A stretch of 64,000 bases of DNA, from the sequence record MK250028.1; one strand, 5' to 3'. Numbering within the stretch: the stretch's first letter is position 1; each line of letters opens with the position of its first letter. Below, piece after piece: positions 1 to 64,000 of the stretch. The notes beneath the pieces are model-generated. The model made no database searches. It had not been told where the DNA came from and worked only from the letters and a program-made list of their open reading frames with translations. Position numbers and translations under genes: made by a program.

Positions 1-630
1 AATAGTGCAACTGTTGATTCAAAAACAACACCTATGCCAATGTCAGCAAATCTTAATAATAAAATTGAGCAATCTGTTAAATGGACAAAAAAATATACAT
101 ATAATGCAGATACCTGTACATTTACAGAAAGTACATCTGGCACAGAAACAGTAAATACAAGTAAATTACCTTATATTACAAAAGATGTGAAATCAATGTC
201 TTATAATGGTACAACAACTATTGCACAAGCTGCAAGCGCTATCTAGGGATTCTTACCATATCAATACTTAAATACGTTAACAACAAGTAATGCAATAACT
301 TATTTAATGTGTTAGGCTACAGGTTATAAATATTCATCAAATAAAGAATTACCTGCATATACATAGGCATTCTCTGAACTTATACCATAGACAACAGAGG
401 CGGAAAAACCAGCGTCAACATAGAAATTCCCTATGTTTATTGATATTACTTTGAATAATACTACAATTACATTTAAATTGATAAGTGTTACTAACGTATT
501 TGATTCTGCATATTTGTTTACTCAGCGTACATATGGTACAGAAAATAGTGGATTAAACTATATGAAATTAGGATCTAATTCTTTATATGGTACATGGCAA
601 GCGTCATCAACAAATTTAAAGACTCTTTAA
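1..630 (+). CDS. Hypothetical protein, 5'-truncated by window edge (likely late/structural)
   Basis: ORFs 34..246 and 433..630 share a frame and are joined only through TAG codons; ends TAA at 628-630. Confidence 0.75.
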
Positions 631-656
631 TAAAAATATCAATCTAATATAATAAT

Positions 657-3600
657 ATGAAATATAATGGAACAGATAATATTATAACTGATAATGACAT
701 CCTTGTTACTTCCAGCGCTGGAAGTAACAAGGATCTTCATACAGTTATAGAAGAACAACAATATGACATTGATGAATTAAAATCAAATGTCAAATGGATT
801 TATAAATACGGTGGTGTCGGTGGTGTCGGTGGCTCCGGAAGTGGTTCTGTAAGTGCTGGAAAATGGTCTGCAGATGTATATATTAATGATGTGCCAGTAA
901 CTAATGGTTCTATAACTGATTTATCAAAAAAACTTATTAATGATATAGCTCCTATTACTGTCAAAGTTTCTATTAAAAACCCTTCTGCTGGTGGATATAA
1001 GTTTAAATTGGAATATGGATATGATGATGGTTCATTCCAAACATATCCTCAATCATTAACAACAGATAATAATTGTAGTGCAGAATTTAATCTTAAAATT
1101 TCAAAAAATTCACAATTAGTTATAAAAGTAACAGATATAGATAATAATTATAAACAGACGATATATAAGTACTATATTTATGGTTTAGATTATAAAATAA
1201 TTCCAATGACTTATAATAGTCAAGGTGTTTTATATGAACTTAAAGATTTTGATTATAAACCTAGTCAATTTCCAAATGGTGTTGTTTATAGATTATCAAT
1301 TAATAATTTCGCTGGATTTATAATTAATTATAATATTGTAAGTACTATTGATTGCAAAATTATATAGATTAATGAATAGAATTATAAACTATATAATACA
1401 GATAAAAATAATGGTTCATATTATGATAATGAAAATTTAAAAGGTTATTTACAATCAAATGATACTATAATTACATTAGATTATTTAATAACGCAAGATA
1501 CTTTGAAAAATGAACTTAACTTTGGTTCTCAAACATTCATGGCGTATATAGAAAGTATAAGTAATGGTATTTCAAATAAAAATGAAGTAAAATCAGAATA
1601 TTCTATTGTGCCTGATAGTAATCAATATGTTATATGTTTATCTGAATCTATTATGGGTAAAGTTTATGATGATAATACAAATATTAGCATAGTAGAAGCA
1701 CAAAAAAAAGGAAATGCGTTTAATGTAGGTGATTCCGTATCATTTAAATTAAGACCATTTAATTTCTCCTCTGATACAATTACAATTAATTATACATTAA
1801 TTAATACGGAAAATGATATTAATACTTCTAGTATTATAAATTTAAAAGCAGGACGTTATATATCTCAATCATTTAAAGTATATTCGGGATGGAATAAGTT
1901 AATAATTAATACTAATATTGTAAAATATTATTATGGTGTAAAAATTTCAGCTTCTGTAAACTGGTATAATCAAAACGGTGAAAATAATTCAAAGGCAAAG
2001 AATCTAGATTTATCTTATGTTCGTTTTTATAATAGTATATCAGATAATATGAAAAATGAAACCAATTTTAAATAGATATATGTCAATAACTATTTAGAAT
2101 TAAATACTAATATAAATGCATAGGATAAAGTTATTAATTTATATAATAATAAAACGATAAATACAGCTACAAAAGTAGATACTCACTTTGCATTTAGTAT
2201 TCAATTCTCAGGGGCTAATAATACAGATGATACTATTTTTGAATTAAAAAATGAAAAGAAAGATATATTATTTTCTGTAACATAGAGTTCTATTAAATGT
2301 AATTAGTTTACTAGTAATAATGATATAAAAATATATATACCAAAAGAAAATAATTATACACCATCTGATGCAACTAAATATCATTTAGTTGATATTTATA
2401 TTAAAAAAACAGATCCATATACATTAACAAAAACAGTTAATAATACAAATTCTGTTGATATGCAATATTATTTAAATGATTTAGCAGATGATATAGACGT
2501 TTCTAATTCTAAAAAAGAACCTCAATATTATATTGAAGTATATATTGATGGTATTACAGATGGTGTTACTAAATATTTTGTATCAACATATCCAAATATA
2601 TGTTATTTATGTTTAAAAAATATAAATGTATCATATAACTTATTTGAATTAGGTAAATTTAATAATGAATCATTAAAATTTAATGATATTGATGCAGATT
2701 TATATTATTACACATATAAGTATATATTAACTAAAGGAAGTGGTGTTACAAAAAATAATATAGACTTAATATATAACTTATCATCATTAGATTATAGTGC
2801 ATCAATTTCTCCTGATTTAACACAATAGTTGATATTAAGAAAGCATAATCAAATATGTATATCAAAAGAATATTTAGATCAGTTAAAAAAAATGTTAGAT
2901 GTGCCTATTTATATAATAAATGTTGCACATACACGAGAGAATGATAATATTACATCTATTTTTTAGTGGTTAAATGGAACGTATCAAGAGAATGATAATA
3001 TTACTGCATGGCCTGTTCAAACGATAAGTGTTCAAGGAAAACATAAAACAGGTATTACGTATGTCGCTCCAGATGATACAGTAGGTATAGAAGTTGAGTT
3101 TCCTGATGACGATGCATATACATAGGCATTGTTTAATATAAATATTCAAGGTTCATCAACTAGACAAAATCATGGTAAAAACTTAGATTTAATCTTGGTT
3201 AATAAAGATACAGATACTCATAATAAATTATTATATTCTCCTAATTTTGATGAAAATGATTCAAATACATATTTACCAGAATCTAAATTTACATTAAAAG
3301 CAGATATTGTAGACTCAGCACATTCTAATAATACTGTAATGGGTAAATTTATTAATCAGAATACATAGAAATTTGATACAGCATCAAATGGACAATATAA
3401 AAGTTATATTAAAAACTGTTTGGAAGGATTTCCATGCATAATTATATTAAATGTTGATTATGAAGTTTCGGGTTCATCTTCTGAATATTATTTCATGGGT
3501 TTATATAACTTTAACTTAGGTCGTGGTTCATATTCAAATTTAGGATATGTTAATAATTCTATATTTGATAAACAATTATCATCTGTAACAGCACTTAAAC

Positions 3601-6600
3601 CATTTGAATTTTTTAAAACAACAACAGATGAATATGAATTGAGAACTGATTTTGGATGCGCAGAAATAACAGGTAATAATCATAAATTTGATTTTTCACA
3701 ATGGGATGATACTATATTATATCCATTTGAAAATGAAAATGGTAATACATATATGTGGGATGATATAGTAACCAGTTAGGAAGGTGCATTTAAAATCGCA
3801 TTAAAATATTTCGTAAGAGATATTGCTATTTCTGGAGGTTATATATTTGATTATTTAGGTAAAGAAGCGATAGACCATAAAAAATGGGATGCAGATGGTG
3901 GATGGAACCATATTGGCGGTGTTCCTGATGTCAGTAAACAATATAAGCGTACATCAGATGATACTACTGTATCATATTATGATCCTACCATTAAAGTACC
4001 AGAAAAATCTAAATGGCAAACTATATTCCAACGTACAATGTAGGATGGTTTTGAATATAATGGAGATATATCATATTCTCGATTAGATTATACATCCGCT
4101 GTAGAATATTACACAATTTGTATGGCATTTGGTTTGGTAGACTCTGTATAGAAAAATTTAAATGTTCGTACTTGGACATTAAATAAAACAAATAGAAAGG
4201 AAACAGATCCAGAAGAAAAAGATTTAACACGTTCTAAATTCTATATATCATTCTACGATATGGATACATGTTTGGGTATCGATAATAACTCTAATGATAC
4301 AACAACTTTCTGTTTTTCTGATTATTGGGAATCAACTGATACTGAATAGAATGGTGTACATATTATTTCATCTATTAATCAATACAGAGATTATTTTTCT
4401 GAAAAATATACAATTACTGATGCTTCTACAGGTATAAAATCTGGTGAAATTGGATACGATATACCATCATCATTCTTATTTGGTGTCGCAAAATATGGTA
4501 CAGAAGTATTTAACACAGATGAACTTTTAAAATTAGATTATCTTGAATATCCAACACCTACATTATTATGGATAAGATATAGAGCAGGAAATACAACAGC
4601 ATATGATAAACCTGGTACAGGATCTTTATAGAATGCACAATATTTCATGGATACTTATTATAAAAAACATATGGAAGGTGTGTCTGAATTAGTATTCAAT
4701 TTAAATTATAAAGTTAAATATCTTGCATATAATATATAGGAAAAATGGGAATTTGATTCAACAAAGAAGAATACCTTTATAGGAACATATACAATAAATA
4801 ATAAAATTAATTATTCTTCAGGTTTCCATAATGATATACAAAAATTTAGAGGTCGTTCTATATATCGTGTATATGATTGGTTAAATTCTAGATTACATAT
4901 ATTAGATGCATATTTTAATTTACAAGATTCACGAGAACTTTTATCTGTATCTGAAATAGAAAAATAGCATCAAACAAATAAAAATACCACTAATACAGAA
5001 CTTGTTCAATTACGTTTATCTGGCAATAACTTGGATGACAGTGTAAAAACTATAGTATCATTATTAAATACTTCTAATGATATTAACATTAAGAGTCAAA
5101 TATTTAAATCTAGCACAACAGATAATCCAAAAATTAATTTTCCATCAAATCCTATAACGTTACAAGTTAAAGCTCAAAATTATTCACCAATAATGTTTGA
5201 TGTCGGTGGTACAATTCAAGGTAAATATTTATTACGTTCATCTGCAAATACGTATTAGATAACATTTAGCGGTTCCGGCAATATAGCATTTGCACTTTAT
5301 GGTTCAAATTAGATAACATATTTAAGTAATGTTACTTGGTATACACCAACATCAATGATAATTGAATCTTCAAATCTTACAAATATTTATGGAAATAATC
5401 CTACATATAATGTAAGTGTTAATAAATTAATGTCTCCTGCATTATAGAAAATTGAATTAATGGGTTATAATTATACGGGTTCATTAGAATTATCAGATAT
5501 ATCTACATATTCAAATTTAAATTTAATTAATATATCAAATACAGGAATAAATTTAAAGGCGACAGATATTAATGTATCAACAATAAATGTATCTGGTGTT
5601 TCTGCTACAAAATGTGAAATTTCAAGATGTAATAAATTATCATCTTTAAAATTAAGTGAATTAAAAGTAACAGATGAATTTTTATTAACTGTTAATTATT
5701 CAAGTAATGTATTATTTAATGAAATTGAAGCAAAACGATTCTCAGTTTCTTGCTCAGTTGTAAATTAGAATAATACAATAGTTATTGATGGCTCACGTGG
5801 TAAATTTTAGACGCTTGAAGAATTAACTATCTCTGGTTTTGCAAAAGTATAGATTTATTCTTGTCCAAAATTGTAGAAAGTTACTATTAGTGAAATTACG
5901 TCTGGAGATGATGCAAAAGATATATATTTGAAAGAACTTGCTATTATTAATTGTTGTACAGATAAATTATGTACAGAATTTAATGTACTTTCATCTACAT
6001 CATCAAGTTAGGATAAAACATTAGATTTATATTCATTTAAGAAATTATCTAGAATATGCTTCTATGGAACATAGAATTTTGAACAAGCAATTTTACCAGA
6101 AACATTAAATTTGCAAGGTAGTGAATTTGGTAATTGTAAATCATTGAAATATGTAGATATTAAAACAAGTATTGGTACAAAAGCAAGTAAAATTACTATC
6201 AATGGATATGATAAATATGTATTATCTTCATCAGCTAAAAGTACTAGAGGATTAACATTTATTACATATACTGCACCAAATGTAGGATGTTTCTATAACT
6301 GTTATGAATTTAAGATGGAACGTACTGTAAATGATAGTTCAGTTGTACCTATTCGCGTAAGTAATTCCGTAAAATCTTTGGAATACTTATTTGGACTTGA
6401 TTCTCATAATAGTAATATAAATTTAGCAAAAATCTCGAATTTTATAGATAATATTTCTATAAGTAATAGTATTACATCTATTAATTATATGTGTATGAAT
6501 CAAGATGGCATTAAATTATCAAAGGAACAATTTGTCGCAGATGGACCAGATAAAGCAACCTTACACTTAGGTACATTTGGTAAATTATCTAGTGGTAATC

Positions 6601-9347
6601 TTGTAGATGCATTTTATATTAATACGATATATATTAATAAATGGATATGGTATGATAAAGATAAAAAACAAATAATCAGTTGTAATAATATTAATAGATT
6701 ATTTGGTCAAGGTTCAAAGAATTTATATATGACAATAGATTGTTTATATCCTATACTGAATAAGATCTAGTATTTAATTGGAATTACTACTTGGCAGACG
6801 ATAATATATCCTATATATTCAGGCTCTTCATAGAAATTTGATGTATATACAATTCTTACAGATGAAAAGAAAACAGAAACTTCATGGAAGGATAAAACAA
6901 CATATACAAAATCTTATACATTTAATGGTACTATTGGTAATTTGATTACGAATCAAGTTGTTCCTGCTCGTGCCATATTTGTTAATGAAACAGGTGCTTC
7001 TCATACAGTAGATTCTCAAGATAATACAGGTGCAATATATCCTACTGCAATGACAAGATTCAGCGGTATTTCATTCTGTGCATCTAATGTACAATGGGAT
7101 TTATATGGATTATTTAGTAAGAAATGGAAATTATAGTATATAGATTTTTTCCAAACATTTGGATTCTCTACAGTAACAGAATATGAAGATTTATTTAATG
7201 CTAAATTTATGCCATCAACATTAATAGATATTAAACATAGTTTAAATACATCATTCAACACATCTGTAGATTATACAAGATTCTTAGATTTTAACACATT
7301 AATTACTAATTATAATAATTCAGTTCCATCAAATGCAATGTTTAATTACGAAAATGGAGATTCTCTTAATTATGCTACAGGATTAACATTTACTAAACAT
7401 ATTAGCAGTGATACATTTAAAGAATGGATGGTATATATATTTAAAGCAAATAATGCTCAAGGTATAACTAACTTATTCAGAAACTGTAATATATTAGTAA
7501 GTCAAGCAGAAGCAAATAATAAATGTGATTTCAGTATAGAAACGATATTTAGCGATTATGGCGAAAATCTCGTAATAAATTAGAAAATACATAATATATA
7601 TTGTTTGTTCTATAATTTACATTGTTATATTAAAGATAAGTATGATATAACTAAAACTAGTTAGTCTGCTGAAGTATAGTATATGACATTTGGTACAGAT
7701 ATGTTTAAATACCTTCCAAATATAACTACTGTTTCATCAGCGTTTACAAATAACTATTGGAATGACCCTATACCATTTAATGTATTTAATAAACGTTATA
7801 AATGTGATGATACATATTATTATCTTGAATTCTTTGAAGGTACTGATATATTAGTAACTGATGAGAATAAAGGTCTTAATGAATATAAAGATAAAAAGAA
7901 AATAAGAAAGAAGATAAAATATGTTTCATATAGTTATAAATAGGTAATGAATTAGGTTAATTCATGTTTCGCTAATATTCATTTTAATCCTGCTTATATT
8001 TCTAACAGATATACTGAAGGTTCTGATATTATTAAAGAAGCAGGTATTAATTATTATCAATTTATAAATGATGATAACACTGTTATAAATGATGATGAGA
8101 AAATATATATTTCTGAAAAAATAAAAGTATTATTACGTTCTACTGGTAATAATAGTGATTATATATACCCATCATATGAATATTATGATACATTAAATTT
8201 GCATGGTGCATTCTATGAAGGTAATTTTGAAAAAGCCGGCACATCTACTGGTGTTACTAATGTAACGTCTTCTATTCAAAAAGCGCCATTAACAAAGTCT
8301 GTATCTGAATATTTAGAATCACTTATAGTTGCGCCAGATTTATTATATGGATGTCAATCATCTGCATCAATATAGGGTATAGTTTCTCAATATGGTGTAT
8401 CGAAAGATATGTTAACTGGTATTTTACCTGCTCATTTCTATAAGCAAATGAAAACATTAGTAGGTGGTACATATGAAGTGTTTACTGGATGTCTTGTAAT
8501 ACCAAATTATGTTGGTACATATGTAAATTATGATTCTAACGGAACATTGAAACTTCGTTATAACATATATACATTTATACCAGAAGAATTTGTAAATTCT
8601 GATATGAATAATTTATAGAATATGTTTAGATTCTATATACATTGGCCAAAACAAGGTCAAACAGAATCAGGCGTGCAAACATATGATTTTTATGTATTAT
8701 CTACAAGCAATTCATTTGGAAGTAATATAACGTCATTAAATAATGCATTCCCTGTTTCATCAGTTGTTTCATATCAATCATATGGAACTATATCAATAAA
8801 TTATCAAACAGCTAACAGATCAATTCACTATAATTTACAATGTACATATTAGACTCAATCTTATGAAGCATCAAAGAAATCAGAGATATTTGGAACACTT
8901 AATTATGATAATTTGAGATATATATCAGTGTTTGATACAGGCCTTAATATGGAAATATATAAGTCATTAAATGTAACTAATTTAATAACAAGTATAAACT
9001 TATTATATGGTTACTATGGATATATATTTAACTCTTCATATGATACAAGAAATATAATATTAACAACAAATTCAGAAAATAAAAAATATTATTGTATTAA
9101 TGTAAGTGCAAATTATCAATGGCAATCTAATTAGTTATCATGTAATATAATATTCCCTATATGTTCTAACACATCAGAAACAACAAGAAGATTATTATAT
9201 TTCTATGATATTCCATAGAATGCTAAATTTAATACTAACATAAGTATGTTTTCAACTTCAGAAAATAGAGAATATTATAAAAATATGTTTGATAGTATGT
9301 TTACATTCAATGATAATGAAAAATATAGTTATGCTACATATGAATAA
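657..9347 (+). CDS. Giant 2896-aa virion-associated protein with CotH-like kinase domain (~3120-4920) and C-terminal leucine-rich repeats
   Basis: Fourteen track ORFs in one frame; I translated the gaps and found only TAG until TAA at 9345-9347. Kinase motifs IQGSST..HGKN, DIVDSAHSNN, LEGFP, YFMGLYNFNLGR, AFGLVDSVQKN, FYDMDTCLGIDN, WLNSRLHILDAYF; LRR-like units such as YSNLNLINIS, CNKLSSLKL, CPKLQKVTI. Confidence 0.85.
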
Positions 9348-9370
9348 TAATATTTTTATGAATATAATTA

Positions 9371-9403
9371 AGAGAGATATAGATATACTATATCTCTCTT
9401 TTT
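9371..9403 (+). terminator. Intrinsic terminator
   Basis: Stem AGAGAGATATAG/CTATATCTCTCT followed by a T run, after the stop at 9347. Confidence 0.8.
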
Positions 9404-9409
9404 ATCTAA

Positions 9410-9430
9410 AAATAAATATAAAAAGAATTT
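9410..9430 (+). promoter_or_regulatory. Putative late promoter (ATAAATA core)
   Basis: AATAAATATAAAAAGAA shared with 15844-15860 and with 29312-29336 on the minus strand; resembles T4 late TATAAATA. Confidence 0.55.
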
Positions 9431-9442
9431 TTATGAATATAA

Positions 9443-12400
9443 ATGGATAATAAATGTTCAAGACCTGCTTTGATCCATAGCTTTAATCCTAAACCATTCA
9501 AAGATATTGATACAGCCATTTTCGCGCTTAATAAGAAAGATTTAGCAACAGGTGAAATAGCTATAGCATATTATAAGGATGTTGATGAAACGAGAGGAAT
9601 CGGGGCAGTAATCGCAACTGGTAATATTTTACCAGGTGGAAATCAAATATTCAAGAATACTGCATATACTGATAAACTTATAAAAGTTGTAAAAGAATCT
9701 ATTGAATCTAACTCTGTTGATATAAGTGTAATCGAAGAAAATGTAAATAATAACATTGCAGATATTGCATTAATTAAGGAACAACTTAAATCGTTGTCTA
9801 TTGATTCAAGTAATAATCAATCTTCCGTTGATAATAAGATGAATGAAATCAATGAAATCATCAGTAAAATGAAAGAAGATATGAATAATATCATAGATAA
9901 TATTCATAAAGTTGTTGCTGATGCATCATAGTCTCTCACTGATTCTACAGATACTATATATACCGATTTCAAAGGAGCAGACACTTCTTTAAAAAACTAT
10001 ATAGATGATGAAAACTTAAAAATTTCTCAAAAAATTGATGATATTTCATTAAAAAATGTAGAAAATAAGCAAGAATTATTAGATAAAATTAATTCCAATA
10101 CATCTATACTCGAAACTACAATTTATGATGTTTCAACATAGTTGACTGATGACATTTCTATATTAAACAATAAGGTAGAAACTTATAATAATGACTTAAA
10201 TACATCTTTAACTTATAATGTATCTACATTAAAATCTCTTATATCAGATAATAAGAATTATGTTGATAAAAGAGAAAATCTTATCAGAGAATATATTGAT
10301 TAGAAAGATAATCAATTAATATGGCTAATAGGTGATACTTCTAAACATATTCATTTCCGTATAGATAAAGAAGTTCATGACTTAAATGATAGAATTACAT
10401 CTGAACACCTTGATATGAATAAAGTTGTTGCAGATAATAAAACCGATTCAAAACGCTATACAGATTAGGAAATATCATTAGCTAAAGATTATGTGGATGA
10501 ACAAACTGAATATCTTAAATCAAATATATCTCAAACTGAGTTAAACTCAAAGAAATATACAGATGAATCTATTACTTCATTAAATAATAAGTTATCAGAA
10601 TCAATTAAGAATACGTCTATATATGCAAAAGATTTATTTGATAACTCTAATGAATATGCAGATAAATTAAATAATTCATAGAAAGTTTATATTGATGATG
10701 AACTTAGAATGCAAGATGAACGTTTAGTTGACAATATAAATTCTGTAAAAGATACTATTAATACAACAAAATCTGAATTAAATGTTTCTATTAATAAATC
10801 ATATGATAATGCAGTAAAATATACAAATAAAGTACATCAAGAGACTTTACAACTTATTAAAGAATATGATAATAAAGTAAGATAGGATTTTTCTGAAGCA
10901 GATATTAAGTTAGACAATAAGATTAATGACACTTCTACATTAATTTGGAATTATATAGGCAATACATCTGATGCTATTGTTCAATTTGTTAAAGATACAT
11001 CCAAATTAAATTGGGATCATACAAATGATACATCCGATGCTATTGTTAAATATATTAATGATACATCTGACGCTATTGTTAAATATATAAATGATACTTC
11101 CGATGCTATTATTCAATATGTAGATTAGCAAGATCAATTATAGAAAAATTATACTGACAAAGAAGTATCTACTTTGAAATCATATGTAGATACAGAAAAC
11201 GCTTCTATTATTGCTTATGTTGATAATCAAGATGATAAAGTATTGAGCGAAGCCTCAATTTATACAGATGGTAAAATTCAGGAAGTAAATAATACTATCC
11301 ATGATCTTGATGAAAAGGTAGAAGATTATAATAGAAATACAAATAAGTTACTTGATGATGTTTCTGAAGGTATTATAAGAGATTATACAACTGCAATTAA
11401 TAATCTTAATCAAGATGTTTCCAGAAATGATACATGGTTATATAACCATATTGAAAAATATAATACAAATTTATCTACTGCAATTACAACTAATGATTCA
11501 GATACTAAAAAATTAATTAAAGATGTTTCTGATCTTCTTGATTAGAAAATTGAAGATACATCAGATATTCTTCAAGGTGTAATAGATGCGTTGAAAATGC
11601 AACATAATACTGATATTACAACGACAAATACTTCTATTATGTCTTATGTTAATAATTATAATACTAGTACATCAGAAATGATTAAAGCAATGAACACTAG
11701 TATTAATACATATTGGGAAAATGCCGATGAGACTATCGAAAATTTACTTACTAATGTTTCTAATGGTATTCTTCAAAAAGTTAATAATATACAAAAAGAT
11801 TTATCTACTTATATTCAAACAGCCGAATCTACTTTAAAATCATTATATGAACAAGCAGATGACGGACTTCTTGGATATATTAATAGTTAGGACGCAAAAC
11901 TTAATAGTAGTATAAATGATATTTCAACAAAGATTGTAAATAAATTTAATAATGATATTAGTATATTAAATGATAAAGTTGATACTAATTTATCTAATTT
12001 AAATACATCTATTAATAGTGTTCATGATATATTATTTAGGAAAATTGAAGATACATCTACTGAAATTGTAACGGCTTTGAATACATCTATTAGTAATATT
12101 AATCAAAAGCTTACTACTAATGTAACTGAAATTTATGATAAGATAGATGACGTTAAAGATGATATTTTTGAAAAACTTAATGTATCTATTAATGGTATCA
12201 ATAAAATATTAACTGATAAAGATACAGCATTAGATAATAAGATTGATAATAAGTATACAACTATTATTAATGCAATGAATACATCTGATGGTATTTTAAA
12301 TGATCGTATTATTAATTTAGAAACAAAACATACAAATGAATTAGATAATGCGGTTAAAACGTTAAATAAATTAGTTTCTGATACAAAGACAGAATTATCA

Positions 12401-14020
12401 GGTGACGATACAGCAAATAAAACAGAATTAATAACAAAATATGATAAGTTGACTTCTGATAATAAGCAAGCTATATCTGATTTGAAAAAAGAATTAATCA
12501 ATGTATCTAATGGTATCATTACAGATTATAAGAAATTATCTAAAGATACATCTACAATGTTAGATAATAAGATTGAAGATATTTCTACTAAGATTGTAAC
12601 TGCATTGAATACATCTATCAGTAATGTATATGATGAATTAACTGGAAACATTTCAACATTATCAATAACTGTAAAAGATACATCAGAAAATATTGTTAAT
12701 AAATTAAATACATCTATTAATAAAGTATTCAGTGATTTATCAAAAGCAGATACATCTTTATCTACACGTATTGATGATGCAAGTAATTTAATTCCTAAAC
12801 CATAGACAGATGCAATTACTACAGTTGATTCACAGAAATATGTATGGAGTAACGGTAATGTAGCATCTGAAAAATGTGTTGTTGGCGCAGGTTAGACAAA
12901 TATTGTAGTAAAAGATAATAAGGTACAGTTTGTATTAGGTGCATGGAATAATGGTGCAATAGGTTTACGTTTTACAGAAATACCAGAAACAAATACAGTT
13001 GCAAATGGTCTTTTATCTGTTGATTCTAAATTGAAGTATGATAATTACGCTAATTAGATTACTACTATTAATTCAGATATTGCAAAGACAAATACTAATT
13101 TGACTTAGGAAATTAAAGATAGAACCAATGCAGATGATTCGTTATAGTTAAAGATTACTACTATTAATGAAACTACAATACCTAATTTACATGAAGCAAT
13201 ATTAACAGAAATTTACAATAAGTATGATCCTGAAATTAACTCTATAAAAAAATCAATCAATACAACGTCTACTACATTACAAACTAATATTGATAATTTA
13301 AGAAAAAATGTATCTACTGAAGCAAAATCTAATCTTGATAAGTTAAATACTAGTATCAATAATAATGTATATACACCGTTGAAAAACTTAATTACTGGTG
13401 AAATTAGTAGAGTTGAAACTGATTATAAAAATGCAGATAGTACATTAAAAAAAGCTATAGAACTTATTAATAATACAACTATTGATTCTAAAGTTAATTC
13501 ACTTAAATCTGAATTAACAAAGAAGTATGATAATGAAATTAGCACAGTAAAAAATACTATTACTAATAATCAGGATAATATTATCAATACATAGTTACCT
13601 AATCTTAAGACAACAATAGAAACAGATTATAATAAGAAGTTTGAAACAGAATCAAATGAGCGTAAGACCACTGATTCATAGTTAAGAACTGATATTGAAT
13701 TGTTAAGTACGAAAGTAGATGGTATTAATACTAATATTGGTGATAACAATACTAATGTTACTAATTTACAAACAACAATTAAAGAACTTCAAGCAACTAT
13801 TATTGAGTTGAATTCACGTATATTAGCAGTTGAAGCATACGGAACAACAAATGTCGATTTTGCAAAACGTATTGAGACGCTTGAATCTAAATACAATAAG
13901 ATCACAGCAATTGAAAGTGATATTACTGGTATTAAAGAGCGACTTGATAATATTGACACTGAACATGAAGAATTATATTCAGGTGTTTAGGATTATAATG
14001 ATTCTATTAATATTAGCTGA
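9443..14020 (+). CDS. Long coiled-coil fibre-like protein A (1525 aa)
   Basis: Seven in-frame track ORFs joined through TAG; ends TGA at 14018-14020; N-terminal GEIAIAYY.D domain shared with the next two genes; coiled-coil character with [DN]xS repeats. Confidence 0.8.
10925..11122 (+). repeat. 33-bp / 11-residue tandem repeat, 6 units (NDTSDAIVKYI type)
   Basis: NDTSTLIWNYI GNTSDAIVQFV KDTSKLNWDHT NDTSDAIVKYI NDTSDAIVKYI NDTSDAIIQYV. Confidence 0.9.
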
Positions 14021-14035
14021 TAATATAAATATATA

Positions 14036-14080
14036 GAAATATGGTGATATAGAAAATAAAAATCTATATCACCATTTTCT
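14036..14080 (+). terminator. Intrinsic terminator
   Basis: Stem ATGGTGATATAGA/TCTATATCACCAT followed by TTT. Confidence 0.8.
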
Positions 14081-14119
14081 ATTTTAGATAAATATTTAAA
14101 ATATAAAGATTTAATATAT

Positions 14120-15778
14120 ATGAATGTTTACGATTCTCCACATATGCATGGAGTAAAACCACATCCATGTCCACCTCCTCCTGGACCACATCATGATCCT
14201 TTTCATCATGATCCTTGTTGTGAACCACCACATCATTGTTTACCTCCACATCATTGTGAACCACCATATGGATTAATCAATCATTATAATAAAGTATGTT
14301 TCAAGAACTATGATGAAGCTGTATATAAATTAAAAATAAAATCATTACTTCCTGGCGAAATTGCATTCGCTTATTATTTTGATAAGAATGCAGAATATGG
14401 TATTAACGCAATTGCAGCTGTTGGTTCTATTAAATTAGGAGCAACTAATATAATCTATGATAACGCTAATGATATTCAATCTCTTATTGAATCCCTTTCA
14501 ACAAAGGTAGATTCAAATAATGAGAAATTTGAAACAATAGTAGATCAATTCGATGATATTAATAATGTTATTAAAGACATTAGTTCTCGTTTACATAAAG
14601 CTGAAGATAAAAATAATTCTTCTAATATTGATGCATCTATTTCAGATATAGATAATAAGATTGATACTATTATTCAAGATAACGTATCAATACATGACCG
14701 TATTGATACCCTTGATTCACAAATGGATCAAGTAACTGATTATATTGCATAGCATGAATTAGATTATCAAGCACTTGATGCATCAGTTAAACAACTTCGT
14801 GTTGATGTAGATTCATTAGGACTAGATGATAAACTTGATGAATTAGATAAGAAGATTAATCAAACAAAAGAAGATATACTTCTTGAAACAAAGGCAGACA
14901 ATGCATCATTAGAAGCTAAACTTACACAAGAATTTAACGGTAAATTACAAGATTATTCTGATTCATTAGATAATCTTAAAGTTGAAATCACTCAACAGAT
15001 TACAGATACAGTTGAACCTTTAAAAACGGATATTTATGATTTACAAGTTAAAACAACTGAATTGGAAACAAATATCGGTAAAGCAAAGGATGAAGCAGTT
15101 ACTGCATCCAAAGAATATACAGATAATCAAATATCAGACAAGATGCAAGGAATTAATAGTTCACTTACTGATATGTCTAATACTATTCATGATTTATCTG
15201 ATTTAATTACCAATGTTTCTACTAATGCAGATAATGAACGTAAAGAATTAAAACGGTATATTGATTAGGTTAAGTCTGATATTGAAGGTGAAAATACTCA
15301 ATTTAAATCTGAAGTAAATTCTGAAATTAATAAACAGAAACAATATATTACAGATACTATTAACGGATTTAAGGCAGAATATACTGCAACAACAGATAAA
15401 GCAATTGATGAAAAAGTAAAGGTTGTATCTGATAAATTAGATAATTATATCAATGAATCTACAACTAAACATTCTGAAATTGAAGCAAAGATTTCTACTA
15501 TTAAAACGGATTTTGCAACATATAAAGGTGAGTTAAACGAAACTATTGCTAACAAAATTGCAGAACAAAATACAAATATGAGAAATTATTTGGATAACGC
15601 AATTTCAACAGATAGATCATACTATGATTCACTTTATGCACGTAAAGATCAAATACCTGTAAATGTTGTATCAGGTGCAGGTGTTACGGTAGAAAACGGT
15701 GTTGTTAATCTTAATGTTGACAGTAATGGTGTATTAACAGTAGGTGGAAAACGTTATCAATTACAACAATTGAATTAA
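14120..15778 (+). CDS. Coiled-coil fibre-like protein B (552 aa) with His/Pro/Cys-rich N-terminus
   Basis: Three in-frame track ORFs joined through TAG; ends TAA; shared LPGEIAFAYYFD domain follows an HPC-rich leader. Confidence 0.8.
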
Positions 15779-15803
15779 TAATTTTAACAAAATTAAATAT
15801 ATT

Positions 15804-15839
15804 AGAAGAGATTATTTTTATAAATAGTCTCTTCTTTTC
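15804..15839 (+). terminator. Intrinsic terminator
   Basis: Stem AGAAGAGATTATTT/AAATAGTCTCTTCT (one G-U pair) followed by TTT. Confidence 0.75.
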
Positions 15840-15864
15840 TTTTAATAAATATAAAAAGAAATTT
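15840..15864 (+). promoter_or_regulatory. Putative late promoter, exact 25-bp copy of 29312-29336 (-)
   Basis: TTTTAATAAATATAAAAAGAAATTT, ending 13 nt upstream of ATG 15878. Confidence 0.65.
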
Positions 15865-15877
15865 AAAACAAATAAAC

Positions 15878-18800
15878 ATGGCAGGATTTATGGATAACAA
15901 ATATGGTTCACATGTTCCACCTGTTGGACTTAATGGTTTCAATAAAATATGTTTTACTGATTAGAAAGAAGCTGAAACTATGTTATTGGATAAGCCGTTA
16001 ATGCCTGGCTAGCTCACATTCGCATATTACTATGATAATGTTGCGACTAATGGTGTAAATGTAATGGCAGCAGTCGGAACATTAAAAGGAGAAGGTTCAA
16101 ACCATATTTTTGTTAGTTATGAAACTATAAATTAGTTAATTGATTCCATTGATGATTCATTTGAAGATTTCGATACTAGTTTAATATATATTCGGAAAGA
16201 ACTTATGAGCAAGCTTTCTGCTCTTGAAGATGAACAGAATAATTTAGTTTTACAGATAAGAGATAATGTTAATAATTCTAATGTAAGTTTTAACGAAATT
16301 TATACTAAATTAGAAGAGTTAGAAACAAATGGTAAACAATATACAGATGAGAAAATTCAAGAGATAAGAGATTATGTCGATACATCTGTAACAAGTAAAA
16401 TCAATGATTATGAAACAGTAGTTTCTGATATGATTTTAGATGCGTCTACAAAATTAGATTAGATGCAAAAAGATTTTGAAGATAAAGCTTAGGATATTCT
16501 TGATCGTAGTAATGAAGTATATGACAATCTTGATGTTTCTCTTCGTAATTATGTTAATAATGAAATGTTAGGAATGCAACAGTTTGTTCATAACGAAACA
16601 ACACAAGCCGTTTTAGATATGAATTCAAAATATGCGGTTTTAAAGAAAGTTGTTGCATCTATTAATTCATCTGTTAATGATATTGATAAAAAACATAATG
16701 ATAAGGAAACAGAATTATCAAGAAATATTGTAGAAACAGCAACACAATTAACAGAAGACTTAGAAATTGCAAATGTTTCAATCATTAGTTATATTGATCA
16801 ATAGACATCATTATTCAATAAGAAGATTGATAATAAAATCAATGAGCTTGAATTTAATACAAAAACTAAAAATATAGATTTAACAAATATCGTAGAAGAA
16901 TACCAACATTCAGTTAAGAATGATATTGCTGTATTCAATGCATCTATGAGAACATATGTTAAATCTAGTCTTGCCACCGTTCAAACAGATGCTAATTCAA
17001 AATATTCAGAATTAAAAACATATGTAACATCAAATGATGCTTCATTATTAAATTATGTTAATGCAATGGAAATTGCACAAAAGACATATATTAATAAACA
17101 TGATTCTGAAATTAAATCTTGGATTGCAACATCAGATACTTCTTTATTCAATATTATTCGTTCAACAGATAGTAAATTAAAAGATGATCTTGACGCGATG
17201 GATGCAAGACACCAATCAATGTATCGTACAGTTGAATCACGTCTTGATAACCTTATTGATGATATTTCTACAGATCTTACTATCATGGTTAATGAATACG
17301 GTAAGGAAGTTAAGAACTTTACACGTAAACATGTAAATGATTTAGAGAATAAAGTTAAAGCACAAAATGTAAGTTTAATTAACTATATTGATGATAAATC
17401 TCAAGAAGCAGTAAATGAAACTCGTTTACTTAATGCTTCACTTAGAACTCAATTAAAGAATACAACAAACTTACTTAACGCAAGTATCAATAATGCTATT
17501 CAATATACAGATGATGAAATATCTAAATTAAAATCATATGTTGATACAGAAAATACTTCTATTATTACTTATGTTAATAATCAAGATGATAAAGTAAGAT
17601 TCTATGCAGATTATGGAGATAATGAAGTTCGTAAATATATTGATGAACTTGAAGAGCAACTTAAGAAATATTCTATTACTGGTGATTCTTCTGTTATCAA
17701 TTATATTAAGTTAACAAAAGAAAATATTGAACAATTTGTTAAAGATGCAGATGATGATGTTTTAAAGAAAGCATATATTCATGATGATGAAATCAAAAAT
17801 GAAATGACAACTGAATATAATGCATTTGTTCGTAAGCAGAAAGATATTGATGCATCATTATTAAATTATGTTAAGAATACAGATACTTCATTATTTAATT
17901 ACATAAAGGATAGAGATGAACAAATAAAGAGATGGATTGCTATTGGTGATACTTCACTTTATAACTATTTCAAAACATAGAATGCATCTTTGTTTAATTA
18001 TGTAAAAACATAGGATACAGAAATATAGAATAATCTTGTTAATAGTGTTTCTAAGATAGAAAATGATATGGCAAAATTCGAGACCAGTATCAATTCAAAG
18101 ATTGATTCTGCTGATATTGCTCTTGATAATAAATTAAATGCTAATAATGCTTCTATCTATACAATTCTTTCTTCTAATGATGTATCAATCATGAGTGCAG
18201 TTAATAAGAAAGATTATGAACTTGAAACAAAATTAAATAATCAAATTTCAGAAGTAAAGAACGAATTAGAAACAAAAGACTCTTCTATTCTTAATTATGT
18301 ATTGAATGCTGATACATCTATTAAATCACAACTTAATATAATTAAAGATACTATTAATAATGATATTAAAGTATCTCTTAAAGAACTTGATACAAAAGTG
18401 GATGTAAATGATGCTTCTATTATGTCTTATATTAATACAAATGACCATAAGATTGGTTCTTATATTGATACAGAAATTAATCGTGTAGAAAATCATTGCA
18501 AATCAAATGATACATCTGTTGTTAATTTTGTAAAAAAAGAAGATTCATCTATAGTTAATTATGTAAATGGTACAGTTAAACAAGAATTACTTGATAGAAT
18601 TAATGATACAAATACATCTATTATTAATTATGTTGCTGAGAATTCATCATTGTTCAATTATGTCGTTAATAATGATACTTTACTTAAAGCACTTATTGAA
18701 AGTAAAGATGGCTCAATTTTGAATTCATTAACAAGCGCTGATGCTTCTATTATTCGTTTAATTGAGAAATATAACTCAGAATTACATAATAAGATTAACG

Positions 18801-21800
18801 CAAATGATTCATCTATTAACTCAAAAGTTGATAAGTATAATTCATCTACATTTAGCCACTTTACATTAAAGGACGCAGAACTTCAATCTAAACAAGAATT
18901 AGCAGATACTTCTATTGTTAGTTTTATTAACACAACTGTATCTGATATGAATACAAGTATCAATGAGACTTTAACAAATATTGATAATAAAGTTGATAAT
19001 GTAAAATCTGATTTAGTGAATACCATTGAAACAAACAATACATCTATTGTTAATTTTGTTAAGTTACATGATACAAGTATTGAGAATATGATTAAGTCTA
19101 ATGAAGAAGTTTATAACTATATCAATACACAAGATACTTCTATCATTAATTTCATTAAGAATAACAATACTGATCTTGATAATAAACTATCAAGAGTTAA
19201 TACTGATGTTAACAATAAGATTGATAATGTTGAATCAGACCTTTTACAGGAAATTGTTAATAAGACAAATATACTTAATACTGATGTAAGACGAGAAATA
19301 GCTAATCTTTCTGATTAGATGAATGATTCTGATACTTCTATTCTTAATTATCTTAAAGCATCTGATAATGAGTTAAACAATAACTTATTGCAATTAGATA
19401 CAAATCTTCATAATGAGTTAGATAATAATAAGGCTGAATTAACTAATAGTATTAATAATGCTATTACTGCTTATGAGAATAAACAAACAGAATTCTAGTC
19501 TAATATTAATAATCAAATTGATACATTTAAAACAGAAGTATCTACAAATATTGATACATTAAATTAGACTATCCATAATGATATGTCTGAGTTAAGTTCT
19601 GATATTAGTACAAAGATTGCTGTTACAAATTCATCTACTATTAATTATCTTCAAAATGAAATTTCAAAGATTGATAATAAAGTTAATAACTAGAATTCTT
19701 CATTATCTGTAGCATTTGAGAACTATAAATCCGCAACAGATACAAGTATTAAGAACAAATTAGATTCATTTGAAACTAATGTAGATAATAAGTTAAATGA
19801 TAAATTTACAGAACTTAATATCACATTAGATACAAACTGGACTAATTTGATTAATTCTAATGAGCAGTTTAAGAATGAAATTCATAATGATATTGCAAAT
19901 CTTGAGACTAATACAAACAATAAGTTAAATGATTTTAAATCTTACGTAGATGAGCAGAATACATTACAGGATGTAAAGAATACATCTGCTATTAGTTCAC
20001 TAAGAACTGATATTTCAACATTGGATGATTAGATCAATACAAGATTAACACTTCACGAAAAGTTATGCGATAATAATATTCAAATTGCAAAGAATGAATT
20101 ATCATCAAAAATTGAAACTGTTAATACATCATTAATTAATTATATCGATTAGCAAGATACTAATATTAAGAATGAATTTGCTGAACGTGAATCAAATCTT
20201 CTTAATTATATCAATAGTTAGGATAATGAGCTTAACAGAAAGATTGATAGCGTTAATCATGATTTAACAGAAACAATTACAGATGTTGATCTTCGCGCAA
20301 CTACTAATATTAATAATCTTCGTACAGATATGAATTATGAAGTATCACGCCTTGATAAGAAGATTGAAGATACTGAAAGAGATATTAGAGCAGATGTAAG
20401 TACAGAAGATAAAAAACTCGATGATAGAATTACATCTGTTGACCATGACATCCGTCAAGATATGGAAACAAAAGATAATGATTTACAACAACAAATAACA
20501 GATGTTAGTAGAGATTATCGTCAGTTTGTTATTGATTCATCTAGCATGATTACAAAACATATTGAGAATGTTTCATCTAATATTCATTAGAGAATAACTG
20601 ATACTTCTGAATGTTTATGGCAATATGTAAATGATACATCTGACGCTATTGTTAATTATTTCAAGAAACAAAATACAGATCTTAAAAATTATTCTGATAC
20701 AGAAGATAATAAATTAAAAGGTAGAATTGAAAATGTTTCATCTAAGTTAATTGATGTTAGCAACGCATTGAATAAACTTATTGGTGTTGGAGACGTTACT
20801 TCTGCTATTGATACATTCCAAGAAATTGAAGAGTTCTTAAAAACGTATACAAATAAAGATACATTAACAAATTTATTAAAGAATAACTCTGATAATGACA
20901 AAGCTTATGCAGATAGTATATTACAAAGATATGATGAATATATAAAGAATTATATTTCTGATGGCTCTACTGATATATATAATTATATTAATAACACTTC
21001 ATCTGCAATTGTTTGGTGGGTATAGGATATTTCTAATAAATTTAAGAAGTATATTGATGCAAGTGACCTTATTCTTGATGGTAAGATTAGTGAATTAAGA
21101 GAAGACCTTAATACAACTAATAATAATATTGATGATTTAAAAGATTATGTAGATCAATAGGATAGAAAAGATAGAGATTATGTTGATGATATATCCACAA
21201 AAATTGTTACATATATAAATTCTACTTCTGATGGTATTGTTAATAACTTTAATGATACTTCTGATGGTATTGTGAGACGTTTTAATGATGCTTCTGATGG
21301 TTTATATAATTTTATTATTGATACATCTAATCGTATTGTTAATAACTTTAATGATGCTTCTGATGGTTTATATAAATTAATATTAGACACATCTGATGAT
21401 ATTGTTCATCATTTTAATGATGTTTCTACTCTTATTGTTAGAAGATTTAATGACGCATCTGACGGATTATTCCACTTAATTATGGATACTTCTAACATGA
21501 TTATACATCGTTTAAATGATGTATCTGATGGTATTGTTAAGAACTTTAATGATACTTCTGACGGTATTGTCAAACGTTTTAATGATGCTTCTGATGGATT
21601 ATATGCATTAATAAAAGATTTATCAACTCGTCATAATGAAGATAACACTTTAATGCAGTCATATATCAATACAGAAATAGGTAAAGTAACCGATTCTTTA
21701 AATACTGAAGTAATACAAATCAATAAAAATATTGGTACAATAGACAAAAAATATGAAGGGAAATTTAAGACTTTATATGAAAATGATATTGCAGACATTA

Positions 21801-23878
21801 ATTCTTCTATAACTAATATTAGAAAAGAATTTGTAACAGCTGATTATAATTCTAGCACACAAATTTATAATTATTTAAAGGAAACGTACAAGAAAGAACT
21901 TACTGGAGAAATAAGTAAAGTTGATAGCAAGTTAACAAATTATATTACGTCTAATGATAAAAAAGTTAGTGATCTTGATACTAAAATTAATAGCGTAAAC
22001 TCTGATATAACAACTTTGATTAATTCAAGTTATAATGAAATTAATGGATATATTAAAGATATAAGTACTCGTCTTGATAAAACTGATAAACGTTTAGATG
22101 ATAGAATTACAGAAATTAATAACACATTAACAAACTCTATTCAAACTAAACATGACACATTAGATGGACGTATTACAAAAGTTGATACTGATTTAAAAGA
22201 AAGTATTAAATCAAAATATGATTTGGTTGATGGACGTATTACTACTGTAAATGAAAATATTATTAAACGTATAGATCAATATAATACATCATTAGCAGGT
22301 TATACAGACCAAGAAATCAAAACAGTTAATAATGCCATTAATAAAGTTAAATCTGATTTAACACAAGAGATTACTAATAATGTAACTAATATTGATAGTT
22401 CTATTACACGTATTGATAATTATCTTGAACGAGGTTACTGGACAAAAGTTACTAATTATGTTGGTAGTGAAATAACAAAAGTTGATGAAAAGATTACTAA
22501 TCTTAAATCTGAAATCAATAATTCATTATCTAAAGATTATGTAACAAACGCATCACTTAATGATTATTATAATAACACTATTAAAAAATATGTTGATGAA
22601 CAAGATGCATTATATAATACATCCGTTATAGATATATCTAATAGATTAAAGACAACAAATGATAATATTAAATCATTAAATGATAAATTAACTGCATTAA
22701 CATCTGATAATATTGATGGAACTATCAATACATATAAAGAAGTTCAAGATTTCTTAAACTCTATATCTGATACTACTACGCTTGTAACATTATTGGCAAA
22801 TAATAAAAATCAAGCTATTGAATCTGCTAATCAATATACAGATAGTTCTATAAATAATTTCAAGAATACATATGTTAAACCTAAATTTGATAATTATGAT
22901 AATTCAATATCTACAATAAATGGTGACATTAAAAATATTAATGGTAAAATAACTACTAATCAAACTGATATTACAAATCTTACTACCAGAGTAAATAAGG
23001 CAGAAACTGATATTAAAAATATTGATGGCAATATTTCTACTATTACTACTGACATAAATAAGTTAAAAGATTTTCAAACTACTGTCAATAATAAGAATTA
23101 TTTAACAGAAATTACTGTTGCTAATGATAACAAATTAGGTGGTATTAAAACTGGTTATACGCCAACCGGCGCAAATGCAAGTAAGCAATTACCAGTAACA
23201 TTGAATTCTGACGGTCGTGCATATGTAACACTTACAAATTCAGCGGTCACAGGAGCATATACTTATACATTACCAACAGCAAATAATTCTGAACTTGGTG
23301 GAATCAAAACTGGATATACTAATAATGGTAATAAGGTCAAAGTTGAAGTTGATGGTTCAGGAAATGCATATGTTGCTCTTACTGAAACAGCAGTCAAAGG
23401 CGGATTTACTTATACATTACCTACGGCTGGTACAACAACTCTCGGTGGTATCTGCACAGGGTATACTAATAGTGGATCAAATGTTAAGGTTCAGATGAGT
23501 GGTAATAATGCATATGTTGGTATTACTAAAGATGCTATTGTTAGCGCTCTTAGTTATACACCTGCAAAAGGTAATTCAGATGGCTCTAATACGTATACAT
23601 TACCTAAGGCAACAGGTTCAACATTAGGTGGTATTCAAGTAGGCTTTACACAAAGTACATCTGGTTCAACACTTAATCTTCCTGTTAAATTAGATTCAAA
23701 TGGTAATGCTTATATTAGTATTAACTTAACTGATTTATAGAATATTGGTGTAATAACAAATAATAATATTAATTCACATGTAACATAGGTTATGTCTGAT
23801 GACACTGCATGGGTTACTCAATCTCAATATGGAAATATCACAGATAAAGGTAGTAAAACTTATTACATTTATGAATAA
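15878..23878 (+). CDS. Giant coiled-coil fibre-like protein C (2666 aa) with C-terminal fibre repeats
   Basis: ATG at 15878; eight in-frame track ORFs joined through TAG; ends TAA at 23876-23878; N-terminal MPGQLTFAYYYD paralogous domain; C-terminal YTLPTA..LGGIKTGY repeats. Confidence 0.8.
21185..21613 (+). repeat. 33-bp / 11-residue tandem repeat, 13 units (NDASDGLYxLI / NDTSDGIVxxF)
   Basis: Exact 11-residue periodicity on translation. Confidence 0.9.
23108..23725 (+). repeat. Four ~47-aa phage fibre repeats (LPTA..LGGIxTGY..V.LDS.GNAYV)
   Basis: LGGIKTGY twice, LGGICTGY and LGGIQVGF, each followed by a G[NR]AY[VI]/NNAYV element. Confidence 0.85.
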
Positions 23879-23890
23879 TAAATTTATATA

Positions 23891-23935
23891 TAATAAAAGA
23901 GGTATAGAAAATTAAAATTCTATACCTCTTTATTT
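23891..23935. terminator. Bidirectional terminator between convergent genes
   Basis: AAAGAGGTATAGAA/TTCTATACCTCTTT stem with A and T flanks. Confidence 0.85.
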
Positions 23936-24283
23936 TTATTCTTCTTTCTTTTTTCTTGTTCTTCTGACTTTCTTAGGTTTATTAATGCCAAAATCATTTT
24001 CAATTTCATTTATAAATTCATCTATAGATACAACTGCAGCTGGATCATCTATAAATGGGTCTAATTCTAACATGAATTGAGCGAAATCATTTCTATCTCT
24101 AAGAAATGCGTTTAATCCTCGACCAGAATCATAAACAAATTGAATTATTATATATCCATCGGGATCTTTTAGAAAACTAAATCCTATTGTTTGTTTCAAA
24201 TCAACAAATGTCTATCCAACTCTTACAAACGATTTAAATTTTCTATTCTTAAAAAACTCTTCATTTAATTCCAAATTATCCAT
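23936..24283 (-). CDS. Hypothetical protein (115 aa)
   Basis: Track ORF extends through one TAG (codon 24) to ATG 24283, 1 nt after the upstream gene's stop. Confidence 0.75.
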
Positions 24284-24284
24284 A

Positions 24285-25484
24285 TTACTCAAATAATGCA
24301 TTTGCTGTTTTTACTGTTCCGTCTGTATTAATGTACTTATCCATACCCTTGAATATTTCTGCTTCAATTGCTTTCTTCTTATCATAACCTTCATATTGTG
24401 TACCTTTAAGCAATATTTGTGATTTAAGATTCCAAAAGCTTTCATTTGGAGTATCATTAATCATATATTCTAGTGATTCTTTATAATCTTGTATATATTC
24501 AGGGAATAATTTACTGTTAAGCTCTACCAATGTACGCTGACGCATTAATCTATCACTAAAATCAATATCATTTATATCTCGTTTACATACTTTTTCAAAT
24601 ACCGGTTTTAATTTTGATTCAGAATCAAGTAAATCTTGAACTGTATTAATACCGCATATTTCACGAACTTTCTTTTCCTTACTTGGTGTAATTCTTACTT
24701 TGCGTCCATCTTTATACCAATTATAAAATGAAGGTACACAATCACCATCGTCACCACAAAATATCTTATCAAGAACAACATTATTTGGATTCTCTACAGA
24801 TAATTCCATAATAGTATTTGATTGAAGTAATTGTTTTACATAAGTCTTAGATAAATCTTCATTCTCGAAAAATATATCAAAATTATTATCTGATTTATTA
24901 TACCATGTTTCAAATGCTTCTGGTACATAAATATAACGTTTACTACCTTTACCCTTACCTGTTGTATTATATACTATGCAATATTGATTTGTTACTGTAT
25001 TGAAATCAATAAGTTGTCTAATATCTGCATCTGCGCTTACAATGATAACATTATAATTTGGATATTTCTCAAACACTATTTCTTTACACATACATGCAAT
25101 ATCATCTGCTTCACAATGCTCCACCTTTGCTACATGCATAGAATTCCTTGATAAAATCTTAAGAAGATCATCTGAGCATTTAAATATATTATCCCAATTT
25201 ATAGATTCCGACTTTTTCCTATTTGACTTATAACCTGGATTTATATCGTCTCCGGGAAGAACATCTTTTCTCCATGCATGTTGAGCGTCTGTTGCTATAA
25301 TAACATTTGTAGGTTTGAATATATTAAGAATTGAACATACATCTGTTGTAAACTTATACATGAATGAACGTACGTCTTCTATTCTGTTATATCCGTTGAC
25401 CTAACCATATAAGCTATTCATAAATAATGATCTGAATAAAAGGTTAGACCAATCCAATACTAATAATACTTTCTTACTTTCCAT
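24285..25484 (-). CDS. rnh: T4 RNase H-like 5'-3' exonuclease / flap endonuclease (399 aa)
   Basis: VLDWSNLLFRS (recovered only by reading TAG codon 28), IIATDAQHAWRK, EADDI, IVSADADIRQL, GDDGDCVP. Confidence 0.88.
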
Positions 25485-25555
25485 TTCTCTAAAAATACGA
25501 AAATCGTTTTATTTTATATATGTATTTATTAGTATTGTTTATTTAATGTTAAAAA

Positions 25556-26938
25556 TTAAGAATTGTCAGGGACAATTTTATACCAATACAAACTATATTT
25601 TGATTTTGATGATGTATTTGTATATCCTTTTACTTTTAGTGCATAAGACGCTTTTATATGCAAATGAATTAAACCACCTTCATAATCTGTAGGTATATTT
25701 ATATTTGGTGATTGAGTATTTACTATATTATTATTACCATCATCCAAAAAATATGATATGCTATCATCAGTATATATATCATTTATAGCTGTTGCATGTT
25801 CACTAAAACCATAATTACCTGAACCCTATATAAAAAGTACAGCATCACCTGGTTCATCATTTACACTATGTATTGATATACCATTATCTATTGAGTGTCC
25901 AGTTATATCATCATTACCTGTATTATCAGGTATTGCTTTATTTTCTACTGTATAATATACTTTATAATATGTTATTAATGATATATCATCTATATCTTTC
26001 ATTTTTACATCATTTTCAGATAGATTATGTAATTTTGCATATAATGGTATAATTACATCAGTCTTTAATTGATAAGCGGATATTCTAAATAATTTATTCC
26101 ATTTTATAATAGTTCCTAATTTCTAATATAATGTCAAATCACATAATTTTAATGGTTGCTAATTATCTATTATATATTGGTCTTCTTTAGATACCAATTT
26201 ATCATCATTTATAAATAATGTAGGCATATATTTATTATTAAAATATATTTTCCTACAAGGTAAATTACCACTTTTTATAACAATATATAATTCACCGGAT
26301 AATAATTCCTATACAGTTGGTACATATGTTCCATCATACTAAACTGTTTCCTGTCTATCTTCTACATTTGGATCTTGTCTTTCTTTATCAATATTAATAT
26401 ATTCATACCCAATTGGCATTATTTCATATGTATCTGCAACAATGTTATTATCTTTATCATCCGCGGTAAAATAATATTCTCCATCATAATCTGTATTATT
26501 TCTGTTCTTGTCATTTAATGCTTTTATATATTCATATCCATATTCACAAAAAATATCTTCCAAACTTGCTTCATTTGCATCTGTTGCAAATGCTTTATTT
26601 AATACACAACCAGAAAACTTATTTATATCAATATCACCAGAATTTATTGTACTTTTATATTTTCGTAATAAATCTAAATTATAATAATTATCATCTAATG
26701 TATTTTCATCAAAATATGTTTCATTTATCTTTACAATTCTATCTTCTGATGTAATATCATGTCTATATGTTCCATAATTTCTATAATACTCATTGTTTAC
26801 CATATGTTCATTTGCTGCTATATCTGCAACTTTTTTATTATTTAAATCATATGATAAACGGTCATAACGATTAAATTCAAATATTTTTGTATATGAATTT
26901 AATATTTTTTCATATTCATTATTAACAATATCTGCCAT
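25556..26938 (-). CDS. Hypothetical protein (460 aa)
   Basis: ORFs 26339..26938 and 25556..25747 are in frame; the gap contains only TAG; ends TAA. Confidence 0.8.
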
Positions 26939-27010
26939 ATATTTTGTATTATATTGTTTATATTATTTATTTTTTGATAAATAAAGAAAAATATATTGAT
27001 TATTTATATA

Positions 27011-27433
27011 ATGATTACTATATATAAAGGTAAAGATGAAGATACTGCTATAATACCATTAAGTTTTTAGCTTTTGAATGGTAAGCAAAATATTAATTGG
27101 GCAACTGAAATAATAAAAAATGATGCAGCTGCATATAAATCTAATATAACTGATGATAAATTAAAAAAGTAGGTAGATTCTGCTATAAATTATATAAAGT
27201 TTAATACTCCGAGCGTTACCGCAAATGAATATACAATAAGTAATGATAATAACTTAAAATCGTCATTATTAGAGAACGAAATAGATTTATATTATATAGA
27301 AAATTTTACATATGTATTAGATAGTGACAGTTATACAAATTATAGTACGTCAGATGAAAAATCAAGAGGAAAAGATGATTATATGTTTACTATAATACCA
27401 AATACAATAGATGTTGAAGTAAAAAATGAATGA
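27011..27433 (+). CDS. Hypothetical protein (140 aa)
   Basis: Absent from the track; ATG 27011 to TGA 27433 with two in-frame TAG. Confidence 0.7.
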
Positions 27434-27459
27434 AAACTTTTTTACTTCAACATCATCAT

Positions 27460-29298
27460 TTATGAAAATATTATATATTTAACTTTTACAGGAATATCAT
27501 TAGGATTATATACTAATAAACTCTATAATAAATTTTTAATAGGTAATTGTTTATCATCATCTTTACCTATTAGCATATATCCATCACCAACTCTTAACCA
27601 TAAATCATTAGAAGAAAGATATTCCATGTACTTATATAATCCTATGATATTTTCTTTCATTCCGTCATGTGAATCAACAAATTTAATATTTGTTTTATTA
27701 GGATTATTTTCCCACATATCATTATCTTCACTATTTACATTAGCATCTATATACATATCTGGATTATGATACTTTATAGATTCACCTTCAAATTGTTGTC
27801 GTTCCTAACTTGCAGGAAATCTATAGAAATTATCATTTATATTCTAATTACTATCATATCCAGGAATATATAAGTTATCAAAACTATTTGTAAATCCGTC
27901 ATTAGATGAAATGTCATTTAACGGTAAATTATTATAATCTTCTATATATTGTTTCTTTTCATCTGGTATCAAAGCATTTATTTGAACAGTTGCTAATGCT
28001 TTTTCAAATAACATGGTTTTCTTCTATGAACGAATCTAACCACCAAAATATGAATTCAATATAGGTAATGGAACAGGTATACAAATCTCTACCTAATCTG
28101 CAACATGATTTACCCATAATACACTTGTATCATAATCTTCATCATCAGGCCAATTAGGAATCAAAACAATACCTCTCATAGATCCATTAGGGTATTTCAC
28201 GCATCCTATTCTCTTATTTAAATCTTCATAACAATTAGATGGTCCCATTGCATTTTTCATTTTAAATATAAATGATTTTATTTCATCTAATATTTTTACA
28301 ATATCATATATATTATAATAAGAAAAAACTCCTGTAAAATATTTCTTATAAATTTCTGGGTACTTCTATATAATAATATCATGAAATTTCTTTGAAAATA
28401 TTAATATACCATTCTATTCAAAACATGGTAAAAAGAATCTCTTTATAACATCTATTTCATATACAAATGTATTGAAATCATCTAATATAATATCACTTAA
28501 TTTAAGAAATCCTCTATAAATATCACATTCAATTCTATAATTATTATCAGATGCATTTTTTACTCCCGATAATCTTGGTTTATATTTTTCCAATAAACTG
28601 ATAATTAAATCTTTTGTTATTTCTGGTTCTACAAAAGGAGAATCTTCAAACTCACCAACTTCGCCTTTATTATTTTCGTCATTCCTACATATAGGAATGA
28701 TTTTCACATTACGAACGATAAAGTCATATCCTTCTTCTGTACTTTCAAAATTAATATAGTCTATTTGTGAATCTGAGGTATCTACATCGTCATAAATTTT
28801 GATTGATATAGAAACAGGTACCTTTAACTTATTTAATTGATTCTGGACCAAAATTACAAATGTTCCATAAGTTTCTCTTACAGTAGATGAATCGACATGA
28901 ACATTACATTTTTTATTATTCTACTTATAAAGAATATCAAACCCTATATTACAATAATTCTCGTAATCTTCTGTTGTTGATATAATTTCATTAATTAAGA
29001 AAAACTATGATTTATATGTTTCTCCATATTCATTTCCCTGAAGGAGATATGCTGAATGTGGTTGGAGAATTTTTGTCTCAACATTATATTGTGTTATACC
29101 AGCGGCATGAATAGTAGACATATCTATTGAAGCTAAAATATCTCCGTTTGAATCTGTTATCTATCCTTGTGAACCTGATATATCAAATGATGTGTCATCT
29201 TCATTTATAGAAGATGAACACTTATAACCTGAATCTGCTACACTGTTATCTCTTGAATATAATTGATAAAATAAATTCTTATTCTTTGTTGTTGCCAT
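27460..29298 (-). CDS. Hypothetical protein (612 aa), probably late/structural
   Basis: Continuous frame through several TAG from ATG 29298 to TAA 27460-27462; preceded by the 25-bp late-type motif. Confidence 0.8.
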
Positions 29299-29311
29299 TT
29301 CTGGTATATAT

Positions 29312-29336
29312 AAATTTCTTTTTATATTTATTAAAA
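29312..29336 (-). promoter_or_regulatory. Putative late promoter, exact copy of 15840-15864
   Basis: Reverse complement TTTTAATAAATATAAAAAGAAATTT, ending 13 nt upstream of ATG 29298. Confidence 0.65.
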
Positions 29337-29340
29337 TTAA

Positions 29341-29374
29341 AAAATGGAACCTATATTAAAATAAGTTCCATTTT
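29341..29374 (-). terminator. Intrinsic terminator of the tape-measure-like gene
   Basis: AAAATGGAAC...GTTCCATTTT stem with a T run on the minus strand. Confidence 0.7.
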
Positions 29375-29387
29375 ATATAATATATTA

Positions 29388-32300
29388 TTATGCATTCTTA
29401 AAGAAACCGTCTATCGTAGTATTCTTAAAATAGAATGTAACTCTACCTTGCATAGGCATGTTATTACCGTAATAATTATGGTTTGTATTGCCTGGTCTAT
29501 TTGACTGATGAATACCTTGTTGTTGAGTAACAACTCTATTACCTGGTTGAACAACTTGATGTTGCTATGTATTACCTTGTGACTTATTAGTATTACTTGG
29601 TGTATTTGTAGTAATAAGGTCAAGTAATTCTCTAATACCATCAAATCTACTAAGAATCTTATTCTCATCAAGACTTTCAAATGCAAAGCGCATTCTATCT
29701 ACGGCAGTCGCTATATTATTAACTTTATTAGCAAACTCTTGCAATGCTTGATTACGTTTCTTTTCATTATTAATAATCTAATCATCTAATGCTTTAAGTG
29801 CCTTACGAGCAGATTCAAGCTTTGTCGTATATATTTCTACTTTAGATGTTGTTACCTAAATCTAAGATGTAAATGTTTTTAACCTTGATGTATAAGTTCT
29901 TAATGAACCAGAAGTTACGTTCATATTTCTGTTTATTTCGGGAGACGTTAATCTCTTTATATTATTAATAAACATATCAATATGAAGACCTAACTATTTC
30001 TAACGATTCATTTCTCTTGAAAGATATATCATCTTCTCTGCAATTTCAAGATAAAGATCCATAAACTATCCTGTTGTTTGGAAATTAACTTTTTCTGAAT
30101 TATTAGATAATGATCTCATCTATGATTCCATCTTTGTTAATACAGTTCCGAACTAAGATACAATGGATGATGGTTTAACTTTATCATTATATGTAAGTTG
30201 ATTTATAATCTTTCTATATACACTGGCAATCTGATAAACGCCATCTACGAATTTCTTTGCATCTTTTGTACTCTATATAGATGTTTCGAATATCTTACTT
30301 GAGTTACTGAAATATGTTGCTAACTATGTCAATACAGATGTAAATTTAGTCGCAACTTCACTACCTTGTGATAATACTTTCCCTTGATCATCTGTCATCG
30401 CTTTGATAATTTTAGATAAAGAATCTACTGATTTTTTAATAGTTCCCATTACCTACATAACTATTTTTGCAGTTGATTGAATCTTATTATATTTCTCCAT
30501 ATTTTCTTTAGTAGAAAGATTATCAGAAATAATAGTAATAAAATCTACAAATGCATTAGCGATATTTTTAGATATTGTTCTAATAAAATTAGGTTGTAAA
30601 CACAAATAATCTTTAGACTATGCTGTTGTTCCTTTCTTATTAGATGTTAATCCTAAGAATGGTTTTAATGTTGCTGAGAAATTTTTAACTGCAGTCATTA
30701 TAGGATTTATAGTATTCTTTATAATATCTGCAATAGATTCTGCTTTTTCTATAAAACCTTCATTTGCAAAACTTTGTACAAGATAATTTATAAATTCTAC
30801 AAACATTCTGCCAACTTCTCTTGCAGCCTATGTAAATGCTCCTTTTTTAAGTTTCTTAGTAATAGGTATTAATTTACCATCTTTATCTTTTTTATAATGA
30901 TCTACATAAACACCTGTAGCTAACTTTAATATTGCATCTACATATTTTCCTAATCCTTCCATAACAGGTCCAACAGAACCACCTATTGCATTTAATGCAT
31001 CCTCTGTTTTATTTCCCCAAAAAGAACCATGTCTTTCAAATACTGTAACTAACTCATCTATAAAAATACCAAATGTAGTTGCTACCGAAATAGCTGCATT
31101 TAAGAAGTCATCCGATGTTACTTTAGCTAAATGTGGAACTGTATAATTACCGTCTTTATCTTGCATATAGTAATCTGTATATGTTCCTGTTGCTAGTTTC
31201 ATTATTGCATCAACAAATTTACTAACACCATCCATAATAGGCATAATAGAATCTTTCATTGCATCCATTGCCCATATCATATTAGGTTGTAATTGTTTAA
31301 ATGATGTCCCAAGCTATTCTATAAAATTACCAAATGAAGCTGATACAAATATAGCAGATGTAAAGAATATAGAAGGGTCAACCTATTCATATTCGGGTTT
31401 ACCATTTTTATCATATCCTGTTACTATTTGCATCGTTGCAACTTTAATAACTGTATCAACAAATTTAGAAACTGCATCCATAACGGGTTCCATTACCTAT
31501 CCAACAGTAGATATTGCTAACATTGCTTTAACTGACATCTTATCAAACGCGTCACTTAAACATTGTAAAAATATGCTAAACTATACAGATATAGCAAGAG
31601 CTGCGTCACTAAATTTTGTTGCTGTTAATTTCTTATATATTGGGTTCTTCTTATTATCATATCCTATAATATATGTTCCTGTTGCTAGTTTCATTACAAC
31701 ATCTACAAATTTTCCAACAGTATCAATAATAGGATTAAGCGCTAATGTTAACACGCTTAATACAACAAGTTTTAAAGCAACCATTGCGTTAAATCCGGCA
31801 CTTAATTTAGAAATAAATGTTGTAAATCCATTTGTAACTGCTTCTGCTGCCTATTCAAATACAGTTGCTGGTAAATGTTCATACATAGGTTTACCATTAT
31901 CATCATATCCTGCTATATAATTCATTGTAGCAACTTTCATTATAATATCAATATATTTTGATATTGTATTTAATATAGGTCTTAATGCTAATGAAATAAC
32001 TAATGCCATTTCAGTTCCATTAAAACCGCTAAATGCTTTAACAATAGCTTGCATAGAACCTAAAACACTATTTTTATCATCATTACCTTTACCTATCATC
32101 AATTCAGAAAATGTTTGAATCATCTTAGCATTACATATTTCTGTTATATATTTCATCTCAGAAACAGTTAATGCTAATACACCAAATACTGCCATAATAA
32201 TAGGTGAAAAAGCTGCTGCCGCTGTTGCCTATACCATCTATACAGGATTTGGAGCTGCTGCTTTTATAACATCAAACATTACTTCAAATAATGTTACTGC

Positions 32301-35300
32301 AGTCTCCCCTGTTTTTTTAAGTTTCTCAGTATTATATGGTAACATTAATTCCAACGCTTTCATGAATAATATCATGGTTCCTGTTACAACAGTCATCACA
32401 CCTGCAATTGCCGTCATTACTACAGCACCTAATGTAATAAATGGAAGAATAGGCGTCATCGCACCTAATGCAGTCATAAATGTTCCCATAATAGTTAACA
32501 AACCTATCATTGTAGCTGCACCTAAAAATACTGCGCCACCTTTATTTAAATCATCAATTTTCTTTGCTTCCCATGCGAATAAAACCATTGTTCCTCCAAC
32601 AATATCCATCACTGCACCAATAGCGGACATAACAATACCACCTATAATAGTATCTGGTAAAAATTTCTCTAATTTAGAAACACCGTACATTACCAAACCC
32701 ATTAGACCTAAAACACATGCCATAACAGCAGCACCTAAAAATACTGCACCACCTTCATTTAATTCTAATATTTTCTTAGATTCTATTGCAAATGCTAAAC
32801 ATGCAGCCCCTGTTACTAACATAACTATTGCAACTGCAGTCATAATAACTGCACCAACTGCTAATTCAACTGCATACTTATCTGCGAATTTTCCTATAAA
32901 GAATAATACAGTTCCAAATATCGCTAATGTTCCTATCACAACACCTGCACCTATTAATGCGTCGTCCCACATTTTACCAATAGGAATCAATATATCTTTA
33001 ACAATCAATGATATACCTAATAAAATAAATGCCATTGCCGCTGTTGCAAATATTGCATATGCTGCTTTCTTACCATCTACTTTAGCCAAGAAATAAGTAC
33101 CTGCAATAAGAGTAATAATAATGAATAATGTAATACCCATTCCTATACCGGCTTCTTTACCATTCTAACCTATAGGAATAAGTAAATCTTTTGTAATCAA
33201 TGCAATACCCATATAAATAATTGCGAGAGTAGCGGTTGCAAGAACACCCCATAAAGCATCTTTACCTTTTACCATATTCAATACATAAACGCCTGCAACT
33301 AATCCTGTTATTATAAACATTGTTACTATTGCACCTAAATAAACTTCAGGTGCTTTCTTTCCAATAGGTATTAAAAACGCAACAGATATAATAGCAACCA
33401 ATGCAAACACAGCAGATATTTTAATAAGATTATTTACCCCTCTATCTATACGTTTACCATGTTTATCTAATGATTTAACTGCAAATATGCCTAATGCTAT
33501 AATAAAAGATATAACCAACGCACCTTTTGATACATCATCTAATCTCTTGCCAATAGGTGCCAATAATGTTGCTGACACCAAAGCTATAATTGCAAATACA
33601 GCAGAAATCTTTAACATTGCATCTGTAGCGTATGTTAATTTCTTATTACCTATTTTAGACAATTTATTAACAATGAAAATAGTTCCAGCAGTAAATAAAG
33701 TAAGTATTCCTATAGATGCAAGTATAGTTTCCGTACTATTATTTTTAGCAGTTAACGATAATAATAACATTGATACAGATAATGACATAATCATTATTCC
33801 AATACCAGTTAAAACACCCTGTACATTTTTAAGACTCTTATCTAATTTCTTCTCTGATAAATCTTCTATCAAACTCTTAAATCCAGAAACAGCAACTCTC
33901 ATAACAATTAAACTTGCAATCACTGCAGTTAATCCAACAATCTTAGTTACAATAGATAATCCTATAATAATACCGCCTATCATACCTATTGCTGAACTTA
34001 AACTTCTTATTATAACCTATGCTCCTTTTACATCTTTAACTTTTAATTTTTTAGCTAAATCTGTAATAGTATTCTTCATGAATTTAATCAAATACCTAAC
34101 TACTAAAACAGATTCAATTATTGTTTTAAAAGATGTTATCTTTATAGTTAAAGCAATGAATACAATACCGTATAATAATGTTTTCAATGCATTATTCCAT
34201 GCATTCATAAAAGATGATAAAACTTTAACTTGTTTTACATCCCATTTTTCTTTTAATATTGTGTTAAAGAAATCTACTATTTTCTATGCACGTTTCTGTG
34301 TTAATGATTTTACAGCAAACATGAAATTAAGAATCTATATCTTCTTAATATCAAATATTACATTTAATAACTATACCATACTATTAACAGTTTGCGCAAC
34401 CGTTTTATTGTCTGGTATTTCCGTTGCAAATGCGACAAAGAAACTCGCAAGCATTTTAGCAGTAATAGGATTCAATACCTTCATTACTTTAAATATAGAA
34501 AACTTCTATTCAGGATCTGCTATCTTTACTAACGGATCTAATATACCACCAATATACTTAACATTCTCACTTATTTCTTTTCCTTTTAAATATTTAGCGA
34601 TCTATCCTATGAACTAACCTAATTGTCTGCCTAATAACCAACCTCTTATAGGATTAAGACTTATCTACATTTTAAAAACATTTGATGTTACCAATGCGGA
34701 TAATCCTCCCATCAAGTCTCCAATGGGTTTAATTATTTTTTGAATATCTTTATTTTTTAATTTCGTTTTACTAATAGACGAAACTAATGCAGATATAAAT
34801 TTGCCTAAACGTTGTGCAGTTTTAACGTCAAGCTTTCCAATATTTTCCTATAACTTAATCATATCAAGAGCAACAAGTTTGGACATTGTTTCAACAACTG
34901 CTTTAATTATACCGACACTTCGTCCTACTGATTTAGAATTCTATATTGTTAACCCTTGTATAAAATCAACTATTTTTTTTGCACCTTCTGCATTTATTTC
35001 TGTCATTTTATTAATAGCTTTCAGAAAACTATCAATATTTGTAAATGTATTGTCATCAACTTTAAGACTTGATAAAACTGTATTTACATTTCCTATAGAT
35101 GTGGCAACTTTATTCAAAACATCATTGTCAATCTATTCCATGGATACAAGTCCTTTTGACAACTTCTCCAACTATTCTCCAACAGTTGCTGCTGATTCCT
35201 CTTTAGCTGTCTCAACGATACCCTATAACAAACTGACTATAGTAGAATCAGCTTTCTGTTCAATAGTTTCTTTCTTTTTCTCCTATTGCTGACTTACCAT

Positions 35301-35357
35301 AGTGTCCAAAATATTAAATATACCGTTAAGTGCTTCTTCTGAAGACATTTGTGCCAT
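29388..35357 (-). CDS. Tape-measure-like protein (1989 aa) with a multi-pass hydrophobic block and five ~80-aa repeats
   Basis: Seven in-frame track ORFs joined through TAG; ATG 35357 to TAA 29388-29390; helical Ala/Ile/Leu-rich; hydrophobic segments at 32238-34210. Product name is inferred. Confidence 0.7.
30790..31995 (-). repeat. Five ~80-aa repeats (P[IV]MDxVSKFVDxIMK[LV]AT..Y..GYD..GKP.Y)
   Basis: Translation shows KYIDIIMKVAT, KFVDVVMKLAT, KFVDTVIKVAT, KFVDAIMKLAT, KYVDAILKLAT. Confidence 0.85.
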
Positions 35358-35380
35358 ATCGTTTTAATGTAATTTAATTT

Positions 35381-35740
35381 TTACTTAGATGTTGTTTTCT
35401 TCTTCTGAACAACATAAACAGATTTATCTTTTAATGATTTTACTGTATATATAATACCGGAGTTTTTATCATATAATGTTCCATATTCATAAGCCTTATT
35501 ATTGTCACCATCTTTAATAGATGTTTTTATCCATTTATCATATTGAGGTAATGAATCTGACATAATTAAAGAATCTAATTGAGTAGAATTTAATGTATCA
35601 TTATTCATTGTACGTACGGATGTAATAGCAACTGAATATACAGAATCTTTTACCTAATTATTATTCTTTGTACCACATGAATTAAATGATACCATAAGGC
35701 TCAATAAAGAACCAACTAAAATATACTTTAAACTTTTCAT
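35381..35740 (-). CDS. Putative lipoprotein (119 aa)
   Basis: MKSLKYILVGSLLSLMVSFNS-C: signal peptide with Cys22, recovered by reading TAG codon 29. Confidence 0.7.
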
Positions 35741-35788
35741 ATTTTAAGTTTATTTAACTAAATATTTAATATATTTATTTTTAGAATA

Positions 35789-35817
35789 TAGACTATATCA
35801 TTATATTAATATATAAT
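35789..35817 (+). promoter_or_regulatory. Sigma70-like promoter TAGACT-N17-TATAAT
   Basis: TAGACT 35789-35794, 17-nt spacer, TATAAT 35812-35817; same architecture at 52438-52466 and 52554-52582. Confidence 0.65.
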
Positions 35818-35846
35818 TTATTATAAGTAAAACTATATATTCAAAT

Positions 35847-36356
35847 ATGGCAAGAAAAAAGAAAGACAATGATGAAGAAGTTGAAAAAATAAAAACTCCT
35901 AAAGCTATTGGTCCATATGACATTATATCTATGATGTTTACTAATTTTGAAGGATTCAATAAATTATCTAATACTATATTAGATAAGAATTTCTTTATGA
36001 TTAATAGAGTATTCAGTATTAAATATCCTTTACAAGGTGCATTATTTAATAGATTGAATATTAATACGGCAGGTGTTATTAAATCATGGGCAATGTTTAT
36101 ATCTAATAAAGAAGGATATGGGCGTGTGCCTTATTTTGTATATACAAAAGGTGCGAAAAAATCAGCAGTTTCAACATCAAAAACTGATAAATTAGATAAA
36201 GAATTAATTAAAGAATATTGTAAACGTTATAAAATTAATCTAAAAGATTTCGATATGTTAAATTCATTATATCATGATGAATTAATTAATGATGTTAAAC
36301 GATATGAAAAATTAATTTCTATTAAAGAACAAGAAAAAAATATTACAAAAAAATAA
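35847..36356 (+). CDS. Hypothetical protein, possibly a T4 gp62-like clamp-loader small subunit
   Basis: 169 aa, no TAG; NFFMINRVFS resembles the gp62 FMINRxLS segment (weak, from memory). Confidence 0.4.
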   Translation: MARKKKDNDEEVEKIKTPKAIGPYDIISMMFTNFEGFNKLSNTILDKNFFMINRVFSIKYPLQGALFNRLNINTAGVIKSWAMFISNKEGYGRVPYFVYTKGAKKSAVSTSKTDKLDKELIKEYCKRYKINLKDFDMLNSLYHDELINDVKRYEKLISIKEQEKNITKK

Positions 36357-36374
36357 AAATCATAATAAACAAAA

Positions 36375-37004
36375 ATGATGAAAATTTATCCACAAGATTT
36401 AGTTAAGTCAATTCAAAAAGTAATTGACTCAGGTAAAGTTGAAATTACAACTTTTAAGGATTACAATGAGAATTTTATTAAAGAAATAAATTCATGTGAG
36501 ATACATATTAAATTTACTATTGATAGTAATGACAAACGAGATGCAATTATAATTATTAATAATTCAGATATTACATCTCAATTTATTAATACATGGAGGA
36601 CATCAGCACCAGGTAAATTTATGGGTCGTGATTTTAAGAAAAATAATAAAGATTTTATTGGAAACACTCTTTATCATGTAGTTAAGTTTGAACTTAATGG
36701 AGAAAAAATGATGATATTGGTTCGACTACTTAATGAGATTACTCAAGATTGTACAGTAGAGGAAACAAAAGAACTTATTGAAGAATATGGTGACCTTACA
36801 ATTAGTGGAAAAATCTTTTCCCTTATTAAAATTGTAAGAGATAACAATAGAGATGGATGGAATTCATGGGATCGTTATAAATCACGTGATAATAATTATC
36901 ATATGAACCTTTATGAATCTTCATCATACATTGATGAAACAGATAATGACAATGACAATGAAGAAATTTCAGATGATTCTAGTGAATCTGAACCTTTATT
37001 TTAA
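36375..37004 (+). CDS. Hypothetical protein (209 aa), acidic C-terminus
   Basis: Track ORF, no TAG, ends TAA. Confidence 0.75.
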   Translation: MMKIYPQDLVKSIQKVIDSGKVEITTFKDYNENFIKEINSCEIHIKFTIDSNDKRDAIIIINNSDITSQFINTWRTSAPGKFMGRDFKKNNKDFIGNTLYHVVKFELNGEKMMILVRLLNEITQDCTVEETKELIEEYGDLTISGKIFSLIKIVRDNNRDGWNSWDRYKSRDNNYHMNLYESSSYIDETDNDNDNEEISDDSSESEPLF

Positions 37005-38053
37005 TGATTAAAGATATATCACAAATAAAGGATAAATCTGTTAGTTTTATAAAGGAATTTATTAATAACTGTACAATAGAAGAAAAAATAGATGCTCATT
37101 ATGTCATTGTTGAGATAACATCTAAACAACATATTACTATTAAAAAAGCAAATGGAAAAATAGTTGATAGAGTTGATATGATATTAAACAATATGTGGAG
37201 TCAATTAGTCACTGATTGGAATTTTATTAAACTTGCTAATCAGGAGTTTTTTAACACACATATTGGATATAATATATCGATGTTTTATTTTCCTAATAAT
37301 AAGCCTTTACTGACAGAATATCCAGATAATATAAAATATCTTATAGATAGAATTACATATAATGACGAATTAATTAATGTAGATTCATTTGTAAATAAAT
37401 TGAAATTAAAAGATAAGTTCAATATTCATATTAAACATAATTTAACAAAGAATTTATCAAATGAAATAGATACCATTAATAAAATTAACGGTGATAGAAA
37501 ATCAGATATTAATTATAAGTTATTATTTCAAAATATAATTGATAGATCTACATTATTAGCAAAAGAGCCTGAAGGATTTATTTATAAATGGAAAAAGAAT
37601 CTCTATCAGTTAACATATTATGATAGAGAAAAAATAATTCCAGAAAAAACTCAATATGAATATTTGCTTTGTGATTTTGTATCTTATTGTAAGTCACATA
37701 ATTATCAAGATAAGATTCATCATAGTTATGTAAAAACCGTATGTTCTTTATTCAATGATTATATAATTAATTGGGAAGAGGTAAATCATAATATTGAAAA
37801 TAATATAGATATAAACAGTATTCAATCACCATCATTAGGAACGACTTTTGATATGGGATATGAATATATACCTGATATTATTACAATGAATTTATGCAAA
37901 TCAAATGAATTATATAAAAGTATATTTAAAGTATTATTAGCGAACCTTCGTAGAGGAAAAGATAATAGTAAATGTATATACATGAATAAGAAACAAGTTG
38001 ATGATTGGAATATTATAATGAAAAATATTAAGATTAGAACTTTAACTATTTAA
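37004..38053 (+). CDS. RNA/DNA-ligase-fold nucleotidyltransferase-like protein (349 aa)
   Basis: EEKIDA (motif I-like KxDG) and EPEGFIYK (motif IV-like EGxxxK); start overlaps the upstream stop. Confidence 0.45.
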   Translation: MIKDISQIKDKSVSFIKEFINNCTIEEKIDAHYVIVEITSKQHITIKKANGKIVDRVDMILNNMWSQLVTDWNFIKLANQEFFNTHIGYNISMFYFPNNKPLLTEYPDNIKYLIDRITYNDELINVDSFVNKLKLKDKFNIHIKHNLTKNLSNEIDTINKINGDRKSDINYKLLFQNIIDRSTLLAKEPEGFIYKWKKNLYQLTYYDREKIIPEKTQYEYLLCDFVSYCKSHNYQDKIHHSYVKTVCSLFNDYIINWEEVNHNIENNIDINSIQSPSLGTTFDMGYEYIPDIITMNLCKSNELYKSIFKVLLANLRRGKDNSKCIYMNKKQVDDWNIIMKNIKIRTLTI

Positions 38054-38086
38054 TAAATATATAAAATTAAATATTTTTATAGAATT

Positions 38087-38353
38087 ATGACCCATATTCA
38101 TTATAATATAACAAGTACACATGTTAATCCAGAAATTCCAGGTGATAATATAGAAATTCATGAACCAAAGGAAAAACCGGTTGAGAAAATACCTGGTTGG
38201 ATGCATGTAGATCCTATAAGTACATAGATAGATTTAGAATCTGTTGCTTATCAATTATCAGATTATAAATTTACACCAGGGTTTAAAGTTACGGTAGATG
38301 ATTTACTTCATCCAAAACCTTTAGATTATGAGGCAACACCTAAATTTAAATAA
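38087..38353 (+). CDS. Hypothetical Pro-rich protein (88 aa)
   Basis: Absent from the track; one TAG (codon 46); TAATAAATAT upstream and a terminator downstream. Confidence 0.65.
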
Positions 38354-38356
38354 ATG

Positions 38357-38390
38357 AAAGAGGAATAACAAGCAAGTTATTCCTCTTTTT
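38357..38390. terminator. Bidirectional terminator
   Basis: AAAGAGGAATAAC/GTTATTCCTCTTT stem between convergent genes. Confidence 0.85.
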
Positions 38391-38401
38391 ATATTCTATA
38401 A

Positions 38402-38683
38402 TTAAATAGAATAATTAATATTCATAATATCAAAAAGTTGATTAAGATGATCTGTTGTTTGAACTTCTACAGATGCAACAGTATTATGTTCATCATTATC
38501 AATAATACATGTCCAATTTCTTCCTACCATATTTGTTTGTAAATTATGAATAGTTATTGTAAATGTATGATTAAGTTCTCCTACAGTTTTATAAAAGTAA
38601 TCTGCTTCATCAAAATCTGCAAAACCTTTATCATGATTATATTCAAATTTATGAAATAAAAGTAAATCCTTTGTAATATCCAT
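38402..38683 (-). CDS. Hypothetical protein (93 aa)
   Basis: Track ORF in a tightly packed operon, ends TAA. Confidence 0.75.
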   Translation of the reverse strand: MDITKDLLLFHKFEYNHDKGFADFDEADYFYKTVGELNHTFTITIHNLQTNMVGRNWTCIIDNDEHNTVASVEVQTTDHLNQLFDIMNINYSI

Positions 38684-38693
38684 GTTTAATTAT

Positions 38694-39548
38694 TTAATCT
38701 TCATCATTTAAATCCTCAAATTCTTCATATGATAATAGTAATTTATCATATTCTTTAATCATTGTAGATAAAATTTGTTTTTGCTCTGATACATACTGTT
38801 TATCAAAATGCCAACATTGTCCTGCATATTTACATGGAATAAACATACCGTTTTGACTTTCTAACATTATACAGAATGATGCCCAATTTACAACTGATTC
38901 TGAAAGTTCTTTCCAATTTATAGTTGAATTATTATAAAAACTCATAACACCATTCATTTGAGAAAATTGATTCCAACAATAATTATATGGCATATAGTCT
39001 CTATATTCATCACTATTTAAATCTGTGACAACAAATAGTATACCTCCAGTAAATTCATTAAATACATTATCGCCTACACCAATCAATTCCAAACATTTCT
39101 TCATCTTTGGAATTTCATATGTCATTGCTTTATATATAGAATATTTCTCATATATAACAGTATATTCATATTTTTCTGAAGTATGAAATACTGAACACAT
39201 TTTTGTTATATTTTCAAAAAGTGTTTTAATATTATCTTTTTGTTCTTCATATGAAACATATTTATTATAATCTCTTAATATTGTATATATAATATCATTA
39301 AATTTCATATGTAATTTCCCTTCTATCATTCGTGTAGTTTCATCCTCTTCATATTCAAAATCATCACTACCTCCATACTCATCCATATATCCTATAACAG
39401 GAATATGCATAGGTATTAATGGACTTTCTAAATAAGTAGGATTATTTCCAAGTTTATGCTTATTTCTACGACAAATAATAGCAATTACTTTCTCTCTATT
39501 CCTTATTGGAATTCTTGAATGAAATCCAGATACGCAAAAATCACCCAT
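38694..39548 (-). CDS. Hypothetical protein (284 aa)
   Basis: Track ORF, ends TAA. Confidence 0.8.
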   Translation of the reverse strand: MGDFCVSGFHSRIPIRNREKVIAIICRRNKHKLGNNPTYLESPLIPMHIPVIGYMDEYGGSDDFEYEEDETTRMIEGKLHMKFNDIIYTILRDYNKYVSYEEQKDNIKTLFENITKMCSVFHTSEKYEYTVIYEKYSIYKAMTYEIPKMKKCLELIGVGDNVFNEFTGGILFVVTDLNSDEYRDYMPYNYCWNQFSQMNGVMSFYNNSTINWKELSESVVNWASFCIMLESQNGMFIPCKYAGQCWHFDKQYVSEQKQILSTMIKEYDKLLLSYEEFEDLNDED

Positions 39549-39551
39549 AAC

Positions 39552-40037
39552 TTATTTTAAATTATTAATATAATCAGCCATCTTAGTTTTCCAATTGTTT
39601 GCCTTTGCAATATGACAAATATAGTTAACTGCATACTCAAAACAATTTTCTAATGTATTCCATGTCATATCAAATGAATGTGGATTTTCACCAAGAGTTT
39701 GTGCAAACTTACTTGAATATATAATATCAAAATACCAATCTTTATGCTCTCTATTATATCCAGGCTCGATAATAATACCAAGATGTTTTTCTAACCAATC
39801 AACTGCTTCAAATACAGTAGGTGCTGGAATCCAATTAGGCGACGGATATTCAACTTCCCATTCTTTATCGCGTTGACACAGATCTCCAGTATGCCATGTA
39901 CGTTCAGCAACAGTTTCACCATTCTTTGATTTAACACCTTTAATACCAATTGGTGTATTCATATACAAATCTTCTGTATATTCATCGAATCCTAATTTAT
40001 TAAGAATTTGTGAAGATGCAAAATTAATATGTTTCAT
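39552..40037 (-). CDS. Hypothetical protein (161 aa)
   Basis: Track ORF with an APTVFEAVDWL motif of a type common in phage hypothetical proteins. Confidence 0.8.
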   Translation of the reverse strand: MKHINFASSQILNKLGFDEYTEDLYMNTPIGIKGVKSKNGETVAERTWHTGDLCQRDKEWEVEYPSPNWIPAPTVFEAVDWLEKHLGIIIEPGYNREHKDWYFDIIYSSKFAQTLGENPHSFDMTWNTLENCFEYAVNYICHIAKANNWKTKMADYINNLK

Positions 40038-40061
40038 AATTATTTTATTTTATATTACATT

Positions 40062-40073
40062 ACAAAGATACAT
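40062..40073 (-). promoter_or_regulatory. Bacteroidetes-type promoter (-7 TAnnTTTG as TATCTTTG), copy 1 of 6
   Basis: ATGTATCTTTGT on the minus strand upstream of ATG 40037. Confidence 0.8.
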
Positions 40074-40096
40074 ATAATTTTGGAATATAAAAAATA

Positions 40097-40534
40097 TTAC
40101 TTATCTTTTTCTTCTGCATCTACATATTTCCAATACTGTTCTATTATCTTATTCCATAATAATTCATATGAAAACCCATAATTATTATCAGGTCCAAATA
40201 CTTTCATTTCATTTGAAGTAACCACATAATTGATTTGATATTTTCCCCTTTTTATTTTAAAAAAATTATCTTCATTTAATTCGTCTGAACCAGTATAACT
40301 AAATATTCTAATATTATAATGTTTACTTGATGTTATATGAACGCATGCATATAAATATGGTTGATAGTTTATTTTATATACATAATATGTATTTTCACAA
40401 ATTTTATTAAATAGCCATTGTATACATTGTACATCACAAAAATCCGGTATTTCTTTATTAAATGGTGGAAATACAATATTTTCATCCATTACAGGCTTAT
40501 CTTTTTTCTTAAATATGTTATTAAACAGTTTCAT
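40097..40534 (-). CDS. Hypothetical protein (145 aa)
   Basis: Track ORF, ends TAA. Confidence 0.75.
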   Translation of the reverse strand: MKLFNNIFKKKDKPVMDENIVFPPFNKEIPDFCDVQCIQWLFNKICENTYYVYKINYQPYLYACVHITSSKHYNIRIFSYTGSDELNEDNFFKIKRGKYQINYVVTSNEMKVFGPDNNYGFSYELLWNKIIEQYWKYVDAEEKDK

Positions 40535-40537
40535 TAT

Positions 40538-41146
40538 TCAATCTTTAATAATTTTTAAATCATCTGGTATATAACAATCACTACCTAAATATTTAATATA
40601 TTCTTTAACTGGTTTCTTTACTTTTTTCCAATATAGTAAGTTATTATCTTTGCTTTGATAATATATATAACTATCAAAATATGTTATTTCTTCAATATTT
40701 CCATTATGTTCAACTTTACATACTTTATAATTATCTTCATCGAAATAACTTGCAAGATCCATCCATACTAATAAATCTTCTAATATCATTATTGACAACG
40801 GTGAAGTGTTATATGTATTAGTTTTTTTCTTTTCATATATAATATTTCCATTATTATCTTTCAATACTGTTAATCCTTTATAATCACCTGTAATTTGCCA
40901 ATTTGGATTATCAATAAAATATTGTAATAAAAATTCTAATGGTTTTCGCTCGTCTTGGTTTATAGAATAATCTATTGAAAAATTATATTCACTAAACCTT
41001 AAATTATCTTCTATACATTGTCGTATGTCTATAGCAAAATGTTGCTTCTAATCATGTGTTAATGTATAATATTCATATTTAGCAATATTTAATGCATGTT
41101 GATGTGCGGCTATTGTATGTCTACCAATTGCATATCTATATGACAT
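40538..41146 (-). CDS. Hypothetical protein (202 aa, start uncertain)
   Basis: Track ORF 40538..40864 extends through one TAG (41048-41050) to MSYRYAIGRHTIAAH; in-frame TAA at 41171-41173 limits further extension. Confidence 0.65.
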
Positions 41147-41295
41147 CCATACTAAATCTTCATGATAACTTTTATCAAATATATTATCCTAATCTTTTTT
41201 CTTCATATAAAATAAAAAAGTCTATTTATAATTATATAAAAATATACATAAGTTGTTTATTAATAAATATAATAAATAAAAATAAACTAATTATC

Positions 41296-42198
41296 ATGAA
41301 ATTCATTAAATTATTTGATAATAAAGAATAGTTAGATAATTATGCCAATGGAATTTCACATCGAGATGGTGCATTTATACTATCTGAAAAAAAAAAAGAG
41401 AAACTAAGTATTATTGATGAAAGACATCCAGGTCCAAACTGTATTTATGTATAGGATTTAAATATGTCTCCATTATCATTAGAATCAAATTCGTCGAAAG
41501 ATGTAAAAGTTGGCTCAATATTATATGTAAACACTAATAATAAGTTAACATTAAATAATGAACCTGGTAATATGGCAATTGCTATATGTGTATGTCCATC
41601 AGTTACAGAAGATTTTGAAGCTGGTAATTCAACAGGTGAAAGTAAAGTAAAAACTGCACGTTTTTGTAGTCTTTACTATATGAATTAGGATATAGTAGGT
41701 ACTGCTAGTATTAATGATACAACAGTATAGTTTAATATGAAAGGATATACTATAGGAAATACATATGGTAATAGATCTAGTACTAGTTATATTGGTGGTA
41801 AAAAAAATACATAGATATTAGTAGAAAAATCATCATATTATTATGATACTAAAAGATTATTATGTAATATATCATTTTCTAATAGTTATAATGGTGTTTT
41901 TCTTGGCTGTAATGCTGCAGTTTCTGCTGCTGTATATAGTATACGTGGTACAAAAAGAGGTGATTGGTATTTACCATCAGTGGGAGAATTAAAAGAGATG
42001 TATAGTAAAATTTCCATAATCAATCCTATTAGAAAACAACTAGTTAATGAAGAATACAAAATGTAGGGGCATTATTGGACAAGTTATGAATATAATGCAG
42101 ACAATGAATCTGCAATATTATTCACCAATGGTGCTATAACATATGCTGATAAAAAAATGAGTAAAAGAGTAATACCATTTTTAGCAGTTTCTATATAA
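41296..42198 (+). CDS. C-type-lectin-fold (DUF1566/Lcl-like) protein (300 aa)
   Basis: Six TAG read through; GDWYLPSVGEL, HYWTSYE and terminal VIPFLAV; AATAAATATAATAAATA upstream. Confidence 0.7.
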
Positions 42199-42203
42199 AA
42201 TAT

Positions 42204-42240
42204 TAAGGTGATAATATTTTTGAAATATTATCACCTTATT
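42204..42240. terminator. Bidirectional terminator
   Basis: TAAGGTGATAATATTT/AAATATTATCACCTTA stem. Confidence 0.85.
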
Positions 42241-42244
42241 TAAT

Positions 42245-42925
42245 TTACTTCTTATATAAAATATTATCAATCATTCCTTTAGAACCATATGATTTTGCTT
42301 CTTCTGCTGTCATCCAAAAATCTCTATCTGCATCAGATTTAATTTTTTTCATTGTTTGCCCAGAATGATTTGCAATAATATCATAAAGTTCTGTTTTTAA
42401 CTTATTTATTTCTTTACATGTAATTTCTATATCACTTGCTTGGGTATGATCTCCAGTAGATGACATAGGTTGGTGAATCATTACACGTGAATGTGGTAAT
42501 GCGTATCTCTTTCCTTCAGTTCCTGCACAAAGTAATATACTAGCCATACTAGCTGCCATACCGGCACATATAGTAGATACATCAGACCTTATAAATTGCA
42601 TTGTATCATATATCTCTAATCCTGAATATACATCACCACCTGGTGAATTAATATAAATAGAAATATCAGTATTATCTACATTATCAAGATATAATAATTG
42701 AGATGTAATAATATTAGCACTTTCTGCTGTTACAGGATTACCTAAGAAAATAATTCTATCCATCATCAATCTTGAGAATACATCCATTTGTGATACGTTA
42801 AGTTGTCGTTCCTCAAGTATAGTAGGATTTTGATAACCCATATTTATACCATTCATATAATCATGTAAGTAAAGACTACTTACATTTCTTGAATTCATAA
42901 ACTTTTCAAAATCAGTTTTAATCAT
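42245..42925 (-). CDS. clpP: ATP-dependent Clp protease proteolytic subunit
   Basis: MDVFSRLMMDRIIFLG, YINSPGG, GMAASMAS (catalytic Ser), RVMIHQP (catalytic His), RDFWMTAEEA. Confidence 0.95.
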   Translation of the reverse strand: MIKTDFEKFMNSRNVSSLYLHDYMNGINMGYQNPTILEERQLNVSQMDVFSRLMMDRIIFLGNPVTAESANIITSQLLYLDNVDNTDISIYINSPGGDVYSGLEIYDTMQFIRSDVSTICAGMAASMASILLCAGTEGKRYALPHSRVMIHQPMSSTGDHTQASDIEITCKEINKLKTELYDIIANHSGQTMKKIKSDADRDFWMTAEEAKSYGSKGMIDNILYKK

Positions 42926-43418
42926 CTATATTATAGTATTTCTTTCTAAAACATTTTTTTAGTAATGATACAACATGAATATTAGGAAATTCACAAGGAT
43001 TATTAGGATTTGTTTCATTATAAATATCGGGATAACAATCTAATATAAATTTAACAACTCCTTGAGATCTAGATACTCCAGCTGAACAATGAACATAAAT
43101 ATCTTTTCCTAAATTATTCTCTATAAAATTAAATAATTCATTTGCTTGATTATCTGTTAATCCTTTAATTGAATTTGCATATTTAATTTCATCTTCTGTT
43201 ATATCATCTCCATATGCATATAATAAATTATAATCTGTAATATCATAAAAGTCTAAATTAATAACATTATCTCTTGATTTAAATATATGATATTCATCTT
43301 TTGCATTTGGTTCACATATAGATATTATTGCTATATTATCTGGTAATGTATTGTTATCCCATTTATTTTTATTCATTAACGATTTAAATCCGTCAAATCC
43401 TGTACACCAAATTTTCAT
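42918..43418 (-). CDS. Protein-tyrosine/dual-specificity phosphatase-like protein
   Basis: VHCSAGVSRS = HCX5R active-site loop; IISI and FYD upstream. Confidence 0.85.
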   Translation of the reverse strand: MKIWCTGFDGFKSLMNKNKWDNNTLPDNIAIISICEPNAKDEYHIFKSRDNVINLDFYDITDYNLLYAYGDDITEDEIKYANSIKGLTDNQANELFNFIENNLGKDIYVHCSAGVSRSQGVVKFILDCYPDIYNETNPNNPCEFPNIHVVSLLKKCFRKKYYNIDD

Positions 43419-44053
43419 AATTTACTTAATTGAATTTCTAATTCATGTATATGTGATAATTCTTTATCTATCTCATCATTTAAATAATCTATTCTATCTT
43501 GTGATTTTTTAATTAAACGTTTAAGTTCATCTGATAATATATTATTTTCATCAAAATAATTTGAAATAATTTTTTTAATATTATCTATTCCGTTAACAAA
43601 TGTTTTAAATTCATCATCTGTTAATTTAAAAGAAATTTGATTATTTAAATTATAAACATATATTTTTTCTTTTAATGATTTACATTCTTTTAAAAAGAGT
43701 TCTATATTTTCATCTATTATAAAATCTAAATCATAATCAGTAAATTTGACAAAAGTATTAATTTCAAAATTATCATACTTTGGATTAATAAATACGTCGT
43801 TAAATATATAATTTACATAATAGAATAAATCAACTCCATAAATATCATGAAACGAATCTGTATGACATACTATAAAATCTCCTAATTTCATATTAGAAAA
43901 ATATCCATAATCGAAATCAAATATTTTTATTGTTCTATTTAATAAATCAATTGGTATATTATCTTTTAAAATTTTAGGAAAATCATTTTCATCAGGACAT
44001 TCTAATAATTTATGAATATCCTGATATATGTTTTTTAATTTCTCATATTCCAT
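43415..44053 (-). CDS. Hypothetical protein (212 aa)
   Basis: Track ORF; ATGA overlap with the next gene. Confidence 0.75.
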   Translation of the reverse strand: MEYEKLKNIYQDIHKLLECPDENDFPKILKDNIPIDLLNRTIKIFDFDYGYFSNMKLGDFIVCHTDSFHDIYGVDLFYYVNYIFNDVFINPKYDNFEINTFVKFTDYDLDFIIDENIELFLKECKSLKEKIYVYNLNNQISFKLTDDEFKTFVNGIDNIKKIISNYFDENNILSDELKRLIKKSQDRIDYLNDEIDKELSHIHELEIQLSKL

Positions 44054-44055
44054 AT

Positions 44056-44745
44056 TTAAATAAACTTTTTAATATATTTTAATGTATCATGAATATCTTG
44101 AGAAAACTTAAACAATGCTTCCTTTGTTTTAAGATTAATATCTTTATATAGTTGTTCTTTCGTTTCAAACCCTATAGCATCATCTGATTTCATCCATGAT
44201 TTCTGTATAACTGCAGTATGCCTATTACTATCATTAATAGTAATATTATCCCAATTATTACCATATATATTAATTTCTGTATATACAATAGTTACTCTAT
44301 TATTAATAATATTTACATCTTCTAACATAATATAAGTATCATTAATATTATAATCAAAACCACATGGTTCTACACCATATGTTATATCTTTATAAAAATC
44401 ATTATCTACTTTTCGCATAACTTTACCAGTATCTAAATAATTATGCTGAATAAAATCACGTAATTCAATATTATATTGAGATATAAAATTACCGCATGGA
44501 CATTGTTCAGTCAAAAATATTTGCATATTATATGGTAAATATTTAAAATCTTCATTATTAACATTTAAATAACGACGTTTTACTAATTTAAATGTATAAT
44601 CAATATTATTGATATTAATAGTTACTTCTTCCTTTGCACAAAAATCTTGATATGTATGCAACTTATTTAAAAGACGTTTAAATAATGTAGCAACTCTATC
44701 ACAACCTAAATCATTTACTGAAATATCATATACTTCAAAATTCAT
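44056..44745 (-). CDS. Hypothetical protein (229 aa)
   Basis: Track ORF, ends TAA. Confidence 0.75.
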   Translation of the reverse strand: MNFEVYDISVNDLGCDRVATLFKRLLNKLHTYQDFCAKEEVTININNIDYTFKLVKRRYLNVNNEDFKYLPYNMQIFLTEQCPCGNFISQYNIELRDFIQHNYLDTGKVMRKVDNDFYKDITYGVEPCGFDYNINDTYIMLEDVNIINNRVTIVYTEINIYGNNWDNITINDSNRHTAVIQKSWMKSDDAIGFETKEQLYKDINLKTKEALFKFSQDIHDTLKYIKKFI

Positions 44746-44780
44746 AGTTATATTATTTTTTAATTAAACATTCTATTAAT

Positions 44781-44792
44781 ACAAAGATACAT
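44781..44792 (-). promoter_or_regulatory. Bacteroidetes-type promoter TATCTTTG, copy 2
   Basis: ATGTATCTTTGT upstream of ATG 44745. Confidence 0.8.
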
Positions 44793-44814
44793 AAAATTAT
44801 TAAAAATAAAAAAT

Positions 44815-44852
44815 AGTAATTAAGAAAACTAATATTAAATTTCTTAATTACT
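44815..44852 (-). terminator. Putative terminator hairpin
   Basis: AGTAATTAAGAAA/TTTCTTAATTACT. Confidence 0.65.
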
Positions 44853-44863
44853 ATATATTTTAA

Positions 44864-45070
44864 TTACTTTGATGACGAGCTAGATGATGATGGAAATAAT
44901 AATTTAGCAACTGTCATCAAACACAATGCATGAATATATGTAATTGTTGGTAAACCAAATAAATATGGCATAACATAATTCCAACAAATCATAAATATAA
45001 TTGCACCTAAAATAATAAATATAATTGCAACTAAAATAGTTACAATTGATGTCCATATAAAAGTTTTCAT
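44864..45070 (-). CDS. Small two-TM membrane protein (68 aa)
   Basis: Long hydrophobic helix, LFGLPTITYIHAL, second helix, poly-Ser tail. Confidence 0.75.
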   Translation of the reverse strand: MKTFIWTSIVTILVAIIFIILGAIIFMICWNYVMPYLFGLPTITYIHALCLMTVAKLLFPSSSSSSSK

Positions 45071-45075
45071 ATAAT

Positions 45076-45177
45076 TTATTTACTTGTAATTAATGCAAAT
45101 AGAATATTTGATAATACATTAAATCTAAACTTCTTTTTTGCATATCTACCTTTATTTTTTATTTGTTCATACTTCAT
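45076..45177 (-). CDS. Possible 33-aa peptide MKYEQIKNKGRYAKKKFRFNVLSNILFALITSK
   Basis: Fills the operon gap and overlaps the upstream stop; below the track size cut-off. Confidence 0.35.
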   Translation of the reverse strand: MKYEQIKNKGRYAKKKFRFNVLSNILFALITSK

Positions 45178-45391
45178 TATTTCTATTATTATAATAATTA
45201 ATCAAATCAACTTTCATTTCTTTATTAAATTGATTATTTCTTTTTCTATTTCTAATAACTCTATCTTCTGCTATTTCACAATTATAACGTTTCCATTTAT
45301 TTAAAATAGAACGTCTATACTTTGGTTTAATTTTATCTTTATTATCATGCATATAATCATATACAGCTTGTTCTTTAAAATTATTACTCAT
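45167..45391 (-). CDS. Hypothetical basic protein (74 aa)
   Basis: Track ORF, ends TGA. Confidence 0.65.
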   Translation of the reverse strand: MSNNFKEQAVYDYMHDNKDKIKPKYRRSILNKWKRYNCEIAEDRVIRNRKRNNQFNKEMKVDLINYYNNRNNEV

Positions 45392-45433
45392 AGTATATTT
45401 TATAAAGATATTTTATTTTCAAAATAATAAAAA

Positions 45434-45499
45434 ATAAACATCAAAATTGTGGTTCTAAATCTTACTGCTACTTACTAAGACTACAATTTTGATGTTTAT
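45434..45499 (-). terminator. Long terminator hairpin closing candidate ncRNA-1
   Basis: ATAAACATCAAAATTGT/ACAATTTTGATGTTTAT 17-bp stem with a T run on the minus strand. Confidence 0.75.
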
Positions 45500-46243
45500 A
45501 AAAGCAATCATTCATTATCCTGCAGCATCCATATTAGTATAAGTTTCATTGCAATAGAACTTTACAACTATAGTGATAATCCACTTATACATTCTTTTAC
45601 TCTAAAGTCTTTTATATAACTTTATCATACATAATATATGTACTGTCCATCAATAAAAGGTTCTTTATTTCATCATGGTTTTATATCGTATAAACAACCC
45701 TCTGTATATCACTGATTCATTTCTTTACATTTAGAAATCAGAGTCTTTAAGCCTCAACGTTTGGCTGTAACTATTATCCTCAACCATTACCAGATAATGT
45801 CATCTTGTTTTTGTGGTGCATCTCACATACCTCCTTTAATCATAAAACAAGCAAAACTACTAAGACAAATAACGTTTCTTAGAACTTCTACGAATTTACG
45901 CTCATATCAAATCATCATCTGATATAGACACCTAAATTAAGTGAATAAAGTTTACGACTCAATATAAAATTTTATATCTCAACCTTTATCAAAAACGATT
46001 CATTAAATTCTTTTAAGGAACTTATTTCTAATTAAATGAAGGATTCATTTAAAATAGGTTCTCCCGAAAACATGCGGTTTATCCTTACTCATTATAATTA
46101 TAATAAGCGTTGTTTATAGCACTCATTAGAATTCATTATGTATTATCTAACTCTCATTTATAATATTCATAATTTATATGATATTAAAAGCAAAATGTCT
46201 AATATCATATTATAAATTATTTGTCTCGTTAGATATTATCAAA

Positions 46244-46257
46244 ATTTCAAAGAACTC
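46244..46257 (-). promoter_or_regulatory. boxA-like antitermination element GAGTTCTTTGAAAT
   Basis: Exact 14-nt match to 52387-52400; resembles rRNA-leader boxA (GTTCTTTGAAA type). Confidence 0.65.
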
Positions 46258-46280
46258 TTCATTGTTATTTTATTAACAAT

Positions 46281-46292
46281 ACAAAGATACAC
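46281..46292 (-). promoter_or_regulatory. Bacteroidetes-type promoter TATCTTTG, copy 3 (drives ncRNA-1 region)
   Basis: GTGTATCTTTGT; the nearest downstream CDS starts about 890 nt away. Confidence 0.8.
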
Positions 46293-46342
46293 ATTCTTTT
46301 TTAATAAAAAAAATATTCTAAGAAAAAATTAAAAATATTTTT

Positions 46343-47143
46343 TTATCTTACAAAACATGTTGCATATCCATGTTCAACCTTAATAAATAATACTTCACCA
46401 TTTAACCACAATTTATCAAATGGTGTTTTATCACCATTTTCTTGCATATCTTTATGTTCATCAATAGCATATTTCTCAATGTCATCAATACTACCTTTAT
46501 AATAATTCTTTATGTTATCAGATTCAAGATATGCAATTCGCGACTTACATTCGTCAAGAAGTTCTTCAAATACAGGAACAGATTTATTACAAAATCTGTC
46601 ATACTCATTCTGAAAATTAATATTAGATGAACAAATACCATTTGTAATAATACGAGATACATTTTCAAGTTTCTCTAGATTATCAAGGTCTACATAAAAA
46701 TCATCGCATGTAATATCATTATCTTTATACATCACTATAGTATGAATTTTTGCATTCCATAATTCACACCATTTATTTGCTCCATCCTCTACAAGTTGTC
46801 CAAAATCATTATCATGAAAATCAAACATAATCATGAAATTCTTATCAACTGTAATATCATTGGTTTCATATGGATCACCTTTATACTTATGTCCATCATA
46901 AAGGCCTGTAAGATATGAAGAACGGCTTATCCTTAAAATCTCTTTCAAACAAAAATCCTTAATTTTTTTATATTCTTCGTCATTTAGATTATCTGTTCCA
47001 TCAAGTAAATCTAATACTGAGTCATAATATTTTTCTTCATTTTTTACATAGTCATAAGACATATCTACAAATGGCTTGCCGAACATACGAATTTCAGATT
47101 TATTCATATCTTCTTGCATCTTCTTAAGATCTATTTCTTTCAT
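46343..47143 (-). CDS. Hypothetical protein (266 aa)
   Basis: Track ORF, ends TAA. Confidence 0.8.
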   Translation of the reverse strand: MKEIDLKKMQEDMNKSEIRMFGKPFVDMSYDYVKNEEKYYDSVLDLLDGTDNLNDEEYKKIKDFCLKEILRISRSSYLTGLYDGHKYKGDPYETNDITVDKNFMIMFDFHDNDFGQLVEDGANKWCELWNAKIHTIVMYKDNDITCDDFYVDLDNLEKLENVSRIITNGICSSNINFQNEYDRFCNKSVPVFEELLDECKSRIAYLESDNIKNYYKGSIDDIEKYAIDEHKDMQENGDKTPFDKLWLNGEVLFIKVEHGYATCFVR

Positions 47144-47156
47144 ATTTCTTAATTAT

Positions 47157-48092
47157 TTACATTGTTCCATCATTAGGTTGCAAACACATAATTCCATGCT
47201 CTCGCCACATCTTAACCACTTTAGAAGAATCTTCCAATACAAACAATACATTATAATAAGGTTCAATATATTCCTTATATAAATTATATTTACAATCTGG
47301 ACCCTTTGTAAAATTCTTCAAAGGTCTCATTAACACCTTATCAACATTACCAATAAGGTTATTCTTCAACCAATCTTCTGTTGCATGTCTAATATCGTCT
47401 GTATCTTCTCTACCTGTCAATATAATAACATCCACTGATTTATCGGCAATATATGTATTAACAAGTTGGCAAAGTTGCTTACATGGTTTATCATCCCTCA
47501 TGCTATCAGCAGCACCATTACCATAAAATGGCCGACCTTGAAGATTAAAACAAAGTGTAGCATCCATATCTACAAGAATACAATTCTTCTTCGTTTCATC
47601 AAACTTCTTAAAGCTATTATATTGCTTATTATTAAGTTGTGTAGCAATAAAGTTTCTATATCGCCTATAAGTAGATTTGATAACGGATTCACCTATAGGA
47701 TTAGATCTAAATGAATCTCTTCTAATACATTCCTCTACCGATACATCAAAGAAATCCTTAAATTCCAATGTATAATGATACTCATTATGTGTCTCATTAT
47801 ACTTATCAATTCTATCTTGCATTTCTTTCCATCCCTTTGGATTCAGGTTCATATTATCCATAATGATATTCCAACCTTTTTTCATAGGTGATTTAAAAAA
47901 TGCATCTGTCATATCTTTAATAACAGAAAGTTTCTCACGTGATTCTACCCAATACTCACCGAACATGTTTCTAAGAGAATCCCAATTAATTCTAATTCTC
48001 TCAGTTGGTTTTTCCTTTACCCAATGTTCAGCGAATGTAGACTTACCAGACGCTTGAATACCTCTTGTCAATATAATTACCCTTTCTTTCAT
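47157..48092 (-). CDS. pseT: Polynucleotide 5'-kinase / 3'-phosphatase (T4 PseT-like)
   Basis: P-loop GIQASGKST, INWDSLRNM, VEECIRRD, HAD motif DMDAT, ILTGRE, LMRP, FVLED..VVKMWREHGIMCLQ. Confidence 0.92.
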   Translation of the reverse strand: MKERVIILTRGIQASGKSTFAEHWVKEKPTERIRINWDSLRNMFGEYWVESREKLSVIKDMTDAFFKSPMKKGWNIIMDNMNLNPKGWKEMQDRIDKYNETHNEYHYTLEFKDFFDVSVEECIRRDSFRSNPIGESVIKSTYRRYRNFIATQLNNKQYNSFKKFDETKKNCILVDMDATLCFNLQGRPFYGNGAADSMRDDKPCKQLCQLVNTYIADKSVDVIILTGREDTDDIRHATEDWLKNNLIGNVDKVLMRPLKNFTKGPDCKYNLYKEYIEPYYNVLFVLEDSSKVVKMWREHGIMCLQPNDGTM

Positions 48093-48110
48093 TATTACTA
48101 ATTAATATAA

Positions 48111-48647
48111 TTAAAATTCTATTCCAATACCTGCATACCAACTATATCTTGTTGCTGTCACTTGAATATTAAAATGTTTCATATTAAATACAACTGCTCC
48201 ACCATAATCAAAATCTTTAATTTGATCATCAACATTAAATTTATTATGAATACCATTACTATCTGTATGCCAATTATATCCATCTGTTGTACCAGTTGCA
48301 TCATATGCATAACCAACCATAGGAATAACTCGCAACCATTTTGTTATAGGTACCTGATAACCAACATGAAATGTTAACGCTTTATCATCATCCCATGTAT
48401 CTACTCTAACATCACTTCCATGTGAACTTGGCCAACCACCAAAATCTGCATATACACCATAGATCGTAGTAGACATTAATATTTGTTGAAGTCCTAAATC
48501 ATCTGAACATCCAATTCCACCAAAATGAAATCCAAAATTAATTTTTGTATTTGTTTCTTTGAAAATTTCTTTATAATTATTAGCATTTACAGTATTAATA
48601 CTCATAAATGTAAACATCATAATTAGTGTAAAAATAATTTTCTTCAT
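48111..48647 (-). CDS. Outer-membrane beta-barrel protein (178 aa)
   Basis: Sec signal MKKIIFTLIMMFTFMSINTVNA; alternating strands FHVGYQVPI, LRVIPMVGYAY, FDYGGAVVF; C-terminal WYAGIGIEF. Confidence 0.75.
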   Translation of the reverse strand: MKKIIFTLIMMFTFMSINTVNANNYKEIFKETNTKINFGFHFGGIGCSDDLGLQQILMSTTIYGVYADFGGWPSSHGSDVRVDTWDDDKALTFHVGYQVPITKWLRVIPMVGYAYDATGTTDGYNWHTDSNGIHNKFNVDDQIKDFDYGGAVVFNMKHFNIQVTATRYSWYAGIGIEF

Positions 48648-48691
48648 AATTTATATCTTTTAATTGTTTATTATTCTATTTAATTAACAAT

Positions 48692-48703
48692 ACAAAGATA
48701 CAT
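48692..48703 (-). promoter_or_regulatory. Bacteroidetes-type promoter TATCTTTG, copy 4
   Basis: ATGTATCTTTGT upstream of ATG 48647. Confidence 0.8.
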
Positions 48704-48842
48704 AATTTTTAGGAAAATAAAAAATTAATTATTATCAAATACTATATTTTCAACAAAATTAAGTTTCTTATAATTTCTATTCTTTGAATACTTATCGATT
48801 ATTTTTAAAAAATCGACCATAAATCTATAATCAAATTCTGGT

Positions 48843-49061
48843 TTATTCATCTTTTAACATCATTGCAAGAATAACAGATTTCATACATGTCATATATCCT
48901 TTAAGATACATATCTTTCAACATCAACCAAATTCTTTCAAATTCATCTGGTATCTTTTCACTTGTATCATCAGATATATTAGAGACACCGACAATAGTTT
49001 TAAGTTCTCGACGTGCTTGATAATCCGCCATTGCATTTAATTTATTCTTATTAAATTCCAT
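48843..49061 (-). CDS. Hypothetical protein (72 aa)
   Basis: Track ORF, ends TAA. Confidence 0.7.
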   Translation of the reverse strand: MEFNKNKLNAMADYQARRELKTIVGVSNISDDTSEKIPDEFERIWLMLKDMYLKGYMTCMKSVILAMMLKDE

Positions 49062-49064
49062 ATT

Positions 49065-49754
49065 TTATTTGGATTTTAGTCCCAAACAATATTCTTTATT
49101 AATTTTATCAATAAAAGAATTAATTCTAATTCTTAGTAATTCTGATTCTTCTTCAAATTCCTTAATTTTATCAATGTCTTTTTTAATATCATCTATATTA
49201 TGATTTAACAAATATTCATACGTATTAGGTTTAGATACTTTAAAATAATAAATATCTTCATTCATAATATTATTATGATTTAAAGCGCATGATAAATGAT
49301 AAGATTCCTCATTTGCAGATGAACCATGATAACCATATCCATCACTTTCAAAATATATACATAATGGTCCATAACTATAATGTCCACCTGGATATACAGT
49401 TGTTCTTAATGAGTTAATATGAAATGATTTACATATATTATATTTCTTATCTAAATAATCATTCAATAACTTATTAATACTCATCATTTGAAGGTCTAAT
49501 AATCTATCTAAATTTATATCATTATTCTTACTTATATATACACTGGAAACTTCTTTTACAACTGAGTCAATATCTAATTCATAATTCTCGTCTGTATATA
49601 AATGAAGAATACAAAGAAATAATCTATGTATATATTCTTTCTTATCGTAATTTATATATGCAGTTTTTAATTTTTCTACATAATCATCTGTCACCTTCTT
49701 ATTGATGTTATATTCGATATTCTTTATAAATTCTTTTTGCTCATTCTATGTCAT
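49065..49754 (-). CDS. Hypothetical protein (229 aa), TAG at codon 3
   Basis: Track GTG start extends to ATG ACA TAG AAT at 49754, 2 nt after the upstream TGA. Confidence 0.75.
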
Positions 49755-49756
49755 AA

Positions 49757-49954
49757 TCATTGCTCTTTTATTTTTCTTAAAATAAATTTAGGTTCTTGAT
49801 AATAAAAATAATCTATTGTTTTATCATCTATAATGTTCAAATTATATAATGCTTGTGAAAACCTAATATCCTTATATGTCGTAAGATACTTCTTTAATAT
49901 ATCTAATATTTCCATATTAGCATTGTATCTCTCAAATGTTTCTTTAGCTTCCAT
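49757..49954 (-). CDS. Hypothetical protein (65 aa)
   Basis: Track ORF with DIRFSQALYNL. Confidence 0.7.
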   Translation of the reverse strand: MEAKETFERYNANMEILDILKKYLTTYKDIRFSQALYNLNIIDDKTIDYFYYQEPKFILRKIKEQ

Positions 49955-50352
49955 TAGAATAACGGATTAATTTTTATCTCGTTTGTTTTACTATATTCTT
50001 GTACATCTAAATTCAATGTTTCATTTAGCCAATCAGCAATTAAATGTCTGTGACAAAATTCATCTGGTTTTTCAAAACAACATAAAGCACAATCTTTATT
50101 ACCTGTTATAAACTTTAATCTATCTATAAATAAAGTTGGTTCTTTAAATATAGATAAAACTTCAGCTTTATATCGTTTTCTAAACTCTTGATGATTGCTT
50201 CTACAATTATTCAATATATCTGGTGTAGGTGCGATACTTGCTAAGTTAACCCCTTTGAAATCATTTGGCGGATAACAACACACACCTATAGGAATAATAT
50301 TATTCTTTATAAGATTATTAATATTACCAAAATAGCTTGTATATATTTTCAT
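49954..50352 (-). CDS. DUF488-family protein
   Basis: MKIYTSYFG start, LASIAPT, ALCCFEKPDEFCHRHLIADWL. Confidence 0.85.
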   Translation of the reverse strand: MKIYTSYFGNINNLIKNNIIPIGVCCYPPNDFKGVNLASIAPTPDILNNCRSNHQEFRKRYKAEVLSIFKEPTLFIDRLKFITGNKDCALCCFEKPDEFCHRHLIADWLNETLNLDVQEYSKTNEIKINPLF

Positions 50353-50561
50353 ACACGAAATAAACTATATATTTCATTATAAGTTTCTTTTGATATTGGA
50401 TATGATACTATATTACAATATTCTCCGAAATTCTGATCAACATCTACCATATAACCTTGTTTATATGTATCATAATAGCATCTTACTATATGTGAAACAT
50501 TAACTAAACCTGAAGATGTATCAATAAATTTATTATAATTTTTATTTTTTAACTTAATCAT
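50349..50561 (-). CDS. Hypothetical protein (70 aa)
   Basis: Likely start ATG 50561 (MIKLKNK); the longer track start overlaps the divergent gene. Confidence 0.65.
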   Translation of the reverse strand: MIKLKNKNYNKFIDTSSGLVNVSHIVRCYYDTYKQGYMVDVDQNFGEYCNIVSYPISKETYNEIYSLFRV

Positions 50562-50620
50562 AATACTAAAACTATATAACTTAATGTTTATATAATATAT
50601 AAATGTTTTTGTTTTATTTA

Positions 50621-50944
50621 ATGGGAGGTTTTGTTTATTTAATTTGCGATCCTGAATAGAATTGTTATAAAATAGGTGTAACAAGGAATATAGCATAGAA
50701 TAGATTAAAGTAGTTATAGACTGGTAACTCATCAAAATTACATATGGTTTCAAATATATATTGTGAATATCCTTTTAGACTTGAAACAATGTTACATAAT
50801 AAATTCAATCATAAACGTGCAAATGGTGAATGGTTCTATTTAGAATAGGAAGATATAAGTAATTTTAAAACTATATGTGAAGAAACAATATAGATGATTA
50901 ATGTAATGAAAGATAATCCATTCTTTAGTAAAGATTTAAAATGA
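50621..50944 (+). CDS. T5orf172 / GIY-YIG-superfamily nuclease-like protein (107 aa)
   Basis: Absent from the track; GFVYLI..YKIGVT..RLKQLQTGN..LE..LH..F..KR..GEWF; six TAG and no CAA/CAG. Confidence 0.88.
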
Positions 50945-50990
50945 ATAAAGGTGATATAAGAATAATAAAACTTATATCGCCTTTATTTTT
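50944..50990. terminator. Bidirectional terminator
   Basis: AATAAAGGTGATATAAG/CTTATATCGCCTTTATT stem. Confidence 0.85.
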
Positions 50991-51264
50991 AATTATCTTT
51001 CTTTTCTAATTCCTTATTAATATAATCCATATCTTCATCTGTTAAATCGCCAAATAATGTGAATAAATCTTTATTAATAAGTCCATATCTCATAAGATAT
51101 GCTAATGTCATTCTTACAGCATAATCTGCAATATCATAAGTTGTTGTAACTTCTAAATTTTGTAAATCTGGATTATTACCAACTACATTAGAAACTTTAT
51201 CAACAATCTTATCACATGTTTTTTTCATTGAATTTAATTCATTATTTGTTAATTTGGTACTCAT
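50989..51264 (-). CDS. Hypothetical protein (91 aa)
   Basis: Likely start ATG 51264 (MSTKLTNNE); the longer track start runs into the terminator. Confidence 0.7.
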   Translation of the reverse strand: MSTKLTNNELNSMKKTCDKIVDKVSNVVGNNPDLQNLEVTTTYDIADYAVRMTLAYLMRYGLINKDLFTLFGDLTDEDMDYINKELEKKDN

Positions 51265-51329
51265 AATATCATTAAATAATTTAATTATTATATTACAACG
51301 ATATGCATAAAGTTTAGAAATAAAAAATG

Positions 51330-51361
51330 AGTTATTAGACTTATGCACAATCTAATAACTC
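51330..51361 (-). terminator. Intrinsic terminator closing candidate ncRNA-2
   Basis: GAGTTATTAGA/TCTAATAACTC stem followed by ATTTTTT on the minus strand. Confidence 0.8.
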
Positions 51362-52386
51362 ACAAACACTTTATTCTAAATTTATTATATTTACATCTTA
51401 TTTAAAGATGTCCCTCATGTTGTTATTTGTACGAACATAAGTTTCTGCCTCTTATGATTCACTTTAACGTTTGCCCGTTATATAATGAATGTTCATACTG
51501 AACTTCGTTATGTCCATAAGGACAAATGGCTGAGAACTTGACCAACACCGACTCTCAATGCTGTAACGTTGGAGTTACATGTTCACACAACTCTTATTTC
51601 TAAGAGGTTGAGAGCATACCCACGACTTTTGTAAAAAATCGTAAACTCTTACTTGATAGGTTTCATAGAAATTCATTTCATACCAACTTCCTTGGAAGGA
51701 TTCAATGTGTCCCCACATTTAGCACGATACTACTCTTACTATTCTCATGTCTTTCCTTGCGGTACTCGAATCATGTCTACATATTACAGTAGAATAAGGG
51801 TATTTTAACCACCAAGTGTCGCACACTTTTGCTTATACATAATTATATGTTAAATAAAATAATTTCCAATATTATTATTCTTATTATATATTCTTTAGAC
51901 TTGAAAGACGAGGTGCGACCAATAGCATTTCTTCCTTTTGAGAAGAACCCACTAAATCGCCTTTCTGAAATTTCGTTACACCAATGTAACCATATTTCTA
52001 CTCTTATAACTTACCTATTGTTTTTCAATAGTAATCTTACCATTTCTGAAACAAGTTACCAGCTTGTATAAATTATTTGGTTTATAATTTATATAAGATT
52101 CATTATAACAATTAATATTAGCACTGGGAATTGGTATTCCGATCACTAAATATCCATAAACTTAAACTCCTATTGTATTACTACTCACATCAGTTGTCTA
52201 TCAAACTTCCAATGTATATAAACTTCATCTCAGGAATTATCCCATCAATTTCCCATTTATACAAGCACTTACTAAGTTTGGTTTTCTGTAGAATGCTCAT
52301 TATTCATAAACATCGATAAACATGTCTACTGTTTACCTTTATCACATCACTGCTTTATCCTTACCCCACCGAAACCATGGGTTTAT

Positions 52387-52400
52387 ATTTCAAAGAACTC
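52387..52400 (-). promoter_or_regulatory. boxA-like antitermination element GAGTTCTTTGAAAT
   Basis: Exact copy of 46244-46257, about 30 nt downstream of the predicted start site. Confidence 0.65.
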
Positions 52401-52437
52401 ATCTTGAATAAAATAAATTCATTCAAATTTTATACTT

Positions 52438-52466
52438 ATTATATAATCAATAATTTAAAAAGTCTA
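52438..52466 (-). promoter_or_regulatory. Sigma70-like promoter TAGACT-N17-TATAAT (P2 of ncRNA-2)
   Basis: -35 at 52461-52466, -10 at 52438-52443. Confidence 0.7.
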
Positions 52467-52553
52467 TATTTTAATAGATATATTTCAAAATTTTTATTGT
52501 TAACTGTTATTAAAAATATTAAATATTAAAATCTTTTTAAACTTGATTCTAAA

Positions 52554-52582
52554 TTTATATATTAAATTAAATAGAAAGTCTA
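52554..52582 (-). promoter_or_regulatory. Sigma70-like promoter TAGACT-N17-TATAAA (P1 of ncRNA-2)
   Basis: -35 at 52577-52582, -10 at 52554-52559. Confidence 0.6.
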
Positions 52583-52608
52583 TATTTCAATACAATATTT
52601 TTAAAAAA

Positions 52609-52785
52609 TTATTTTAAACAATATTCTAAATCAAATATAAAGTCGCCTAATAGTTCAATCTTTTTCCTAATAAGTTCTGATTCTAAATCAAATTTATGAT
52701 CTATACAAAAATTTAATTCAATATATAACTTATCTCTATTAGATTTCCATTTATCTATTAATTCTTTCTTTGTTAATTTTTCCAT
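52609..52785 (-). CDS. Hypothetical protein (58 aa)
   Basis: MEKLTKKELIDKWKS...FDLEYCLK; starts 1 nt after the upstream stop. Confidence 0.65.
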   Translation of the reverse strand: MEKLTKKELIDKWKSNRDKLYIELNFCIDHKFDLESELIRKKIELLGDFIFDLEYCLK

Positions 52786-52786
52786 C

Positions 52787-53287
52787 TTAAAAATTCATTA
52801 TATTTACACCAGCAATAGAAAGAAATTTTATATTCTTAATAATTTCACATGCTTTATCTTCTGGAAATATAATTTTAAAATCATCATAAACATCCATCAC
52901 TTCTTGCCATTTACATTCATCTCTTGGTGCTTCCATAGAAGTATATATTTTAGCAATAAGCATTCTTTTTTTAAATTGATTATAAAACGTACTTCTTGGA
53001 TACATCCCATGTTCATATCCTCCATTTGGATGATGTCCCATCCAATCAGGTTCAATATAATGACTCCATTTTACTCCTTCAAAATATAAAGTCTTATCTG
53101 GTTTTACACTAATAGAAATACTTTTATTTTTATCTTTTTGATATTCTATAAATTCAAGAAAATTATTTAATGCATCAAGATATTTCTCTGCATATTCTGC
53201 TTCTTCTTTTTTATCAAAAATATAACTAAAACCAAAAGTATTATCTACAACTTCATATTTTACTTTTGTCTCAATCTTATTAATCAT
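52787..53287 (-). CDS. Hypothetical protein (~166 aa)
   Basis: Track ORF; likely start at 53287 or 53311. Confidence 0.75.
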   Translation of the reverse strand: MINKIETKVKYEVVDNTFGFSYIFDKKEEAEYAEKYLDALNNFLEFIEYQKDKNKSISISVKPDKTLYFEGVKWSHYIEPDWMGHHPNGGYEHGMYPRSTFYNQFKKRMLIAKIYTSMEAPRDECKWQEVMDVYDDFKIIFPEDKACEIIKNIKFLSIAGVNIMNF

Positions 53288-53303
53288 ATTATTATTTTTA
53301 TAA

Positions 53304-53456
53304 TTAATCATTTTCTCCCCATGGTAATTCACTATCTGGATCTATTACATCACCACCATGATTACCATCTACATTAAAACCTGATTGAAAATTACTCATA
53401 ATATTCATGTCAACAGGAATAACATTAATATTTGGTTTTATATAATTCTTTTTCAT
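53304..53456 (-). CDS. 50-aa Bacteroidetes-type YxKP leader peptide (MKKNYIKPNINVIPVD...PWGEND)
   Basis: Below the track cut-off; MKKxYIKP start, acidic Gly/Asp-rich core, Trp near the C-terminus. Confidence 0.7.
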   Translation of the reverse strand: MKKNYIKPNINVIPVDMNIMSNFQSGFNVDGNHGGDVIDPDSELPWGEND

Positions 53457-53499
53457 ATTAAAATTCTTCAACTCGTTATTCAAATAATGTTTTCTAAAA

Positions 53500-53778
53500 T
53501 TATTTAACTGTTACTTTAATTTTAGATTCTGTTACCTTTCCATTAACTACAGTATTTATAGTATCAATAGAAATAGAATCCAAACTCTTAATGAATACAT
53601 TAGGAATTTTTTCTATAGTAATTAAACTATCTCTATATTGAATAGAATCTTTACTCAAATTAATTGTATCATGTATAGGTTCTTGATTCAAACTAGGAAT
53701 ATGTTTATTAATCCAAAAATATTGAACAGCAATACCAATAATAATTCCAATAATAAATGTCCAAAAAATATGTTTCAT
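53500..53778 (-). CDS. N-terminally anchored membrane protein (92 aa)
   Basis: Single TM at residues ~4-22; five D-(S/T)-(I/L) motifs. Confidence 0.75.
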   Translation of the reverse strand: MKHIFWTFIIGIIIGIAVQYFWINKHIPSLNQEPIHDTINLSKDSIQYRDSLITIEKIPNVFIKSLDSISIDTINTVVNGKVTESKIKVTVK

Positions 53779-53802
53779 TTTTCTATATTATTTAAAATAA
53801 AA

Positions 53803-54009
53803 TTAAACTTTTAAATTAACTAAATCTTTATACTTTATTTCTTTATACTTTGTTTTATTAATAGATATAAAAATAGGCTTATCAGTATAACTTTTATAAT
53901 AATTTAACGATTCGTCTTTACTAATAAACCACTTTGTTTCTTTATCTAAAATTTTTCCAGATAAACTTCTTCCTAATCCTATCCGAATAATAATATTATT
54001 TTTCAACAT
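53803..54009 (-). CDS. Hypothetical protein (68 aa)
   Basis: Track ORF, ends TAA. Confidence 0.55.
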   Translation of the reverse strand: MLKNNIIIRIGLGRSLSGKILDKETKWFISKDESLNYYKSYTDKPIFISINKTKYKEIKYKDLVNLKV

Positions 54010-54051
54010 AATTAAAAATAATTTTTCAAAAAGAAATTTATAAATTAATTA

Positions 54052-54485
54052 NNNNNNNNNNNNNNNNNNNNNNNNNNNNNNNNNNNNNNNNNNNNNNNNN
54101 NNNNNNNNNNNNNNNNNNNNNNNNNNNNNNNNNNNNNNNNNNNNNNNNNNNNNNNNNNNNNNNNNNNNNNNNNNNNNNNNNNNNNNNNNNNNNNNNNNNN
54201 NNNNNNNNNNNNNNNNNNNNNNNNNNNNNNNNNNNNNNNNNNNNNNNNNNNNNNNNNNNNNNNNNNNNNNNNNNNNNNNNNNNNNNNNNNNNNNNNNNNN
54301 NNNNNNNNNNNNNNNNNNNNNNNNNNNNNNNNNNNNNNNNNNNNNNNNNNNNNNNNNNNNNNNNNNNNNNNNNNNNNNNNNNNNNNNNNNNNNNNNNNNN
54401 NNNNNNNNNNNNNNNNNNNNNNNNNNNNNNNNNNNNNNNNNNNNNNNNNNNNNNNNNNNNNNNNNNNNNNNNNNNNNNNNNNNNN
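54052..54485. other. Assembly gap (434 N)
   Basis: Run of N. Confidence 1.
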
Positions 54486-54503
54486 TTTATAATTTGTTGT
54501 AAA

Positions 54504-55226
54504 TCAATTCTTTAACTTATTTACTGTATTATTAAATACATTATTAAACTCTTCTTCTGTTATATAAGACATCTTTTCATCTAAACGTTCATCCAATACG
54601 TCTTTAATATCGACTGATTCTCTTTTAATCATGAAATAATCAGTTCCGTCTAACCATGATTTTACTAATACTCTTGTAATATCTAAATTACCTTGATAAT
54701 CTTTATCTATACCATGAATCTTTACATACTCATATACAGGTATAAATTTATCTGATATTTTTTCATCTTTTTCTTTATCAGATAAATTTTGTGTTTCTAA
54801 ATCATCAATGAATTTAGTGAATAATGTTTTATTAAATTCTATACGAGTTGTTCTGTTCTTTAAATATGATACAGGTAAAATAGGCACTTCTGTTGTAATG
54901 GGGAAATCATCACTTAAAGGACATATTTGTTCTACAACCCAAACGATATATTCATTATTAACATTGAATTTATTTAGATTATATGTTTGTCGTTTATCAT
55001 GACTTAAATTCCACACTTTATCAGAATAAGGAATGACTGCAATATATGTTTCATTAAAAATATCTTTTCCTAATTGTTCAGATGTAACTTTACATTTATT
55101 TGATTCATCATCTCTATGATAATTGATACAATATAATTTTACTCCATCAGGAATTAAGATTTTATTTTCACATGATTCATACGCAAATCTCCAAATCTTA
55201 TATTCTTTATATTTTGCTTTACTCAT
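54504..55226 (-). CDS. Hypothetical protein (240 aa)
   Basis: Track ORF, ends TGA. Confidence 0.8.
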   Translation of the reverse strand: MSKAKYKEYKIWRFAYESCENKILIPDGVKLYCINYHRDDESNKCKVTSEQLGKDIFNETYIAVIPYSDKVWNLSHDKRQTYNLNKFNVNNEYIVWVVEQICPLSDDFPITTEVPILPVSYLKNRTTRIEFNKTLFTKFIDDLETQNLSDKEKDEKISDKFIPVYEYVKIHGIDKDYQGNLDITRVLVKSWLDGTDYFMIKRESVDIKDVLDERLDEKMSYITEEEFNNVFNNTVNKLKN

Positions 55227-55243
55227 TATTTACTTATATTATT

Positions 55244-55552
55244 TTATCTTCCTATACAATCATCATCTCCCCATCGGTTTTTAATTACTAATCCATTATC
55301 ATCTATAAAACAATTACATTTCATTCCAAGTTGAATATATAATGATTTTTCATAATTTATTGTTATAGGAAGTTCACCATATATAGTGTATGTGTTATCT
55401 TTATTCATAATACATATATTACCATATGTTTCAGGATATTTTGGATATGATCTATTGCGTTCTGCAAAAGCAATATTTAATTTTAAGATATGAATTTTTA
55501 TATAATTTGGTATTTCATCCATATCTTTTTGTTGAATAGTTTCGTTTTTCAT
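55244..55552 (-). CDS. Hypothetical protein (102 aa)
   Basis: Track ORF, ends TAA. Confidence 0.7.
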   Translation of the reverse strand: MKNETIQQKDMDEIPNYIKIHILKLNIAFAERNRSYPKYPETYGNICIMNKDNTYTIYGELPITINYEKSLYIQLGMKCNCFIDDNGLVIKNRWGDDDCIGR

Positions 55553-55565
55553 ATATTTAAAATAA

Positions 55566-55620
55566 AACTTAAGAAAAACTTAAGAAAATGATTAAATTCT
55601 CTATGTTTTTCTTAAGTTTT
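55566..55620. repeat. Inverted repeat containing a direct repeat (AAAACTTAAGA twice) / putative terminator
   Basis: AAAAACTTAAGAAAA pairs with TTTTCTTAAGTTTTT. Confidence 0.6.
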
Positions 55621-55706
55621 TCTAAGAAATTTTGATGTATTTTTCAAACGAGTATACTCCTACTGTAAATTCAAAAATACTCGTTTTAGATACTTAAAAC
55701 AGTACA

Positions 55707-56357
55707 TTATTTTTGATTAACACTTGAGTTATATTCAGCTCTAACTTTCTCAATTGCATCACACATATTTACAGACTTTCCTGTATTCTTATCAATCGTA
55801 TTACAATCATCTTCTGGATCACCGACAAGTTCTTTGTATACTTCATATGCCTCTGGAAATTCATCCTTCAACTTATTAACAGTAGTAATATTATTCAATA
55901 CACAAAGAACAGACTTTCCCCATTTTGCAATATCAAACATTTTCATAAGAATCTGTTTGCATTCATTAAACAAATCAGGATGATTACTCTTAAGATATTT
56001 AAGAACATTCTCTGAATTATATCCTGAATTCTTTGTATCATTAAACATCTTTAAAAATACATTATGAATTTCAAAATCAGGATAATAAAAGCAATTCAAG
56101 CATTCACAACGTTTTGGCTCTTCTCCTTTCTCAAAGAAATAATGTCCATAAATGCGAACAGTATTCATATCCATAAATTTTTCGTGGTCCTTAATAAAAT
56201 CACGAACATCCTTTGGTACTTGATTAAACAAAAATCTAGAAATCTCTTCAGACTTCTCCTTAATTTGTGGAGTAATTTCCTTTGCACAACGATTACGATA
56301 CATGCGATTTGCAATATGTTCTCTTACTTCTTTAGTTAACTTCTTATATGCTACCAT
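55707..56357 (-). CDS. Hypothetical protein, possibly Nmad5-like (216 aa)
   Basis: KLTKEVREHI N-terminus and ITTVNKLKDEFPEAY C-terminus resemble Nmad5 (weak, from memory). Confidence 0.45.
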   Translation of the reverse strand: MVAYKKLTKEVREHIANRMYRNRCAKEITPQIKEKSEEISRFLFNQVPKDVRDFIKDHEKFMDMNTVRIYGHYFFEKGEEPKRCECLNCFYYPDFEIHNVFLKMFNDTKNSGYNSENVLKYLKSNHPDLFNECKQILMKMFDIAKWGKSVLCVLNNITTVNKLKDEFPEAYEVYKELVGDPEDDCNTIDKNTGKSVNMCDAIEKVRAEYNSSVNQK

Positions 56358-56389
56358 TTTTTACTAATAATTAAAATGTTAAATATATT

Positions 56390-56947
56390 TTATTTTTTTC
56401 TCTTTACTTTAGTATATGGATCATTCCATACGCCTTCAATAATCAATTTACCATGTGGAATATTAAATTTTGTTTCAATATCCTCTATAGTTACCGTATA
56501 TTTTTTTGAATTCTCTTTATCTGAATTAATCTTATTTCTTAATTCTTTTTCTTTTTGCTTACGATATTCATTGCATTCAATAGGATTATCAAATAATGCA
56601 ATATCCCATTTATTAGGATTAACATTCCGAGATACCTGATGAATACCTAAATTATAAGGGATCATAGATTTTACTTTTGTATATGATAATTTATTTTCAC
56701 GAACAATTTTATCTATTAATGATTCTACTGCAGGTGAATATGGAGTAAAGAAAGCATACTTATTTTTATGTTCATCTAATTTTACAATTACAGGAACAAT
56801 AAAATTAAAAGATACTTTCCCCTTATTCAATATAATAGGGCATGCCCATATTAACTTATTAAAATCTTTACTTAAAAAATCAACATAAGGTGTAAAATCA
56901 TTAGGCATCAATAAGTTATCTAATGATTTAATATTAATAATTCTCAT
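56390..56947 (-). CDS. Hypothetical protein (185 aa)
   Basis: Track ORF; paralog-like to the next gene. Confidence 0.75.
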   Translation of the reverse strand: MRIINIKSLDNLLMPNDFTPYVDFLSKDFNKLIWACPIILNKGKVSFNFIVPVIVKLDEHKNKYAFFTPYSPAVESLIDKIVRENKLSYTKVKSMIPYNLGIHQVSRNVNPNKWDIALFDNPIECNEYRKQKEKELRNKINSDKENSKKYTVTIEDIETKFNIPHGKLIIEGVWNDPYTKVKRKK

Positions 56948-57016
56948 ATTTTCTTATTTTGTTAAAATAATATAAACATTTTTAGTATATTTTAATATAA
57001 TAATTGTTAACTGTTA

Positions 57017-57706
57017 TTAATATAAATCTCGATGAAGAGATGAATCAAATAAACAATTCATAGATTCATATGAATCAACAATTATAAGTTCATCTGGTTT
57101 AATACCTAATAAATTTGTAATATCTGTAATTGTATATACATGATGTCCATCTGTTTGTTTCTTTAACATTTTATAGTAATTCTCAAATGCTTTACGATAA
57201 CCTTCAGCATCTTCGTATGAAGCAAAAATTTTTGCATTCTTTGCAGAATTCTCTAAAAATGTTAATTTTGATTCATTATCTTTTTCATATACATTCAATG
57301 TAATCCAATCATAACGAACATTAAAAGTTAAATCGATCTTTTTCTTATTAAGTTCCTTTGCGGATATTGAAGTGATACCTAAGGTTGTACTAAATTTATT
57401 AATAAGATTATATGTACTAATTCCTATAAGTGAGTAATTTTCACGATTGAGATATACAGAATGATCAATATTATTCTTACGAATAAATGCAGGAATAATT
57501 TTATTGTTATAAATTCTATCATTCCTATATTGAATAGTACAAACCCATACAATACGATATGGAATATTACAAGTAACTGGATTATTCATTACTTTCTTAA
57601 TATTCTCATCTGATGTGATATAATTGTCAAGTTCTTTTGTTGTATCAATAAAGAACTTATTATATGAATTTAATTCATCACGCAATTCATTTAAAGACTT
57701 TTTCAT
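57017..57706 (-). CDS. Hypothetical protein (229 aa)
   Basis: Track ORF, ends TAA. Confidence 0.75.
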   Translation of the reverse strand: MKKSLNELRDELNSYNKFFIDTTKELDNYITSDENIKKVMNNPVTCNIPYRIVWVCTIQYRNDRIYNNKIIPAFIRKNNIDHSVYLNRENYSLIGISTYNLINKFSTTLGITSISAKELNKKKIDLTFNVRYDWITLNVYEKDNESKLTFLENSAKNAKIFASYEDAEGYRKAFENYYKMLKKQTDGHHVYTITDITNLLGIKPDELIIVDSYESMNCLFDSSLHRDLY

Positions 57707-57735
57707 TATCTATTGTTTTTTAATTATTCATTATT

Positions 57736-57747
57736 ACAAAGATACAT
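57736..57747 (-). promoter_or_regulatory. Bacteroidetes-type promoter TATCTTTG, copy 5
   Basis: ATGTATCTTTGT upstream of ATG 57706. Confidence 0.8.
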
Positions 57748-57820
57748 AAATTATATGTAAAATAAAAAAGTCTGACTAAATATTTCTATTTAATCAGACA
57801 TTATTAACAATATTTAATTT

Positions 57821-58987
57821 TTATGCATATAAATATATTTTTTTCATTTCTTTACCAGAAGGTGTTGTAAATGTTATAACTGCATATTTTCTTTCAAATC
57901 CATCCCATTCGCATTCCATATCTTCACCTCTGCCATTATAACGGTCCGCATCATCAAGGTCTCGTTTTAAATCAAGCTTTGCTTTCCAATTAGGCTTCTT
58001 TGTTGATTGAATTAATTTTTTATATTCAATACATTTTTTTGAATTATGTGCAAGCAATCTTAAATCAAACCTATCAAATATGCGAGATCGTTTTCCTGAC
58101 ACTCTTTCATCTGAAATATTCATTATATCTAATGGTTTACATTTCAATGTATTCTGAATATATTTATTCAATGATAGGAATTCTTTACATGGTTTAGAAA
58201 TATACTTAATGGAATCAACCCATGGTTTATCATCATTATTACTTAGCCAACTACTATATGGTTTATGAATACCATCAATACGTGTGTAGTTAGGTAAATC
58301 TATTTTATACAATTTATATGTATAAATATCTTCCATTAATCCATCAATATCACCATTTGGATAATATTTTTCTAATATATTTTCATTATCATAATAAAAA
58401 TTATTAATATTAATATCGATAATAGGAAACTTTTCAGTTTTTTTATTTGCTATATATTTCTTTAATAGTTTTGAAATAACTTCTTGCTTATTATTTGATG
58501 ATGATGAAGTATTTCTTGAAGATGATGTACCTCTTAATGTTCCAGATAATACACGTTCACTTGCATTTACACCAAACTCTTGTAATGTAATATTTGAACC
58601 AATAAGTTTATTAATCCATCTAACAATTTCATTCGCTGATATAGGATTTACTCTAAATACTTTTGTAAATGCTTCTATTGTAGCATCTGTACGCTTTGGT
58701 ATTTTTGCTTCTGTTTCACCTACAAATGTATAAATCAATTTTGGATTTCCAAAAGACATAAGCTTACATTTTCTTCCTTGTTTAATAATACGAAGAACAT
58801 AAGATTGATTTGTTGGTGTATATACCATATACAAATAATATACAGGATAACCTGTGGTTCCATTTGATTTTAATTTTACAAGATTACATCTATAATATGC
58901 TCCATCAGCAGAAGCAATATTTTCAAATGCAAATTTAACTGCTTGCTTTTCTGTTGTATCTAAAGATTCAAATAATTTATTAATCAT
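57821..58987 (-). CDS. Hypothetical protein (388 aa), candidate head-internal protein
   Basis: Track ORF; TATAAATA at 59022-59029; N-terminal KLFESLD resembles the protease-type LxE site. Confidence 0.75.
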   Translation of the reverse strand: MINKLFESLDTTEKQAVKFAFENIASADGAYYRCNLVKLKSNGTTGYPVYYLYMVYTPTNQSYVLRIIKQGRKCKLMSFGNPKLIYTFVGETEAKIPKRTDATIEAFTKVFRVNPISANEIVRWINKLIGSNITLQEFGVNASERVLSGTLRGTSSSRNTSSSSNNKQEVISKLLKKYIANKKTEKFPIIDININNFYYDNENILEKYYPNGDIDGLMEDIYTYKLYKIDLPNYTRIDGIHKPYSSWLSNNDDKPWVDSIKYISKPCKEFLSLNKYIQNTLKCKPLDIMNISDERVSGKRSRIFDRFDLRLLAHNSKKCIEYKKLIQSTKKPNWKAKLDLKRDLDDADRYNGRGEDMECEWDGFERKYAVITFTTPSGKEMKKIYLYA

Positions 58988-59021
58988 TATATTATTAAAA
59001 TTATTTAAGTTTAATATAATA

Positions 59022-59029
59022 TATTTATA
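59022..59029 (-). promoter_or_regulatory. T4-type late promoter TATAAATA
   Basis: Exact octamer 34 nt upstream of ATG 58987 (AT-rich context, could be chance). Confidence 0.45.
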
Positions 59030-59038
59030 TCTAATTAA

Positions 59039-60199
59039 TTACCATCTATGATAACGTTTTCTATATGAATAATTACCAGATGGATTATTTTCTGTATAAT
59101 CATTTGTAATTACCCAATATGAAATTCCAACATTATATAGTAACATAATAATAAGAATAGCAATATACCATCCTGTACTTAATTCTATATTAATATAATT
59201 AAAATCAGAAAATTCTTTCCTATTCCAATTTGTATCAATTTGTGTATCTAACCATTCAGCATATTCTTTAAAATTAATGGTAGGATGATTAATGAAATAA
59301 TCACGTGTTTTTACTTCAAGCAAAGGTTTATCACACCATGAAAATGGATTACACCAAATAATTTTATTATTCTTTATACCAAGACATACAATAAACTCGT
59401 TCTTATTTCCACCTTGCCAATATGCCTTTTGCATTTCTGATATTTCTATGTTAGATGTATTGTAACAACATATCAATACATGAATTTGATTCTTTGGACC
59501 TCTGTAGCCATTCAAATACCTAACAGCGTCAATATCAGATTCATTTGCGTTATATCCAATTATTGGATTCTGATCATATAACTTAGTTTCAGGATATTCA
59601 TATAAACCATTTTCTTTTGCATCTTCTTTACTTATATTAGAATATTTAAAGATAGAATATGAAGATGCTTTTACTTTATTCTGATACATATGTGTCCATG
59701 TTACAGGATATGAATTCTCTCTTGTTCTATTCCAATATGTAATATATGCATCTCCATCTTCTAAATGATAATTTCTATGCATATCTTTAAATACTGGTTG
59801 CGTATTTAATTTTTTACATATATACTGATAATCTTTTTTAGATATTGATTCTTTATCTCCATGTATTGTTTCATAAATATATTCAGCAGGATGGTATCTT
59901 CGTTCAGGTACTGTATATGTTACGGTTCGTGTTTTACCGTTACCACATGAAACAGTTCTAGTATGTGTTACCATAACTATTTCATCCCATGGTTCATAAT
60001 ATGTTACTTTACTTATTAAATCACTTAAATATTCTGTGTCTAATGATGATATATATACAAATGAATATTTAAGGCCAAGAAATAATAATAATGATGGTAC
60101 AGCTACAATAAAATATTCCCATATTGCAGTTTGCTTACGAAATTTCCATGCTAATATTATTATTGTAATAATAGGTATTAAAAAAATTATTATTTCCAT
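59039..60199 (-). CDS. Membrane protein (386 aa) with two N-terminal TMs, a large soluble domain and one C-terminal TM
   Basis: Hydrophobic ends; YEPWDE, THTRTVSCG, WQGGNKNEFIVCLG. Confidence 0.8.
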   Translation of the reverse strand: MEIIIFLIPIITIIILAWKFRKQTAIWEYFIVAVPSLLLFLGLKYSFVYISSLDTEYLSDLISKVTYYEPWDEIVMVTHTRTVSCGNGKTRTVTYTVPERRYHPAEYIYETIHGDKESISKKDYQYICKKLNTQPVFKDMHRNYHLEDGDAYITYWNRTRENSYPVTWTHMYQNKVKASSYSIFKYSNISKEDAKENGLYEYPETKLYDQNPIIGYNANESDIDAVRYLNGYRGPKNQIHVLICCYNTSNIEISEMQKAYWQGGNKNEFIVCLGIKNNKIIWCNPFSWCDKPLLEVKTRDYFINHPTINFKEYAEWLDTQIDTNWNRKEFSDFNYINIELSTGWYIAILIIMLLYNVGISYWVITNDYTENNPSGNYSYRKRYHRW

Positions 60200-60234
60200 A
60201 TATTATTATTTTATTTAAAATTAAAAATTATGTT

Positions 60235-60246
60235 ACAAAGATACAT
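60235..60246 (-). promoter_or_regulatory. Bacteroidetes-type promoter TATCTTTG, copy 6
   Basis: ATGTATCTTTGT upstream of ATG 60199. Confidence 0.8.
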
Positions 60247-60263
60247 ATAATTTATAAAATAAA

Positions 60264-60301
60264 AAATCTTATAGATAAAAACTAATTTACCTATAAGATT
60301 T
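60264..60301 (-). terminator. Putative terminator
   Basis: AAATCTTATAG/CTATAAGATTT stem downstream of gene 60318..60851. Confidence 0.7.
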
Positions 60302-60317
60302 AAATAAGTGTTGTTAT

Positions 60318-60851
60318 TTAATAGATTCTTTTAAAGTTTTCATAAAAATCTTTCGCATGCTTTACAAAATACGGACCATCAGGACAATCATTATATACTG
60401 CTTTATATAAAACTAAATCTTCATTTTTTCTCCAGTAATAATTTGGGTGTTCTAAATATTCATCATCAAAATATTCAGGATCTAAATCAATATCTTTAAA
60501 TAATAGATGTTCTTGAACTAATTCATATTCTCTATGTTCAAAATCTTTTGCATTTTTATAGATATATCTTCCAATACCTTTATTCTCTATATTCCATTCT
60601 GTTTGATACCAATATTCACTTAAGCTTCTATCATGTTCATCAGGAAATTTATCTTGATTCATATATTCCTTATTAACATGAAGATAATGAAACGTATCTT
60701 GAACATATCCACCAAACCAACAAATTCCTAATATAAGTTCTTTTTGTGTATCATGAATTTCGACAACTCTCATACCTTGAGTCATTTTAGGAAATTCTTT
60801 ACAACAATGAAATATATAATCTCCTTCTTTTATATCTTTTAGCTTTTTCAT
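60318..60851 (-). CDS. Hypothetical protein with DUF1653-like C-terminus
   Basis: EDLVLYKAVY....PYFVKHAKDFYENF. Confidence 0.6.
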   Translation of the reverse strand: MKKLKDIKEGDYIFHCCKEFPKMTQGMRVVEIHDTQKELILGICWFGGYVQDTFHYLHVNKEYMNQDKFPDEHDRSLSEYWYQTEWNIENKGIGRYIYKNAKDFEHREYELVQEHLLFKDIDLDPEYFDDEYLEHPNYYWRKNEDLVLYKAVYNDCPDGPYFVKHAKDFYENFKRIY

Positions 60852-60995
60852 TTCTTTCTAATTAAGTTTTTAATTGTATAAAAATATAAAAATTTAGTTT
60901 ATTAAATATTGTTAATTAAAATATTTTTATTAATTTTTTCCCCAATATTATTATGGTATTTTTTAATATAATAATTAAAATTATTATTTTTAACT

Positions 60996-61136
60996 ATGAA
61001 TGAAACTAATGTGAAAGAACCTAAACGTATAAAGCAATATATAGATACACATATATGGTTAAGTTTTTGTAAATTATTAAAAGCTTATGTTTTAATAAGT
61101 AATAATTTATATATTTATTTGCTTTATAAAAATTAA
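60996..61136 (+). CDS. Possible 46-aa peptide
   Basis: ATG 60996 to TAA 61136 in an intergenic gap; no motif. Confidence 0.3.
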   Translation: MNETNVKEPKRIKQYIDTHIWLSFCKLLKAYVLISNNLYIYLLYKN

Positions 61137-61162
61137 AATTTTATGAACGCATACATAAATTG

Positions 61163-61846
61163 TTATTTGTTTGTAATATTAAATAATAATTCTACTTCTT
61201 CTAATAAACTTACTTTATTTTCTTCTATTATTTTCTTTGAATATGATAATTTCATATTCTTCCATGTTTCTAATAGAAACTTTATATGTTCTGCTAAGAA
61301 TTTATTCCAATCATGAATTCTCATCTCGTCTTTCAAACCACATGCACATTGTGTGAAATAATCAGATGAAAATGAAACTAATATATCACATTCTCTTAAT
61401 ATCCGTTGATATAAATTTAAATCATCATCATTAATCATATAAGGATAACATGTTGCATCTATATTATCTCCTATAATTTTAATCAAATGATTACATGATT
61501 CATCATCATTAATAAATTCAGTTCTAATATAATTCTTCATTACATCTTTTGCGATATTGATATTTGTAATATCATCATATTTTCCTGCGCTATGATTAAA
61601 ATCATGAAATATTGCAGACATTAAAAGAATATATAAGCCTTCATTATCTAATTTAAATTCATAATTATCAGTTTGACTTTCTTCATATATACAACATATA
61701 TGATACATCATCGCAAATGTATGGTTTATATTATGATATGGATTTGTAAGAGATATACAATTATTAATATAATATGTAAATAATTTCTTTAAATCTTCAT
61801 TTGCATTTATATATGTTAAAACTTTTACTTGATCTGTATTAATCAT
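61163..61846 (-). CDS. HD-domain phosphohydrolase / phosphodiesterase-like protein
   Basis: NPYHNINHT, SAIFHDFNH, RECDI metal-binding motifs. Confidence 0.85.
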   Translation of the reverse strand: MINTDQVKVLTYINANEDLKKLFTYYINNCISLTNPYHNINHTFAMMYHICCIYEESQTDNYEFKLDNEGLYILLMSAIFHDFNHSAGKYDDITNINIAKDVMKNYIRTEFINDDESCNHLIKIIGDNIDATCYPYMINDDDLNLYQRILRECDILVSFSSDYFTQCACGLKDEMRIHDWNKFLAEHIKFLLETWKNMKLSYSKKIIEENKVSLLEEVELLFNITNK

Positions 61847-61922
61847 ATTTAATAAATTTAATTCAAATTTTATATAATAGTTTAAATAAAAAGACTTATT
61901 AAATAATGTAATTAAAATAAAA

Positions 61923-61963
61923 ATCCAGATAATAATCTTATCAATTAAGAGAATTATCTGGAT
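61923..61963 (-). terminator. Terminator of the protease gene
   Basis: ATCCAGATAAT/ATTATCTGGAT stem. Confidence 0.75.
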
Positions 61964-62002
61964 AAAATAATATATTTAATTTATGATTTATGATTCAATA
62001 TA

Positions 62003-63748
62003 TTAGAAATTATCATATGTTTGTTCAAGCATCTTAACATAATCCATATGATAACCAAGAGGATGTTCTGATTCATTTACAGGTTTCATAATAGGTTTTT
62101 GAGAAACTTTATAACGTTTAACAAATTCTTCATTCATTATACGTTGTGCTTCTCTATTTCTAAGACCAGTTTTCTCCCAGAACTCATCAACATCTTGTTT
62201 AGTTTCAAGAACCCAATAACGTGCCATATTCTCAATAGCATCTTGCTCTTGAAGAGAAGCATGTGTGTAAAGTTCAATATCTTTAGGATCAGCCAATCTC
62301 AACCAATTCTTAAGGATACGTTTCTCTGCAAGAAGTGGAACATTCCATTGATTGTTAATATCATCAATCTTATAGATATTATGTTCTACTACATATTTCA
62401 TACATTTTTTCTTCTATGTAGGTTTAAGAGCCGCAAATTTCGCGAAGTTATCTGGTGATAATGAAACAGAGAATGGATAACGTGAAATAATCTGTTCTTT
62501 AATTGCTTCCTTTTTTTCAAGATTATCAAGAAGATCTTGGAATTCCTCCATGTCTTTATCAGTTTCAGCTGCAATTCTTTCTGCTTTTTCTGTAGATGTT
62601 TTTGAATCTTCGTCAGCTGGTGTGGAATCTTCTGCATCATCATTAGTTGTATCTGTATCAGAAACGTCTTCATCTTTTGAGTTATCATCTGAATCTGCAT
62701 CACCATCATCAGCTTTATCCTCATCAGACTATCCTTCTACATCAAGAATATCTGCACGTTTTTCGGCTTTCTCATCATCGTCTGTATTTTCATCGGAATC
62801 ACTATCAGCATCTTCTGATGTAATATCGAGGATTAATGCGCGTTTCTTTTCTTTCTCATCATCTGTAGGTTCTGATTTTGAATCTTCACTCTTATTATCT
62901 TTTGTATCATTATTTTCATCTTTATTATCAGATGAATTATCTGAACCACTACCATCTGGTGTTACGTCTGCTTCTGGTAATTTGAATTCTTCTTCATCTT
63001 CTTCAAGTAATGGTTTTGATAAATCTTTCAAATTAACCGGTTTGTTTTTCATTTCCATACATTTTTCATTTATTGGAGCATCTTGCTCAAGTTCATTGAC
63101 TGTAACACCTTCCATAAGAACCTTATATTTCTTATTAGTTGATTCTTTCTCTGATTTTTGAGCTGATACTGATTCATTGAGATATGACATAGTATTAACT
63201 CCCAAAGATTCATTAACTCTATCAAGTTTTGCTTCAGCGAAACCAGGTGTGCAAACAATATCATATGTAAAAATCTATGCTATTTCTACTTCATGTGTTT
63301 TCTCATCTACATCACCTGCAGCTCGAGAAGAAACAAACAATGGATAACCTGCTTCTACCAATTCCTATGCGATTTTACCATTAGGTGTGTCGAGAATTTC
63401 AAGTTTACCCATTACATTATGATTTTCCTAATCATACCAGAGGTCTGTGATCTTATGTGACGCTTCTTTTAACTGAATATCAAAACGACCTTCTGGATGA
63501 TCCAACTCACCAAGAATTGAACCACTTTCTTTAATCATCTCACGTAAATACCCAAGGTGACGTAAAACTTCTTTTTCTGGATAACTTCTATTATTACGGT
63601 TAATTACAACATGACCTGGAACAGAACATGCAGTAAATACCCCGGAGAATATATATTTCTTATTATTTGGTGTACTGTCAAGAGACTCGTTAAGCGTAAG
63701 AGGCTACAATGACTTACTTTTTATCATTAACTTATTACTTTTTGTCAT
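62003..63748 (-). CDS. gp21: T4 gp21-like prohead core protease fused to an acidic scaffold-like region (581 aa)
   Basis: NRNNRSYP, LGELDHP, ASHKI, GKLEILDTPNGKI, VSSRAAG, YDIVCTPGF; frame continues through TAG into track ORFs 62729..63205 and 62003..62401; ends TAA. Confidence 0.9.
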
Positions 63749-64000
63749 AAAACAAAATAAATCTTATTTTTATTATTTATTCAATATATTTTATATTATT
63801 TCTTAAATAATGAGTCTCTATAATATTCATCAAATTTTTTTTCTTTTAACGCATAATTTATTGATTTAGATAATTTATTAAAATATATATTAAAAAAATG
63901 ATTAATATTATATTTTACTTTATTTGCATTTATTTTATCAATAGATGTATATTTTTTATTCTTTAACATTTTTTTAATCGAAGAACCTTTTATATCATTT

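Follow-up and report, generated by a model that had tools for sequence, protein, structure and literature searches.

A predicted CotH-type kinase fold and LRR arm in a TAG-recoded, 2,896-residue protein of a Prevotella Lak-B megaphage

Among the closest described systems to the protein reported here are the CotH kinases of Bacillus, for which D228 and D251 have been identified as catalytic in the B. subtilis enzyme (PMC7821199), and phage proteins in which CotH-family kinase domains are fused to hypervariable C-type lectins, a group described as unstudied (PMC8008677). Tail-spike subunits with phosphatase domains have been listed for the Crassvirales (PMC10136315), while the Lak phages, to which the present locus belongs, are described as uncultured (PMC11165621). 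Our analysis of one Lak locus brings these separate threads together in a single giant gene and its upstream neighbor. The window is the whole 64-kb stretch of DNA that was analysed, and the features within it are as follows.

1-630, + strand: last 209 codons of the partner gene upstream, which encodes an LTD/metallophosphoesterase-type giant of 1,570 aa and starts outside the window
657-9347, + strand: whole gene, 8,691 nt, 2,896 codons closed by TAA; 39 TAG codons decoded as Gln
657-851, + strand: conserved N-terminal head, residues 1-65, made up of a helical part that ends in LKSNVKWIYKYGG and, after it, a linker rich in Gly and Ser
852-3053, + strand: variable middle region, residues 66-799, 16% identical to distant homologues
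3054-4946, + strand: divergent CotH-type atypical protein-kinase domain, residues 800-1430, predicted by fold match
3150-3182, + strand: N-lobe motif GSST..(H)GKN, residues 832-842, putative counterpart of CotH 'rGn(s/t)Sr...KKS'
4140-4157, + strand: catalytic loop D1162-S-V-Q-K-N1167 (Asp-x4-Asn), putative counterpart of the 'NFD....N' loop in B. cereus CotH
4254-4265, + strand: Y-D1201-M-D1203, putative counterpart of CotH 'WDxD' by hhalign
4947-5453, + strand: putative linker or small beta-rich segment between kinase and LRR arm, residues 1431 to ~1600
5454-9344, + strand: LRR solenoid arm with insertions, BspA/internalin-like, residues ~1600-2896, predicted from profile and model

Ahead of the terminal TAA, the frame at 657-9347 contains 39 in-frame TAG codons and neither TAA nor TGA, and under table 11 it is broken into pieces of no more than 236 aa; the proposal of the first-pass annotation that a protein of this size was hidden by recoding is thereby borne out. 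Throughout the + strand block from 1 to 23.9 kb, ORFs of 2,896, 1,525, 552 and 2,666 aa appear only with TAG readthrough, and the ORFs at ~42-61 kb are nearly TAG-free. Gln is ~5 times commoner at the TAG positions in homologues than in the background, and Prevotella phage Lak-B records share 98.6% protein-level identity with the window. The opening of the ORFs, the Gln enrichment and the identity to Lak-B phages, whose TAG=Gln recoding is published (PMC8346664), together justify reading TAG as Gln, and 657-9347 is one gene of a Prevotella Lak-B megaphage that is translatable only with this code. Its product is identical to entry P0002 of the protein collection, and the N-termini of homologues align from its first Met.

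Homologues are numerous (505 at E <1e-3), with the kinase region matching ~2,500-aa proteins at E 1e-104. When an AlphaFold model spanning residues 800-1450 (pLDDT 72.9, pTM 0.78) was compared with known structures, a check that had been suggested for the proposed CotH likeness, the Bacillus cereus CotH kinase 5jda_A was the best VIA match at Z 17.6 (rmsd 3.9 Å, 318 of 359 aligned) against Z 8.2 for the second-best chain. The other VIA matches were all atypical kinases (CtkA, PI4K2A, HipA, Fam20), and Foldseek placed 5jd9 and 5jda at ranks 1 and 2 with a probability of 1.00. Searches by sequence were far less sensitive: Pfam CotH (PF08757, gathering score 23.8 bits) matched neither the whole protein nor the isolated domain even at E 10, its six-frame search of the nearest genome record returned 0 candidates where control genomes did match, and CotH was not detected by PHROGs or PDB sequence searches. 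Alignment with CotH by hhalign gave E 0.11-0.13 for a single comparison, which is of low significance. The domain is ~300 aa bigger than bacterial CotH and, at 36% identity to distant homologues, is exceeded in conservation only by the N-terminal head. As modeled, residues 800-1430 are a CotH-type fold, and a highly divergent one. The first-pass annotation had presented the likeness as hidden, but it is already recorded in the RefSeq notes of crAss-like orthologues and in the names of other phage proteins.

The motifs that had been called intact can be followed across the family, using conservation scored in an 18-sequence alignment with members down to 38% identity. All five, GSST at residue 832 (nt 3150), DSAHSNN at 886 (nt 3312), EGFP at 923, DSVQKN at 1162 (nt 4140) and YDMD at 1200 (nt 4254), are present and lie in invariant columns of this alignment, and they are kept in the crAss002 and cr60_1 homologues at ~25% identity. 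In the N-lobe motif Q831, G832, S833, T835, K841 and N842 are invariant; in an extended hhalign alignment it falls opposite its CotH counterpart, the hallmark motifs follow in the same order, and K841 is a candidate nucleotide-contacting Lys. D1162 and N1167 of the catalytic loop are likewise invariant, and D1162 is paired with the Asp of CotH 'NWD' in a weak hhalign alignment (E 0.11 for a single comparison). Around YDMD the residues F, Y, D, M, D and T are all invariant. D1162 would correspond to B. subtilis D228 and D1201 would be the equivalent of the metal-binding D251, with D1201 and D1203 together as the putative metal-binding Asp pair. This mapping combines a profile alignment of low significance with the order of the motifs and the fold match, and is not a residue-level superposition. 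The two Asp residues stand 23 residues apart in B. cereus CotH, the same as between D228 and D251 of B. subtilis, and 39 apart in the Lak protein because of an insertion. Missing catalytic Asp residues had been named as evidence against a kinase; both positions are occupied and invariant, which favors an active kinase over a dead scaffold, and the domain is, to judge from these residues, probably active.

The regions that flank the kinase differ sharply in conservation. The head shares 48% identity with the ~2,500-aa homologues, whereas the 730 residues that follow it share 16%, and the HMM of the head matched orthologues only (Lak, cr124_1, cr60_1, crAss002, SJC03, L005), with no match to a known fibre-attachment domain or a crAss001 fibre; it is a candidate virion-attachment module. 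Pfam returned nothing for the middle region beyond a sub-threshold NusA_N match, and the corresponding region of the SJC03 orthologue has a weak match to a ConA-like lectin (Laminin_G_3). Beyond the kinase, residues 1431-1696 are 24% identical to distant homologues, and the LRR arm, at 14-15%, varies more than any other region. The family profile matched the BspA-type LRR structures 4gt6 (E 2.5e-6) and 4fs7 (E 6.3e-6) over ~residues 1622-1927, and residues 1697-2896 were modeled with high confidence as a solenoid (pLDDT 85.5, pTM 0.81) for which all 50 listed Foldseek matches and all 50 listed VIA matches are LRR proteins. Among those listed the VIA Z-scores are 7.5-11.6 (TpLRR 11.6, 4fs7 9.8, InlJ 9.8), values that repeats can reach through general shape, with no other fold class among the matches listed. 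Pfam LRR gave no match for the single Lak sequence at E 10, PF13306 was found in one homologue, and LRR_RPS2 matched the SJC03 orthologue weakly. On profile and model, residues ~1600-2896 are an LRR solenoid; the LRR nature of the arm described in the first-pass annotation therefore stands, while its length is ~1,300 aa rather than the ~1,400 proposed.

The gene lies in a late structural module, as indicated by the TAG-recoded block, which agrees with the published late and structural recoding of Lak phages, by a T4-like portal gene ~18 kb upstream, and by flanking genes for fibrous coiled-coil giants with tape-measure-like PHROG matches; a prohead protease is found elsewhere within the 64-kb window. 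The upstream partner of the CotH/LRR gene, complete in Lak-B1 (L030:15902-20611), aligns with the cr124_1 'phosphatase' over 1,519 aa at 39% identity (873 bits). Pfam finds both LTD and Metallophos domains in the latter, in crAss002 gp19 and in SJC03_82, and in the Lak protein itself only a weak LTD match (E 0.001). The order of phosphoesterase then CotH/LRR gene recurs in cr124_1, cr60_1, crAss002 and SJC03, so that a two-gene module (LTD/metallophosphoesterase plus CotH/LRR) is common to Lak, several Crassvirales families and SJC03-type Bacteroides phages. In the Crassvirales the pair sits between structural genes and lysis genes (holin, L,D-carboxypeptidase), the position occupied in crAss001 by tail fibres and spikes.

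Reasoning from what was established directly, namely the frame and its code, homology, the two folds, residue conservation and synteny, we consider it reasonably probable that this late structural-module protein forms an appendage of the virion, in which the LRR arm serves for binding and the kinase is probably active. As a tail appendage the protein would be mounted on the virion by its conserved N-terminal head and would bind host-surface structures with its variable LRR arm, perhaps together with the middle region, and the conserved kinase domain would move phosphate onto a substrate. By analogy with CotH in spore-coat assembly, that substrate might be proteins of the virion or its fibres while these are assembled in the cytoplasm, or it might instead be a component of the host envelope; since B. 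subtilis CotH sits in the coat it modifies, an assembly role would be compatible with incorporation into the particle. Identity to distant homologues falls from 48% in the head and 36% in the kinase to 16% in the middle region and 14-15% in the LRR arm, and the combination of a conserved head and a conserved enzyme domain with hypervariable distal parts fits a receptor-binding appendage. A kinase on an extracellular fibre has no obvious ATP source, a point that weighs against an appendage.

A bolder extension of the appendage reading, which we regard as doubtful, is that the kinase and the LTD/metallophosphoesterase giant form a virion-borne pair for phosphate transfer and removal, exchanged among unrelated Bacteroidales phages (Lak, Crassvirales, SJC03-type). 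The targets of such a pair would be the host surface (capsular polysaccharide, lipopolysaccharide, surface proteins) or host proteins after delivery. If this were true, phospho-modification of the host envelope would be a step of phage entry, a mechanism that we did not find in the literature searched.

Among the alternatives, the one that survives best, although we judge it unlikely, is an effector carried inside the particle, or at the tip of the tail, and ejected into the host cell, where the kinase would use cytoplasmic ATP on host proteins, the LRR arm would select the target as in LRR-bearing bacterial effectors, and the phosphoesterase would be a co-delivered partner. ATP is found only inside cells and the catalytic residues are intact, the structural neighbors of the LRR arm include SspH1, IpaH and YopM (Z 8-10), and Crassvirales are described as ejecting cargo proteins (PMC10136315). 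However, the closest listed LRR matches are equally surface proteins (BspA-like 4fs7, 4gt6 and 4h09, TpLRR, internalins), and the Crassvirales gene lies in the tail-spike region and not beside the genes for cargo or RNA polymerase. LTD and CotH are, moreover, typical of secreted and surface proteins of Bacteroidales, with CotH frames of up to 3,987 aa, and a folded LRR solenoid of ~1,300 aa would need unfolding to pass the tail channel.

It is more improbable still that the CotH-like domain is a kinase-derived scaffold, serving without catalysis as a structural or ligand-binding module of a fibre. The ~300 additional residues relative to CotH, the failure of the CotH Pfam model to see the domain, and the low confidence (pLDDT <50) at model residues 35-40 and 86-89, which adjoin the N-lobe motifs, would all suit such a role, and fungal CotH proteins have a documented role as adhesins (PMC6561750). 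Yet D1162, N1167, D1201, D1203 and GSST..KN are all invariant amid identities of 14-16% outside the domain, which argues for selection on chemistry and not on shape only. Least probable of all, and very unlikely, is a late protein that stays outside particles and works in the infected cell as an assembly or envelope-modifying enzyme; fibre proteins or precursors of the host envelope are examples of what it might phosphorylate. CotH is a spore-coat assembly kinase (PMC7821199) and the neighboring genes encode long fibrous proteins that are possible substrates, but a length of 2,896 aa with a fast-evolving arm of ~1,300 aa and a conserved head would be costly and odd for a catalytic helper.

With these assignments, one of the largest Lak genes acquires a defined architecture and is tied to proteins of cultured phages; the orthologues crAss002 gp20 and SJC03_83 belong to culturable phages, in which the Lak question becomes testable. 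Our findings raise the question of why a kinase that is conserved and apparently active should be found on a giant LRR protein in phages of gut Bacteroidales. The gene pair is common to phage groups with different portals and genome sizes, which suggests that phages of the Prevotella/Bacteroides pool have exchanged a host-interaction module horizontally. That a fold search revealed a kinase missed by Pfam and PHROGs also bears on the annotation of recoded gut phages.

Set against known systems, the Lak domain shares with Bacillus CotH (PDB 5JD9/5JDA; PF08757) the predicted fold, the motif order, the Asp-x4-Asn loop and the putative metal-binding Asp, but the two are no more than 12% identical, and the Lak version has ~300 extra residues and lies inside a 2,896-aa phage protein. 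For the predicted Lak kinase, a substrate akin to CotB or CotG is not known. Host proteins are a further point of reference: in Bacteroidales, the host order, the CotH superfamily was found in 34 of 61 sampled genomes, often in frames of 1,000-4,000 aa, with two copies in a genome labelled Segatella copri. Pfam CotH gives strong matches to these host proteins (up to 239 bits) and none to the phage domain, making recent capture from a host unlikely. The resemblance to the phage C-type-lectin fusions is one of design, as both types of phage protein combine a CotH-type kinase with a variable module for binding, but the module is an LRR solenoid in Lak and a C-type lectin in those proteins. In BFVD, the entries of similar structure include gp353 of Bacillus phage G and several proteins from gut phages that bear the name CotH kinase or spore coat protein; the Lak domain is 10-17% identical to these.

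The nearest relatives are the Crassvirales orthologues cr124_1 gp19 (YP_010113143), cr60_1 gp48 (YP_010112401) and crAss002 gp20 (QIG59130), labelled 'spore coat protein-like protein', 'internalin-like protein' or 'transferase', which share full-length orthology, the N-terminal head, an LRR arm after the kinase and the upstream LTD/metallophosphoesterase gene. No orthologue was seen among the genes examined of crAss001, whose virion structure is solved, and the crAss002 paper makes no mention of 'mass spectrometry' or gp20; the papers searched gave no virion proteomics for any orthologue, and the index had no RNA run. The Lak-B1 record carries no annotated features, and the Lak rows of the search likewise show no feature beneath the matched region. 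The Lak kinase domain is 37-40% identical to cr124-type proteins and ~25% to cr60/crAss002, all motifs being kept, and cr124_1 and cr60_1 are TAG-recoded as Lak is. The differences are of scale and setting: the Lak protein exceeds the others by ~400 aa, its kinase domain has insertions and its middle region is bigger, it belongs to a ~550-kb phage with a T4-like portal where crAss-like phages have ~100 kb, and its gene is flanked by coiled-coil giants instead of the lysis genes seen in Crassvirales. The Lak protein is thus a further CotH/LRR giant, of a kind whose relatives already bear CotH labels and which has hitherto gone unstudied.

Under translation table 11, the longest ORF in the 657-9347 region of this Prevotella Lak-B megaphage is 236 aa; the plus-strand frame that opens at 657 contains TAG 39 times but neither TAA nor TGA before its closing TAA at 9345-9347. 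When TAG is read through, the plus strand from 1 to 23.9 kb of the window (G+C ~25%) yields four long ORFs, of 2,896, 1,525, 552 and 2,666 aa, and the ORFs at ~42-61 kb are nearly TAG-free. In an alignment with four homologues whose DNA was available, the positions opposite TAG are occupied by Gln in 63 cases and by TAG in 122, against a background of 2.5% Gln. The opening of the reading frames, together with Gln at the TAG positions, thus demonstrates from this genome itself a code change that would otherwise have been an assumption. [quoted passage not shown] No tRNA genes were found within the window.

The 2,896-aa product, referred to here as the CotH/LRR protein, carries a kinase-like domain to which sequence methods are blind, although the CotH fold is clear from its predicted structure. 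Neither Pfam nor PHROGs returned a CotH, kinase or LRR match for the whole protein or for four pieces of it; their sole match, NusA_N at residues 306-368, was below threshold and was put down to chance. CotH was not reached among PDB sequences by phmmer with the single domain or by hmmsearch with the family profile, a word search with the kinase domain alone returned only fragments from the same phage family and no bacterial CotH, and the Pfam CotH model had no match in the nearest available genome record, while control genomes did match. Genuine Pfam CotH domains are present in 34 of 61 sampled Bacteroidales genomes, one of them labelled Segatella copri. In structure prediction, the CotH fold proposed by the first-pass annotation is borne out. 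The model of residues 800-1450, built on an alignment of this segment with 17 homologues (pLDDT 72.9, pTM 0.78), has both Bacillus cereus CotH entries (5jd9 and 5jda) as its top two Foldseek matches (E 0.02, probability 1.00; next match E 2). A Foldseek-independent structure search places 5jda_A at Z 17.6 (rmsd 3.9 A, 318/359 residues aligned), followed only by other atypical kinases at Z <=8.2, namely CtkA, PI4K2A, HipA and Fam20.

Each of the CotH-type motifs quoted in the first-pass annotation was found where it had been placed. A profile of the phage domain compared with 19 Bacteroidales CotH domains gave a marginal result (E 0.11-0.13, hhalign, one comparison), and comparisons against tiny sets gave E 1e-3 to 1e-1 (hhalign, hmmsearch); what these alignments consistently cover is the catalytic region together with the N-lobe motif, and they serve residue mapping rather than proof of homology. 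In the weak E 0.11-0.13 profile alignment, which is not a residue-level superposition, the Asp of the CotH 'NWD' motif corresponds to D1162 and 'WDxD' to Y-D1201-M-D1203. A looser alignment pairs CotH 'rGn(s/t)Sr..KKS' with GSST..KN of the phage domain, 'L...DpS' with LKAD.VDS, and G.Y with G.YNF. The Asp-to-Asp gap in B. cereus CotH is 23 residues (phmmer, one Bacteroidales CotH against 5jd9), equal to that between D228 and D251 of B. subtilis CotH, both of which are needed for activity (PMC7821199). Loss of the catalytic Asp residues would speak against a kinase of this type; these, like all of the catalytic-type and motif residues, are present and invariant across the 800-1450 alignment, and are retained by the Crassvirales orthologues of crAss002 and cr60_1 despite only ~25% identity, so no such loss is seen.

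The C-terminal arm was likewise correctly recognized as leucine-rich repeat. A family profile matches the BspA-type LRR surface proteins 4gt6 (E 2.5e-6) and 4fs7 (E 6.3e-6) over approximately residues 1622-1927, and the model of residues 1697-2896, predicted with 22 homologues (pLDDT 85.5, pTM 0.81), has LRR proteins as 50 of 50 Foldseek matches and 50 of 50 VIA matches among those listed. Its structural neighbours include TpLRR (Z 11.6), Bacteroides 4fs7 (Z 9.8) and InlJ (Z 9.8), though Z near 10 is reachable by repeats on shape alone; TLRs and plant receptor ectodomains match across longer spans. As the structure matches are unanimous and are joined by sequence-profile matches, the LRR identity of the modelled arm is a safe prediction. 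Conservation is distributed unevenly along the protein.

Identity between Lak and distant homologues, by region of the CotH/LRR protein
Residues 1-65, N-terminal head: 48%
Residues 66-799, middle region: 16%
Residues 800-1430, kinase domain: 36%
Residues 1697-2896, LRR arm: 14-15%

A conserved head and enzyme combined with fast-evolving distal parts is what a virion appendage directed at a variable host surface would be expected to show. Only orthologues match the head, which had no match to the crAss001 tail-fibre genes; its similarity to the N-terminus of the upstream protein was not significant, as 98 of 500 shuffles scored as high.

The gene preceding the orthologue in cr124_1, cr60_1 and crAss002 is annotated 'phosphatase', with LTD and calcineurin-like phosphoesterase domains. 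Only the end of its Lak counterpart lies in the window, and the full-length protein of Lak-B1 (record L030) shares 39% identity with the crAss phosphatase over 1,519 residues; in Pfam, the Lak copy has a weak LTD match only. In the cultured phage SJC03 of B. thetaiotaomicron, the order is a coiled-coil protein, an LTD/Metallophos protein and a 2,657-aa orthologue. This upstream identity, and the same order in crAss phages and SJC03, establish the phosphoesterase and CotH/LRR genes as a two-gene module common to three different Bacteroidales phage groups. The downstream 1,525-aa protein was also considered as the phosphatase partner, but has only coiled-coil-like similarity. The SJC03 orthologue (SJC03_83, L031:9685-17655) has a weak match to a ConA-like lectin/glucanase domain (Laminin_G_3) at residues 514-659, a sequence match which hints that this part, whose Lak counterpart is the middle region, may bind carbohydrate.

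Features surrounding the CotH/LRR gene
Window 1-630, plus strand: end of the upstream partner gene (full ORF in Lak-B1, L030:15902-20611, 1,570 aa)
Window 9443-14020, plus strand: coiled-coil neighbour, 1,525 aa
Window 14120-15778, plus strand: coiled-coil neighbour, 552 aa
Window 15878-23878, plus strand: coiled-coil neighbour, 2,666 aa
L030:11914-13287: coiled-coil neighbour, 457 aa
Window 24285-25484: 5'-3' exonuclease gene, start of the minus-strand block
Window 29388-35357, minus strand: 1,989-aa ORF, 36 in-frame TAG, no Pfam match
Window 47157-48092, minus strand: polynucleotide kinase/phosphatase (AAA_33 and HAD_PNKP), no TAG
Window 62003-63748, minus strand: T4-type prohead core serine protease (Peptidase_S77), six TAG

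The module sits in structural surroundings. In Crassvirales it is flanked by structural genes and by lysis genes (holin, L,D-carboxypeptidase), and crAss001 has tail fibres and spikes at that same place; a review, which underlines how diverse this region is, includes phosphatase domains in its list of tail-spike subunits (PMC10136315). In Lak, the CotH/LRR gene has a T4-like portal gene ~18 kb upstream, and the products of its flanking genes are long coiled-coil proteins with weak PHROG matches of tape-measure-like type. These coiled-coil neighbours also have apolipoprotein-like repeat matches, and all four carry the N-terminal motif 'L.PGE(I/L).FAYY.D...(E).G.NA', which is absent from the CotH/LRR protein; the common motif suggests a paralogous fibre family sharing an attachment domain. 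At ~24 kb the GC skew changes sign, coding moves to the other strand, and the recoded plus-strand structural block stops. The 1,989-aa ORF overlaps a locally G+C-richer stretch (0.33, 32-34 kb) whose opposite strand has two ORFs (244 and 376 aa) free of TAG, and window 54052-54485 consists of 434 N, either masked sequence or an assembly gap.

Based on the interpretation of these data, the CotH/LRR protein is probably a tail appendage that combines an LRR binding arm with an active CotH-type kinase. Fold, intact catalytic residues, LRR arm, orthology and synteny we regard as shown, and virion location, kinase activity and substrate as inferred; the papers searched gave no virion proteomics for any orthologue. 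The substrate may be a component of the host envelope or, by analogy with spore-coat CotH, virion or fibre proteins at the assembly stage. A rather unlikely alternative is that the protein is an ejected effector drawing on cytoplasmic ATP. That it is a catalytically dead, kinase-derived scaffold is less plausible still and runs against the invariance of its catalytic residues, and an assembly enzyme that is no part of the virion is the most improbable reading.

Seven Prevotella phage Lak-B genomes (~545-550 kb) encode the kinase domain at 98.2-98.6% identity, other Lak clades at 56-79%, and Crassvirales together with Bacteroides phages of 167-179 kb at 23-37% (tblastn, phage records). A word search gave 505 homologues, among them Lak proteins of 2,763-2,902 aa, many proteins of ~2,500 aa on ~100-kb contigs, and others of 2,650-2,870 aa on contigs of 200-370 kb. 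Within the species-genome collection, matches were confined to two contigs of ~101 kb (L005 and L006), from assemblies labelled Segatella copri, that encode an orthologue of 2,506 aa with TAG recoding. These contigs resemble genomes of crAss-like phages that were binned into MAGs of Segatella copri, which would fit their having a Prevotella/Segatella host in common with Lak phages. Our literature search found no paper treating this family. What is known already is a set of CotH labels on crAss orthologues and gut phage proteins: RefSeq names cr124_1 gp19 'spore coat protein-like protein; similar to spore coat protein/internalin/CotH kinase', cr60_1 gp48 'internalin-like' and crAss002 gp20 'transferase/internalin-J, leucine rich repeat', and Bacillus phage G gp353, along with several proteins of gut phages named CotH kinase, is among the BFVD neighbours of the kinase model. 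Given these names, the Lak protein joins a known, uncharacterised kind. To this our analysis adds structural confirmation of a domain missed by Pfam and PHROGs, its residue-level conservation, the full architecture of the protein, and recognition of the kinase/phosphoesterase pair as a module common to Lak megaphages, Crassvirales and SJC03-type phages.

What the first reader, a model, noticed from the sequence alone, without database searches (positions are those of the whole stretch)
9371..23935. Cassette of three paralogous fibre genes: one shared anchor domain, three very different lengths
Seen: the genes at 9443, 14120 and 15878 share a ~65-aa N-terminal domain (F..xxEA...L....L..G[EQ]..FAYY.D.....G.....A.G), then 550-2600 aa of coiled coil. 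Each has its own ATAAATA-type upstream motif and its own terminator. Inference: three fibres docking through the same anchor type. About 2300 coiled-coil residues would span roughly 350 nm at 0.15 nm per residue, so the virion may carry very long whisker-like fibres of graded length.
Basis: partly seen in the sequence, partly recalled or inferred. Interest (0 to 1): 0.7.

Follow-up and report, generated by a model that had tools for sequence, protein, structure and literature searches.

The report
Lak megaphage fibre gene family
Three neighbouring late genes of an uncultured gut megaphage (Lak, infecting Prevotella) encode very long rod-shaped proteins that share a previously undescribed 70-residue head domain predicted to form a trimer. 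They belong to a five-member, length-graded family whose rods use an unusual 11-residue rather than 7-residue repeat. Whether they sit on the virus particle is still untested.

Summary
The window is a Lak-B-type Prevotella megaphage in which TAG is read as glutamine in late genes. Read that way, 9443-14020, 14120-15778 and 15878-23878 are intact genes of 1525, 552 and 2666 aa. They share an N-terminal domain of about 70 aa (BLASTP E 1e-21 and 6e-15). Each gene has a terminator hairpin and an ATAAATA motif about 32 nt before its ATG.

New findings:
- Every complete Lak genome carries five such genes (148, 457, 552, 1525 and 2666 aa). Their lengths are nearly invariant between lineages.
- The N-domain has no Pfam, PDB or PHROG match. 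It has only 69 relatives among 1.84 billion proteins, and the three contexts examined are all Lak-like.
- An AF2 model of the domain is confident (pLDDT 87). A trimer model passes its controls (0.79 against 0.00).
- The rods are helical but hendecad (period 11/3), not heptad. They grew through 33-bp duplications.
- The ATAAATA motif is a late-gene signal shared with the prohead protease gene and other TAG-bearing genes.

Most likely these are homotrimeric virion fibres anchored by a common N-domain, up to about 340 nm long. Presence in virions, the docking site and the true oligomeric state remain untested. I class it as a new variant of a known kind.

The parts
9370..9400 (+). Terminator hairpin (13 bp stem, then a U-run) that ends the upstream 2896-aa gene
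   Evidence: z -3.9
9412..9426 (+). Late-gene promoter-like motif ATAAATATAAAAAGA. Its ATAAATA core lies at -31 from the ATG.
9443..14020 (+). Fibre paralogue 1: 1525 aa, 18 TAG=Q codons
9461..9682 (+). Shared N-terminal domain of paralogue 1 (residues 7-80)
10962..11119 (+). 33-bp (11-codon) tandem array inside the rod of paralogue 1, 4.8 copies
12713..13042 (+). Non-periodic insert in the rod of paralogue 1 (residues ~1091-1200), containing Gly and Pro; probably a globular knob. The boundaries are approximate.
14033..14082 (+). Terminator hairpin after paralogue 1 (13+7 bp stem, 9-nt loop)
   Evidence: z -5.5
14087..14109 (+). Variant late motif GATAAATATTTAAAATATAAAGA. Its ATAAATA core lies at -32 from the ATG.
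14120..15778 (+). Fibre paralogue 2: 552 aa, 2 TAG=Q codons
14120..14257 (+). His/Pro/Cys-rich N-terminal extension of paralogue 2 (residues 1-46), placed before the shared domain
14258..14488 (+). Shared N-terminal domain of paralogue 2 (residues 47-123). This copy was modelled as a monomer and as a trimer.
15804..15835 (+). Terminator hairpin after paralogue 2
   Evidence: z -4.3
15845..15859 (+). Late-gene promoter-like motif ATAAATATAAAAAGA. Its ATAAATA core lies at -33 from the ATG.
15878..23878 (+). Fibre paralogue 3: 2666 aa, 21 TAG=Q codons
15911..16141 (+). Shared N-terminal domain of paralogue 3 (residues 12-88; includes 3 TAG codons)
21223..21597 (+). 33-bp (11-codon) tandem array, 11.4 copies; unit N-D-x-S-D-G-I-V-x-x-F
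23078..23875 (+). Beta-rich C-terminal region of paralogue 3 (residues ~2401-2666). It holds four repeats of ~50-60 aa, each with an LGGI(K/Q)xG(Y/F)T core, at residues 2420, 2473, 2522 and 2583. It is preceded by a heptad segment that resembles P22 gp26.
23896..23931 (.). Bidirectional terminator hairpin that closes the cassette. The next gene converges from the minus strand.
   Evidence: z -5.3

Best explanation
The three genes belong to a five-member gene family specific to Lak-type megaphages. Each protein has three parts.

1. A ~70-residue alpha/beta N-terminal domain. Three copies pack around a three-fold axis.
2. A parallel alpha-helical rod that leaves this cap. It begins as a heptad coiled coil and continues mainly with hendecad (11/3) periodicity, with core positions a, d, e and h. 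This implies an almost straight, slightly right-handed bundle.
3. A paralogue-specific distal end: four beta-rich LGGIKxGYT repeats in the 2666-aa protein, a small beta domain in the 552-aa protein, and a mid-rod knob in the 1525-aa protein.

The genes are separate late transcription units. Each has its own ATAAATA promoter-like box about 32 nt before the ATG, its own terminator, and TAG=Q codons.

My inference is that they are virion fibres. They would dock through the common, best-conserved N-domain onto one kind of site on the particle and project their different distal ends about 9, 55, 57, 200 and up to 340 nm away.

Shown here: the paralogy, the periodicity, the length conservation and the late-gene signals.

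Supported by models only: the trimer.

Inferred: virion location, docking through the N-terminus, and receptor binding by the distal ends.
For: **Paralogy of the N-domain.** BLASTP gives E 1e-21 and 6e-15.

**Five copies per complete genome.** This holds in Lak-B1, Lak-A1 and Lak-C1.

**Position in the protein.** The domain lies at the N-terminus (starting within residue 81) in all family members aligned from the profile search.

**Fold and oligomer.**
- AF2 with a 60-sequence alignment gives pLDDT 87 and the order beta-alpha-beta-hairpin-beta-helix.
- The trimer of residues 44-200 of the 552-aa protein scores ipSAE 0.79 in three runs (0.80, 0.79, 0.79). The best of 3 controls scores 0.00. Partner pLDDT is 87 and the runs share at least 91% of contacts.
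- The calibration for this mark was 20 of 30 solved pairs passing against 1 of 23 single chains. It holds only roughly here, because I used my own alignment and three copies.
- The interface covers the N-domain plus a/d-spaced helix residues.

**Rod.**
- There is no proline between residues 44 and 2334 of the 2666-aa protein.
- Spectral power at period 3.67 is 8.0, against 1.0 +/- 0.15 in shuffles. Power at 3.5 is at background.
- Autocorrelation peaks at lags 11, 22 and 33 (0.35-0.38). Positions a, d, e and h are 60-71% hydrophobic.
- There are 33-bp tandem arrays, and most repeat spacings, above all within the arrays, are multiples of 33 bp.
- The last coil before the C-terminal repeats resembles the trimeric coiled coil of P22 tail needle gp26 (E 5.5e-4).

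**Constraint on the anchor and on length.**
- The first 100 residues are the most conserved part of each orthologue pair: 0.81, 0.76, 0.87, 0.57 and 0.83, against overall identity of 0.39-0.84.
- Lengths are 1525/1537, 552/554, 2666/2698 and 148/148.
- There is no indel over about 1750 residues at 65% identity. The few clean indels include two of 11, one of 7 and several of 4 residues; the remaining gaps are of other sizes and cluster in poorly aligned regions.

**Late or structural context.**
- ATAAATA lies at -31 to -38 in 7 of 12 TAG-bearing genes, including the prohead protease gene. It is at that position in none of the 27 TAG-free genes. The background is 0.5 per kb per strand.
- A T4-type portal gene lies about 27 kb upstream, and the prohead protease gene lies in the window.
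- Devoto et al. report that TAG use coincides with structural genes.
Against: - There is no direct evidence that any of the five proteins is in the virion. No Lak proteome or micrograph was found in the Lak papers searched, and no RNA run holds the region.
- The N-domain fold has no significant structural match, so homology does not establish its role as an anchor.
- Only the trimer was modelled. Dimers and tetramers were not compared.
- The very strict length conservation is more typical of rulers than of receptor-binding fibres.
- A long helical protein may fold back on itself, which would shorten the fibre.
- The cassette is flanked on its 3' side by a non-structural gene (5'-3' exonuclease).
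Confidence: 0.55

Rival explanations
1. These are virion fibres, but the shared N-domain is a trimerisation or folding cap rather than the anchor. It would act like a foldon placed at the other end, or would be the distal tip. Attachment to the particle would go through the C-terminal ends or through other proteins.
For: The trimer model shows the domain closing the N-terminal end of the bundle. The 148-aa paralogue is little more than the domain plus about 60 helical residues. The C-terminal LGGIKxGYT repeats of the 2666-aa protein are still 60-73% conserved between lineages.
Against: The N-domain is the only part common to five proteins whose distal ends differ. It is also the most conserved part of each. 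That is the usual signature of the particle-proximal end in phage fibres (general knowledge, not tested here). Folding nuclei of phage fibres are usually C-terminal.
Confidence: 0.15
2. These are not fibres on the particle. They would be late intracellular or assembly proteins: length rulers, scaffolds or a cytoskeleton-like system used to build a very large capsid and tail. The conserved rod lengths would set the dimensions.
For: Length conservation is extreme, with almost no indels. PHROG gives weak similarity to tape-measure families (E 1e-3 to 2e-5). The sizes are graded. The genes lie downstream of the portal and prohead protease genes.
Against: The tape-measure hits cover only helical low-complexity stretches. 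A tape measure is normally a single gene per genome, not five paralogues of 148-2666 aa. The beta-rich repeat domain at the C-terminus of the longest protein and the knob in the 1525-aa protein look like fibre tips. Each gene is an independent transcription unit, not embedded among tail-assembly genes.
Confidence: 0.15
3. These are lipid- or membrane-surface-binding amphipathic-helix proteins of the apolipoprotein, perilipin or LEA type. Such proteins also have 11-residue periodicity.
For: Pfam Apolipoprotein (PF01442) scores 104.6 bits for the 2666-aa protein, above the 90-bit cut-off, and 89.7 bits for the 1525-aa protein. The same family matches rods of relatives weakly.
Against: The score is summed over six stretches of a long, biased, periodic sequence. 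Apolipoprotein repeats are 22-mers punctuated by proline, whereas the rod has no proline in about 2290 residues. The hydrophobic positions follow a narrow a/d/e/h seam typical of a bundle core. The N-terminal part models as a trimeric coiled coil. The organism is a tailed phage.
Confidence: 0.03
4. It is an artefact. The long frames would be produced by reading through real stop codons, and the genes would in fact be the short table-11 ORFs.
For: Table 11 gives only fragments.
Against: There are 41 in-frame TAGs but no in-frame TAA or TGA over 14 kb. TAG aligns with Q in orthologues. The periodicity and the repeats run on across TAG codons. Code 15 is published for Lak phages. The same long frames are conserved in 15 curated genomes.
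Confidence: 0.01

Closest known systems
T4 fibritin (Wac) neck whiskers (comparison from general knowledge)
   Same: It is a homotrimer with a small N-terminal attachment domain, a long parallel alpha-helical coiled-coil shaft with interruptions, and a small C-terminal domain. It is a late gene of a phage with T4-type portal and prohead core genes.
   Different: Fibritin is 487 aa (about 53 nm), heptad-based, and ends in the foldon. No fibritin family was reported by Pfam here. The rods here are hendecad and up to five times longer. There are five paralogues. The N-domain has no detectable similarity to any known family.
P22 tail needle gp26 (PDB 2POH, 3C9I, 4LIN)
   Same: It is a trimeric coiled coil. 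Residues ~2330-2440 of the 2666-aa protein align weakly with its heptad region (E 5.5e-4; PHROG 1219 E 1e-3).
   Different: gp26 is 233 aa and plugs the portal channel. The similarity covers one short heptad segment only and may reflect a shared coiled-coil pattern rather than common descent.
Stalks of trimeric autotransporter adhesins (YadA, SadA, BadA) and tetrabrachion: non-heptad coiled coils
   Same: They are very long extracellular rods built from 11- and 15-residue repeats, with many polar (N, S, T) residues in and around the core (PMC13580157; PMC4786415 listed). BadA-type fibres reach comparable lengths (general knowledge).
   Different: Those are bacterial or archaeal surface proteins with signal peptides and membrane anchors. 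No such domains were found here. No sequence homology was detected.
Mtd_N-type N-terminal domains of phage tail fibres and hyaluronidases (Pfam PF18454; PDB 1YU0, 6X3M)
   Same: It is a small N-terminal alpha/beta domain at the start of trimeric phage fibres. Weak signals point this way: VIA Z 2.6 to Mtd residues 5-49; Foldseek rows for HylP and for several phage tailspike N-termini; and Atlas feature score 0.85 to Mtd_N clusters.
   Different: There is no HMM match to PF18454 in any of 60 family members, nor anywhere in the Lak-B1 genome. All structural scores are in the range expected by chance. This is a lead, not membership.
Sets of tailspikes or fibres that share an N-terminal adaptor module (for example the CBA120, G7C and K1-5 types; general knowledge)
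   Same: Several receptor-binding proteins in one phage carry a common N-terminal module for attachment and different distal parts.
   Different: Those are short beta-helical enzymes that branch from one another. Here the members differ mainly in the length of a helical rod, from 148 to 2666 aa.

Membership tests
Fibritin-like phage fibre (T4 Wac) | Parallel homotrimer | tested here: met
   Model only. Trimer ipSAE 0.79 against a best control of 0.00; pLDDT 87; at least 91% of contacts shared between runs. Other oligomeric states were not compared.
Fibritin-like phage fibre (T4 Wac) | Heptad (7/2) coiled-coil segments | tested here: not met
   The dominant period is 3.66-3.67. Power at 3.5 is at background in the 1525- and 2666-aa proteins. 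Heptads occur only just after the N-domain of the 552-aa protein and just before the C-termini.
Fibritin-like phage fibre (T4 Wac) | C-terminal foldon, or sequence match to a fibritin family | tested here: not met
   No such Pfam or PHROG family was reported for any of the three proteins.
Fibritin-like phage fibre (T4 Wac) | Bound to the neck of the virion | not testable with these tools
   No particle data were found for Lak phages in the papers searched.
Mtd_N (PF18454) fibre N-terminal domain | Match to the family HMM | tested here: not met
   0 of 60 members match. There is no match in the whole Lak-B1 genome at E <= 1.
Mtd_N (PF18454) fibre N-terminal domain | Same fold | tested here: inconclusive
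   VIA Z 2.6, rmsd 2.4 over 44 residues to 1YU0. The best row overall is Z 3.7, to an SH2-like protein. Atlas feature score is 0.85 with 138 of 256 shared features.
Tail tape measure protein | Significant match to a tape-measure family beyond the helical bias | tested here: inconclusive
   PHROG 167, 1272, 1533 and 4200 match at E 2e-5 to 2e-3, over helical stretches only.
Tail tape measure protein | One gene per genome, with no paralogues of other lengths | tested here: not met
   There are five paralogues of 148-2666 aa that share the N-domain.
Apolipoprotein A1/A4/E (PF01442) | Score above the curated cut-off | tested here: met
   104.6 bits against a 90-bit cut-off for the 2666-aa protein, summed over 6 stretches. 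89.7 bits for the 1525-aa protein. I judge this a periodicity and composition artefact.
Apolipoprotein A1/A4/E (PF01442) | 22-residue amphipathic repeats punctuated by proline | tested here: not met
   There is no proline between residues 44 and 2334. The repeat unit is 11 residues with an a/d/e/h core.
Trimeric autotransporter adhesin | Membrane anchor and head or neck domains | tested here: not met
   No TAA domain was reported by Pfam. PDB TAA fragments match only at E 0.4-0.6.
Lak-type late (TAG-recoded) genes | In-frame TAG read as Q, plus an ATAAATA box about 32 nt before the ATG | tested here: met

The most novel reading that the evidence does not exclude
Lak megaphage particles carry a five-tier set of trimeric, right-handed (hendecad) coiled-coil fibres, with exactly maintained lengths from about 9 nm to about 340 nm, all plugged into one kind of socket through a fold not seen before. 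The longest would be among the longest continuous coiled coils proposed for any virus. The graded, indel-free lengths would act as spacers that set fixed reach distances through the thick Prevotella capsule or gut mucus, rather than as ordinary flexible tail fibres.
Probability: 0.2. Interest if true: 0.8.

Novelty: new variant of a known kind. Interest (0 to 1): 0.55.

Why it matters
Lak megaphages are common in human and animal guts and have genomes above 540 kb. None has been cultured, and the Lak papers I searched describe no particle images or virion proteomes. This family gives concrete, testable predictions about how the particle looks: fibres of about 55, 200 and 340 nm. It also gives antigens, in the conserved N-domain and the distinct C-termini, that could be used to find, sort or image the particles and to look for the host receptor.

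The rods are also a natural example of kilobase-scale hendecad coiled coils with polar-rich cores. They grew by 11-codon duplications and are held at fixed length, which is of interest for coiled-coil structural biology and for fibre engineering.

The ATAAATA box and the separate TAnnTTTG-type box give a first sequence-level handle on early and late transcription in these phages.

Tried and rejected
- **Table 11 and table 4 ORF calls** give only fragments.
- **The window's own assembly is not held**. I used a 249-kb near-identical fragment (G001) and the curated Lak genomes instead.
- **Pfam, PHROG and PDB sequence searches of the N-domain** found nothing credible. The CoV_NSP15_N match in 6 of 60 members (best E 1.2e-4) is treated as noise.
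- **Single-sequence AF2 of the whole 552-aa protein** gave pLDDT 47. It was useless for the N-domain and informative only in showing long helices.
- **Foldseek against PDB and BFVD, and VIA wide search,** gave no match with E <= 0.001 or Z >= 5.
- **ESM Atlas fold search** failed three times because the remote machine did not answer.
I did not trim or resend it, so the C-terminal repeat domain and the knob of the 1525-aa protein remain unfolded and unsearched by structure.
- **Sigma-70-type promoter scan** found fewer sites than in shuffles, so it is uninformative.
- **The 15-mer with 2 mismatches** is not enriched (12 against 6.3 expected). The signal lies in the exact copies and in their fixed position.
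- **RNA runs:** none hold the region. Logan contigs from four DNA runs of one study are short pieces at least 95% identical (most at least 99%), with no indels or joints. They break in the repetitive rod and add nothing.
- **Tape-measure, apolipoprotein and read-through-artefact readings** were considered and rated low. The reasons are given under the rival explanations.
- **Lak literature** (PMC6784885, PMC8346664, PMC11165621) and the phage G paper (PMC12484599) contain no description of these genes.

Full report
**1. What the window is**

The window has 25% G+C. Under table 11 or table 4 the region 9.3-24 kb is cut into short ORFs. Frame 1 of the three proposed genes holds 18, 2 and 21 in-frame TAG codons and no in-frame TAA or TGA. 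With TAG read as a sense codon the window resolves into long genes.

The prohead protease gene at 62003-63748 (-) is 98-99% identical to those of Prevotella phages Lak-B1 to B9 and 84% identical to those of Lak-A and Lak-C. The window is therefore a Lak-B-type megaphage of about 550 kb.

Devoto et al. 2019 (PMC6784885) report code 15 (TAG=Q), a CTA-anticodon suppressor tRNA, and TAG use concentrated in structural-gene regions. My own check agrees. In well-aligned columns between Lak-B and Lak-A/C orthologues of this family, the residue opposite TAG is Q in 31 of 72 cases, K in 12 and E in 7, although Q makes up only about 3% of these proteins. I therefore read TAG as Q throughout. The N run at 54052-54485 was left alone.

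**2. The observation**

The genes are 9443-14020 (1525 aa), 14120-15778 (552 aa) and 15878-23878 (2666 aa).

- The N-terminal regions align with 19 invariant columns.
- Pairwise BLASTP gives E 1e-21 (45% identity) and 6e-15 (40% identity).
- Each intergenic space holds a stable hairpin followed by a U-run. The hairpins are at 9370-9400, 14033-14082, 15804-15835 and 23896-23931, with z from -3.9 to -5.5.
- Each hairpin is followed by an ATAAATA box at -31, -32 or -33 from the ATG.

**3. The family is larger than the cassette**

A profile of the domain finds five places in every complete Lak genome. Translating the frames gives the lengths below.

| Paralogue | Lak-B | Lak-A1 | Lak-C1 |
|---|---|---|---|
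| 1 | 1525 | 1537 | 1537 |
| 2 | 552 | 554 | 554 |
| 3 | 2666 | 2698 | 2691 |
| 4 | 457 | 458 | 205 |
| 5 | 148 | 148 | 148 |

The two extra genes lie outside the window:

- The 457-aa gene is at Lak-B1 425913-427286, about 17 kb upstream on the same strand.
- The 148-aa gene is at about 405.4-405.8 kb on the other strand.

Between the 457-aa gene and the cassette lie three more giant late genes:

- An 851-aa gene. It is also a hendecad rod but lacks the N-domain.
- A 1570-aa gene. Its 3' end is the open frame at window 1-630.
- The 2896-aa gene at 657-9347.

A T4-type portal gene lies about 9 kb further upstream.

**4. How widespread the domain is**

- The profile searched against 1.84 billion representative proteins finds only 69 proteins with E <= 1e-3. 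In the family members I aligned, the domain always lies at the N-terminus, starting within residue 81.
- Many hits are short because gene callers stopped at TAG.
- I examined three contexts. One contig needs TAG=Q to reproduce the protein (L026). In a second (L027), two neighbouring gene calls fuse into a single 1362-aa frame when TAG is read as Q. For the third no DNA was available.
- Neighbouring genes on those two contigs have their best phage-database matches in Lak phages, at 46-53% identity.
- No member matches a credible Pfam family, and no PDB sequence matches.

As far as sampled, the domain is specific to the Lak lineage and is undescribed.

**5. Structure of the N-domain**

With a 60-sequence alignment, AF2 gives a confident model (pLDDT 87). 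It has a short strand, a helix, a beta-hairpin, a strand, and then the start of the rod helix.

Fold searches give nothing significant. Foldseek against PDB and BFVD finds no match at E <= 0.001. The VIA wide search has a best Z of 3.7, to an SH2-like chain.

Among the weak rows are several N-terminal parts of phage tailspikes and fibres:

- AS12 gp42 residues 16-84, Z 3.2.
- Mtd residues 5-49, Z 2.6.
- HylP.
- BFVD rows named tail fibre or hyaluronidase.

A language-model feature search also puts Mtd_N clusters among its leads, at score 0.85. However, the Pfam Mtd_N model matches neither the 60 members nor anything else in the Lak-B1 genome. I keep this as a lead only.

**6. Trimer**

I modelled residues 44-200 of the 552-aa protein as three copies with a 39-row alignment.

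- The score is 0.79 (runs 0.80, 0.79, 0.79), against 0.00 for the best of three controls.
- pLDDT is 87 and the runs share at least 91% of contacts.
- In the tool's calibration, 20 of 30 solved pairs and 1 of 23 single chains reached the mark. These counts hold only roughly here, because I used my own alignment and three copies.
- The interface covers N-domain residues 7-15, 34-42 and 49-74, plus helix residues in a 3-4-3-4 pattern.

The model therefore supports a three-fold cap that continues into a parallel coiled coil. It does not show it.

**7. The rods**

- They are almost free of proline and glycine. The 2666-aa protein has no proline between residues 44 and 2334.
- They are 42% N+D+S+T.
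- Single-sequence AF2 of the 552-aa protein predicts helix from residue 94 to 507, with three short breaks.
- The hydrophobic periodicity is 3.66-3.67, not 3.5. Mean power at 3.67 is 8.0, against 1.0 +/- 0.15 in shuffles. Power at 3.5 is 1.2-1.5, which is background.
- Autocorrelation peaks at lags 11, 22 and 33 (0.35-0.38). With an a/d/e/h template, the four core positions are 60-71% hydrophobic and the other seven are 8-16%.
- The DNA shows the same unit: 33-bp tandem arrays at 10962-11119 and 21223-21597, and dispersed repeats whose spacings are mostly multiples of 33 bp.
- A 93-nt stretch is 86% identical between genes 1 and 3 (family D17), and the rods align over more than 1100 residues (E 6e-25). 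The rods themselves are therefore homologous.
- Heptad periodicity occurs only just after the N-domain of the 552-aa protein, in the 148-aa protein, and in the last coil before the C-termini. The last of these weakly resembles the trimeric P22 needle gp26.
- The Pfam Apolipoprotein score above the cut-off is explained by the 11-residue periodicity. The proline punctuation that defines those repeats is absent.

**8. Distal ends**

- **2666-aa protein:** a Gly-rich, beta-type region with four repeats that carry an LGGI(K/Q)xG(Y/F)T core, at residues 2420, 2473, 2522 and 2583.
- **552-aa protein:** ends in about 40 residues predicted as five short strands.
- **1525-aa protein:** has a non-periodic insert at residues ~1091-1200, followed by another 325 helical residues.

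No family or solved structure matched these parts by sequence. I could not fold them.

**9. Constraint**

Between Lak-B and Lak-A/C the orthologues are 39-84% identical overall. The first 100 residues are always the most conserved part.

Lengths are held almost exactly. There is no indel across residues 15-1764 of the 2666-aa protein, nor across about 1400 residues of the 1525-aa protein. The few clean indels are of 11, 11, 7 and 4 residues, which are coiled-coil register steps; other gaps of various sizes cluster in a few poorly aligned regions. The exception is the 457-aa gene, which has lost 233 internal residues in Lak-C1.

**10. Expression signals**

ATAAATA lies at -31 to -38 from the ATG in 7 of 12 TAG-bearing genes of the window:

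- the three fibre genes;
- 26938 (-);
- 29298 (-);
- 35740 (-);
- the prohead protease gene at 63748 (-).

It lies at that position in none of the 27 TAG-free genes. The background is 0.5 per kb per strand. The 15-mer ATAAATATAAAAAGA occurs exactly three times, each about 19-34 nt before a start codon.

TAG-free genes instead carry TATGTATCTTTGTA, with 6 hits against 0.16 expected. By my own knowledge this contains the Bacteroidota -7 consensus TAnnTTTG. The fibre genes therefore belong to the late class together with a head gene.

No RNA run holds the region. DNA contigs from four runs of one study match at 95% identity or more (most at 99% or more) but are too fragmented to add anything.

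**11. Interpretation**

The evidence fits a family of homotrimeric fibres with a common proximal module and distinct distal ends. If each rod is one continuous parallel bundle at 0.15 nm per residue, the lengths are:

| Protein | Rod length |
|---|---|
| 148 aa | about 9 nm |
| 457 aa | about 55 nm |
| 552 aa | about 57 nm |
| 1525 aa | about 150 + 48 nm, with a knob between |
| 2666 aa | up to about 340 nm |

What is not shown is virion membership, the docking site (tail, neck or head), the role of the N-domain as the anchor rather than a folding cap, and the oligomeric state.

The strict length conservation keeps a ruler or scaffold role alive as a rival. No description of these genes was found in the Lak literature I could search.

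I rate it a new variant of a known kind (phage trimeric coiled-coil fibres). The new elements are the N-domain family, the hendecad architecture on a kilobase scale, and a graded five-member set.

Noticed in passing
window 35800-61900 (mostly minus strand); sites at 40061, 44780, 46280, 48691, 57735, 60234: The TAG-free gene block carries a different, sharply conserved upstream box, TATGTATCTTTGTA. There are 6 hits against 0.16 expected. It contains the Bacteroidota -7 promoter consensus TAnnTTTG. This suggests that early or middle genes use the host sigma factor, while TAG-bearing late genes use the ATAAATA box.
   Followed up: partly
window 14120-14257 (residues 1-46 of the 552-aa protein): There is a His/Pro/Cys-rich extension in front of the shared domain (17 Pro, 11 His and 5 Cys in 46 residues). 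It is conserved in kind in Lak-A and Lak-C, and shorter Cys/His-rich leaders occur in relatives (P0015, P0018, P0019, P0021). It may be a metal-binding or socket-specific plug.
   Followed up: partly
window 657-9347 (+): This is a 2896-aa late protein with 39 TAG codons, no Pfam or PHROG family and no helical periodicity. It lies directly upstream of the cassette and ends at its own terminator. It may be another giant structural protein.
   Followed up: partly
Lak-B1 MK250020.1 427309-429864 (L022:35310-37865), outside the window: This is an 851-aa protein next to the 457-aa paralogue. It is a hendecad rod from residue 1, without the shared N-domain, and has a beta-rich C-terminal domain. It is a sixth fibre-like protein that must attach, if it does, in another way.
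   Followed up: partly
Lak-C1 MK250029.1 about 92.0-92.7 kb (L006:6292-6924): In Lak-C1 the fourth paralogue has lost 233 internal rod residues (205 aa instead of 458). It also sits directly upstream of the cassette instead of about 17 kb away, so the three giant genes between them are placed differently or are missing there.
   Followed up: no
window 20807-20890 and 22724-22810 (residues ~1644-1670 and ~2283-2310 of the 2666-aa protein): A motif (I/L)(D/N)T(F/Y)xE(I/V)xxFL...T(L)xxLLxNN occurs twice and interrupts the hendecad pattern. It may be a hinge or a small helical insertion in the rod.
   Followed up: no
window 29388-35357 (-): This is a 1989-aa protein with 36 TAG codons and no family. 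About 30% of its sequence windows show helical periodicity near 3.6.
   Followed up: no
window 24285-25484 (-): This is a 5'-3' exonuclease N-domain protein (PF02739, E 1.4e-15) with one TAG codon. It converges on the cassette terminator, so the cassette's 3' neighbour is not structural.
   Followed up: no
window 9443-23878: Pfam Apolipoprotein (PF01442) passes its curated cut-off on the 2666-aa protein (104.6 against 90 bits) purely through 11-residue periodicity. Automatic annotation of Lak-like genomes may therefore mislabel these genes.
   Followed up: yes
   Followed up: no

Follow-up and report, generated by a model that had tools for sequence, protein, structure and literature searches.

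The question raised by this locus is whether a long stretch without a usable reading frame, lying in a gene-dense region of a phage genome, is a gene for a structured RNA, and if so, how that RNA is made and to which family it belongs. In a preliminary description, made from the sequence alone, positions 45434-46292 were proposed to hold a candidate structured non-coding RNA of ~840 nt with its own promoter, boxA and terminator, for which GOLLD and ROOL were mentioned as large phage-associated RNAs of comparable size but no family was assigned. We analyzed the stretch in its context, that is, the 64,000 nucleotides from record MK250028.1 (hereafter designated the window; 25% G+C). The window belongs to a Lak-B megaphage of Prevotella, the gap region being 100% identical to Prevotella phage Lak-B1 (MK250020.1, 479375-480325), 99.7-100% identical to the other B-Lak genomes, and ~78% identical to Lak-A1, A2 and C1. 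Lak phages, genomes of which have been published (Devoto 2019; Crisci 2021, PMC8346664; Cook 2024, PMC11165621), are ~540-kb megaphages that read TAG as glutamine (PMC6784885). The neighboring genes, all on the minus strand, encode a 178-aa protein, a polynucleotide kinase/phosphatase (PNK; 47157-48092, phrog_505, E=1e-58), a 266-aa protein of unknown function (46343-47143), and then, beyond the gap, a basic 74-aa protein (45167-45391), small proteins and, further on, a head maturation protease. The 266-aa protein has no PHROG family, and its AlphaFold model, although good (pLDDT 87), matched no PDB fold below E=1, giving no functional lead.

The observation proved to be real. The gap at 45392-46342 (951 nt) contains no ORF of 60 aa or more on either strand under code 11, code 4 or TAG=Q, whereas TAA=Q, which nothing supports, opens only low-complexity frames; under TAG=Q, the code used by Lak phages, it is the largest ORF-free gap in the window. 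The coordinates proposed earlier fit the unit that we infer, from about 46277 to 45424 on the minus strand, which has the following parts.

46303-46315, minus strand: T-rich upstream promoter element (tattttttttatt), about 13 nt before the -7 box.
46282-46289, minus strand: -7 promoter box TATCTTTG, with the transcription start inferred at about 46277-46272.
46244-46257, minus strand: boxA-like leader, a 14-nt motif with the core GTTCTTTGAAA at 46255-46245.
46146-46243, minus strand: variable 5' region, with large indels between the Lak B, A and A' lineages.
45990-46145, minus strand: conserved 5' core domain, closed by helix 46141-46128 / 46011-46001 and containing hairpin 46108-46087, helix 46087-46082 / 46019-46014 and hairpin 46050-46034.
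45944-45990, minus strand: long-range helix GAUAAAG/CUUUAUU (45990-45984 / 45950-45944) enclosing a variable hairpin, the insertion site for 20-130 nt in other lineages.
45532-45906, minus strand: conserved 3' core of about six stem-loop or multibranch domains with long invariant unpaired blocks, comprising hairpins 45890-45852 and 45851-45804 (the latter with an AAAGGAGG-containing inner hairpin), a multibranch domain 45797-45670, a variable-tip hairpin 45667-45603, and hairpin 45590-45537 with a 14-nt invariant unpaired block.
45520-45525, minus strand: invariant palindrome CUGCAG in an otherwise variable linker.
45424-45499, minus strand: intrinsic terminator, an extended hairpin at 45499-45434 with an invariant apical loop (GUAAGUAGCAG), followed by a U-tract at 45433-45424.

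To examine whether the stretch is conserved, homologues were collected through the flanking 266-aa protein, by DNA patterns in IMG/VR and metagenomes, and from GenBank Lak genomes (labels beginning with L below denote individual retrieved sequences). Short-pattern scans of IMG/VR with a 14-mer and a 16-mer returned mostly chance hits. Thirteen syntenic homologues from Lak clades were obtained, and in all Lak lineages sampled the RNA lies between the 266-aa gene, which follows the PNK gene, and the 74-aa gene. The two core blocks keep 86-96% nucleotide identity (90-96% in the 5' core and 86-93% in the 3' core), compared with 80-90% for the PNK gene and 63-82% for the 266-aa gene in the same genome pairs. 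The 266-aa protein falls to 52-55% (L138, L146) and 36-38% (A-type) amino acid identity, while the RNA stays at 91-92% and 78% overall. Variation is concentrated in a few places with large indels, namely the 5' region, where the A' sequences (L159, L160, L162) carry about 100 extra nt, the insertion site, where L134, L135 and L145 carry 80-110-nt inserts, and the hairpin tips. An initial BLAST search, which gave 15-16 places per Lak genome and suggested a repeat family, was found to detect only the shared promoter motif described below; a covariance model of the 5' core (R1) finds one copy per Lak genome at 172-185 bits. Among wider relatives, a 168-kb phage group (L140-L143), whose full contigs were not searched, encodes a 37%-identical homologue of the 266-aa protein but has only a 200-nt gap there, with the promoter motif and no RNA.

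A decayed protein gene had been named beforehand as a finding that would overturn the RNA reading, and it was excluded. The cores differ by 1-, 2-, 4- and 5-nt indels, none a multiple of three (5-6 of 5-6 indels in the 3' core), five homologues have no sense ORF of 30 aa or more, and conservation is above that of the flanking PNK and 266-aa genes. No open frame conserved among the homologues was found.

Covariation among related phages had likewise been set out in advance as a test of the structure. RNAalifold on 13 sequences gave 189 consensus pairs, of which 26 have changes on both sides, with 99.2% of cells canonical. Sliding the 3' partner by 1-3 columns left 1-5 such pairs, and 0 of 500 column shuffles reached the observed values; of 27 pairs in which both columns vary, 24 stay canonical in every sequence, against 0-3 in the slid controls. 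The phylogenetic depth is small, however, with 13 sequences (10 distinct in the 5' core) in essentially two deep clades plus intermediates, so that many compensatory changes are single events, and the tested structure was derived from the same alignment, to which R-scape was not applied. An independent route, in which the 5' core was realigned with model R1 and its pairs were counted, gave 46 pairs with 99.8% of cells paired and 7 pairs with changes on both sides, against 0-1 in slid controls and with 0 of 500 shuffles matching. A scan for further helices revealed UAAGGA/UCCUUA (46087-46082 / 46019-46014), with two independent compensations, in the A-type sequences and in L138. The single-sequence folding z-score is modest (-2.5) and that of the opposite strand is -4.6, and G+C is not raised above the genome average. 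Long-range pairs with covariation (45990/45944, with GC, GU and AU at the closing pair, and 45784/45678) show a multi-domain fold rather than a string of local hairpins.

The stems named in the preliminary description were all found, with some corrections. CTAAGA/TCTTAG (45882-45877 / 45865-45860), CTTGTTTT/AAAACAAG (45851-45844 / 45811-45804) and GTATAAGT/ACTTATAC (45590-45583 / 45544-45537) are in the RNAalifold consensus, each with compensatory changes, which in the 3' core occur at 45882/45860, 45851/45804, 45784/45678 and 45585/45542 (three pair types) and others. GTATAAGT/ACTTATAC encloses one hairpin plus an invariant unpaired block, not two hairpins as had been proposed. TATCAG/TTTGATA (about 45925-45906) is a hairpin in B-type sequences, whereas in A-type sequences a different hairpin (TTAAGA/TCTTAA) sits at the same place. 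The terminal stem, described earlier as 17 bp, pairs about 24 bases with one internal loop. Two pairings were discarded: global RNAalifold pairs the boxA leader with 46012-45998, but that segment forms a covarying local helix with 46141-46128, and pairing of the 5' end with the CUGCAG region is probably spurious because its 5' arm (46284-46276) lies mostly upstream of the inferred start site. As the 5' core is closed by a covarying local helix, the leader is probably unpaired and free to be bound.

The RNA is assigned to the minus strand by several features. Of the paired cells, 14% are G-U, which the plus strand could not form; the consensus energy is -111 kcal/mol, against -79 kcal/mol on the complement; the promoter, boxA and U-tract are all oriented for the minus strand; and the GC skew matches the minus-strand genes around it.

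The lack of a transcript had also been named as an outcome that would refute the proposal; a transcript was found. Public gut metatranscriptomes contain parts of the stretch, and when four runs from two studies were compared with 43400-48700, contigs of 333-770 nt at k-mer depths of 5.3, 22.8, 148.8 and 331.1 covered only 45520-46209, with unaligned ends reaching about 45433 and 46222. The flanking genes had no contigs or contigs at depth 2-10, and depth dropped about 100-fold beyond the terminator, from 331 to 2-3; DNA carry-over would cover the flanks as well. These assembled contigs come from relatives of this phage, as they carry A-type letters and a replaced variable hairpin (within 45944-45990), and they give no strand, no exact ends and only a rough level. 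The original Lak paper mentioned "large, highly expressed intergenic regions" without analyzing them, papers bearing on this point give no sequence family or structure, and our literature search found no paper that describes this RNA.

We next examined how the RNA is made. A ~50-nt motif at 46317-46265 (minus strand), consisting of a T-rich block, ~11 nt and then atgTATCTTTGTA, recurs upstream of five minus-strand CDSs, at 60243, 57744, 48700, 44789 and 40070, and only here is it not followed by a start codon conserved among homologues. The promoter is of a class shared with neighboring genes. The -7 box TATCTTTG, which fits the Bacteroidota consensus TAnnTTTG, is invariant in all 13 homologues and identical in six promoters of the window; at -33, however, there is no clear TTTG but the T-rich block shared by the six phage promoters, which leaves assignment to the Bacteroidota sigma-A class undecided. 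A consensus promoter and terminator scan, which targets sigma-70 promoters and is limited in loop size and G-C content, missed both elements. The terminator hairpin folds at -21.2 kcal/mol (z = -6.3, 0 of 200 shuffles as good) and is followed by U6 on the minus strand (UUUUUUAUUAU). Its stem covaries, with compensatory changes in 11 pairs, and in L134 the lower stem has a wholly different sequence, while the apical loop is invariant.

The boxA-like core GTTCTTTGAAA, 26 nt after the -7 box, occurs twice in the window where 0.07 copies are expected, and the 14-nt motif is conserved in all homologues while its flanks vary. The identical 11-mer is present in 16S rRNA leaders of the host's phylum. 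In a Bacteroides sp. genome it follows a tTATCTTTG box by 21 nt and precedes the 16S 5' end by 99 nt, and in Chitinophaga it lies 75-88 nt before 16S; the leader of the host, Prevotella, was not examined. These were targeted look-ups in three genomes, whereas a 14-mer scan of species genomes returned at least 120 matches, mostly by chance, and only 1 of 120 lay before a 16S gene. In the 541-kb Lak-A2 genome, the motif occurs four times, all on the transcribed strand and always at non-coding units, that is, at this RNA, at a GOLLD-like RNA, and twice inside a 13-tRNA island, against 0-1 for a reversed-pattern control. We conclude that the motif is a boxA and infer that the phage uses rrn-type, NusB/NusE-dependent antitermination to make long untranslated RNAs.

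The second copy in the window heads this GOLLD-like RNA, which had escaped the preliminary description. It is a ~1.06-kb unit on the minus strand, from about 52400 to 51335, 5.5 kb upstream, with the same 14-nt leader and a terminal hairpin plus T-run. It matches the GOLLD model (RF02032) end to end (51605-51965, 62.4 bits, E=1.8e-15), which is below Rfam's gathering score of 150, but the signature loops and the pseudoknot are kept. It is 90% identical in Lak-A/C and is found in many RNA-seq runs.

A scan against Rfam, the first test that had been suggested for the RNA itself, gave no match. None of the 4227 covariance models of Rfam 15 reached the gathering score in the whole window, and a permissive scan of 45200-46500 at E<=10 gave only 5 chance-level hits (E 0.7-6, snoRNA/miRNA models). 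It is therefore not GOLLD, ROOL, OLE, HEARO, RNase P, tmRNA or an intron, and the earlier statement that no family could be assigned was correct, GOLLD and ROOL being fair analogies but not homologues. ARAGORN found no tRNA or tmRNA in the window or in seven homologous loci. The insert in L135 contains GGTTCGAGTCC, which looks like a T-arm, but neither ARAGORN nor the Rfam tRNA model supports it at E<=1, and this candidate was dropped.

Compared with known systems, GOLLD is likewise large (~800 nt), phage-encoded and very abundant during infection, with a variable 5' part, a conserved 3' part and an unknown function (PMC12286853); the present RNA has different helices, and no tRNA genes lie within the window, whereas GOLLD is often beside tRNA islands. 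Multimer formation was not assayed. ROOL is a large, ornate RNA of phages and prophages of gut and rumen bacteria that is as abundant as rRNA in one strain, has no known protein partner and forms an RNA-only nanocage (PMC12286853), as does GOLLD; the present RNA is restricted to Lak megaphages as far as sampled, with no evidence for pseudoknots or assembly. OLE RNA is a ~600-nt multi-domain bacterial RNA that also has long invariant unpaired blocks, but it is chromosomal in extremophilic Firmicutes and works with the Oap proteins at the membrane, and there is no homology. The leader resembles the boxA of rrn operons, acting in NusB-NusE antitermination (as also lambda nut boxA and boxA upstream of CRISPR arrays), in its promoter-proximal position after the same kind of -7 box and in heading long untranslated transcripts, although here it belongs to a phage gene for a non-ribosomal RNA; boxB and boxC were not looked for.

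Collectively, we conclude with high confidence that this is a discrete minus-strand gene for a large (~850 nt), abundant, highly structured non-coding RNA, the founding member of a family so far seen only in Lak megaphages of Prevotella, and the earlier interpretation is supported, each of the named elements having been found and most having gained independent support. In this view, transcription starts at the promoter with the Bacteroidota-type -7 box, and the boxA element, about 20-30 nt into the transcript, would recruit the host NusB/NusE(S10) machinery, so that RNA polymerase could cross 0.8 kb of untranslated RNA without Rho-dependent termination, as in rRNA operons, and stop at the strong intrinsic terminator, the product accumulating far above neighboring mRNAs. 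The absence of coding capacity, the conservation, the covarying structure, the presence in RNA libraries, the single copy per genome and the motif identity with rrn leaders were shown, whereas the start site, the recruitment of Nus factors (neither their binding nor resistance to Rho was measured) and the function are inferences. Nothing here bears directly on what the mature RNA does. Recognition or tertiary or quaternary contacts are suggested by the long invariant unpaired blocks (the 14-nt block in hairpin 45590-45537 and the AAAGGAGG in a hairpin), by the invariant CUGCAG palindrome, whose role is inferred only, and terminator loop, and by a possible 7-bp pairing between two invariant blocks (AGUGAUA near 45713-45707 and UAUCACU near 45578-45572), which was noted by eye and not tested. 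Our best guess, with low confidence, is that it acts like GOLLD and ROOL as an RNA scaffold or self-assembling particle made in large amounts during infection; a GOLLD-like RNA is its neighbor and shares its leader.

Of the alternatives, the one that survives best, though unlikely, is a very long cis-acting leader or attenuator of the 74-aa gene (45391-45167), sensing a signal and controlling read-through of the terminator. This gene follows the terminator by only ~40 nt, is always syntenic and well conserved (85-97% aa identity), and the apical loop of the terminator is invariant, as if it were recognized by something. However, contig depth falls sharply across the terminator, a -7-like box (TATCTTTA) lies between the terminator and the ATG, 0.8 kb is far longer than any known riboswitch leader, and the GOLLD-like RNA with the same leader is a free-standing RNA. 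It is also improbable that the RNA is a highly diverged GOLLD or ROOL, as the similar size, phage origin and abundance and the nearby GOLLD-like RNA might suggest, since no Rfam hit appears even under permissive filters while the neighbor scores 62 bits against GOLLD under the same settings, and a self-search of the window found no sequence similarity between the two RNAs beyond the leader. Still less likely is an mRNA for a tiny peptide, with a 13-codon ORF starting at the AUG about 7 nt after AAAGGAGG (about 45820-45779) and the rest as UTR. The Shine-Dalgarno-like AAAGGAGG and the frame are present in all homologues, but by a manual count on the alignment about 6 substitutions in the frame are non-synonymous and about 4-5 synonymous, one of them (G to A at codon 13) being explained by the covarying pair 45784/45678; the AAAGGAGG lies in a hairpin whose U-to-C change keeps pairing, Bacteroidota rarely use Shine-Dalgarno pairing, and a peptide would not explain 700 nt of conserved, covarying RNA. 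A decayed or mis-called gene is very improbable on the grounds given above, although antisense ORFs of 53-102 aa, differing in length between lineages, exist in some homologues and Lak phages do recode TAG (PMC6784885). A DNA-level element (replication origin, packaging site or recombination hotspot) with incidental transcripts, suggested by the AT-rich, hairpin-containing, intergenic sequence, is equally improbable given the G-U pairs, the dedicated promoter, boxA and terminator, the RNA depth, the absence of iterons or tandem repeats in the self-comparison and of a skew switch at this locus.

A bolder possibility, which is not excluded but which we consider doubtful, is that Lak megaphages carry a set of rRNA-like "super-expressed" non-coding genes, namely this RNA, the GOLLD-like RNA and the tRNA island, all driven by a copied host rrn control module (the -7 box plus boxA). 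The new RNA would then be a third kind of self-assembling ornate phage RNA, beside GOLLD and ROOL, and might act together with the GOLLD-like RNA, for example as a cage or scaffold around ribosomes or tRNAs while the phage switches the cell to its TAG-recoded translation.

Large structured RNAs without protein partners are rare, GOLLD, ROOL, OLE and raiA being the known ones, and their functions are a long-standing open question. The present analysis puts a sequence, a structure and boundaries on the highly expressed intergenic regions of Lak phages, making them accessible to cryo-EM, SHAPE and pull-down experiments without culture of the phage. It adds a new family, in the largest phages of the human and animal gut, that is as conserved as the best-conserved neighboring genes and much more abundant than their mRNAs, together with a direct neighbor relationship with a GOLLD-like RNA and a shared, testable production mechanism based on a host-type rrn boxA, which would be phage capture of the rRNA antitermination system for non-ribosomal RNAs.

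A second large non-coding unit of ~1.06 kb was found on the minus strand, and the features of the window concerned here are as follows.
51335-52400, minus strand: the second large non-coding unit, with the same 14-nt boxA leader (52388-52398) and a terminal hairpin plus T-run.
51605-51965, minus strand: the part of this unit that matches Rfam GOLLD end to end.
46343-47143, minus strand: the 266-aa protein upstream of the new RNA.
45167-45391, minus strand: a basic 74-aa protein directly after the terminator of the new RNA.
53779-54503: a gap containing 434 N.

The match of the second unit to the GOLLD model scored 62.4 bits (E=1.8e-15), which is below the gathering score of 150. The unit is 90% identical in Lak-A/C and is present in many RNA-seq runs. 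No report of a GOLLD-like RNA in Lak megaphages was found in the papers searched. In the new RNA itself, lineage-specific insertions of 80–110 nt sit inside one helix, as seen in the homologous loci L135 (2800-2900) and, at the same site, L134 and L145 (window equivalent, 45984-45950). The L135 insert contains a T-arm-like GGTTCGAGTCC and a D-arm-like stem, although no tRNA is called there; this arrangement recalls the tRNAs sometimes found in the GOLLD linker (PMC12286853).

A phage promoter class, consisting of a T-rich block, ~11 nt, and then atgTATCTTTGTA, is shared by six sites on the minus strand of the window, at 60243, 57744, 48700, 46289, 44789, and 40070, and is placed 33–53 nt before the start codons. 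The same motif follows the homologue of the 266-aa gene in a distant 168-kb phage group (loci L140-L143, at 3761-3821). The 266-aa protein evolves very fast, at 36–85% identity across Lak clades, and gives a confident, mostly helical AlphaFold model (pLDDT 87), but has neither a match to a PDB fold nor an assigned family. The gap at 53779-54503, in which the 434 N are either masked or an assembly gap, was left untouched. The 74-aa protein, which is always syntenic with the RNA, is 85–97% identical across Lak clades. It has no PHROG family and is a candidate RNA-binding partner, for which binding was not assayed.

The boxA 11-mer was also located in one Bacteroides sp. MAG (G005), where it lies ~87 nt from the end of eight contigs (C5, C10, C11, C16, C17, C18, C33, and C40; positions 84-98 from the contig ends), in two sequence families. 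This distribution is as expected if the assembly breaks at repeated rRNA (or other RNA) operons just after their leaders. In Lak-A2, the only two other copies of the 11-mer (at 3877-3887 and 8589-8599, minus strand, in L298, that is, MK250019.1 409500-418400) lie in a 13-tRNA island. A search of this region against Rfam returned nothing except the tRNAs. The stretches after the two copies (L298 3056-3874 and about 6300-8590) hold only “ORFs” with 9–14 in-frame TAGs, so they may be further large non-coding RNAs.

What the first reader, a model, noticed from the sequence alone, without database searches (positions are those of the whole stretch)
46070..52400. Two ORF-free units share an rRNA-operon-like leader: promoter(s), identical boxA-like 14-mer and a GTAAGGATAAA motif
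Seen: GAGTTCTTTGAAAT lies shortly after the predicted starts of both non-coding units (46244-46257, 52387-52400) and I saw it nowhere else; both also contain GTAAGGATAAA (near 46080 and 52360); unit 2 has tandem promoters. Known: boxA recruits NusB/S10/NusG antitermination for untranslated rRNA transcripts. Inference: the phage borrows host rRNA antitermination to mass-produce two large RNAs, possibly a paired ncRNA system. This is the best candidate for an undescribed system here.
Basis: partly seen in the sequence, partly recalled or inferred. Interest (0 to 1): 0.85.

Follow-up and report, generated by a model that had tools for sequence, protein, structure and literature searches.

The report
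Phage GOLLD RNA with host rRNA leader
Two gene-free stretches of a giant gut phage (a Lak megaphage of Prevotella) make abundant large structured RNAs. One is a divergent member of the known cage-forming GOLLD RNA family and the other is unclassified. Each starts with a copy of the short signal that the host places at the head of its ribosomal RNA operons.

Summary
GAGTTCTTTGAAAT lies at 46244-46257 and 52387-52400 on the minus (sense) strand and nowhere else in the 543 kb phage genome. Its 13-base core occurs four times, always at the head of stable-RNA genes: the two units and two sites in the tRNA array.

The same element, (A)GAGTTCTTTGAAA(G/T), sits about 40 nt after the promoter and about 230 nt before the 16S gene in Prevotella, Segatella and Bacteroides rRNA operons. 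The boxA reading is therefore supported at sequence level. Its function is inferred.

Unit 2 is not an undescribed system. It is a divergent GOLLD RNA (Rfam RF02032: 62 bits, E 1e-15, below the curated cut-off). Rumen and gut relatives link it to the family: they score 77-112 bits, lie inside tRNA islands, and some carry a tRNA in the linker. Forty of 67 core base pairs covary.

Unit 1 (about 0.8 kb) is also structured and ends in a covarying terminator. It matches no Rfam family and was found only in Lak phages.

In metatranscriptomes from three studies, RNA contigs of about unit length cover both units but not the 5 kb of genes between them.

GTAAGGATAAA is not significant, and I found no sign that the two RNAs pair with each other.

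The parts
46274..46294 (-). Unit 1 promoter block with a Bacteroidetes-type -7 element (TATCTTTG at 46282-46289).
   Evidence: Conserved between Lak-B and Lak-A. It is nearly identical to the promoter at the head of the phage tRNA array (Lak-B5 119612). Promoter function is inferred from the known TAnnTTTG consensus.
46244..46257 (-). Unit 1 boxA-like leader element, GAGTTCTTTGAAAT.
   Evidence: Lak-A has GTGTTCTTTGAAAT. It matches the host rrn leader element.
46151..46243 (-). Unit 1 hypervariable AT-rich 5' segment, with large insertions and deletions between Lak clades.
   Evidence: Alignments. No BLAST match to Lak-A.
45520..46150 (-). Unit 1 conserved structured core. It is an unclassified large ncRNA.
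   Evidence: 82.7% identical to Lak-A. RNAalifold predicts 236 pairs for the whole unit, 12 with compensatory changes against 0-3 in shifted controls. Whole hairpins are replaced by different hairpins. No Rfam family matches. RNA-run contigs of 697-845 nt lie here.
45429..45497 (-). Unit 1 intrinsic terminator: a long hairpin followed by a T run.
   Evidence: Sequence. Six compensatory pairs in the hairpin between Lak-B and Lak-A.
52439..52606 (-). Two direct repeats upstream of unit 2. Each carries the sigma-70-like motif TATAGACTTT-N13-TATATAA (TATAGACTTT at 52459-52468 and 52575-52584).
   Evidence: family D1. The motif recurs upstream of tRNA genes at Lak-B5 126747, 133627, 416058 and 416800. 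Function is inferred.
52424..52431 (-). Weak -7-like element (AAAATTTG), 23 nt upstream of the unit 2 boxA.
   Evidence: Read from the sequence. Lak-A has TTAATTTG at the matching distance. This is weak and inferred.
52387..52400 (-). Unit 2 boxA-like leader element, GAGTTCTTTGAAAT. Sequence conservation between Lak-A and Lak-B starts sharply here.
   Evidence: The element is kept at the 5' end of the GOLLD-like RNA in the more distant relatives L178 and L180.
51966..52386 (-). Unit 2 5' domain, the variable half of the GOLLD-like RNA.
   Evidence: 85% identical to Lak-A. nhmmer aligns it in relatives down to roughly u2 position 45-60. GOLLD is described as having a less conserved 5' region (PMC12286853).
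51903..51965 (-). Hairpin matching positions 1-62 of the Rfam GOLLD model, with the conserved UCAAAAG loop.
   Evidence: cmscan alignments. 100% identical between Lak-A and Lak-B.
51835..51902 (-). AT-rich linker. It cannot be aligned between Lak clades. Relatives carry a tRNA at this position.
   Evidence: tRNA-Ser or tRNA-Trp sits inside the unit in L189, L192, L196 and L179. tRNAs in the GOLLD linker are described in PMC12286853.
51528..51834 (-). Conserved GOLLD 3' core, from AAGCAAAAGU to the terminal UUCUCAGCC hairpin. It includes the long-range pseudoknot.
   Evidence: Rfam RF02032 scores 62.4 and 64.5 bits (E 1e-15 and 3e-16). 98.7% identical to Lak-A. In a 15-sequence alignment, 40 of 67 pairs show compensatory changes, or 42 by my count against 5-11 in shifted controls. 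The true 3' end was set from alignments A4 and A5.
51425..51527 (-). Conserved 3' tail beyond the GOLLD core. It was seen only in Lak clades.
   Evidence: 91-93% identical to Lak-A. Relatives end at or near the core. The X1 RNA contig begins at 51443.
51322..51361 (-). Unit 2 terminator-like hairpin plus T run, after a non-conserved spacer.
   Evidence: Sequence. A hairpin plus T run is kept with different sequence in Lak-A.
47157..48092 (-). Polynucleotide kinase/phosphatase gene lying between the two RNA genes. This is context, not shown to be part of the system.
   Evidence: phrog_505, E 1.4e-58. No RNA contigs lie on it.

Best explanation
The window comes from a Prevotella Lak-B megaphage. 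The two ORF-free units are genes for large, stable, structured non-coding RNAs read from the minus strand.

Unit 2 spans about 52400 to 51425, about 980 nt. It is a divergent GOLLD RNA with a variable 5' domain, an AT-rich linker and a highly conserved 3' core with its pseudoknot. By analogy with solved GOLLD it probably self-assembles into a multimeric RNA cage.

Unit 1 spans about 46257 to 45500, about 0.75-0.8 kb. It is a second structured RNA of unknown class, found only in Lak phages.

Both units begin, 18-24 nt after a TTTG-type -7 element, with a copy of the boxA-type element of the host's rRNA-operon leader. So do the head of the phage's main tRNA array and an internal site in it.

The likely mechanism is as follows. 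Once transcribed, the element binds host NusB-S10. Together with NusG, NusA and SuhB this converts host RNA polymerase into the rrn-type processive complex. That complex resists Rho and pauses, so long untranslated phage RNAs are completed at a high rate and fold co-transcriptionally.

What is shown: the motif's identity with the host leader, its restriction to stable-RNA genes, GOLLD homology and covariation, and accumulation of both RNAs. What is inferred: Nus-factor binding, antitermination, and cage formation.
For: Phage identity. The window is 100% identical to Lak-B5 over both units.

Motif. Of 100 Bacteroidales rrn loci with a leader, 51 have GTTCTTTGAAA 169-314 nt before the 16S pattern and about 35-45 nt after the TAnnTTTG promoter. 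The commonest context is AAGAGTTCTTTGAAAGATTT, and some Bacteroides carry the exact 14-mer. A second boxA-like element, GATCTTTGACATATTG, lies in the 16S-23S spacer of 22 of 29 loci, as expected for rrn boxA. In 247 kb of related phage loci the element occurs 18 times on the sense strand and never on the antisense strand. It sits at GOLLD 5' ends or ahead of tRNA-Met plus GOLLD. L184 also copies the host-type rrn promoter. The phage has no nusB or nusG of its own, whereas Bacteroides has both. The role of boxA, NusB/E and Rho is taken from PMC12360218.

GOLLD. Rfam hits of 62.4 and 64.5 bits span the full model. Bridging relatives score 77-112 bits. They lie in tRNA islands, and some hold a tRNA in the linker. 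Covariation. The 3' core is 98.7% conserved against 66-88% for neighbouring protein genes.

Unit 1. Structure.

Expression. RNA-library contigs from three studies lie only on the two units and have unit-like lengths: 697-845 nt for unit 1 and 862-971 nt for unit 2. A DNA-like run covers the genes as well. The original Lak paper reported highly expressed large intergenic regions without identifying them.
Against: No experiment shows that Bacteroidales NusB/S10 binds this element. rrn antitermination has not been characterised in this phylum.

Unit 1 and the tRNA-array head share a whole promoter-leader cassette, so part of the motif's recurrence could be duplication rather than selection on boxA itself. 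In the most divergent relatives the element is not directly at the GOLLD 5' end. It lies hundreds of nucleotides upstream or was not found in the fetched DNA.

The Rfam GOLLD score is below the curated gathering score of 150 bits, and window-wide scans missed the match. Lak's GOLLD is not next to tRNAs.

Logan contigs cannot give strand, ends or level. The X1 unit 1 contig ends about 20 nt short of boxA, so the leader may be trimmed off or may simply differ in that strain.
Confidence: 0.75

Rival explanations
1. The shared 14-mer is a leader element with a function other than antitermination. It could be an RNase processing site, a binding site for a phage protein, or simply part of a promoter-leader cassette that was duplicated within the phage genome.
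For: Unit 1 and the first tRNA-array promoter share about 45 nt of promoter plus leader. In the literature boxA can also enhance Rho termination in some contexts (PMC12360218). The X1 unit 1 contig stops short of the motif.
Against: Unit 2 and the internal tRNA site have unrelated upstream sequence yet keep the motif. The motif equals the host rrn leader element at the same distance from the promoter. It is kept in distant relatives whose flanks differ.
Confidence: 0.15
2. Units 1 and 2 form a paired, co-acting RNA system that interacts by base pairing or co-assembly.
For: Both have the same leader, are 5 kb apart in all Lak clades, and both accumulate in the same RNA libraries.
Against: They share no homology beyond the leader. 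The shared 11-mer is at chance level and not conserved. The whole-length duplex energy of -214.6 kcal/mol falls within the range of 12 shuffles, -198 to -242. GOLLD relatives outside the Lak A/B/C clades show no unit 1 homologue in the DNA fetched.
Confidence: 0.1
3. The units are not RNA genes. They are decayed protein genes, genes read in another genetic code, or self-splicing introns or mobile elements.
For: The phage recodes TAG. A group I intron-like element exists elsewhere in the genome. A conserved 13-codon frame with an SD-like motif lies in unit 1 (45780-45821).
Against: There is no long frame under table 11 or TAG=Q. Substitutions are compensatory in helices. The minus strand folds much better than the plus strand, -228.7 against -174.5 kcal/mol. 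There is no intron-family hit and there are no flanking exons. Each unit ends in its own terminator.
Confidence: 0.03

Closest known systems
GOLLD RNA (Rfam RF02032; Weinberg et al. 2009; cryo-EM 14-mer nanocage, Kretsch et al. 2025, PMC12286853)
   Same: Unit 2 shares the architecture: a variable 5' domain, a linker and a conserved 3' domain. It shares the conserved loops UCAAAAG, AAGCAAAAGU, CGCAAGG and UUCUCAG, and the long-range pseudoknot. It is phage-encoded. Its relatives lie after tRNA-Met in tRNA islands, some with a tRNA in the linker. It is abundant as RNA.
   Different: It scores 62-65 bits, below the 150-bit gathering score. It is AT-rich and has a reduced first hairpin after the pseudoknot. 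It has an extra conserved tail of about 100 nt. In Lak it stands alone, about 60 kb from the nearest tRNA. It has its own rrn-type boxA leader and terminator. The host phylum is Bacteroidota. It was not found in the held part of the published GOLLD alignment (that file is truncated).
rrn operon leader boxA / NusB-S10 antitermination (E. coli rrn; lambda nut boxA)
   Same: A 12-14 nt U-rich element lies promoter-proximally on the sense strand of long untranslated transcripts. It is identical at 13-14 of 14 positions to the element in the host's own rrn leaders.
   Different: It lies on phage tRNA and large-ncRNA operons, not on rRNA. No boxB-like hairpin or N-like protein was identified. Antitermination in Bacteroidota is uncharacterised. 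I recall the E. coli consensus (GCUCUUUAACAA) and the Firmicute form (GUUCUUUGAAAA) from memory.
ROOL RNA (RF03087)
   Same: It is also a large, ornate, phage-borne RNA found near tRNA islands that forms cages. It is therefore a natural candidate for unit 1.
   Different: Neither unit matched it at E up to 10 when each was scanned alone.
[quoted passage not shown] 2019, PMC6784885; preprint 10.1101/356790)
   Same: [quoted passage not shown]
   Different: That work did not say what these regions are. Here one is assigned to GOLLD and the shared leader to the host rrn boxA.

Membership tests
GOLLD RNA (RF02032) | Statistically significant match of sequence plus structure to the family covariance model over its full length. 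| tested here: met
   Lak-B: 62.4 bits, E 1.4e-15, model 1-416 of 416. Lak-A: 64.5 bits, E 3.2e-16. Whole genome: E 1.6e-16.
GOLLD RNA (RF02032) | Score at or above Rfam's curated gathering threshold of 150 bits. | tested here: not met
   Lak scores 62-65 bits. Even the bridging relatives reach only 77-112 bits. cmscan also misplaced the last hairpin in Lak, which lowers the score. This is a curation cut-off, not a structural feature.
GOLLD RNA (RF02032) | Conserved 3'-domain helices and the long-range pseudoknot maintained by compensatory changes. | tested here: met
   Nine of 10 pseudoknot pairs are formed in Lak, six of them differing from the consensus pair. In 15 sequences, 40 of 67 pairs show double changes, or 42 against 5-11 in shifted controls. 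RNAalifold cannot model the pseudoknot itself.
GOLLD RNA (RF02032) | Architecture: more than 800 nt, a less conserved 5' region, a linker, and a universally conserved 3' region. | tested here: met
   The unit is about 980 nt. Identity to Lak-A is 85% for the 5' domain, unalignable for the linker, and 98.7% for the 3' core. The description comes from PMC12286853.
GOLLD RNA (RF02032) | Phage or prophage location near tRNA islands, with a tRNA sometimes inside the linker. | tested here: inconclusive
   Met in the relatives: they lie after tRNA-Met, and tRNA-Ser or tRNA-Trp sits in the linker of L189, L192, L196 and L179. In Lak itself the RNA is phage-borne, but the window holds no tRNA and the nearest one is about 60 kb away.
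GOLLD RNA (RF02032) | Self-assembly into a homo-oligomeric (14-mer) cage. | not testable with these tools
   This needs in vitro transcription followed by mass photometry or cryo-EM.
rrn-type boxA antitermination leader | Sequence matches the boxA element of the host's own rRNA operon leader. | tested here: met
   13-14 of 14 positions are identical. 51 of 100 Bacteroidales leaders carry GTTCTTTGAAA, and Segatella copri has AAGAGTTCTTTGAAAG. A spacer copy, GATCTTTGACA, occurs in 22 of 29 loci.
rrn-type boxA antitermination leader | Promoter-proximal position on the sense strand at the head of long untranslated transcripts. | tested here: met
   It lies 18-24 nt after a TTTG -7 element. All 5 genome copies are in the sense orientation of tRNA or ncRNA genes. 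In relatives it occurs 18 times sense and 0 times antisense.
rrn-type boxA antitermination leader | Binding by NusB-S10 and suppression of Rho-dependent or intrinsic termination. | not testable with these tools
   Only the availability of host factors was checked: nusB and nusG are found in Bacteroides and not in the phage.
ROOL RNA (RF03087), tmRNA, group I and group II introns, as candidates for unit 1 | Match to the family covariance model. | tested here: not met
   No such hit at E up to 10 on the Lak-B or Lak-A-type unit 1 scanned alone. ARAGORN found no tmRNA or tRNA.

The most novel reading that the evidence does not exclude
Unit 1 may be a new class of large phage RNA that Lak megaphages make alongside GOLLD under the same hijacked rRNA-type transcription programme. 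More broadly, giant gut phages may treat GOLLD-type RNAs as 'phage rRNA-like' products. Host-rrn promoter and boxA mimicry would then be the general way Bacteroidales megaphages drive their tRNA and GOLLD arrays. That would link GOLLD biology to the translation apparatus and to stop-codon recoding, because a suppressor tRNA(CUA) lies just downstream of GOLLD in the relatives.
Probability: 0.35. Interest if true: 0.7.

Novelty: new variant of a known kind. Interest (0 to 1): 0.6.

Why it matters
GOLLD is one of the largest bacterial or phage RNAs of unknown function and was recently shown to form RNA-only cages. This work places a divergent GOLLD in the largest known human and animal gut phages. 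It also identifies at least one of the "highly expressed intergenic regions" that the Lak discovery paper left unexplained.

The rrn-type boxA leader is a concrete, testable clue to how such RNAs are produced: host RNA polymerase switched into its rRNA mode, which resists Rho. The same signal heads the phage tRNA arrays. This groups GOLLD with the translation-related RNA set of a phage that recodes a stop codon.

Standard Rfam annotation at the gathering threshold misses the whole subfamily, so GOLLD may be more widespread in Bacteroidota phages than is currently recorded. Unit 1 gives a second abundant large RNA for structural study.

Tried and rejected
- Window-wide Rfam scans found nothing, both at gathering and at E-value threshold over 7.4 kb. 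The GOLLD hit appeared only when unit 2 was scanned alone.
- No tRNA or tmRNA lies in the window.
- Coding under TAG=Q was rejected.
- Homology between unit 1 and unit 2, and paralogues elsewhere in the genome, were sought with blastn and nhmmer. None were found beyond the leader.
- My early impression that GAGUACCGCAAGGAAAG resembles 23S rRNA was dropped. That stretch is a GOLLD CGCAAGG hairpin, and no rRNA model matched.
- Unit 1 homologues outside Lak were sought with an nhmmer profile on 28 GOLLD-bearing metagenome loci and on the genome, an 18-mer scan of viral contigs and phage-record BLAST. Only the Lak A, B and C clades have it.
- The unit 1 by unit 2 duplex energy fell within the range of shuffled controls. 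This is a crude test that gives no support, and it is not evidence against pairing (one search timed out).
- GTAAGGATAAA as a second shared signal is at chance level.
- No phage-encoded nusB or nusG was found.
- One of the 29 metagenome hits, L185, was a chance 19-mer match and was removed.
- The literature search returned no paper combining GOLLD with Lak, megaphage or Prevotella. The held supplements of the GOLLD cryo-EM paper contain no Lak or MK2500 accessions, but the alignment file is truncated.

Full report
**What the window is.** Both units are 99.6-100% identical to Prevotella phage Lak-B genomes (MK250020-28) and have diverged homologues in Lak-A and Lak-C. Genes run on the minus strand. 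An opposite-strand GIY-YIG-like ORF needs six TAG=Q readings, which fits the known code 15 of Lak phages. I fetched the complete 543,529-nt Lak-B5 record for genome-wide checks.

**Checking the observation.** GAGTTCTTTGAAAT is at 46244-46257 and 52387-52400 on the minus strand. These are its only two copies in the genome, against 0.02 expected.
- The 13-mer core occurs four times against 0.11-0.19 expected, and GTTCTTTGAAA five times against 0.8-1.5 expected.
- Every copy lies in the sense orientation of stable-RNA genes. Two are tandem promoter-plus-motif cassettes at the head of the main tRNA array (119.6-119.8 kb). One lies between tRNA-Ile and tRNA-Lys (124.3 kb). The other two are the units.
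It is altered in Lak-A and absent from host leaders.
- Neither unit has an ORF under table 11 or TAG=Q.

**The host comparison.** I fetched 120 Bacteroidales loci holding the 5' end of 16S rRNA, including complete Segatella (Prevotella) copri genomes.
- Among the 100 loci with at least 500 nt upstream, GAGTTCTTTGA, GTTCTTTGAAA and their neighbours are among the commonest 11-mers.
- 51 loci have exact GTTCTTTGAAA 169-314 nt (median 229) before the 16S pattern and about 35-45 nt after the TAnnTTTG promoter. The usual context is AAGAGTTCTTTGAAAGATTT. A few Bacteroides carry the exact phage 14-mer.
- The head of the phage tRNA array matches some Bacteroides leaders over 20 nt, GTTCTTTGAAATATTGATAA.
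- The 16S-23S spacer holds a second, related element, GATCTTTGACATATTG, in 22 of 29 loci. A leader copy plus a spacer copy is the classical rrn boxA arrangement.
- The phage encodes no nusB or nusG, while Bacteroides has both.
- In E. coli, boxA RNA recruits NusB/NusE to build the Rho-resistant rrn complex (PMC12360218). That this happens here is inferred.

**Unit 2 is a GOLLD RNA.**
- Conservation between Lak-A and Lak-B starts abruptly at the boxA motif and ends near 51425. The upstream region and the terminator region are diverged.
- The minus strand folds far better than the plus strand: -228.7 kcal/mol (z = -2.9) against -174.5 kcal/mol.
- Scanned alone, unit 2 matches Rfam GOLLD (RF02032) over the full model at 62.4 bits, E 1.4e-15. 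Lak-A gives 64.5 bits. The conserved loops are in place. The long pseudoknot forms 9 of 10 pairs, six of them differing from the consensus pair.
- The score is under the 150-bit gathering cut-off, and larger scans filtered the match out. This explains why it is unannotated.
- A metagenome scan with a 19-mer from the core returned 28 true homologues. The divergent ones, from rumen and gut with 35-43% GC, score 77-112 bits against GOLLD. They lie inside sense-oriented tRNA islands after tRNA-Met. Several carry a tRNA exactly in the linker. These are published GOLLD hallmarks (PMC12286853).
- Aligning them shows that the Lak core really extends to the UUCUCAGCC hairpin at 51537-51528.
- 40 of 67 predicted pairs show compensatory changes. 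My own count is 42, against 5-11 in shifted controls.
Neighbouring protein genes are 66-88% identical.

**Unit 1.**
- The promoter block and boxA are conserved. They are followed by a hypervariable AT-rich stretch, a core of about 630 nt (82.7% identical to Lak-A) and a long terminator hairpin.
- RNAalifold predicts 236 pairs, 12 of them compensatory, against 0-3 in shifted controls. Several hairpins are swapped for different hairpins. With only two clades this is moderate evidence.
- No Rfam family matches either clade's copy. No homologue was found outside Lak. Its class is unknown.

**Expression.**
- Words from unit 2 are held by metatranscriptome runs from at least three studies. Words from unit 1 are held by runs from two studies.
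- I laid the contigs on 45851-51850. In three RNA libraries from three studies, contigs lie on unit 1 and unit 2 only. The 5 kb of protein genes between them is empty apart from a few short, low-identity fragments. A DNA-like run covers the genes as well.
If the X1 unit 2 contig is colinear with the window, it extrapolates to about 51442-52411, which is the conserved block including boxA.
- Contigs cannot give strand, exact ends or level.

**The leader across relatives.**
- L178 and L180, an intermediate clade, keep AAGAAAGTGTTCTTTGAAAT right at the GOLLD 5' end.
- In more distant phages the element lies ahead of the tRNA-Met plus GOLLD block or heads a tRNA array.
- In L184 it follows a copy of the host rrn-type promoter GTACCTTTGCA.
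- Across 247 kb the element is sense 18 times and antisense never.

**Verdict.** The boxA reading passes its sequence-level tests, but its function remains inferred. The claim of a new paired system is not upheld. Unit 2 is a new, sub-threshold variant of GOLLD, and no link between the two RNAs beyond their shared leader and neighbourhood was found. Unit 1 remains a candidate new RNA class. No searched paper combines GOLLD with Lak or megaphages.

Noticed in passing
window 52459-52468 and 52575-52584 (minus strand); Lak-B5 126747, 133627, 416058, 416800 (+) and 169398 (-): A sigma-70-like motif, TATAGACTTT-N13-TATATAA/TATAAT, occurs about 7 times in the genome. Most copies lie just upstream of tRNA genes, and two lie upstream of unit 2. 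It differs from the Bacteroidetes TAnnTTTG promoter type and may be a separate promoter class for stable-RNA genes.
   Followed up: partly
window 50603-50944 (+): A GIY-YIG / T5orf172-like endonuclease ORF (phrog_8130, phrog_681) lies on the opposite strand. It needs six in-frame TAG=Q readings, in a neighbourhood whose other genes need none or one.
   Followed up: partly
window 47157-48092 (-): A polynucleotide kinase/phosphatase gene (phrog_505, E 1e-58), an RNA-repair-type enzyme, lies between the two large RNA genes.
   Followed up: no
window 45780-45821 (-), inside unit 1: A 13-codon frame (MHHKNKMTLSGNG) preceded by AAAGGAGG is kept in Lak-A with partly synonymous changes. The same bases are also predicted to form a covarying hairpin, so the frame is probably not translated.
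   Followed up: partly
L027:6077-6251 (Lak-B5 about 286.1 kb): Another ORF-free region of about 1 kb holds a group I intron-like element (RF00028, 40.5 bits, E 1.7e-8, below the gathering score).
   Followed up: partly
L179:2227-2605 and L196:1-199: In GOLLD-bearing rumen phage relatives, a tmRNA gene sits in the same tRNA island upstream of tRNA-Met plus GOLLD. A suppressor tRNA(CUA) lies a few kb downstream in many of them. ARAGORN found no tmRNA in Lak-B5.
   Followed up: partly
Lak-B5 340103 and 407870: ARAGORN predicts a tRNA with anticodon UUA (which would read TAA) as well as the expected tRNA(CUA) for the TAG=Q recoding.
   Followed up: no
Control genome: The GOLLD model gave a sub-threshold match in the Bacteroides thetaiotaomicron control genome. 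This may be a prophage copy of the same divergent subfamily.
   Followed up: no
Lak-B5 168223-168898: An ORF-free, very AT-rich 676-nt region lies downstream of a TATAGACTTT-type motif on the minus strand. It may be another non-coding transcript.
   Followed up: no

Follow-up and report, generated by a model that had tools for sequence, protein, structure and literature searches.

A probable divergent GOLLD RNA in a Prevotella Lak-B megaphage and its relatives from the gut and rumen

What kind of RNA, if any, is encoded at positions 51330-51835 of the window, the 64-kb stretch of DNA analysed here? The first-pass annotation had described the minus strand of this segment as a highly structured domain of about 500 nt, making up the 3' half of a larger ncRNA. 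Here we report that the segment very probably comprises the conserved 3' domain, a Lak-specific tail and the terminator of a divergent GOLLD RNA carried by a Lak-B megaphage. GOLLD was reportedly introduced by Weinberg et al. in 2009. Judged by its sequence and predicted structure, the RNA described here appears to be a member of this known family on a carrier of a new kind, and a literature search returned no paper linking GOLLD to Lak, megaphage or huge phage. All features of the RNA given below are on the minus strand.

Lak phages rank among the largest phages of human and animal guts. The 1.13 kb around the RNA show 100% identity to Prevotella phage Lak-B5 (MK250024) as well as to Lak-B9, and 88-90% to Lak-A and Lak-C; on this identity the window is assigned to a Prevotella Lak-B megaphage, and no match to the window was found in the plasmid collection searched. 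With TAG taken as a sense codon, ORFs of at least 80 aa cover 90% of the window, up from 61%, which is consistent with the alternative code of the Lak phages. ORF-free gaps are left under this code at 44746-46342 and 51349-52786, and a third one at 53779-54503 overlaps a masked stretch; there, at ~54001-54500, the composition profile shows near-zero GC, and the DNA appears to be a masked or N region. The RNA sits in the second gap, given as 1.26 kb without ORFs, on whose minus strand no ORF of at least 60 aa was detected with table 11 or with TAG=Q. A plus-strand ORF of 104 aa (51757-52071) was rejected as an artefact of TAG read-through. Between the two RNA candidates of the window lies a gene for a 311-aa polynucleotide kinase (47157-48092, minus strand; phrog_505, E 1.4e-58), an enzyme of the RNA-repair type with weaker similarity to an RNA ligase family.

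The extent of the RNA was delimited by folding, by comparison of Lak genomes and by RNA-seq contigs. The minus strand of 51330-51860 folds at -133.9 kcal/mol compared with -109.1 +/- 6.1 for dinucleotide shuffles (z = -4.04), and none of the 100 shuffles folds as well. Alignment of Lak-B5, B2, C1, A2 and A1 revealed a sharply bounded conserved block at ~51426-52402, outside of which the flanks diverge and become unalignable among these phages. The 5' ~500 nt of the block contain many compensatory substitutions in hairpins, an AT-rich spacer of ~65 nt is variable among the Lak types, and the 3' ~400 nt are nearly invariant, with 98-100% identity among Lak-A/B/C, compared with only 76-79% among Lak types in the neighbouring non-coding gap. 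Four RNA-seq runs from four studies (two of the gut, one of the pig gut and one of wastewater) each yielded one contig of 926-1020 nt that matches the block at ~51443-52413, as exemplified by a 971-nt contig on 51443-52413. In three runs the contig begins at 52413-52430 and in one at ~52483; the contigs leave just 8-27 letters unmatched at their ends, and in all four cases run through the AT-rich spacer; the flanks 50300-51440 and 52480-53300 gave no RNA-seq contig save one 35-nt piece of low depth. True RNA ends, strand, abundance and timing are not readable from these Logan contigs. Since the contigs stop at the block borders, as DNA carry-over would not, they are best read as a single discrete RNA of ~970-985 nt, transcribed from ~52430-52413 to ~51443, and their course points to an RNA that spans both "halves" together with the AT-rich linker. 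The segment 51330-51835 corresponds to the 3' domain plus ~110 nt past the 3' end of the contigs, terminator included. Both parts of the first-pass description are borne out by these data: the domain is highly structured by its folding energy, its conservation in Lak phages and the covariation described below, and the proposed 3' half corresponds to the conserved 3' domain of a single RNA of ~970 nt.

Relatives of the RNA were found by searches of decreasing stringency. An exact 22-mer search returned close Lak relatives only; the 17-mer GAGTACCGCAAGGAAAG, followed by the two-anchor pattern AAGCAARAGT...GAGTAYYGNRARRAAAG, recovered seven diverged homologues from IMG/VR, whose contigs measure 23-386 kb, and the same motif scans added ~30 further homologues in metagenome contigs and one in a rumen MAG. 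After L099 and L128/L135 were dropped as chance hits, 33 distinct non-Lak sequences with ~50% identity to the Lak copy were kept, and Lak and non-Lak sequences were combined in alignments A2/A3, which comprise 36 sequences. The IMG/VR homologues lie on viral contigs and the others on metagenome contigs, and most of the tested loci are located within tRNA arrays. As a separate observation, several low-GC IMG/VR contigs (L010, L018, L020-L022, L025, L026, L032 and L033) contain a recurrent conserved element that in most copies includes GACGGGAGTACCGYAAGGGAAAGCAAGA, with ACCGGGAAACAGGATAAG after it in the majority; it surfaced through the pattern GAGTACCGYRAGGRAAAG, which fails to match the Lak motif, and the loci are unrelated.

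The family assignment rests on covariance-model scans. When the Rfam gathering cut-off was lifted, ten out of ten homologue loci matched GOLLD (RF02032) over its full length (model 1-416), with scores of 66-102 bits (best 101.6) and E-values of 2e-15 to 5e-26, and L071, which lies in a complete 106.6-kb record, matched at 85.4 bits. In a narrow cmscan, the stretch 51965-51605 of the window itself reached 62.4 bits (E 7.7e-16; model 1-416), so that the comparison by Infernal with Rfam proposed in the first-pass annotation led to a known family. The order of elements is that of the model: a long hairpin (51965-51903) whose loop is UCAAAAG, a linker (51902-51835) that is AU-rich and unpaired, AAAGCAAAAGU and the pseudoknot, and then CGCAA-type hairpins, GAGUA and a terminal UCUCAG loop; the final third of the cmscan alignment of the window is misplaced, the true terminal hairpin being at 51544-51527. 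The match becomes visible once 600 nt (51400-52000) are scanned and is invisible to cmscan at 64 kb or 2 kb. Nothing relevant was reported by Rfam at gathering level for the whole 64-kb window or at E up to 10 for the 2-kb stretch 50900-52900, and whole-record searches of three Lak genomes missed the match. AT-rich divergent GOLLD members are lost to the speed filters of cmscan, and these blanks are therefore no evidence of absence. The gathering score of 150 bits, which is a database cut-off and not a biological trait, was reached by no member of the gut/rumen clade examined; since all scores fall below it, Rfam-based pipelines would leave the clade unannotated.

These low scores could also fit a new RNA family that has modules such as GNRA hairpins and a loop-E motif in common with GOLLD by convergence. 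In addition, most other 5' regions show no relationship to these, and GOLLD takes its name from Lactobacillales, Actinomycetales and lake sources, unlike the hosts and phages seen here. However, such a family is hardly expected to match model 1-416 at all ten loci, with E-values down to 5e-26, in the same element order and with the trait of a tRNA in the linker in common, and we consider convergence highly improbable.

Other families were searched for with blank results. For ROOL, the window gave no match with E up to 10, nor did the ten homologue loci at E up to 5, and neither HEARO nor introns nor other families matched at E up to 10 in the scanned stretches of the window. ARAGORN reported no tRNA and no tmRNA in the 64-kb window, and with Rfam equally devoid of such matches, the earlier statement that the RNA is not a tRNA, tmRNA, RNase P RNA or intron stands. 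Readings as RNase P or a group I intron, prompted by the tRNA context, were rejected for lack of a model match and of signature motifs, and a reading as an rRNA fragment or mimic, prompted by the AGUACCGCAAGG(G)AAAG module with its likeness to a 23S motif, was rejected since neither an rRNA model match nor collinearity was seen. A self-splicing intron, the end of a mobile element or a gene hidden by further recoding might be considered, given that Lak phages recode TAG and that introns are frequent in phages. Yet no group I or group II model matches, and the flanks are intergenic, with the element's own terminator and no interrupted gene; no ORF appears under TAG=Q, and the substitutions are pairwise compensatory and not codon-like; and each Lak record contains a single full-length match to the RNA region (15 places in 15 records). 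We regard all three as exceedingly improbable.

The structure of the proposed GOLLD 3' domain was judged for covariation by RNAalifold and by pair counts on the 36-sequence alignment. RNAalifold predicted 48 pairs, 40 of them with compensatory changes, and two of the checks named in the first-pass annotation, folding energy better than that of shuffles and covariation, both came out in favour of a structured RNA. The conserved core (51522-51834; RF02032, A2/A3) extends from AAGCAAAAGU to the terminal hairpin UGG-UCAAGUUCUCAG-CCA. Its strongest element is a long-range helix between the 5' strand ACUUGGUGG (51808-51817) and the 3' strand CCUAUCAAGU (51651-51660), in which 51817-51809 pairs with 51659-51651 (columns 19-28 / 194-203) and up to seven pair types per position are found; this helix is the pseudoknot of the Rfam GOLLD model. 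A second long-range helix joins AUACCC (51798-51803) with GGGUAU (51621-51616) and is paired in 208 of 212 cells (98%), a value that none of 500 shuffles reaches and that compares with 41-67 for slid controls. As the second helix crosses the first, the core is a pseudoknot. Two hairpins with covarying stems occupy 51746-51793, namely UCUAC-UGUAAUAU-GUAGA and CAUG...AGUA-CC-GCAA-GG-AAAG...CAUG, the latter presenting a GNRA loop that sits on a module of loop-E type. Across the homologues the GAGUACCGCAAGGAAAG module hardly varies (GCGA in one), most of it having been required by the retrieval pattern itself. A three-way junction follows at 51551-51615, with the outer stem GCUCUC/GAGAGU and two hairpins (one with a GAAA loop, one formed by UGUAAC/GUUACA), and its columns 245-250 / 324-329 and 251-258 / 263-270 all covary. 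A possible tertiary contact of GUG (columns 272-274) with the terminal loop was set aside, as it covaries in homologues and is not formed in the Lak sequence.

Several pairings that the first-pass annotation had listed for this domain coincide with the covarying structure. The stems TCTAC/GTAGA (51793-51789 / 51780-51776) and CATG/CATG around the AGUA...GCAA...AAAG module (51775-51746) covary over the 36 sequences, covariation also upholds CTCTCAA/TTGAGAG (51615-51610 / 51556-51551) with its two inner hairpins, and ACGATTTT/AAAAGTCGT has a homologous hairpin among the homologues, with a one-column alignment offset. Two pairings find no support. AAGTG/CACTT never varies, and its 3' arm belongs to the covarying helix 51817-51809 / 51659-51651, with its supposed loop GUGCGAC pairing instead with 51919-51913; TATTCT/AGAATA is paired in just 54% of non-Lak cells and overlaps the covarying TCTAC stem.

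Upstream of the core, conservation among Lak-A/B/C and the RNA-seq contigs define the variable domain of the RNA, a 5' region of ~510 nt (51903-52413). In five Lak sequences it has 145 predicted pairs, 36 of them compensatory, and the only non-Lak homologue with a detectably similar 5' region is L071 (nhmmer E 2.7e-7). The last hairpin of this region (51903-51965) aligns by cmscan with positions 1-59 of the Rfam GOLLD model and has the internal loop GUCGCAC (51919-51913). It is followed by the AU-rich variable linker (51835-51902), which aligns to the unpaired linker of the GOLLD model and is poorly conserved among Lak types. The Lak linker holds no tRNA; in two rumen homologues this position is taken by a tRNA gene, at 328-402 inside the GOLLD match 247-706 in L123 and at 672-745 inside the GOLLD match 376-827 in L094.

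Directly after AAGCAAAAGU lies a variable 7-mer, GUGCGAC (51824-51818), whose perfect complement is the GUCGCAC of the last 5' hairpin. The pairing across the linker is present in 31 of 33 family members at 7/7 (8/8 in one), purely by Watson-Crick pairs in 24, and involves at least 12 different 7-mer pairs, the partner always being 57-123 nt upstream. It may be a loop-loop or trans-linker contact and may be intermolecular. In the cryo-EM structure of GOLLD, L20-J13/15 is a covarying, intermolecular bridge designated B7 (10.1101/2024.12.08.627333). The pairing 51919-51913 / 51824-51818 is probably this contact, as judged by position alone.

The same pairing bears on whether the locus might instead encode two independent RNAs, the 3' half being transcribed from TTGGAA-N16-TATAAT in the AT-rich spacer. 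This internal promoter, suggested in the first-pass annotation, matches the consensus at 10 of 12 positions (51869-51842), and the homologue L074 has a tRNA with encoded CCA that ends 4 nt ahead of AAGCAAAAGU, from which tRNA processing could free a 3' domain. However, promoter-like hits are as frequent in shuffles (17 vs 16.8), the proposed promoter falls in the GOLLD linker, which all RNA-seq contigs pass straight through and which aligns to that of the model, and the covarying 7-nt pairing joins both sides of the spacer. The internal promoter is accordingly not retained, and we find two separate transcripts very improbable.

At the other end of the single proposed RNA, a Lak-specific 3' tail (51426-51521) with predicted hairpins GUCC/GGAC, GUUCA/UGAAC, AUUCAUU/AGUGAAU and CAUAAG/CUUAUG is kept in Lak-A/B/C, absent from the non-Lak homologues and covered by RNA-seq down to 51443. 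Three hairpins of the first-pass annotation, GTCC/GGAC, CTTATGTT/AACATGAG and ACATCTT/AAGATGT, are predicted in Lak only. The RNA-seq contigs, with their 3' end at 51443, stop short of the latter two; CTTATGTT/AACATGAG straddles the border of the Lak-A/B/C conserved block (~51426), and ACATCTT/AAGATGT is outside it. The terminator noted earlier is recovered as an intrinsic-terminator-like hairpin with a U-run (51327-51363) ahead of the next gene, two such terminators being found where 0.1 would be expected, and Lak-A/C have an equivalent hairpin of different sequence. Upstream of the RNA, a putative promoter-like sequence, TAGACT-N17-TATAAT (52438-52466), has 10/12 consensus matches and is conserved from Lak-B to Lak-C1/A2 and not in Lak-A1. 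The RNA lies on the same strand as, and directly upstream of, a small gene (50989-51264, minus strand), an arrangement that would suit a long structured leader or attenuator controlling this gene. But the terminator stands between the two, the RNA-seq contigs end at 51443, short of the gene, the downstream flank is not conserved together with the RNA, and the homologues are found in tRNA arrays and not before this gene; regulation of this kind is extremely improbable.

The 5' end of the conserved block contains GAGTTCTTTGAAAT (52387-52400), a motif resembling boxA of rrn leaders. The same 14-mer opens ncRNA-1 (46257-46244), the second RNA candidate of the window, and with one mismatch allowed it has four sites in Lak-B2, one in the GOLLD RNA, one in ncRNA-1 and two in leaders of the tRNA island (L039 1427-1440 and 1539-1552), compared with none for a reversed control pattern. 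As a family the motif reads (G/A/T)AGTTCTTTGAAAT and is placed at the start of each of these four units; in the tRNA-island copies and ncRNA-1, it lies 20-30 nt past a TATCTTTG promoter box. In one Bacilli genome GTTCTTTGAAAA was found 60-90 nt ahead of the 16S start in 16 of 16 matches, and a second genome has it too, the position being that of the rrn-leader boxA; a literature search for a published boxA consensus returned nothing usable. From the boxA-like leader motif a recruitment of Nus factors may be inferred, and these sequence features suggest that the stable-RNA units of Lak may use Nus-factor antitermination, the boxA used for comparison being that of Bacilli.

The candidate ncRNA-1 itself, ~800 nt in length, is located at 45440-46260 (minus strand) inside the ORF-free gap 44746-46342 and has its own TATCTTTG promoter box, GAGTTCTTTGAAAT leader motif and terminator. 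Compared with Lak-A/C, its conservation is mosaic (76-79% overall), with 15 compensatory pairs, and two studies have RNA-seq runs in which small shares of its words occur. Rfam gave no match to it, and its reading as a paralogue of either half of the GOLLD RNA was rejected, local alignment being no better than with shuffles. Next to it, at 46261-46300, lies a ~40-nt promoter-like repeat with TGTATCTTTG that has ~30 sites in Lak-B2; TGTATCTTTG matches the Bacteroidota -7 box TAnnTTTG.

Known GOLLD RNAs are made up of a 3' region that is conserved universally, a divergent 5' region and a variable linker in which tRNAs sometimes occur; they are phage-encoded, their expression climbs at lysis, and ribosomes are pulled down with them (10.1101/2024.12.08.627333). 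By cryo-EM, GOLLD env-38 is a D7 14-mer cage with 5' caps, 3' rings and inward linkers (10.1101/2024.12.08.627333). If the Lak RNA follows its homologue env-38, many copies would assemble without protein into a closed cage, with the 3' domains forming rings, the 5' domains forming caps and the linker facing the interior. The boxA-like element, as its motif implies, would recruit host Nus factors and let the long untranslated transcript escape premature termination. Our best guess at the function is a lytic-phase cage or scaffold that may act on the translation apparatus, on either tRNAs or ribosomes. By homology, the Lak RNA would oligomerise like env-38, in a stoichiometry that may differ given its different 5' region and its extra 3' tail. 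A bolder proposal, which we put forward as speculation and consider unlikely, would unite the Lak RNA and its relatives in a GOLLD subclass of their own among phages of the gut and rumen, at least one lineage of them (Lak) infecting Bacteroidota. Equipped with a separate 5' cap domain, an extra 3' tail and a leader of boxA type, the ~1-kb Lak version would in this view form a cage of another size or stoichiometry; it might involve ncRNA-1 and might serve the take-over of translation by a TAG-recoding megaphage.

To our knowledge, GOLLD is among very few natural RNAs that build protein-free cages. The predicted Lak member would extend its range to phages predicted to infect Bacteroidota, in the form of a divergent, highly conserved copy that small RNA-seq libraries yield as a discrete contig and that belongs to a clade missed by curated thresholds and default search filters. 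With ~36 sequences at 50% identity, this clade is useful to test the conservation of tertiary and quaternary contacts, and the Lak GOLLD is more useful as comparative material for cage-forming RNAs and their role. The uncoupling of the Lak copy from tRNA genes bears on the idea that ties GOLLD function to tRNA islands: in Lak-B2, whose 31 tRNAs are located mainly at 125-139 kb and 424-427 kb, the RNA (487.7-488.8 kb) has its nearest tRNA at ~61 kb. Its boxA-like leader suggests how long untranslated RNAs could be fully transcribed.

Three known systems invite comparison with the Lak RNA. With rrn leaders, which carry boxA and undergo NusB/NusE antitermination, it shares GTTCTTTGAAA at its 5' end, identical to the pre-16S element of Bacilli, in a transcript that is likewise long, structured and untranslated; unlike them, it keeps the element in the RNA-seq contigs and does not have it trimmed, and the comparison was made with Bacilli. 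ROOL, said to have been described by Weinberg et al. in 2017, is a large ornate phage RNA that often lies near tRNA genes and forms an RNA-only cage, an octamer, a likeness to the Lak RNA that holds by analogy, whereas the covariance model of ROOL has no match in it at E up to 10. From other GOLLD RNAs the Lak RNA differs in its score of 62 bits against a gathering score of 150, with the whole gut/rumen clade below this cut-off; in its carrier, a TAG-sense megaphage of 540-550 kb with Prevotella as its predicted host; in its distance of >60 kb from any tRNA gene, where tRNA neighbours are typical of GOLLD and not obligatory; in its length of ~970-985 nt, which includes an additional ~80-100 nt of conserved 3' tail and, in the leader, a motif resembling boxA; in a 5' region common to just one other homologue; and in several of the GNRA hairpin loops of its relatives. 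With GOLLD it nevertheless has in common a significant full-length match to the covariance model, a phage genome as carrier, a length of >800 nt, a 3' region that is conserved and pseudoknotted, a 5' region that varies, a variable AU-rich linker, which in some non-Lak relatives contains a tRNA, and a covarying pairing that joins the final 5'-region hairpin to the beginning of the 3' region.
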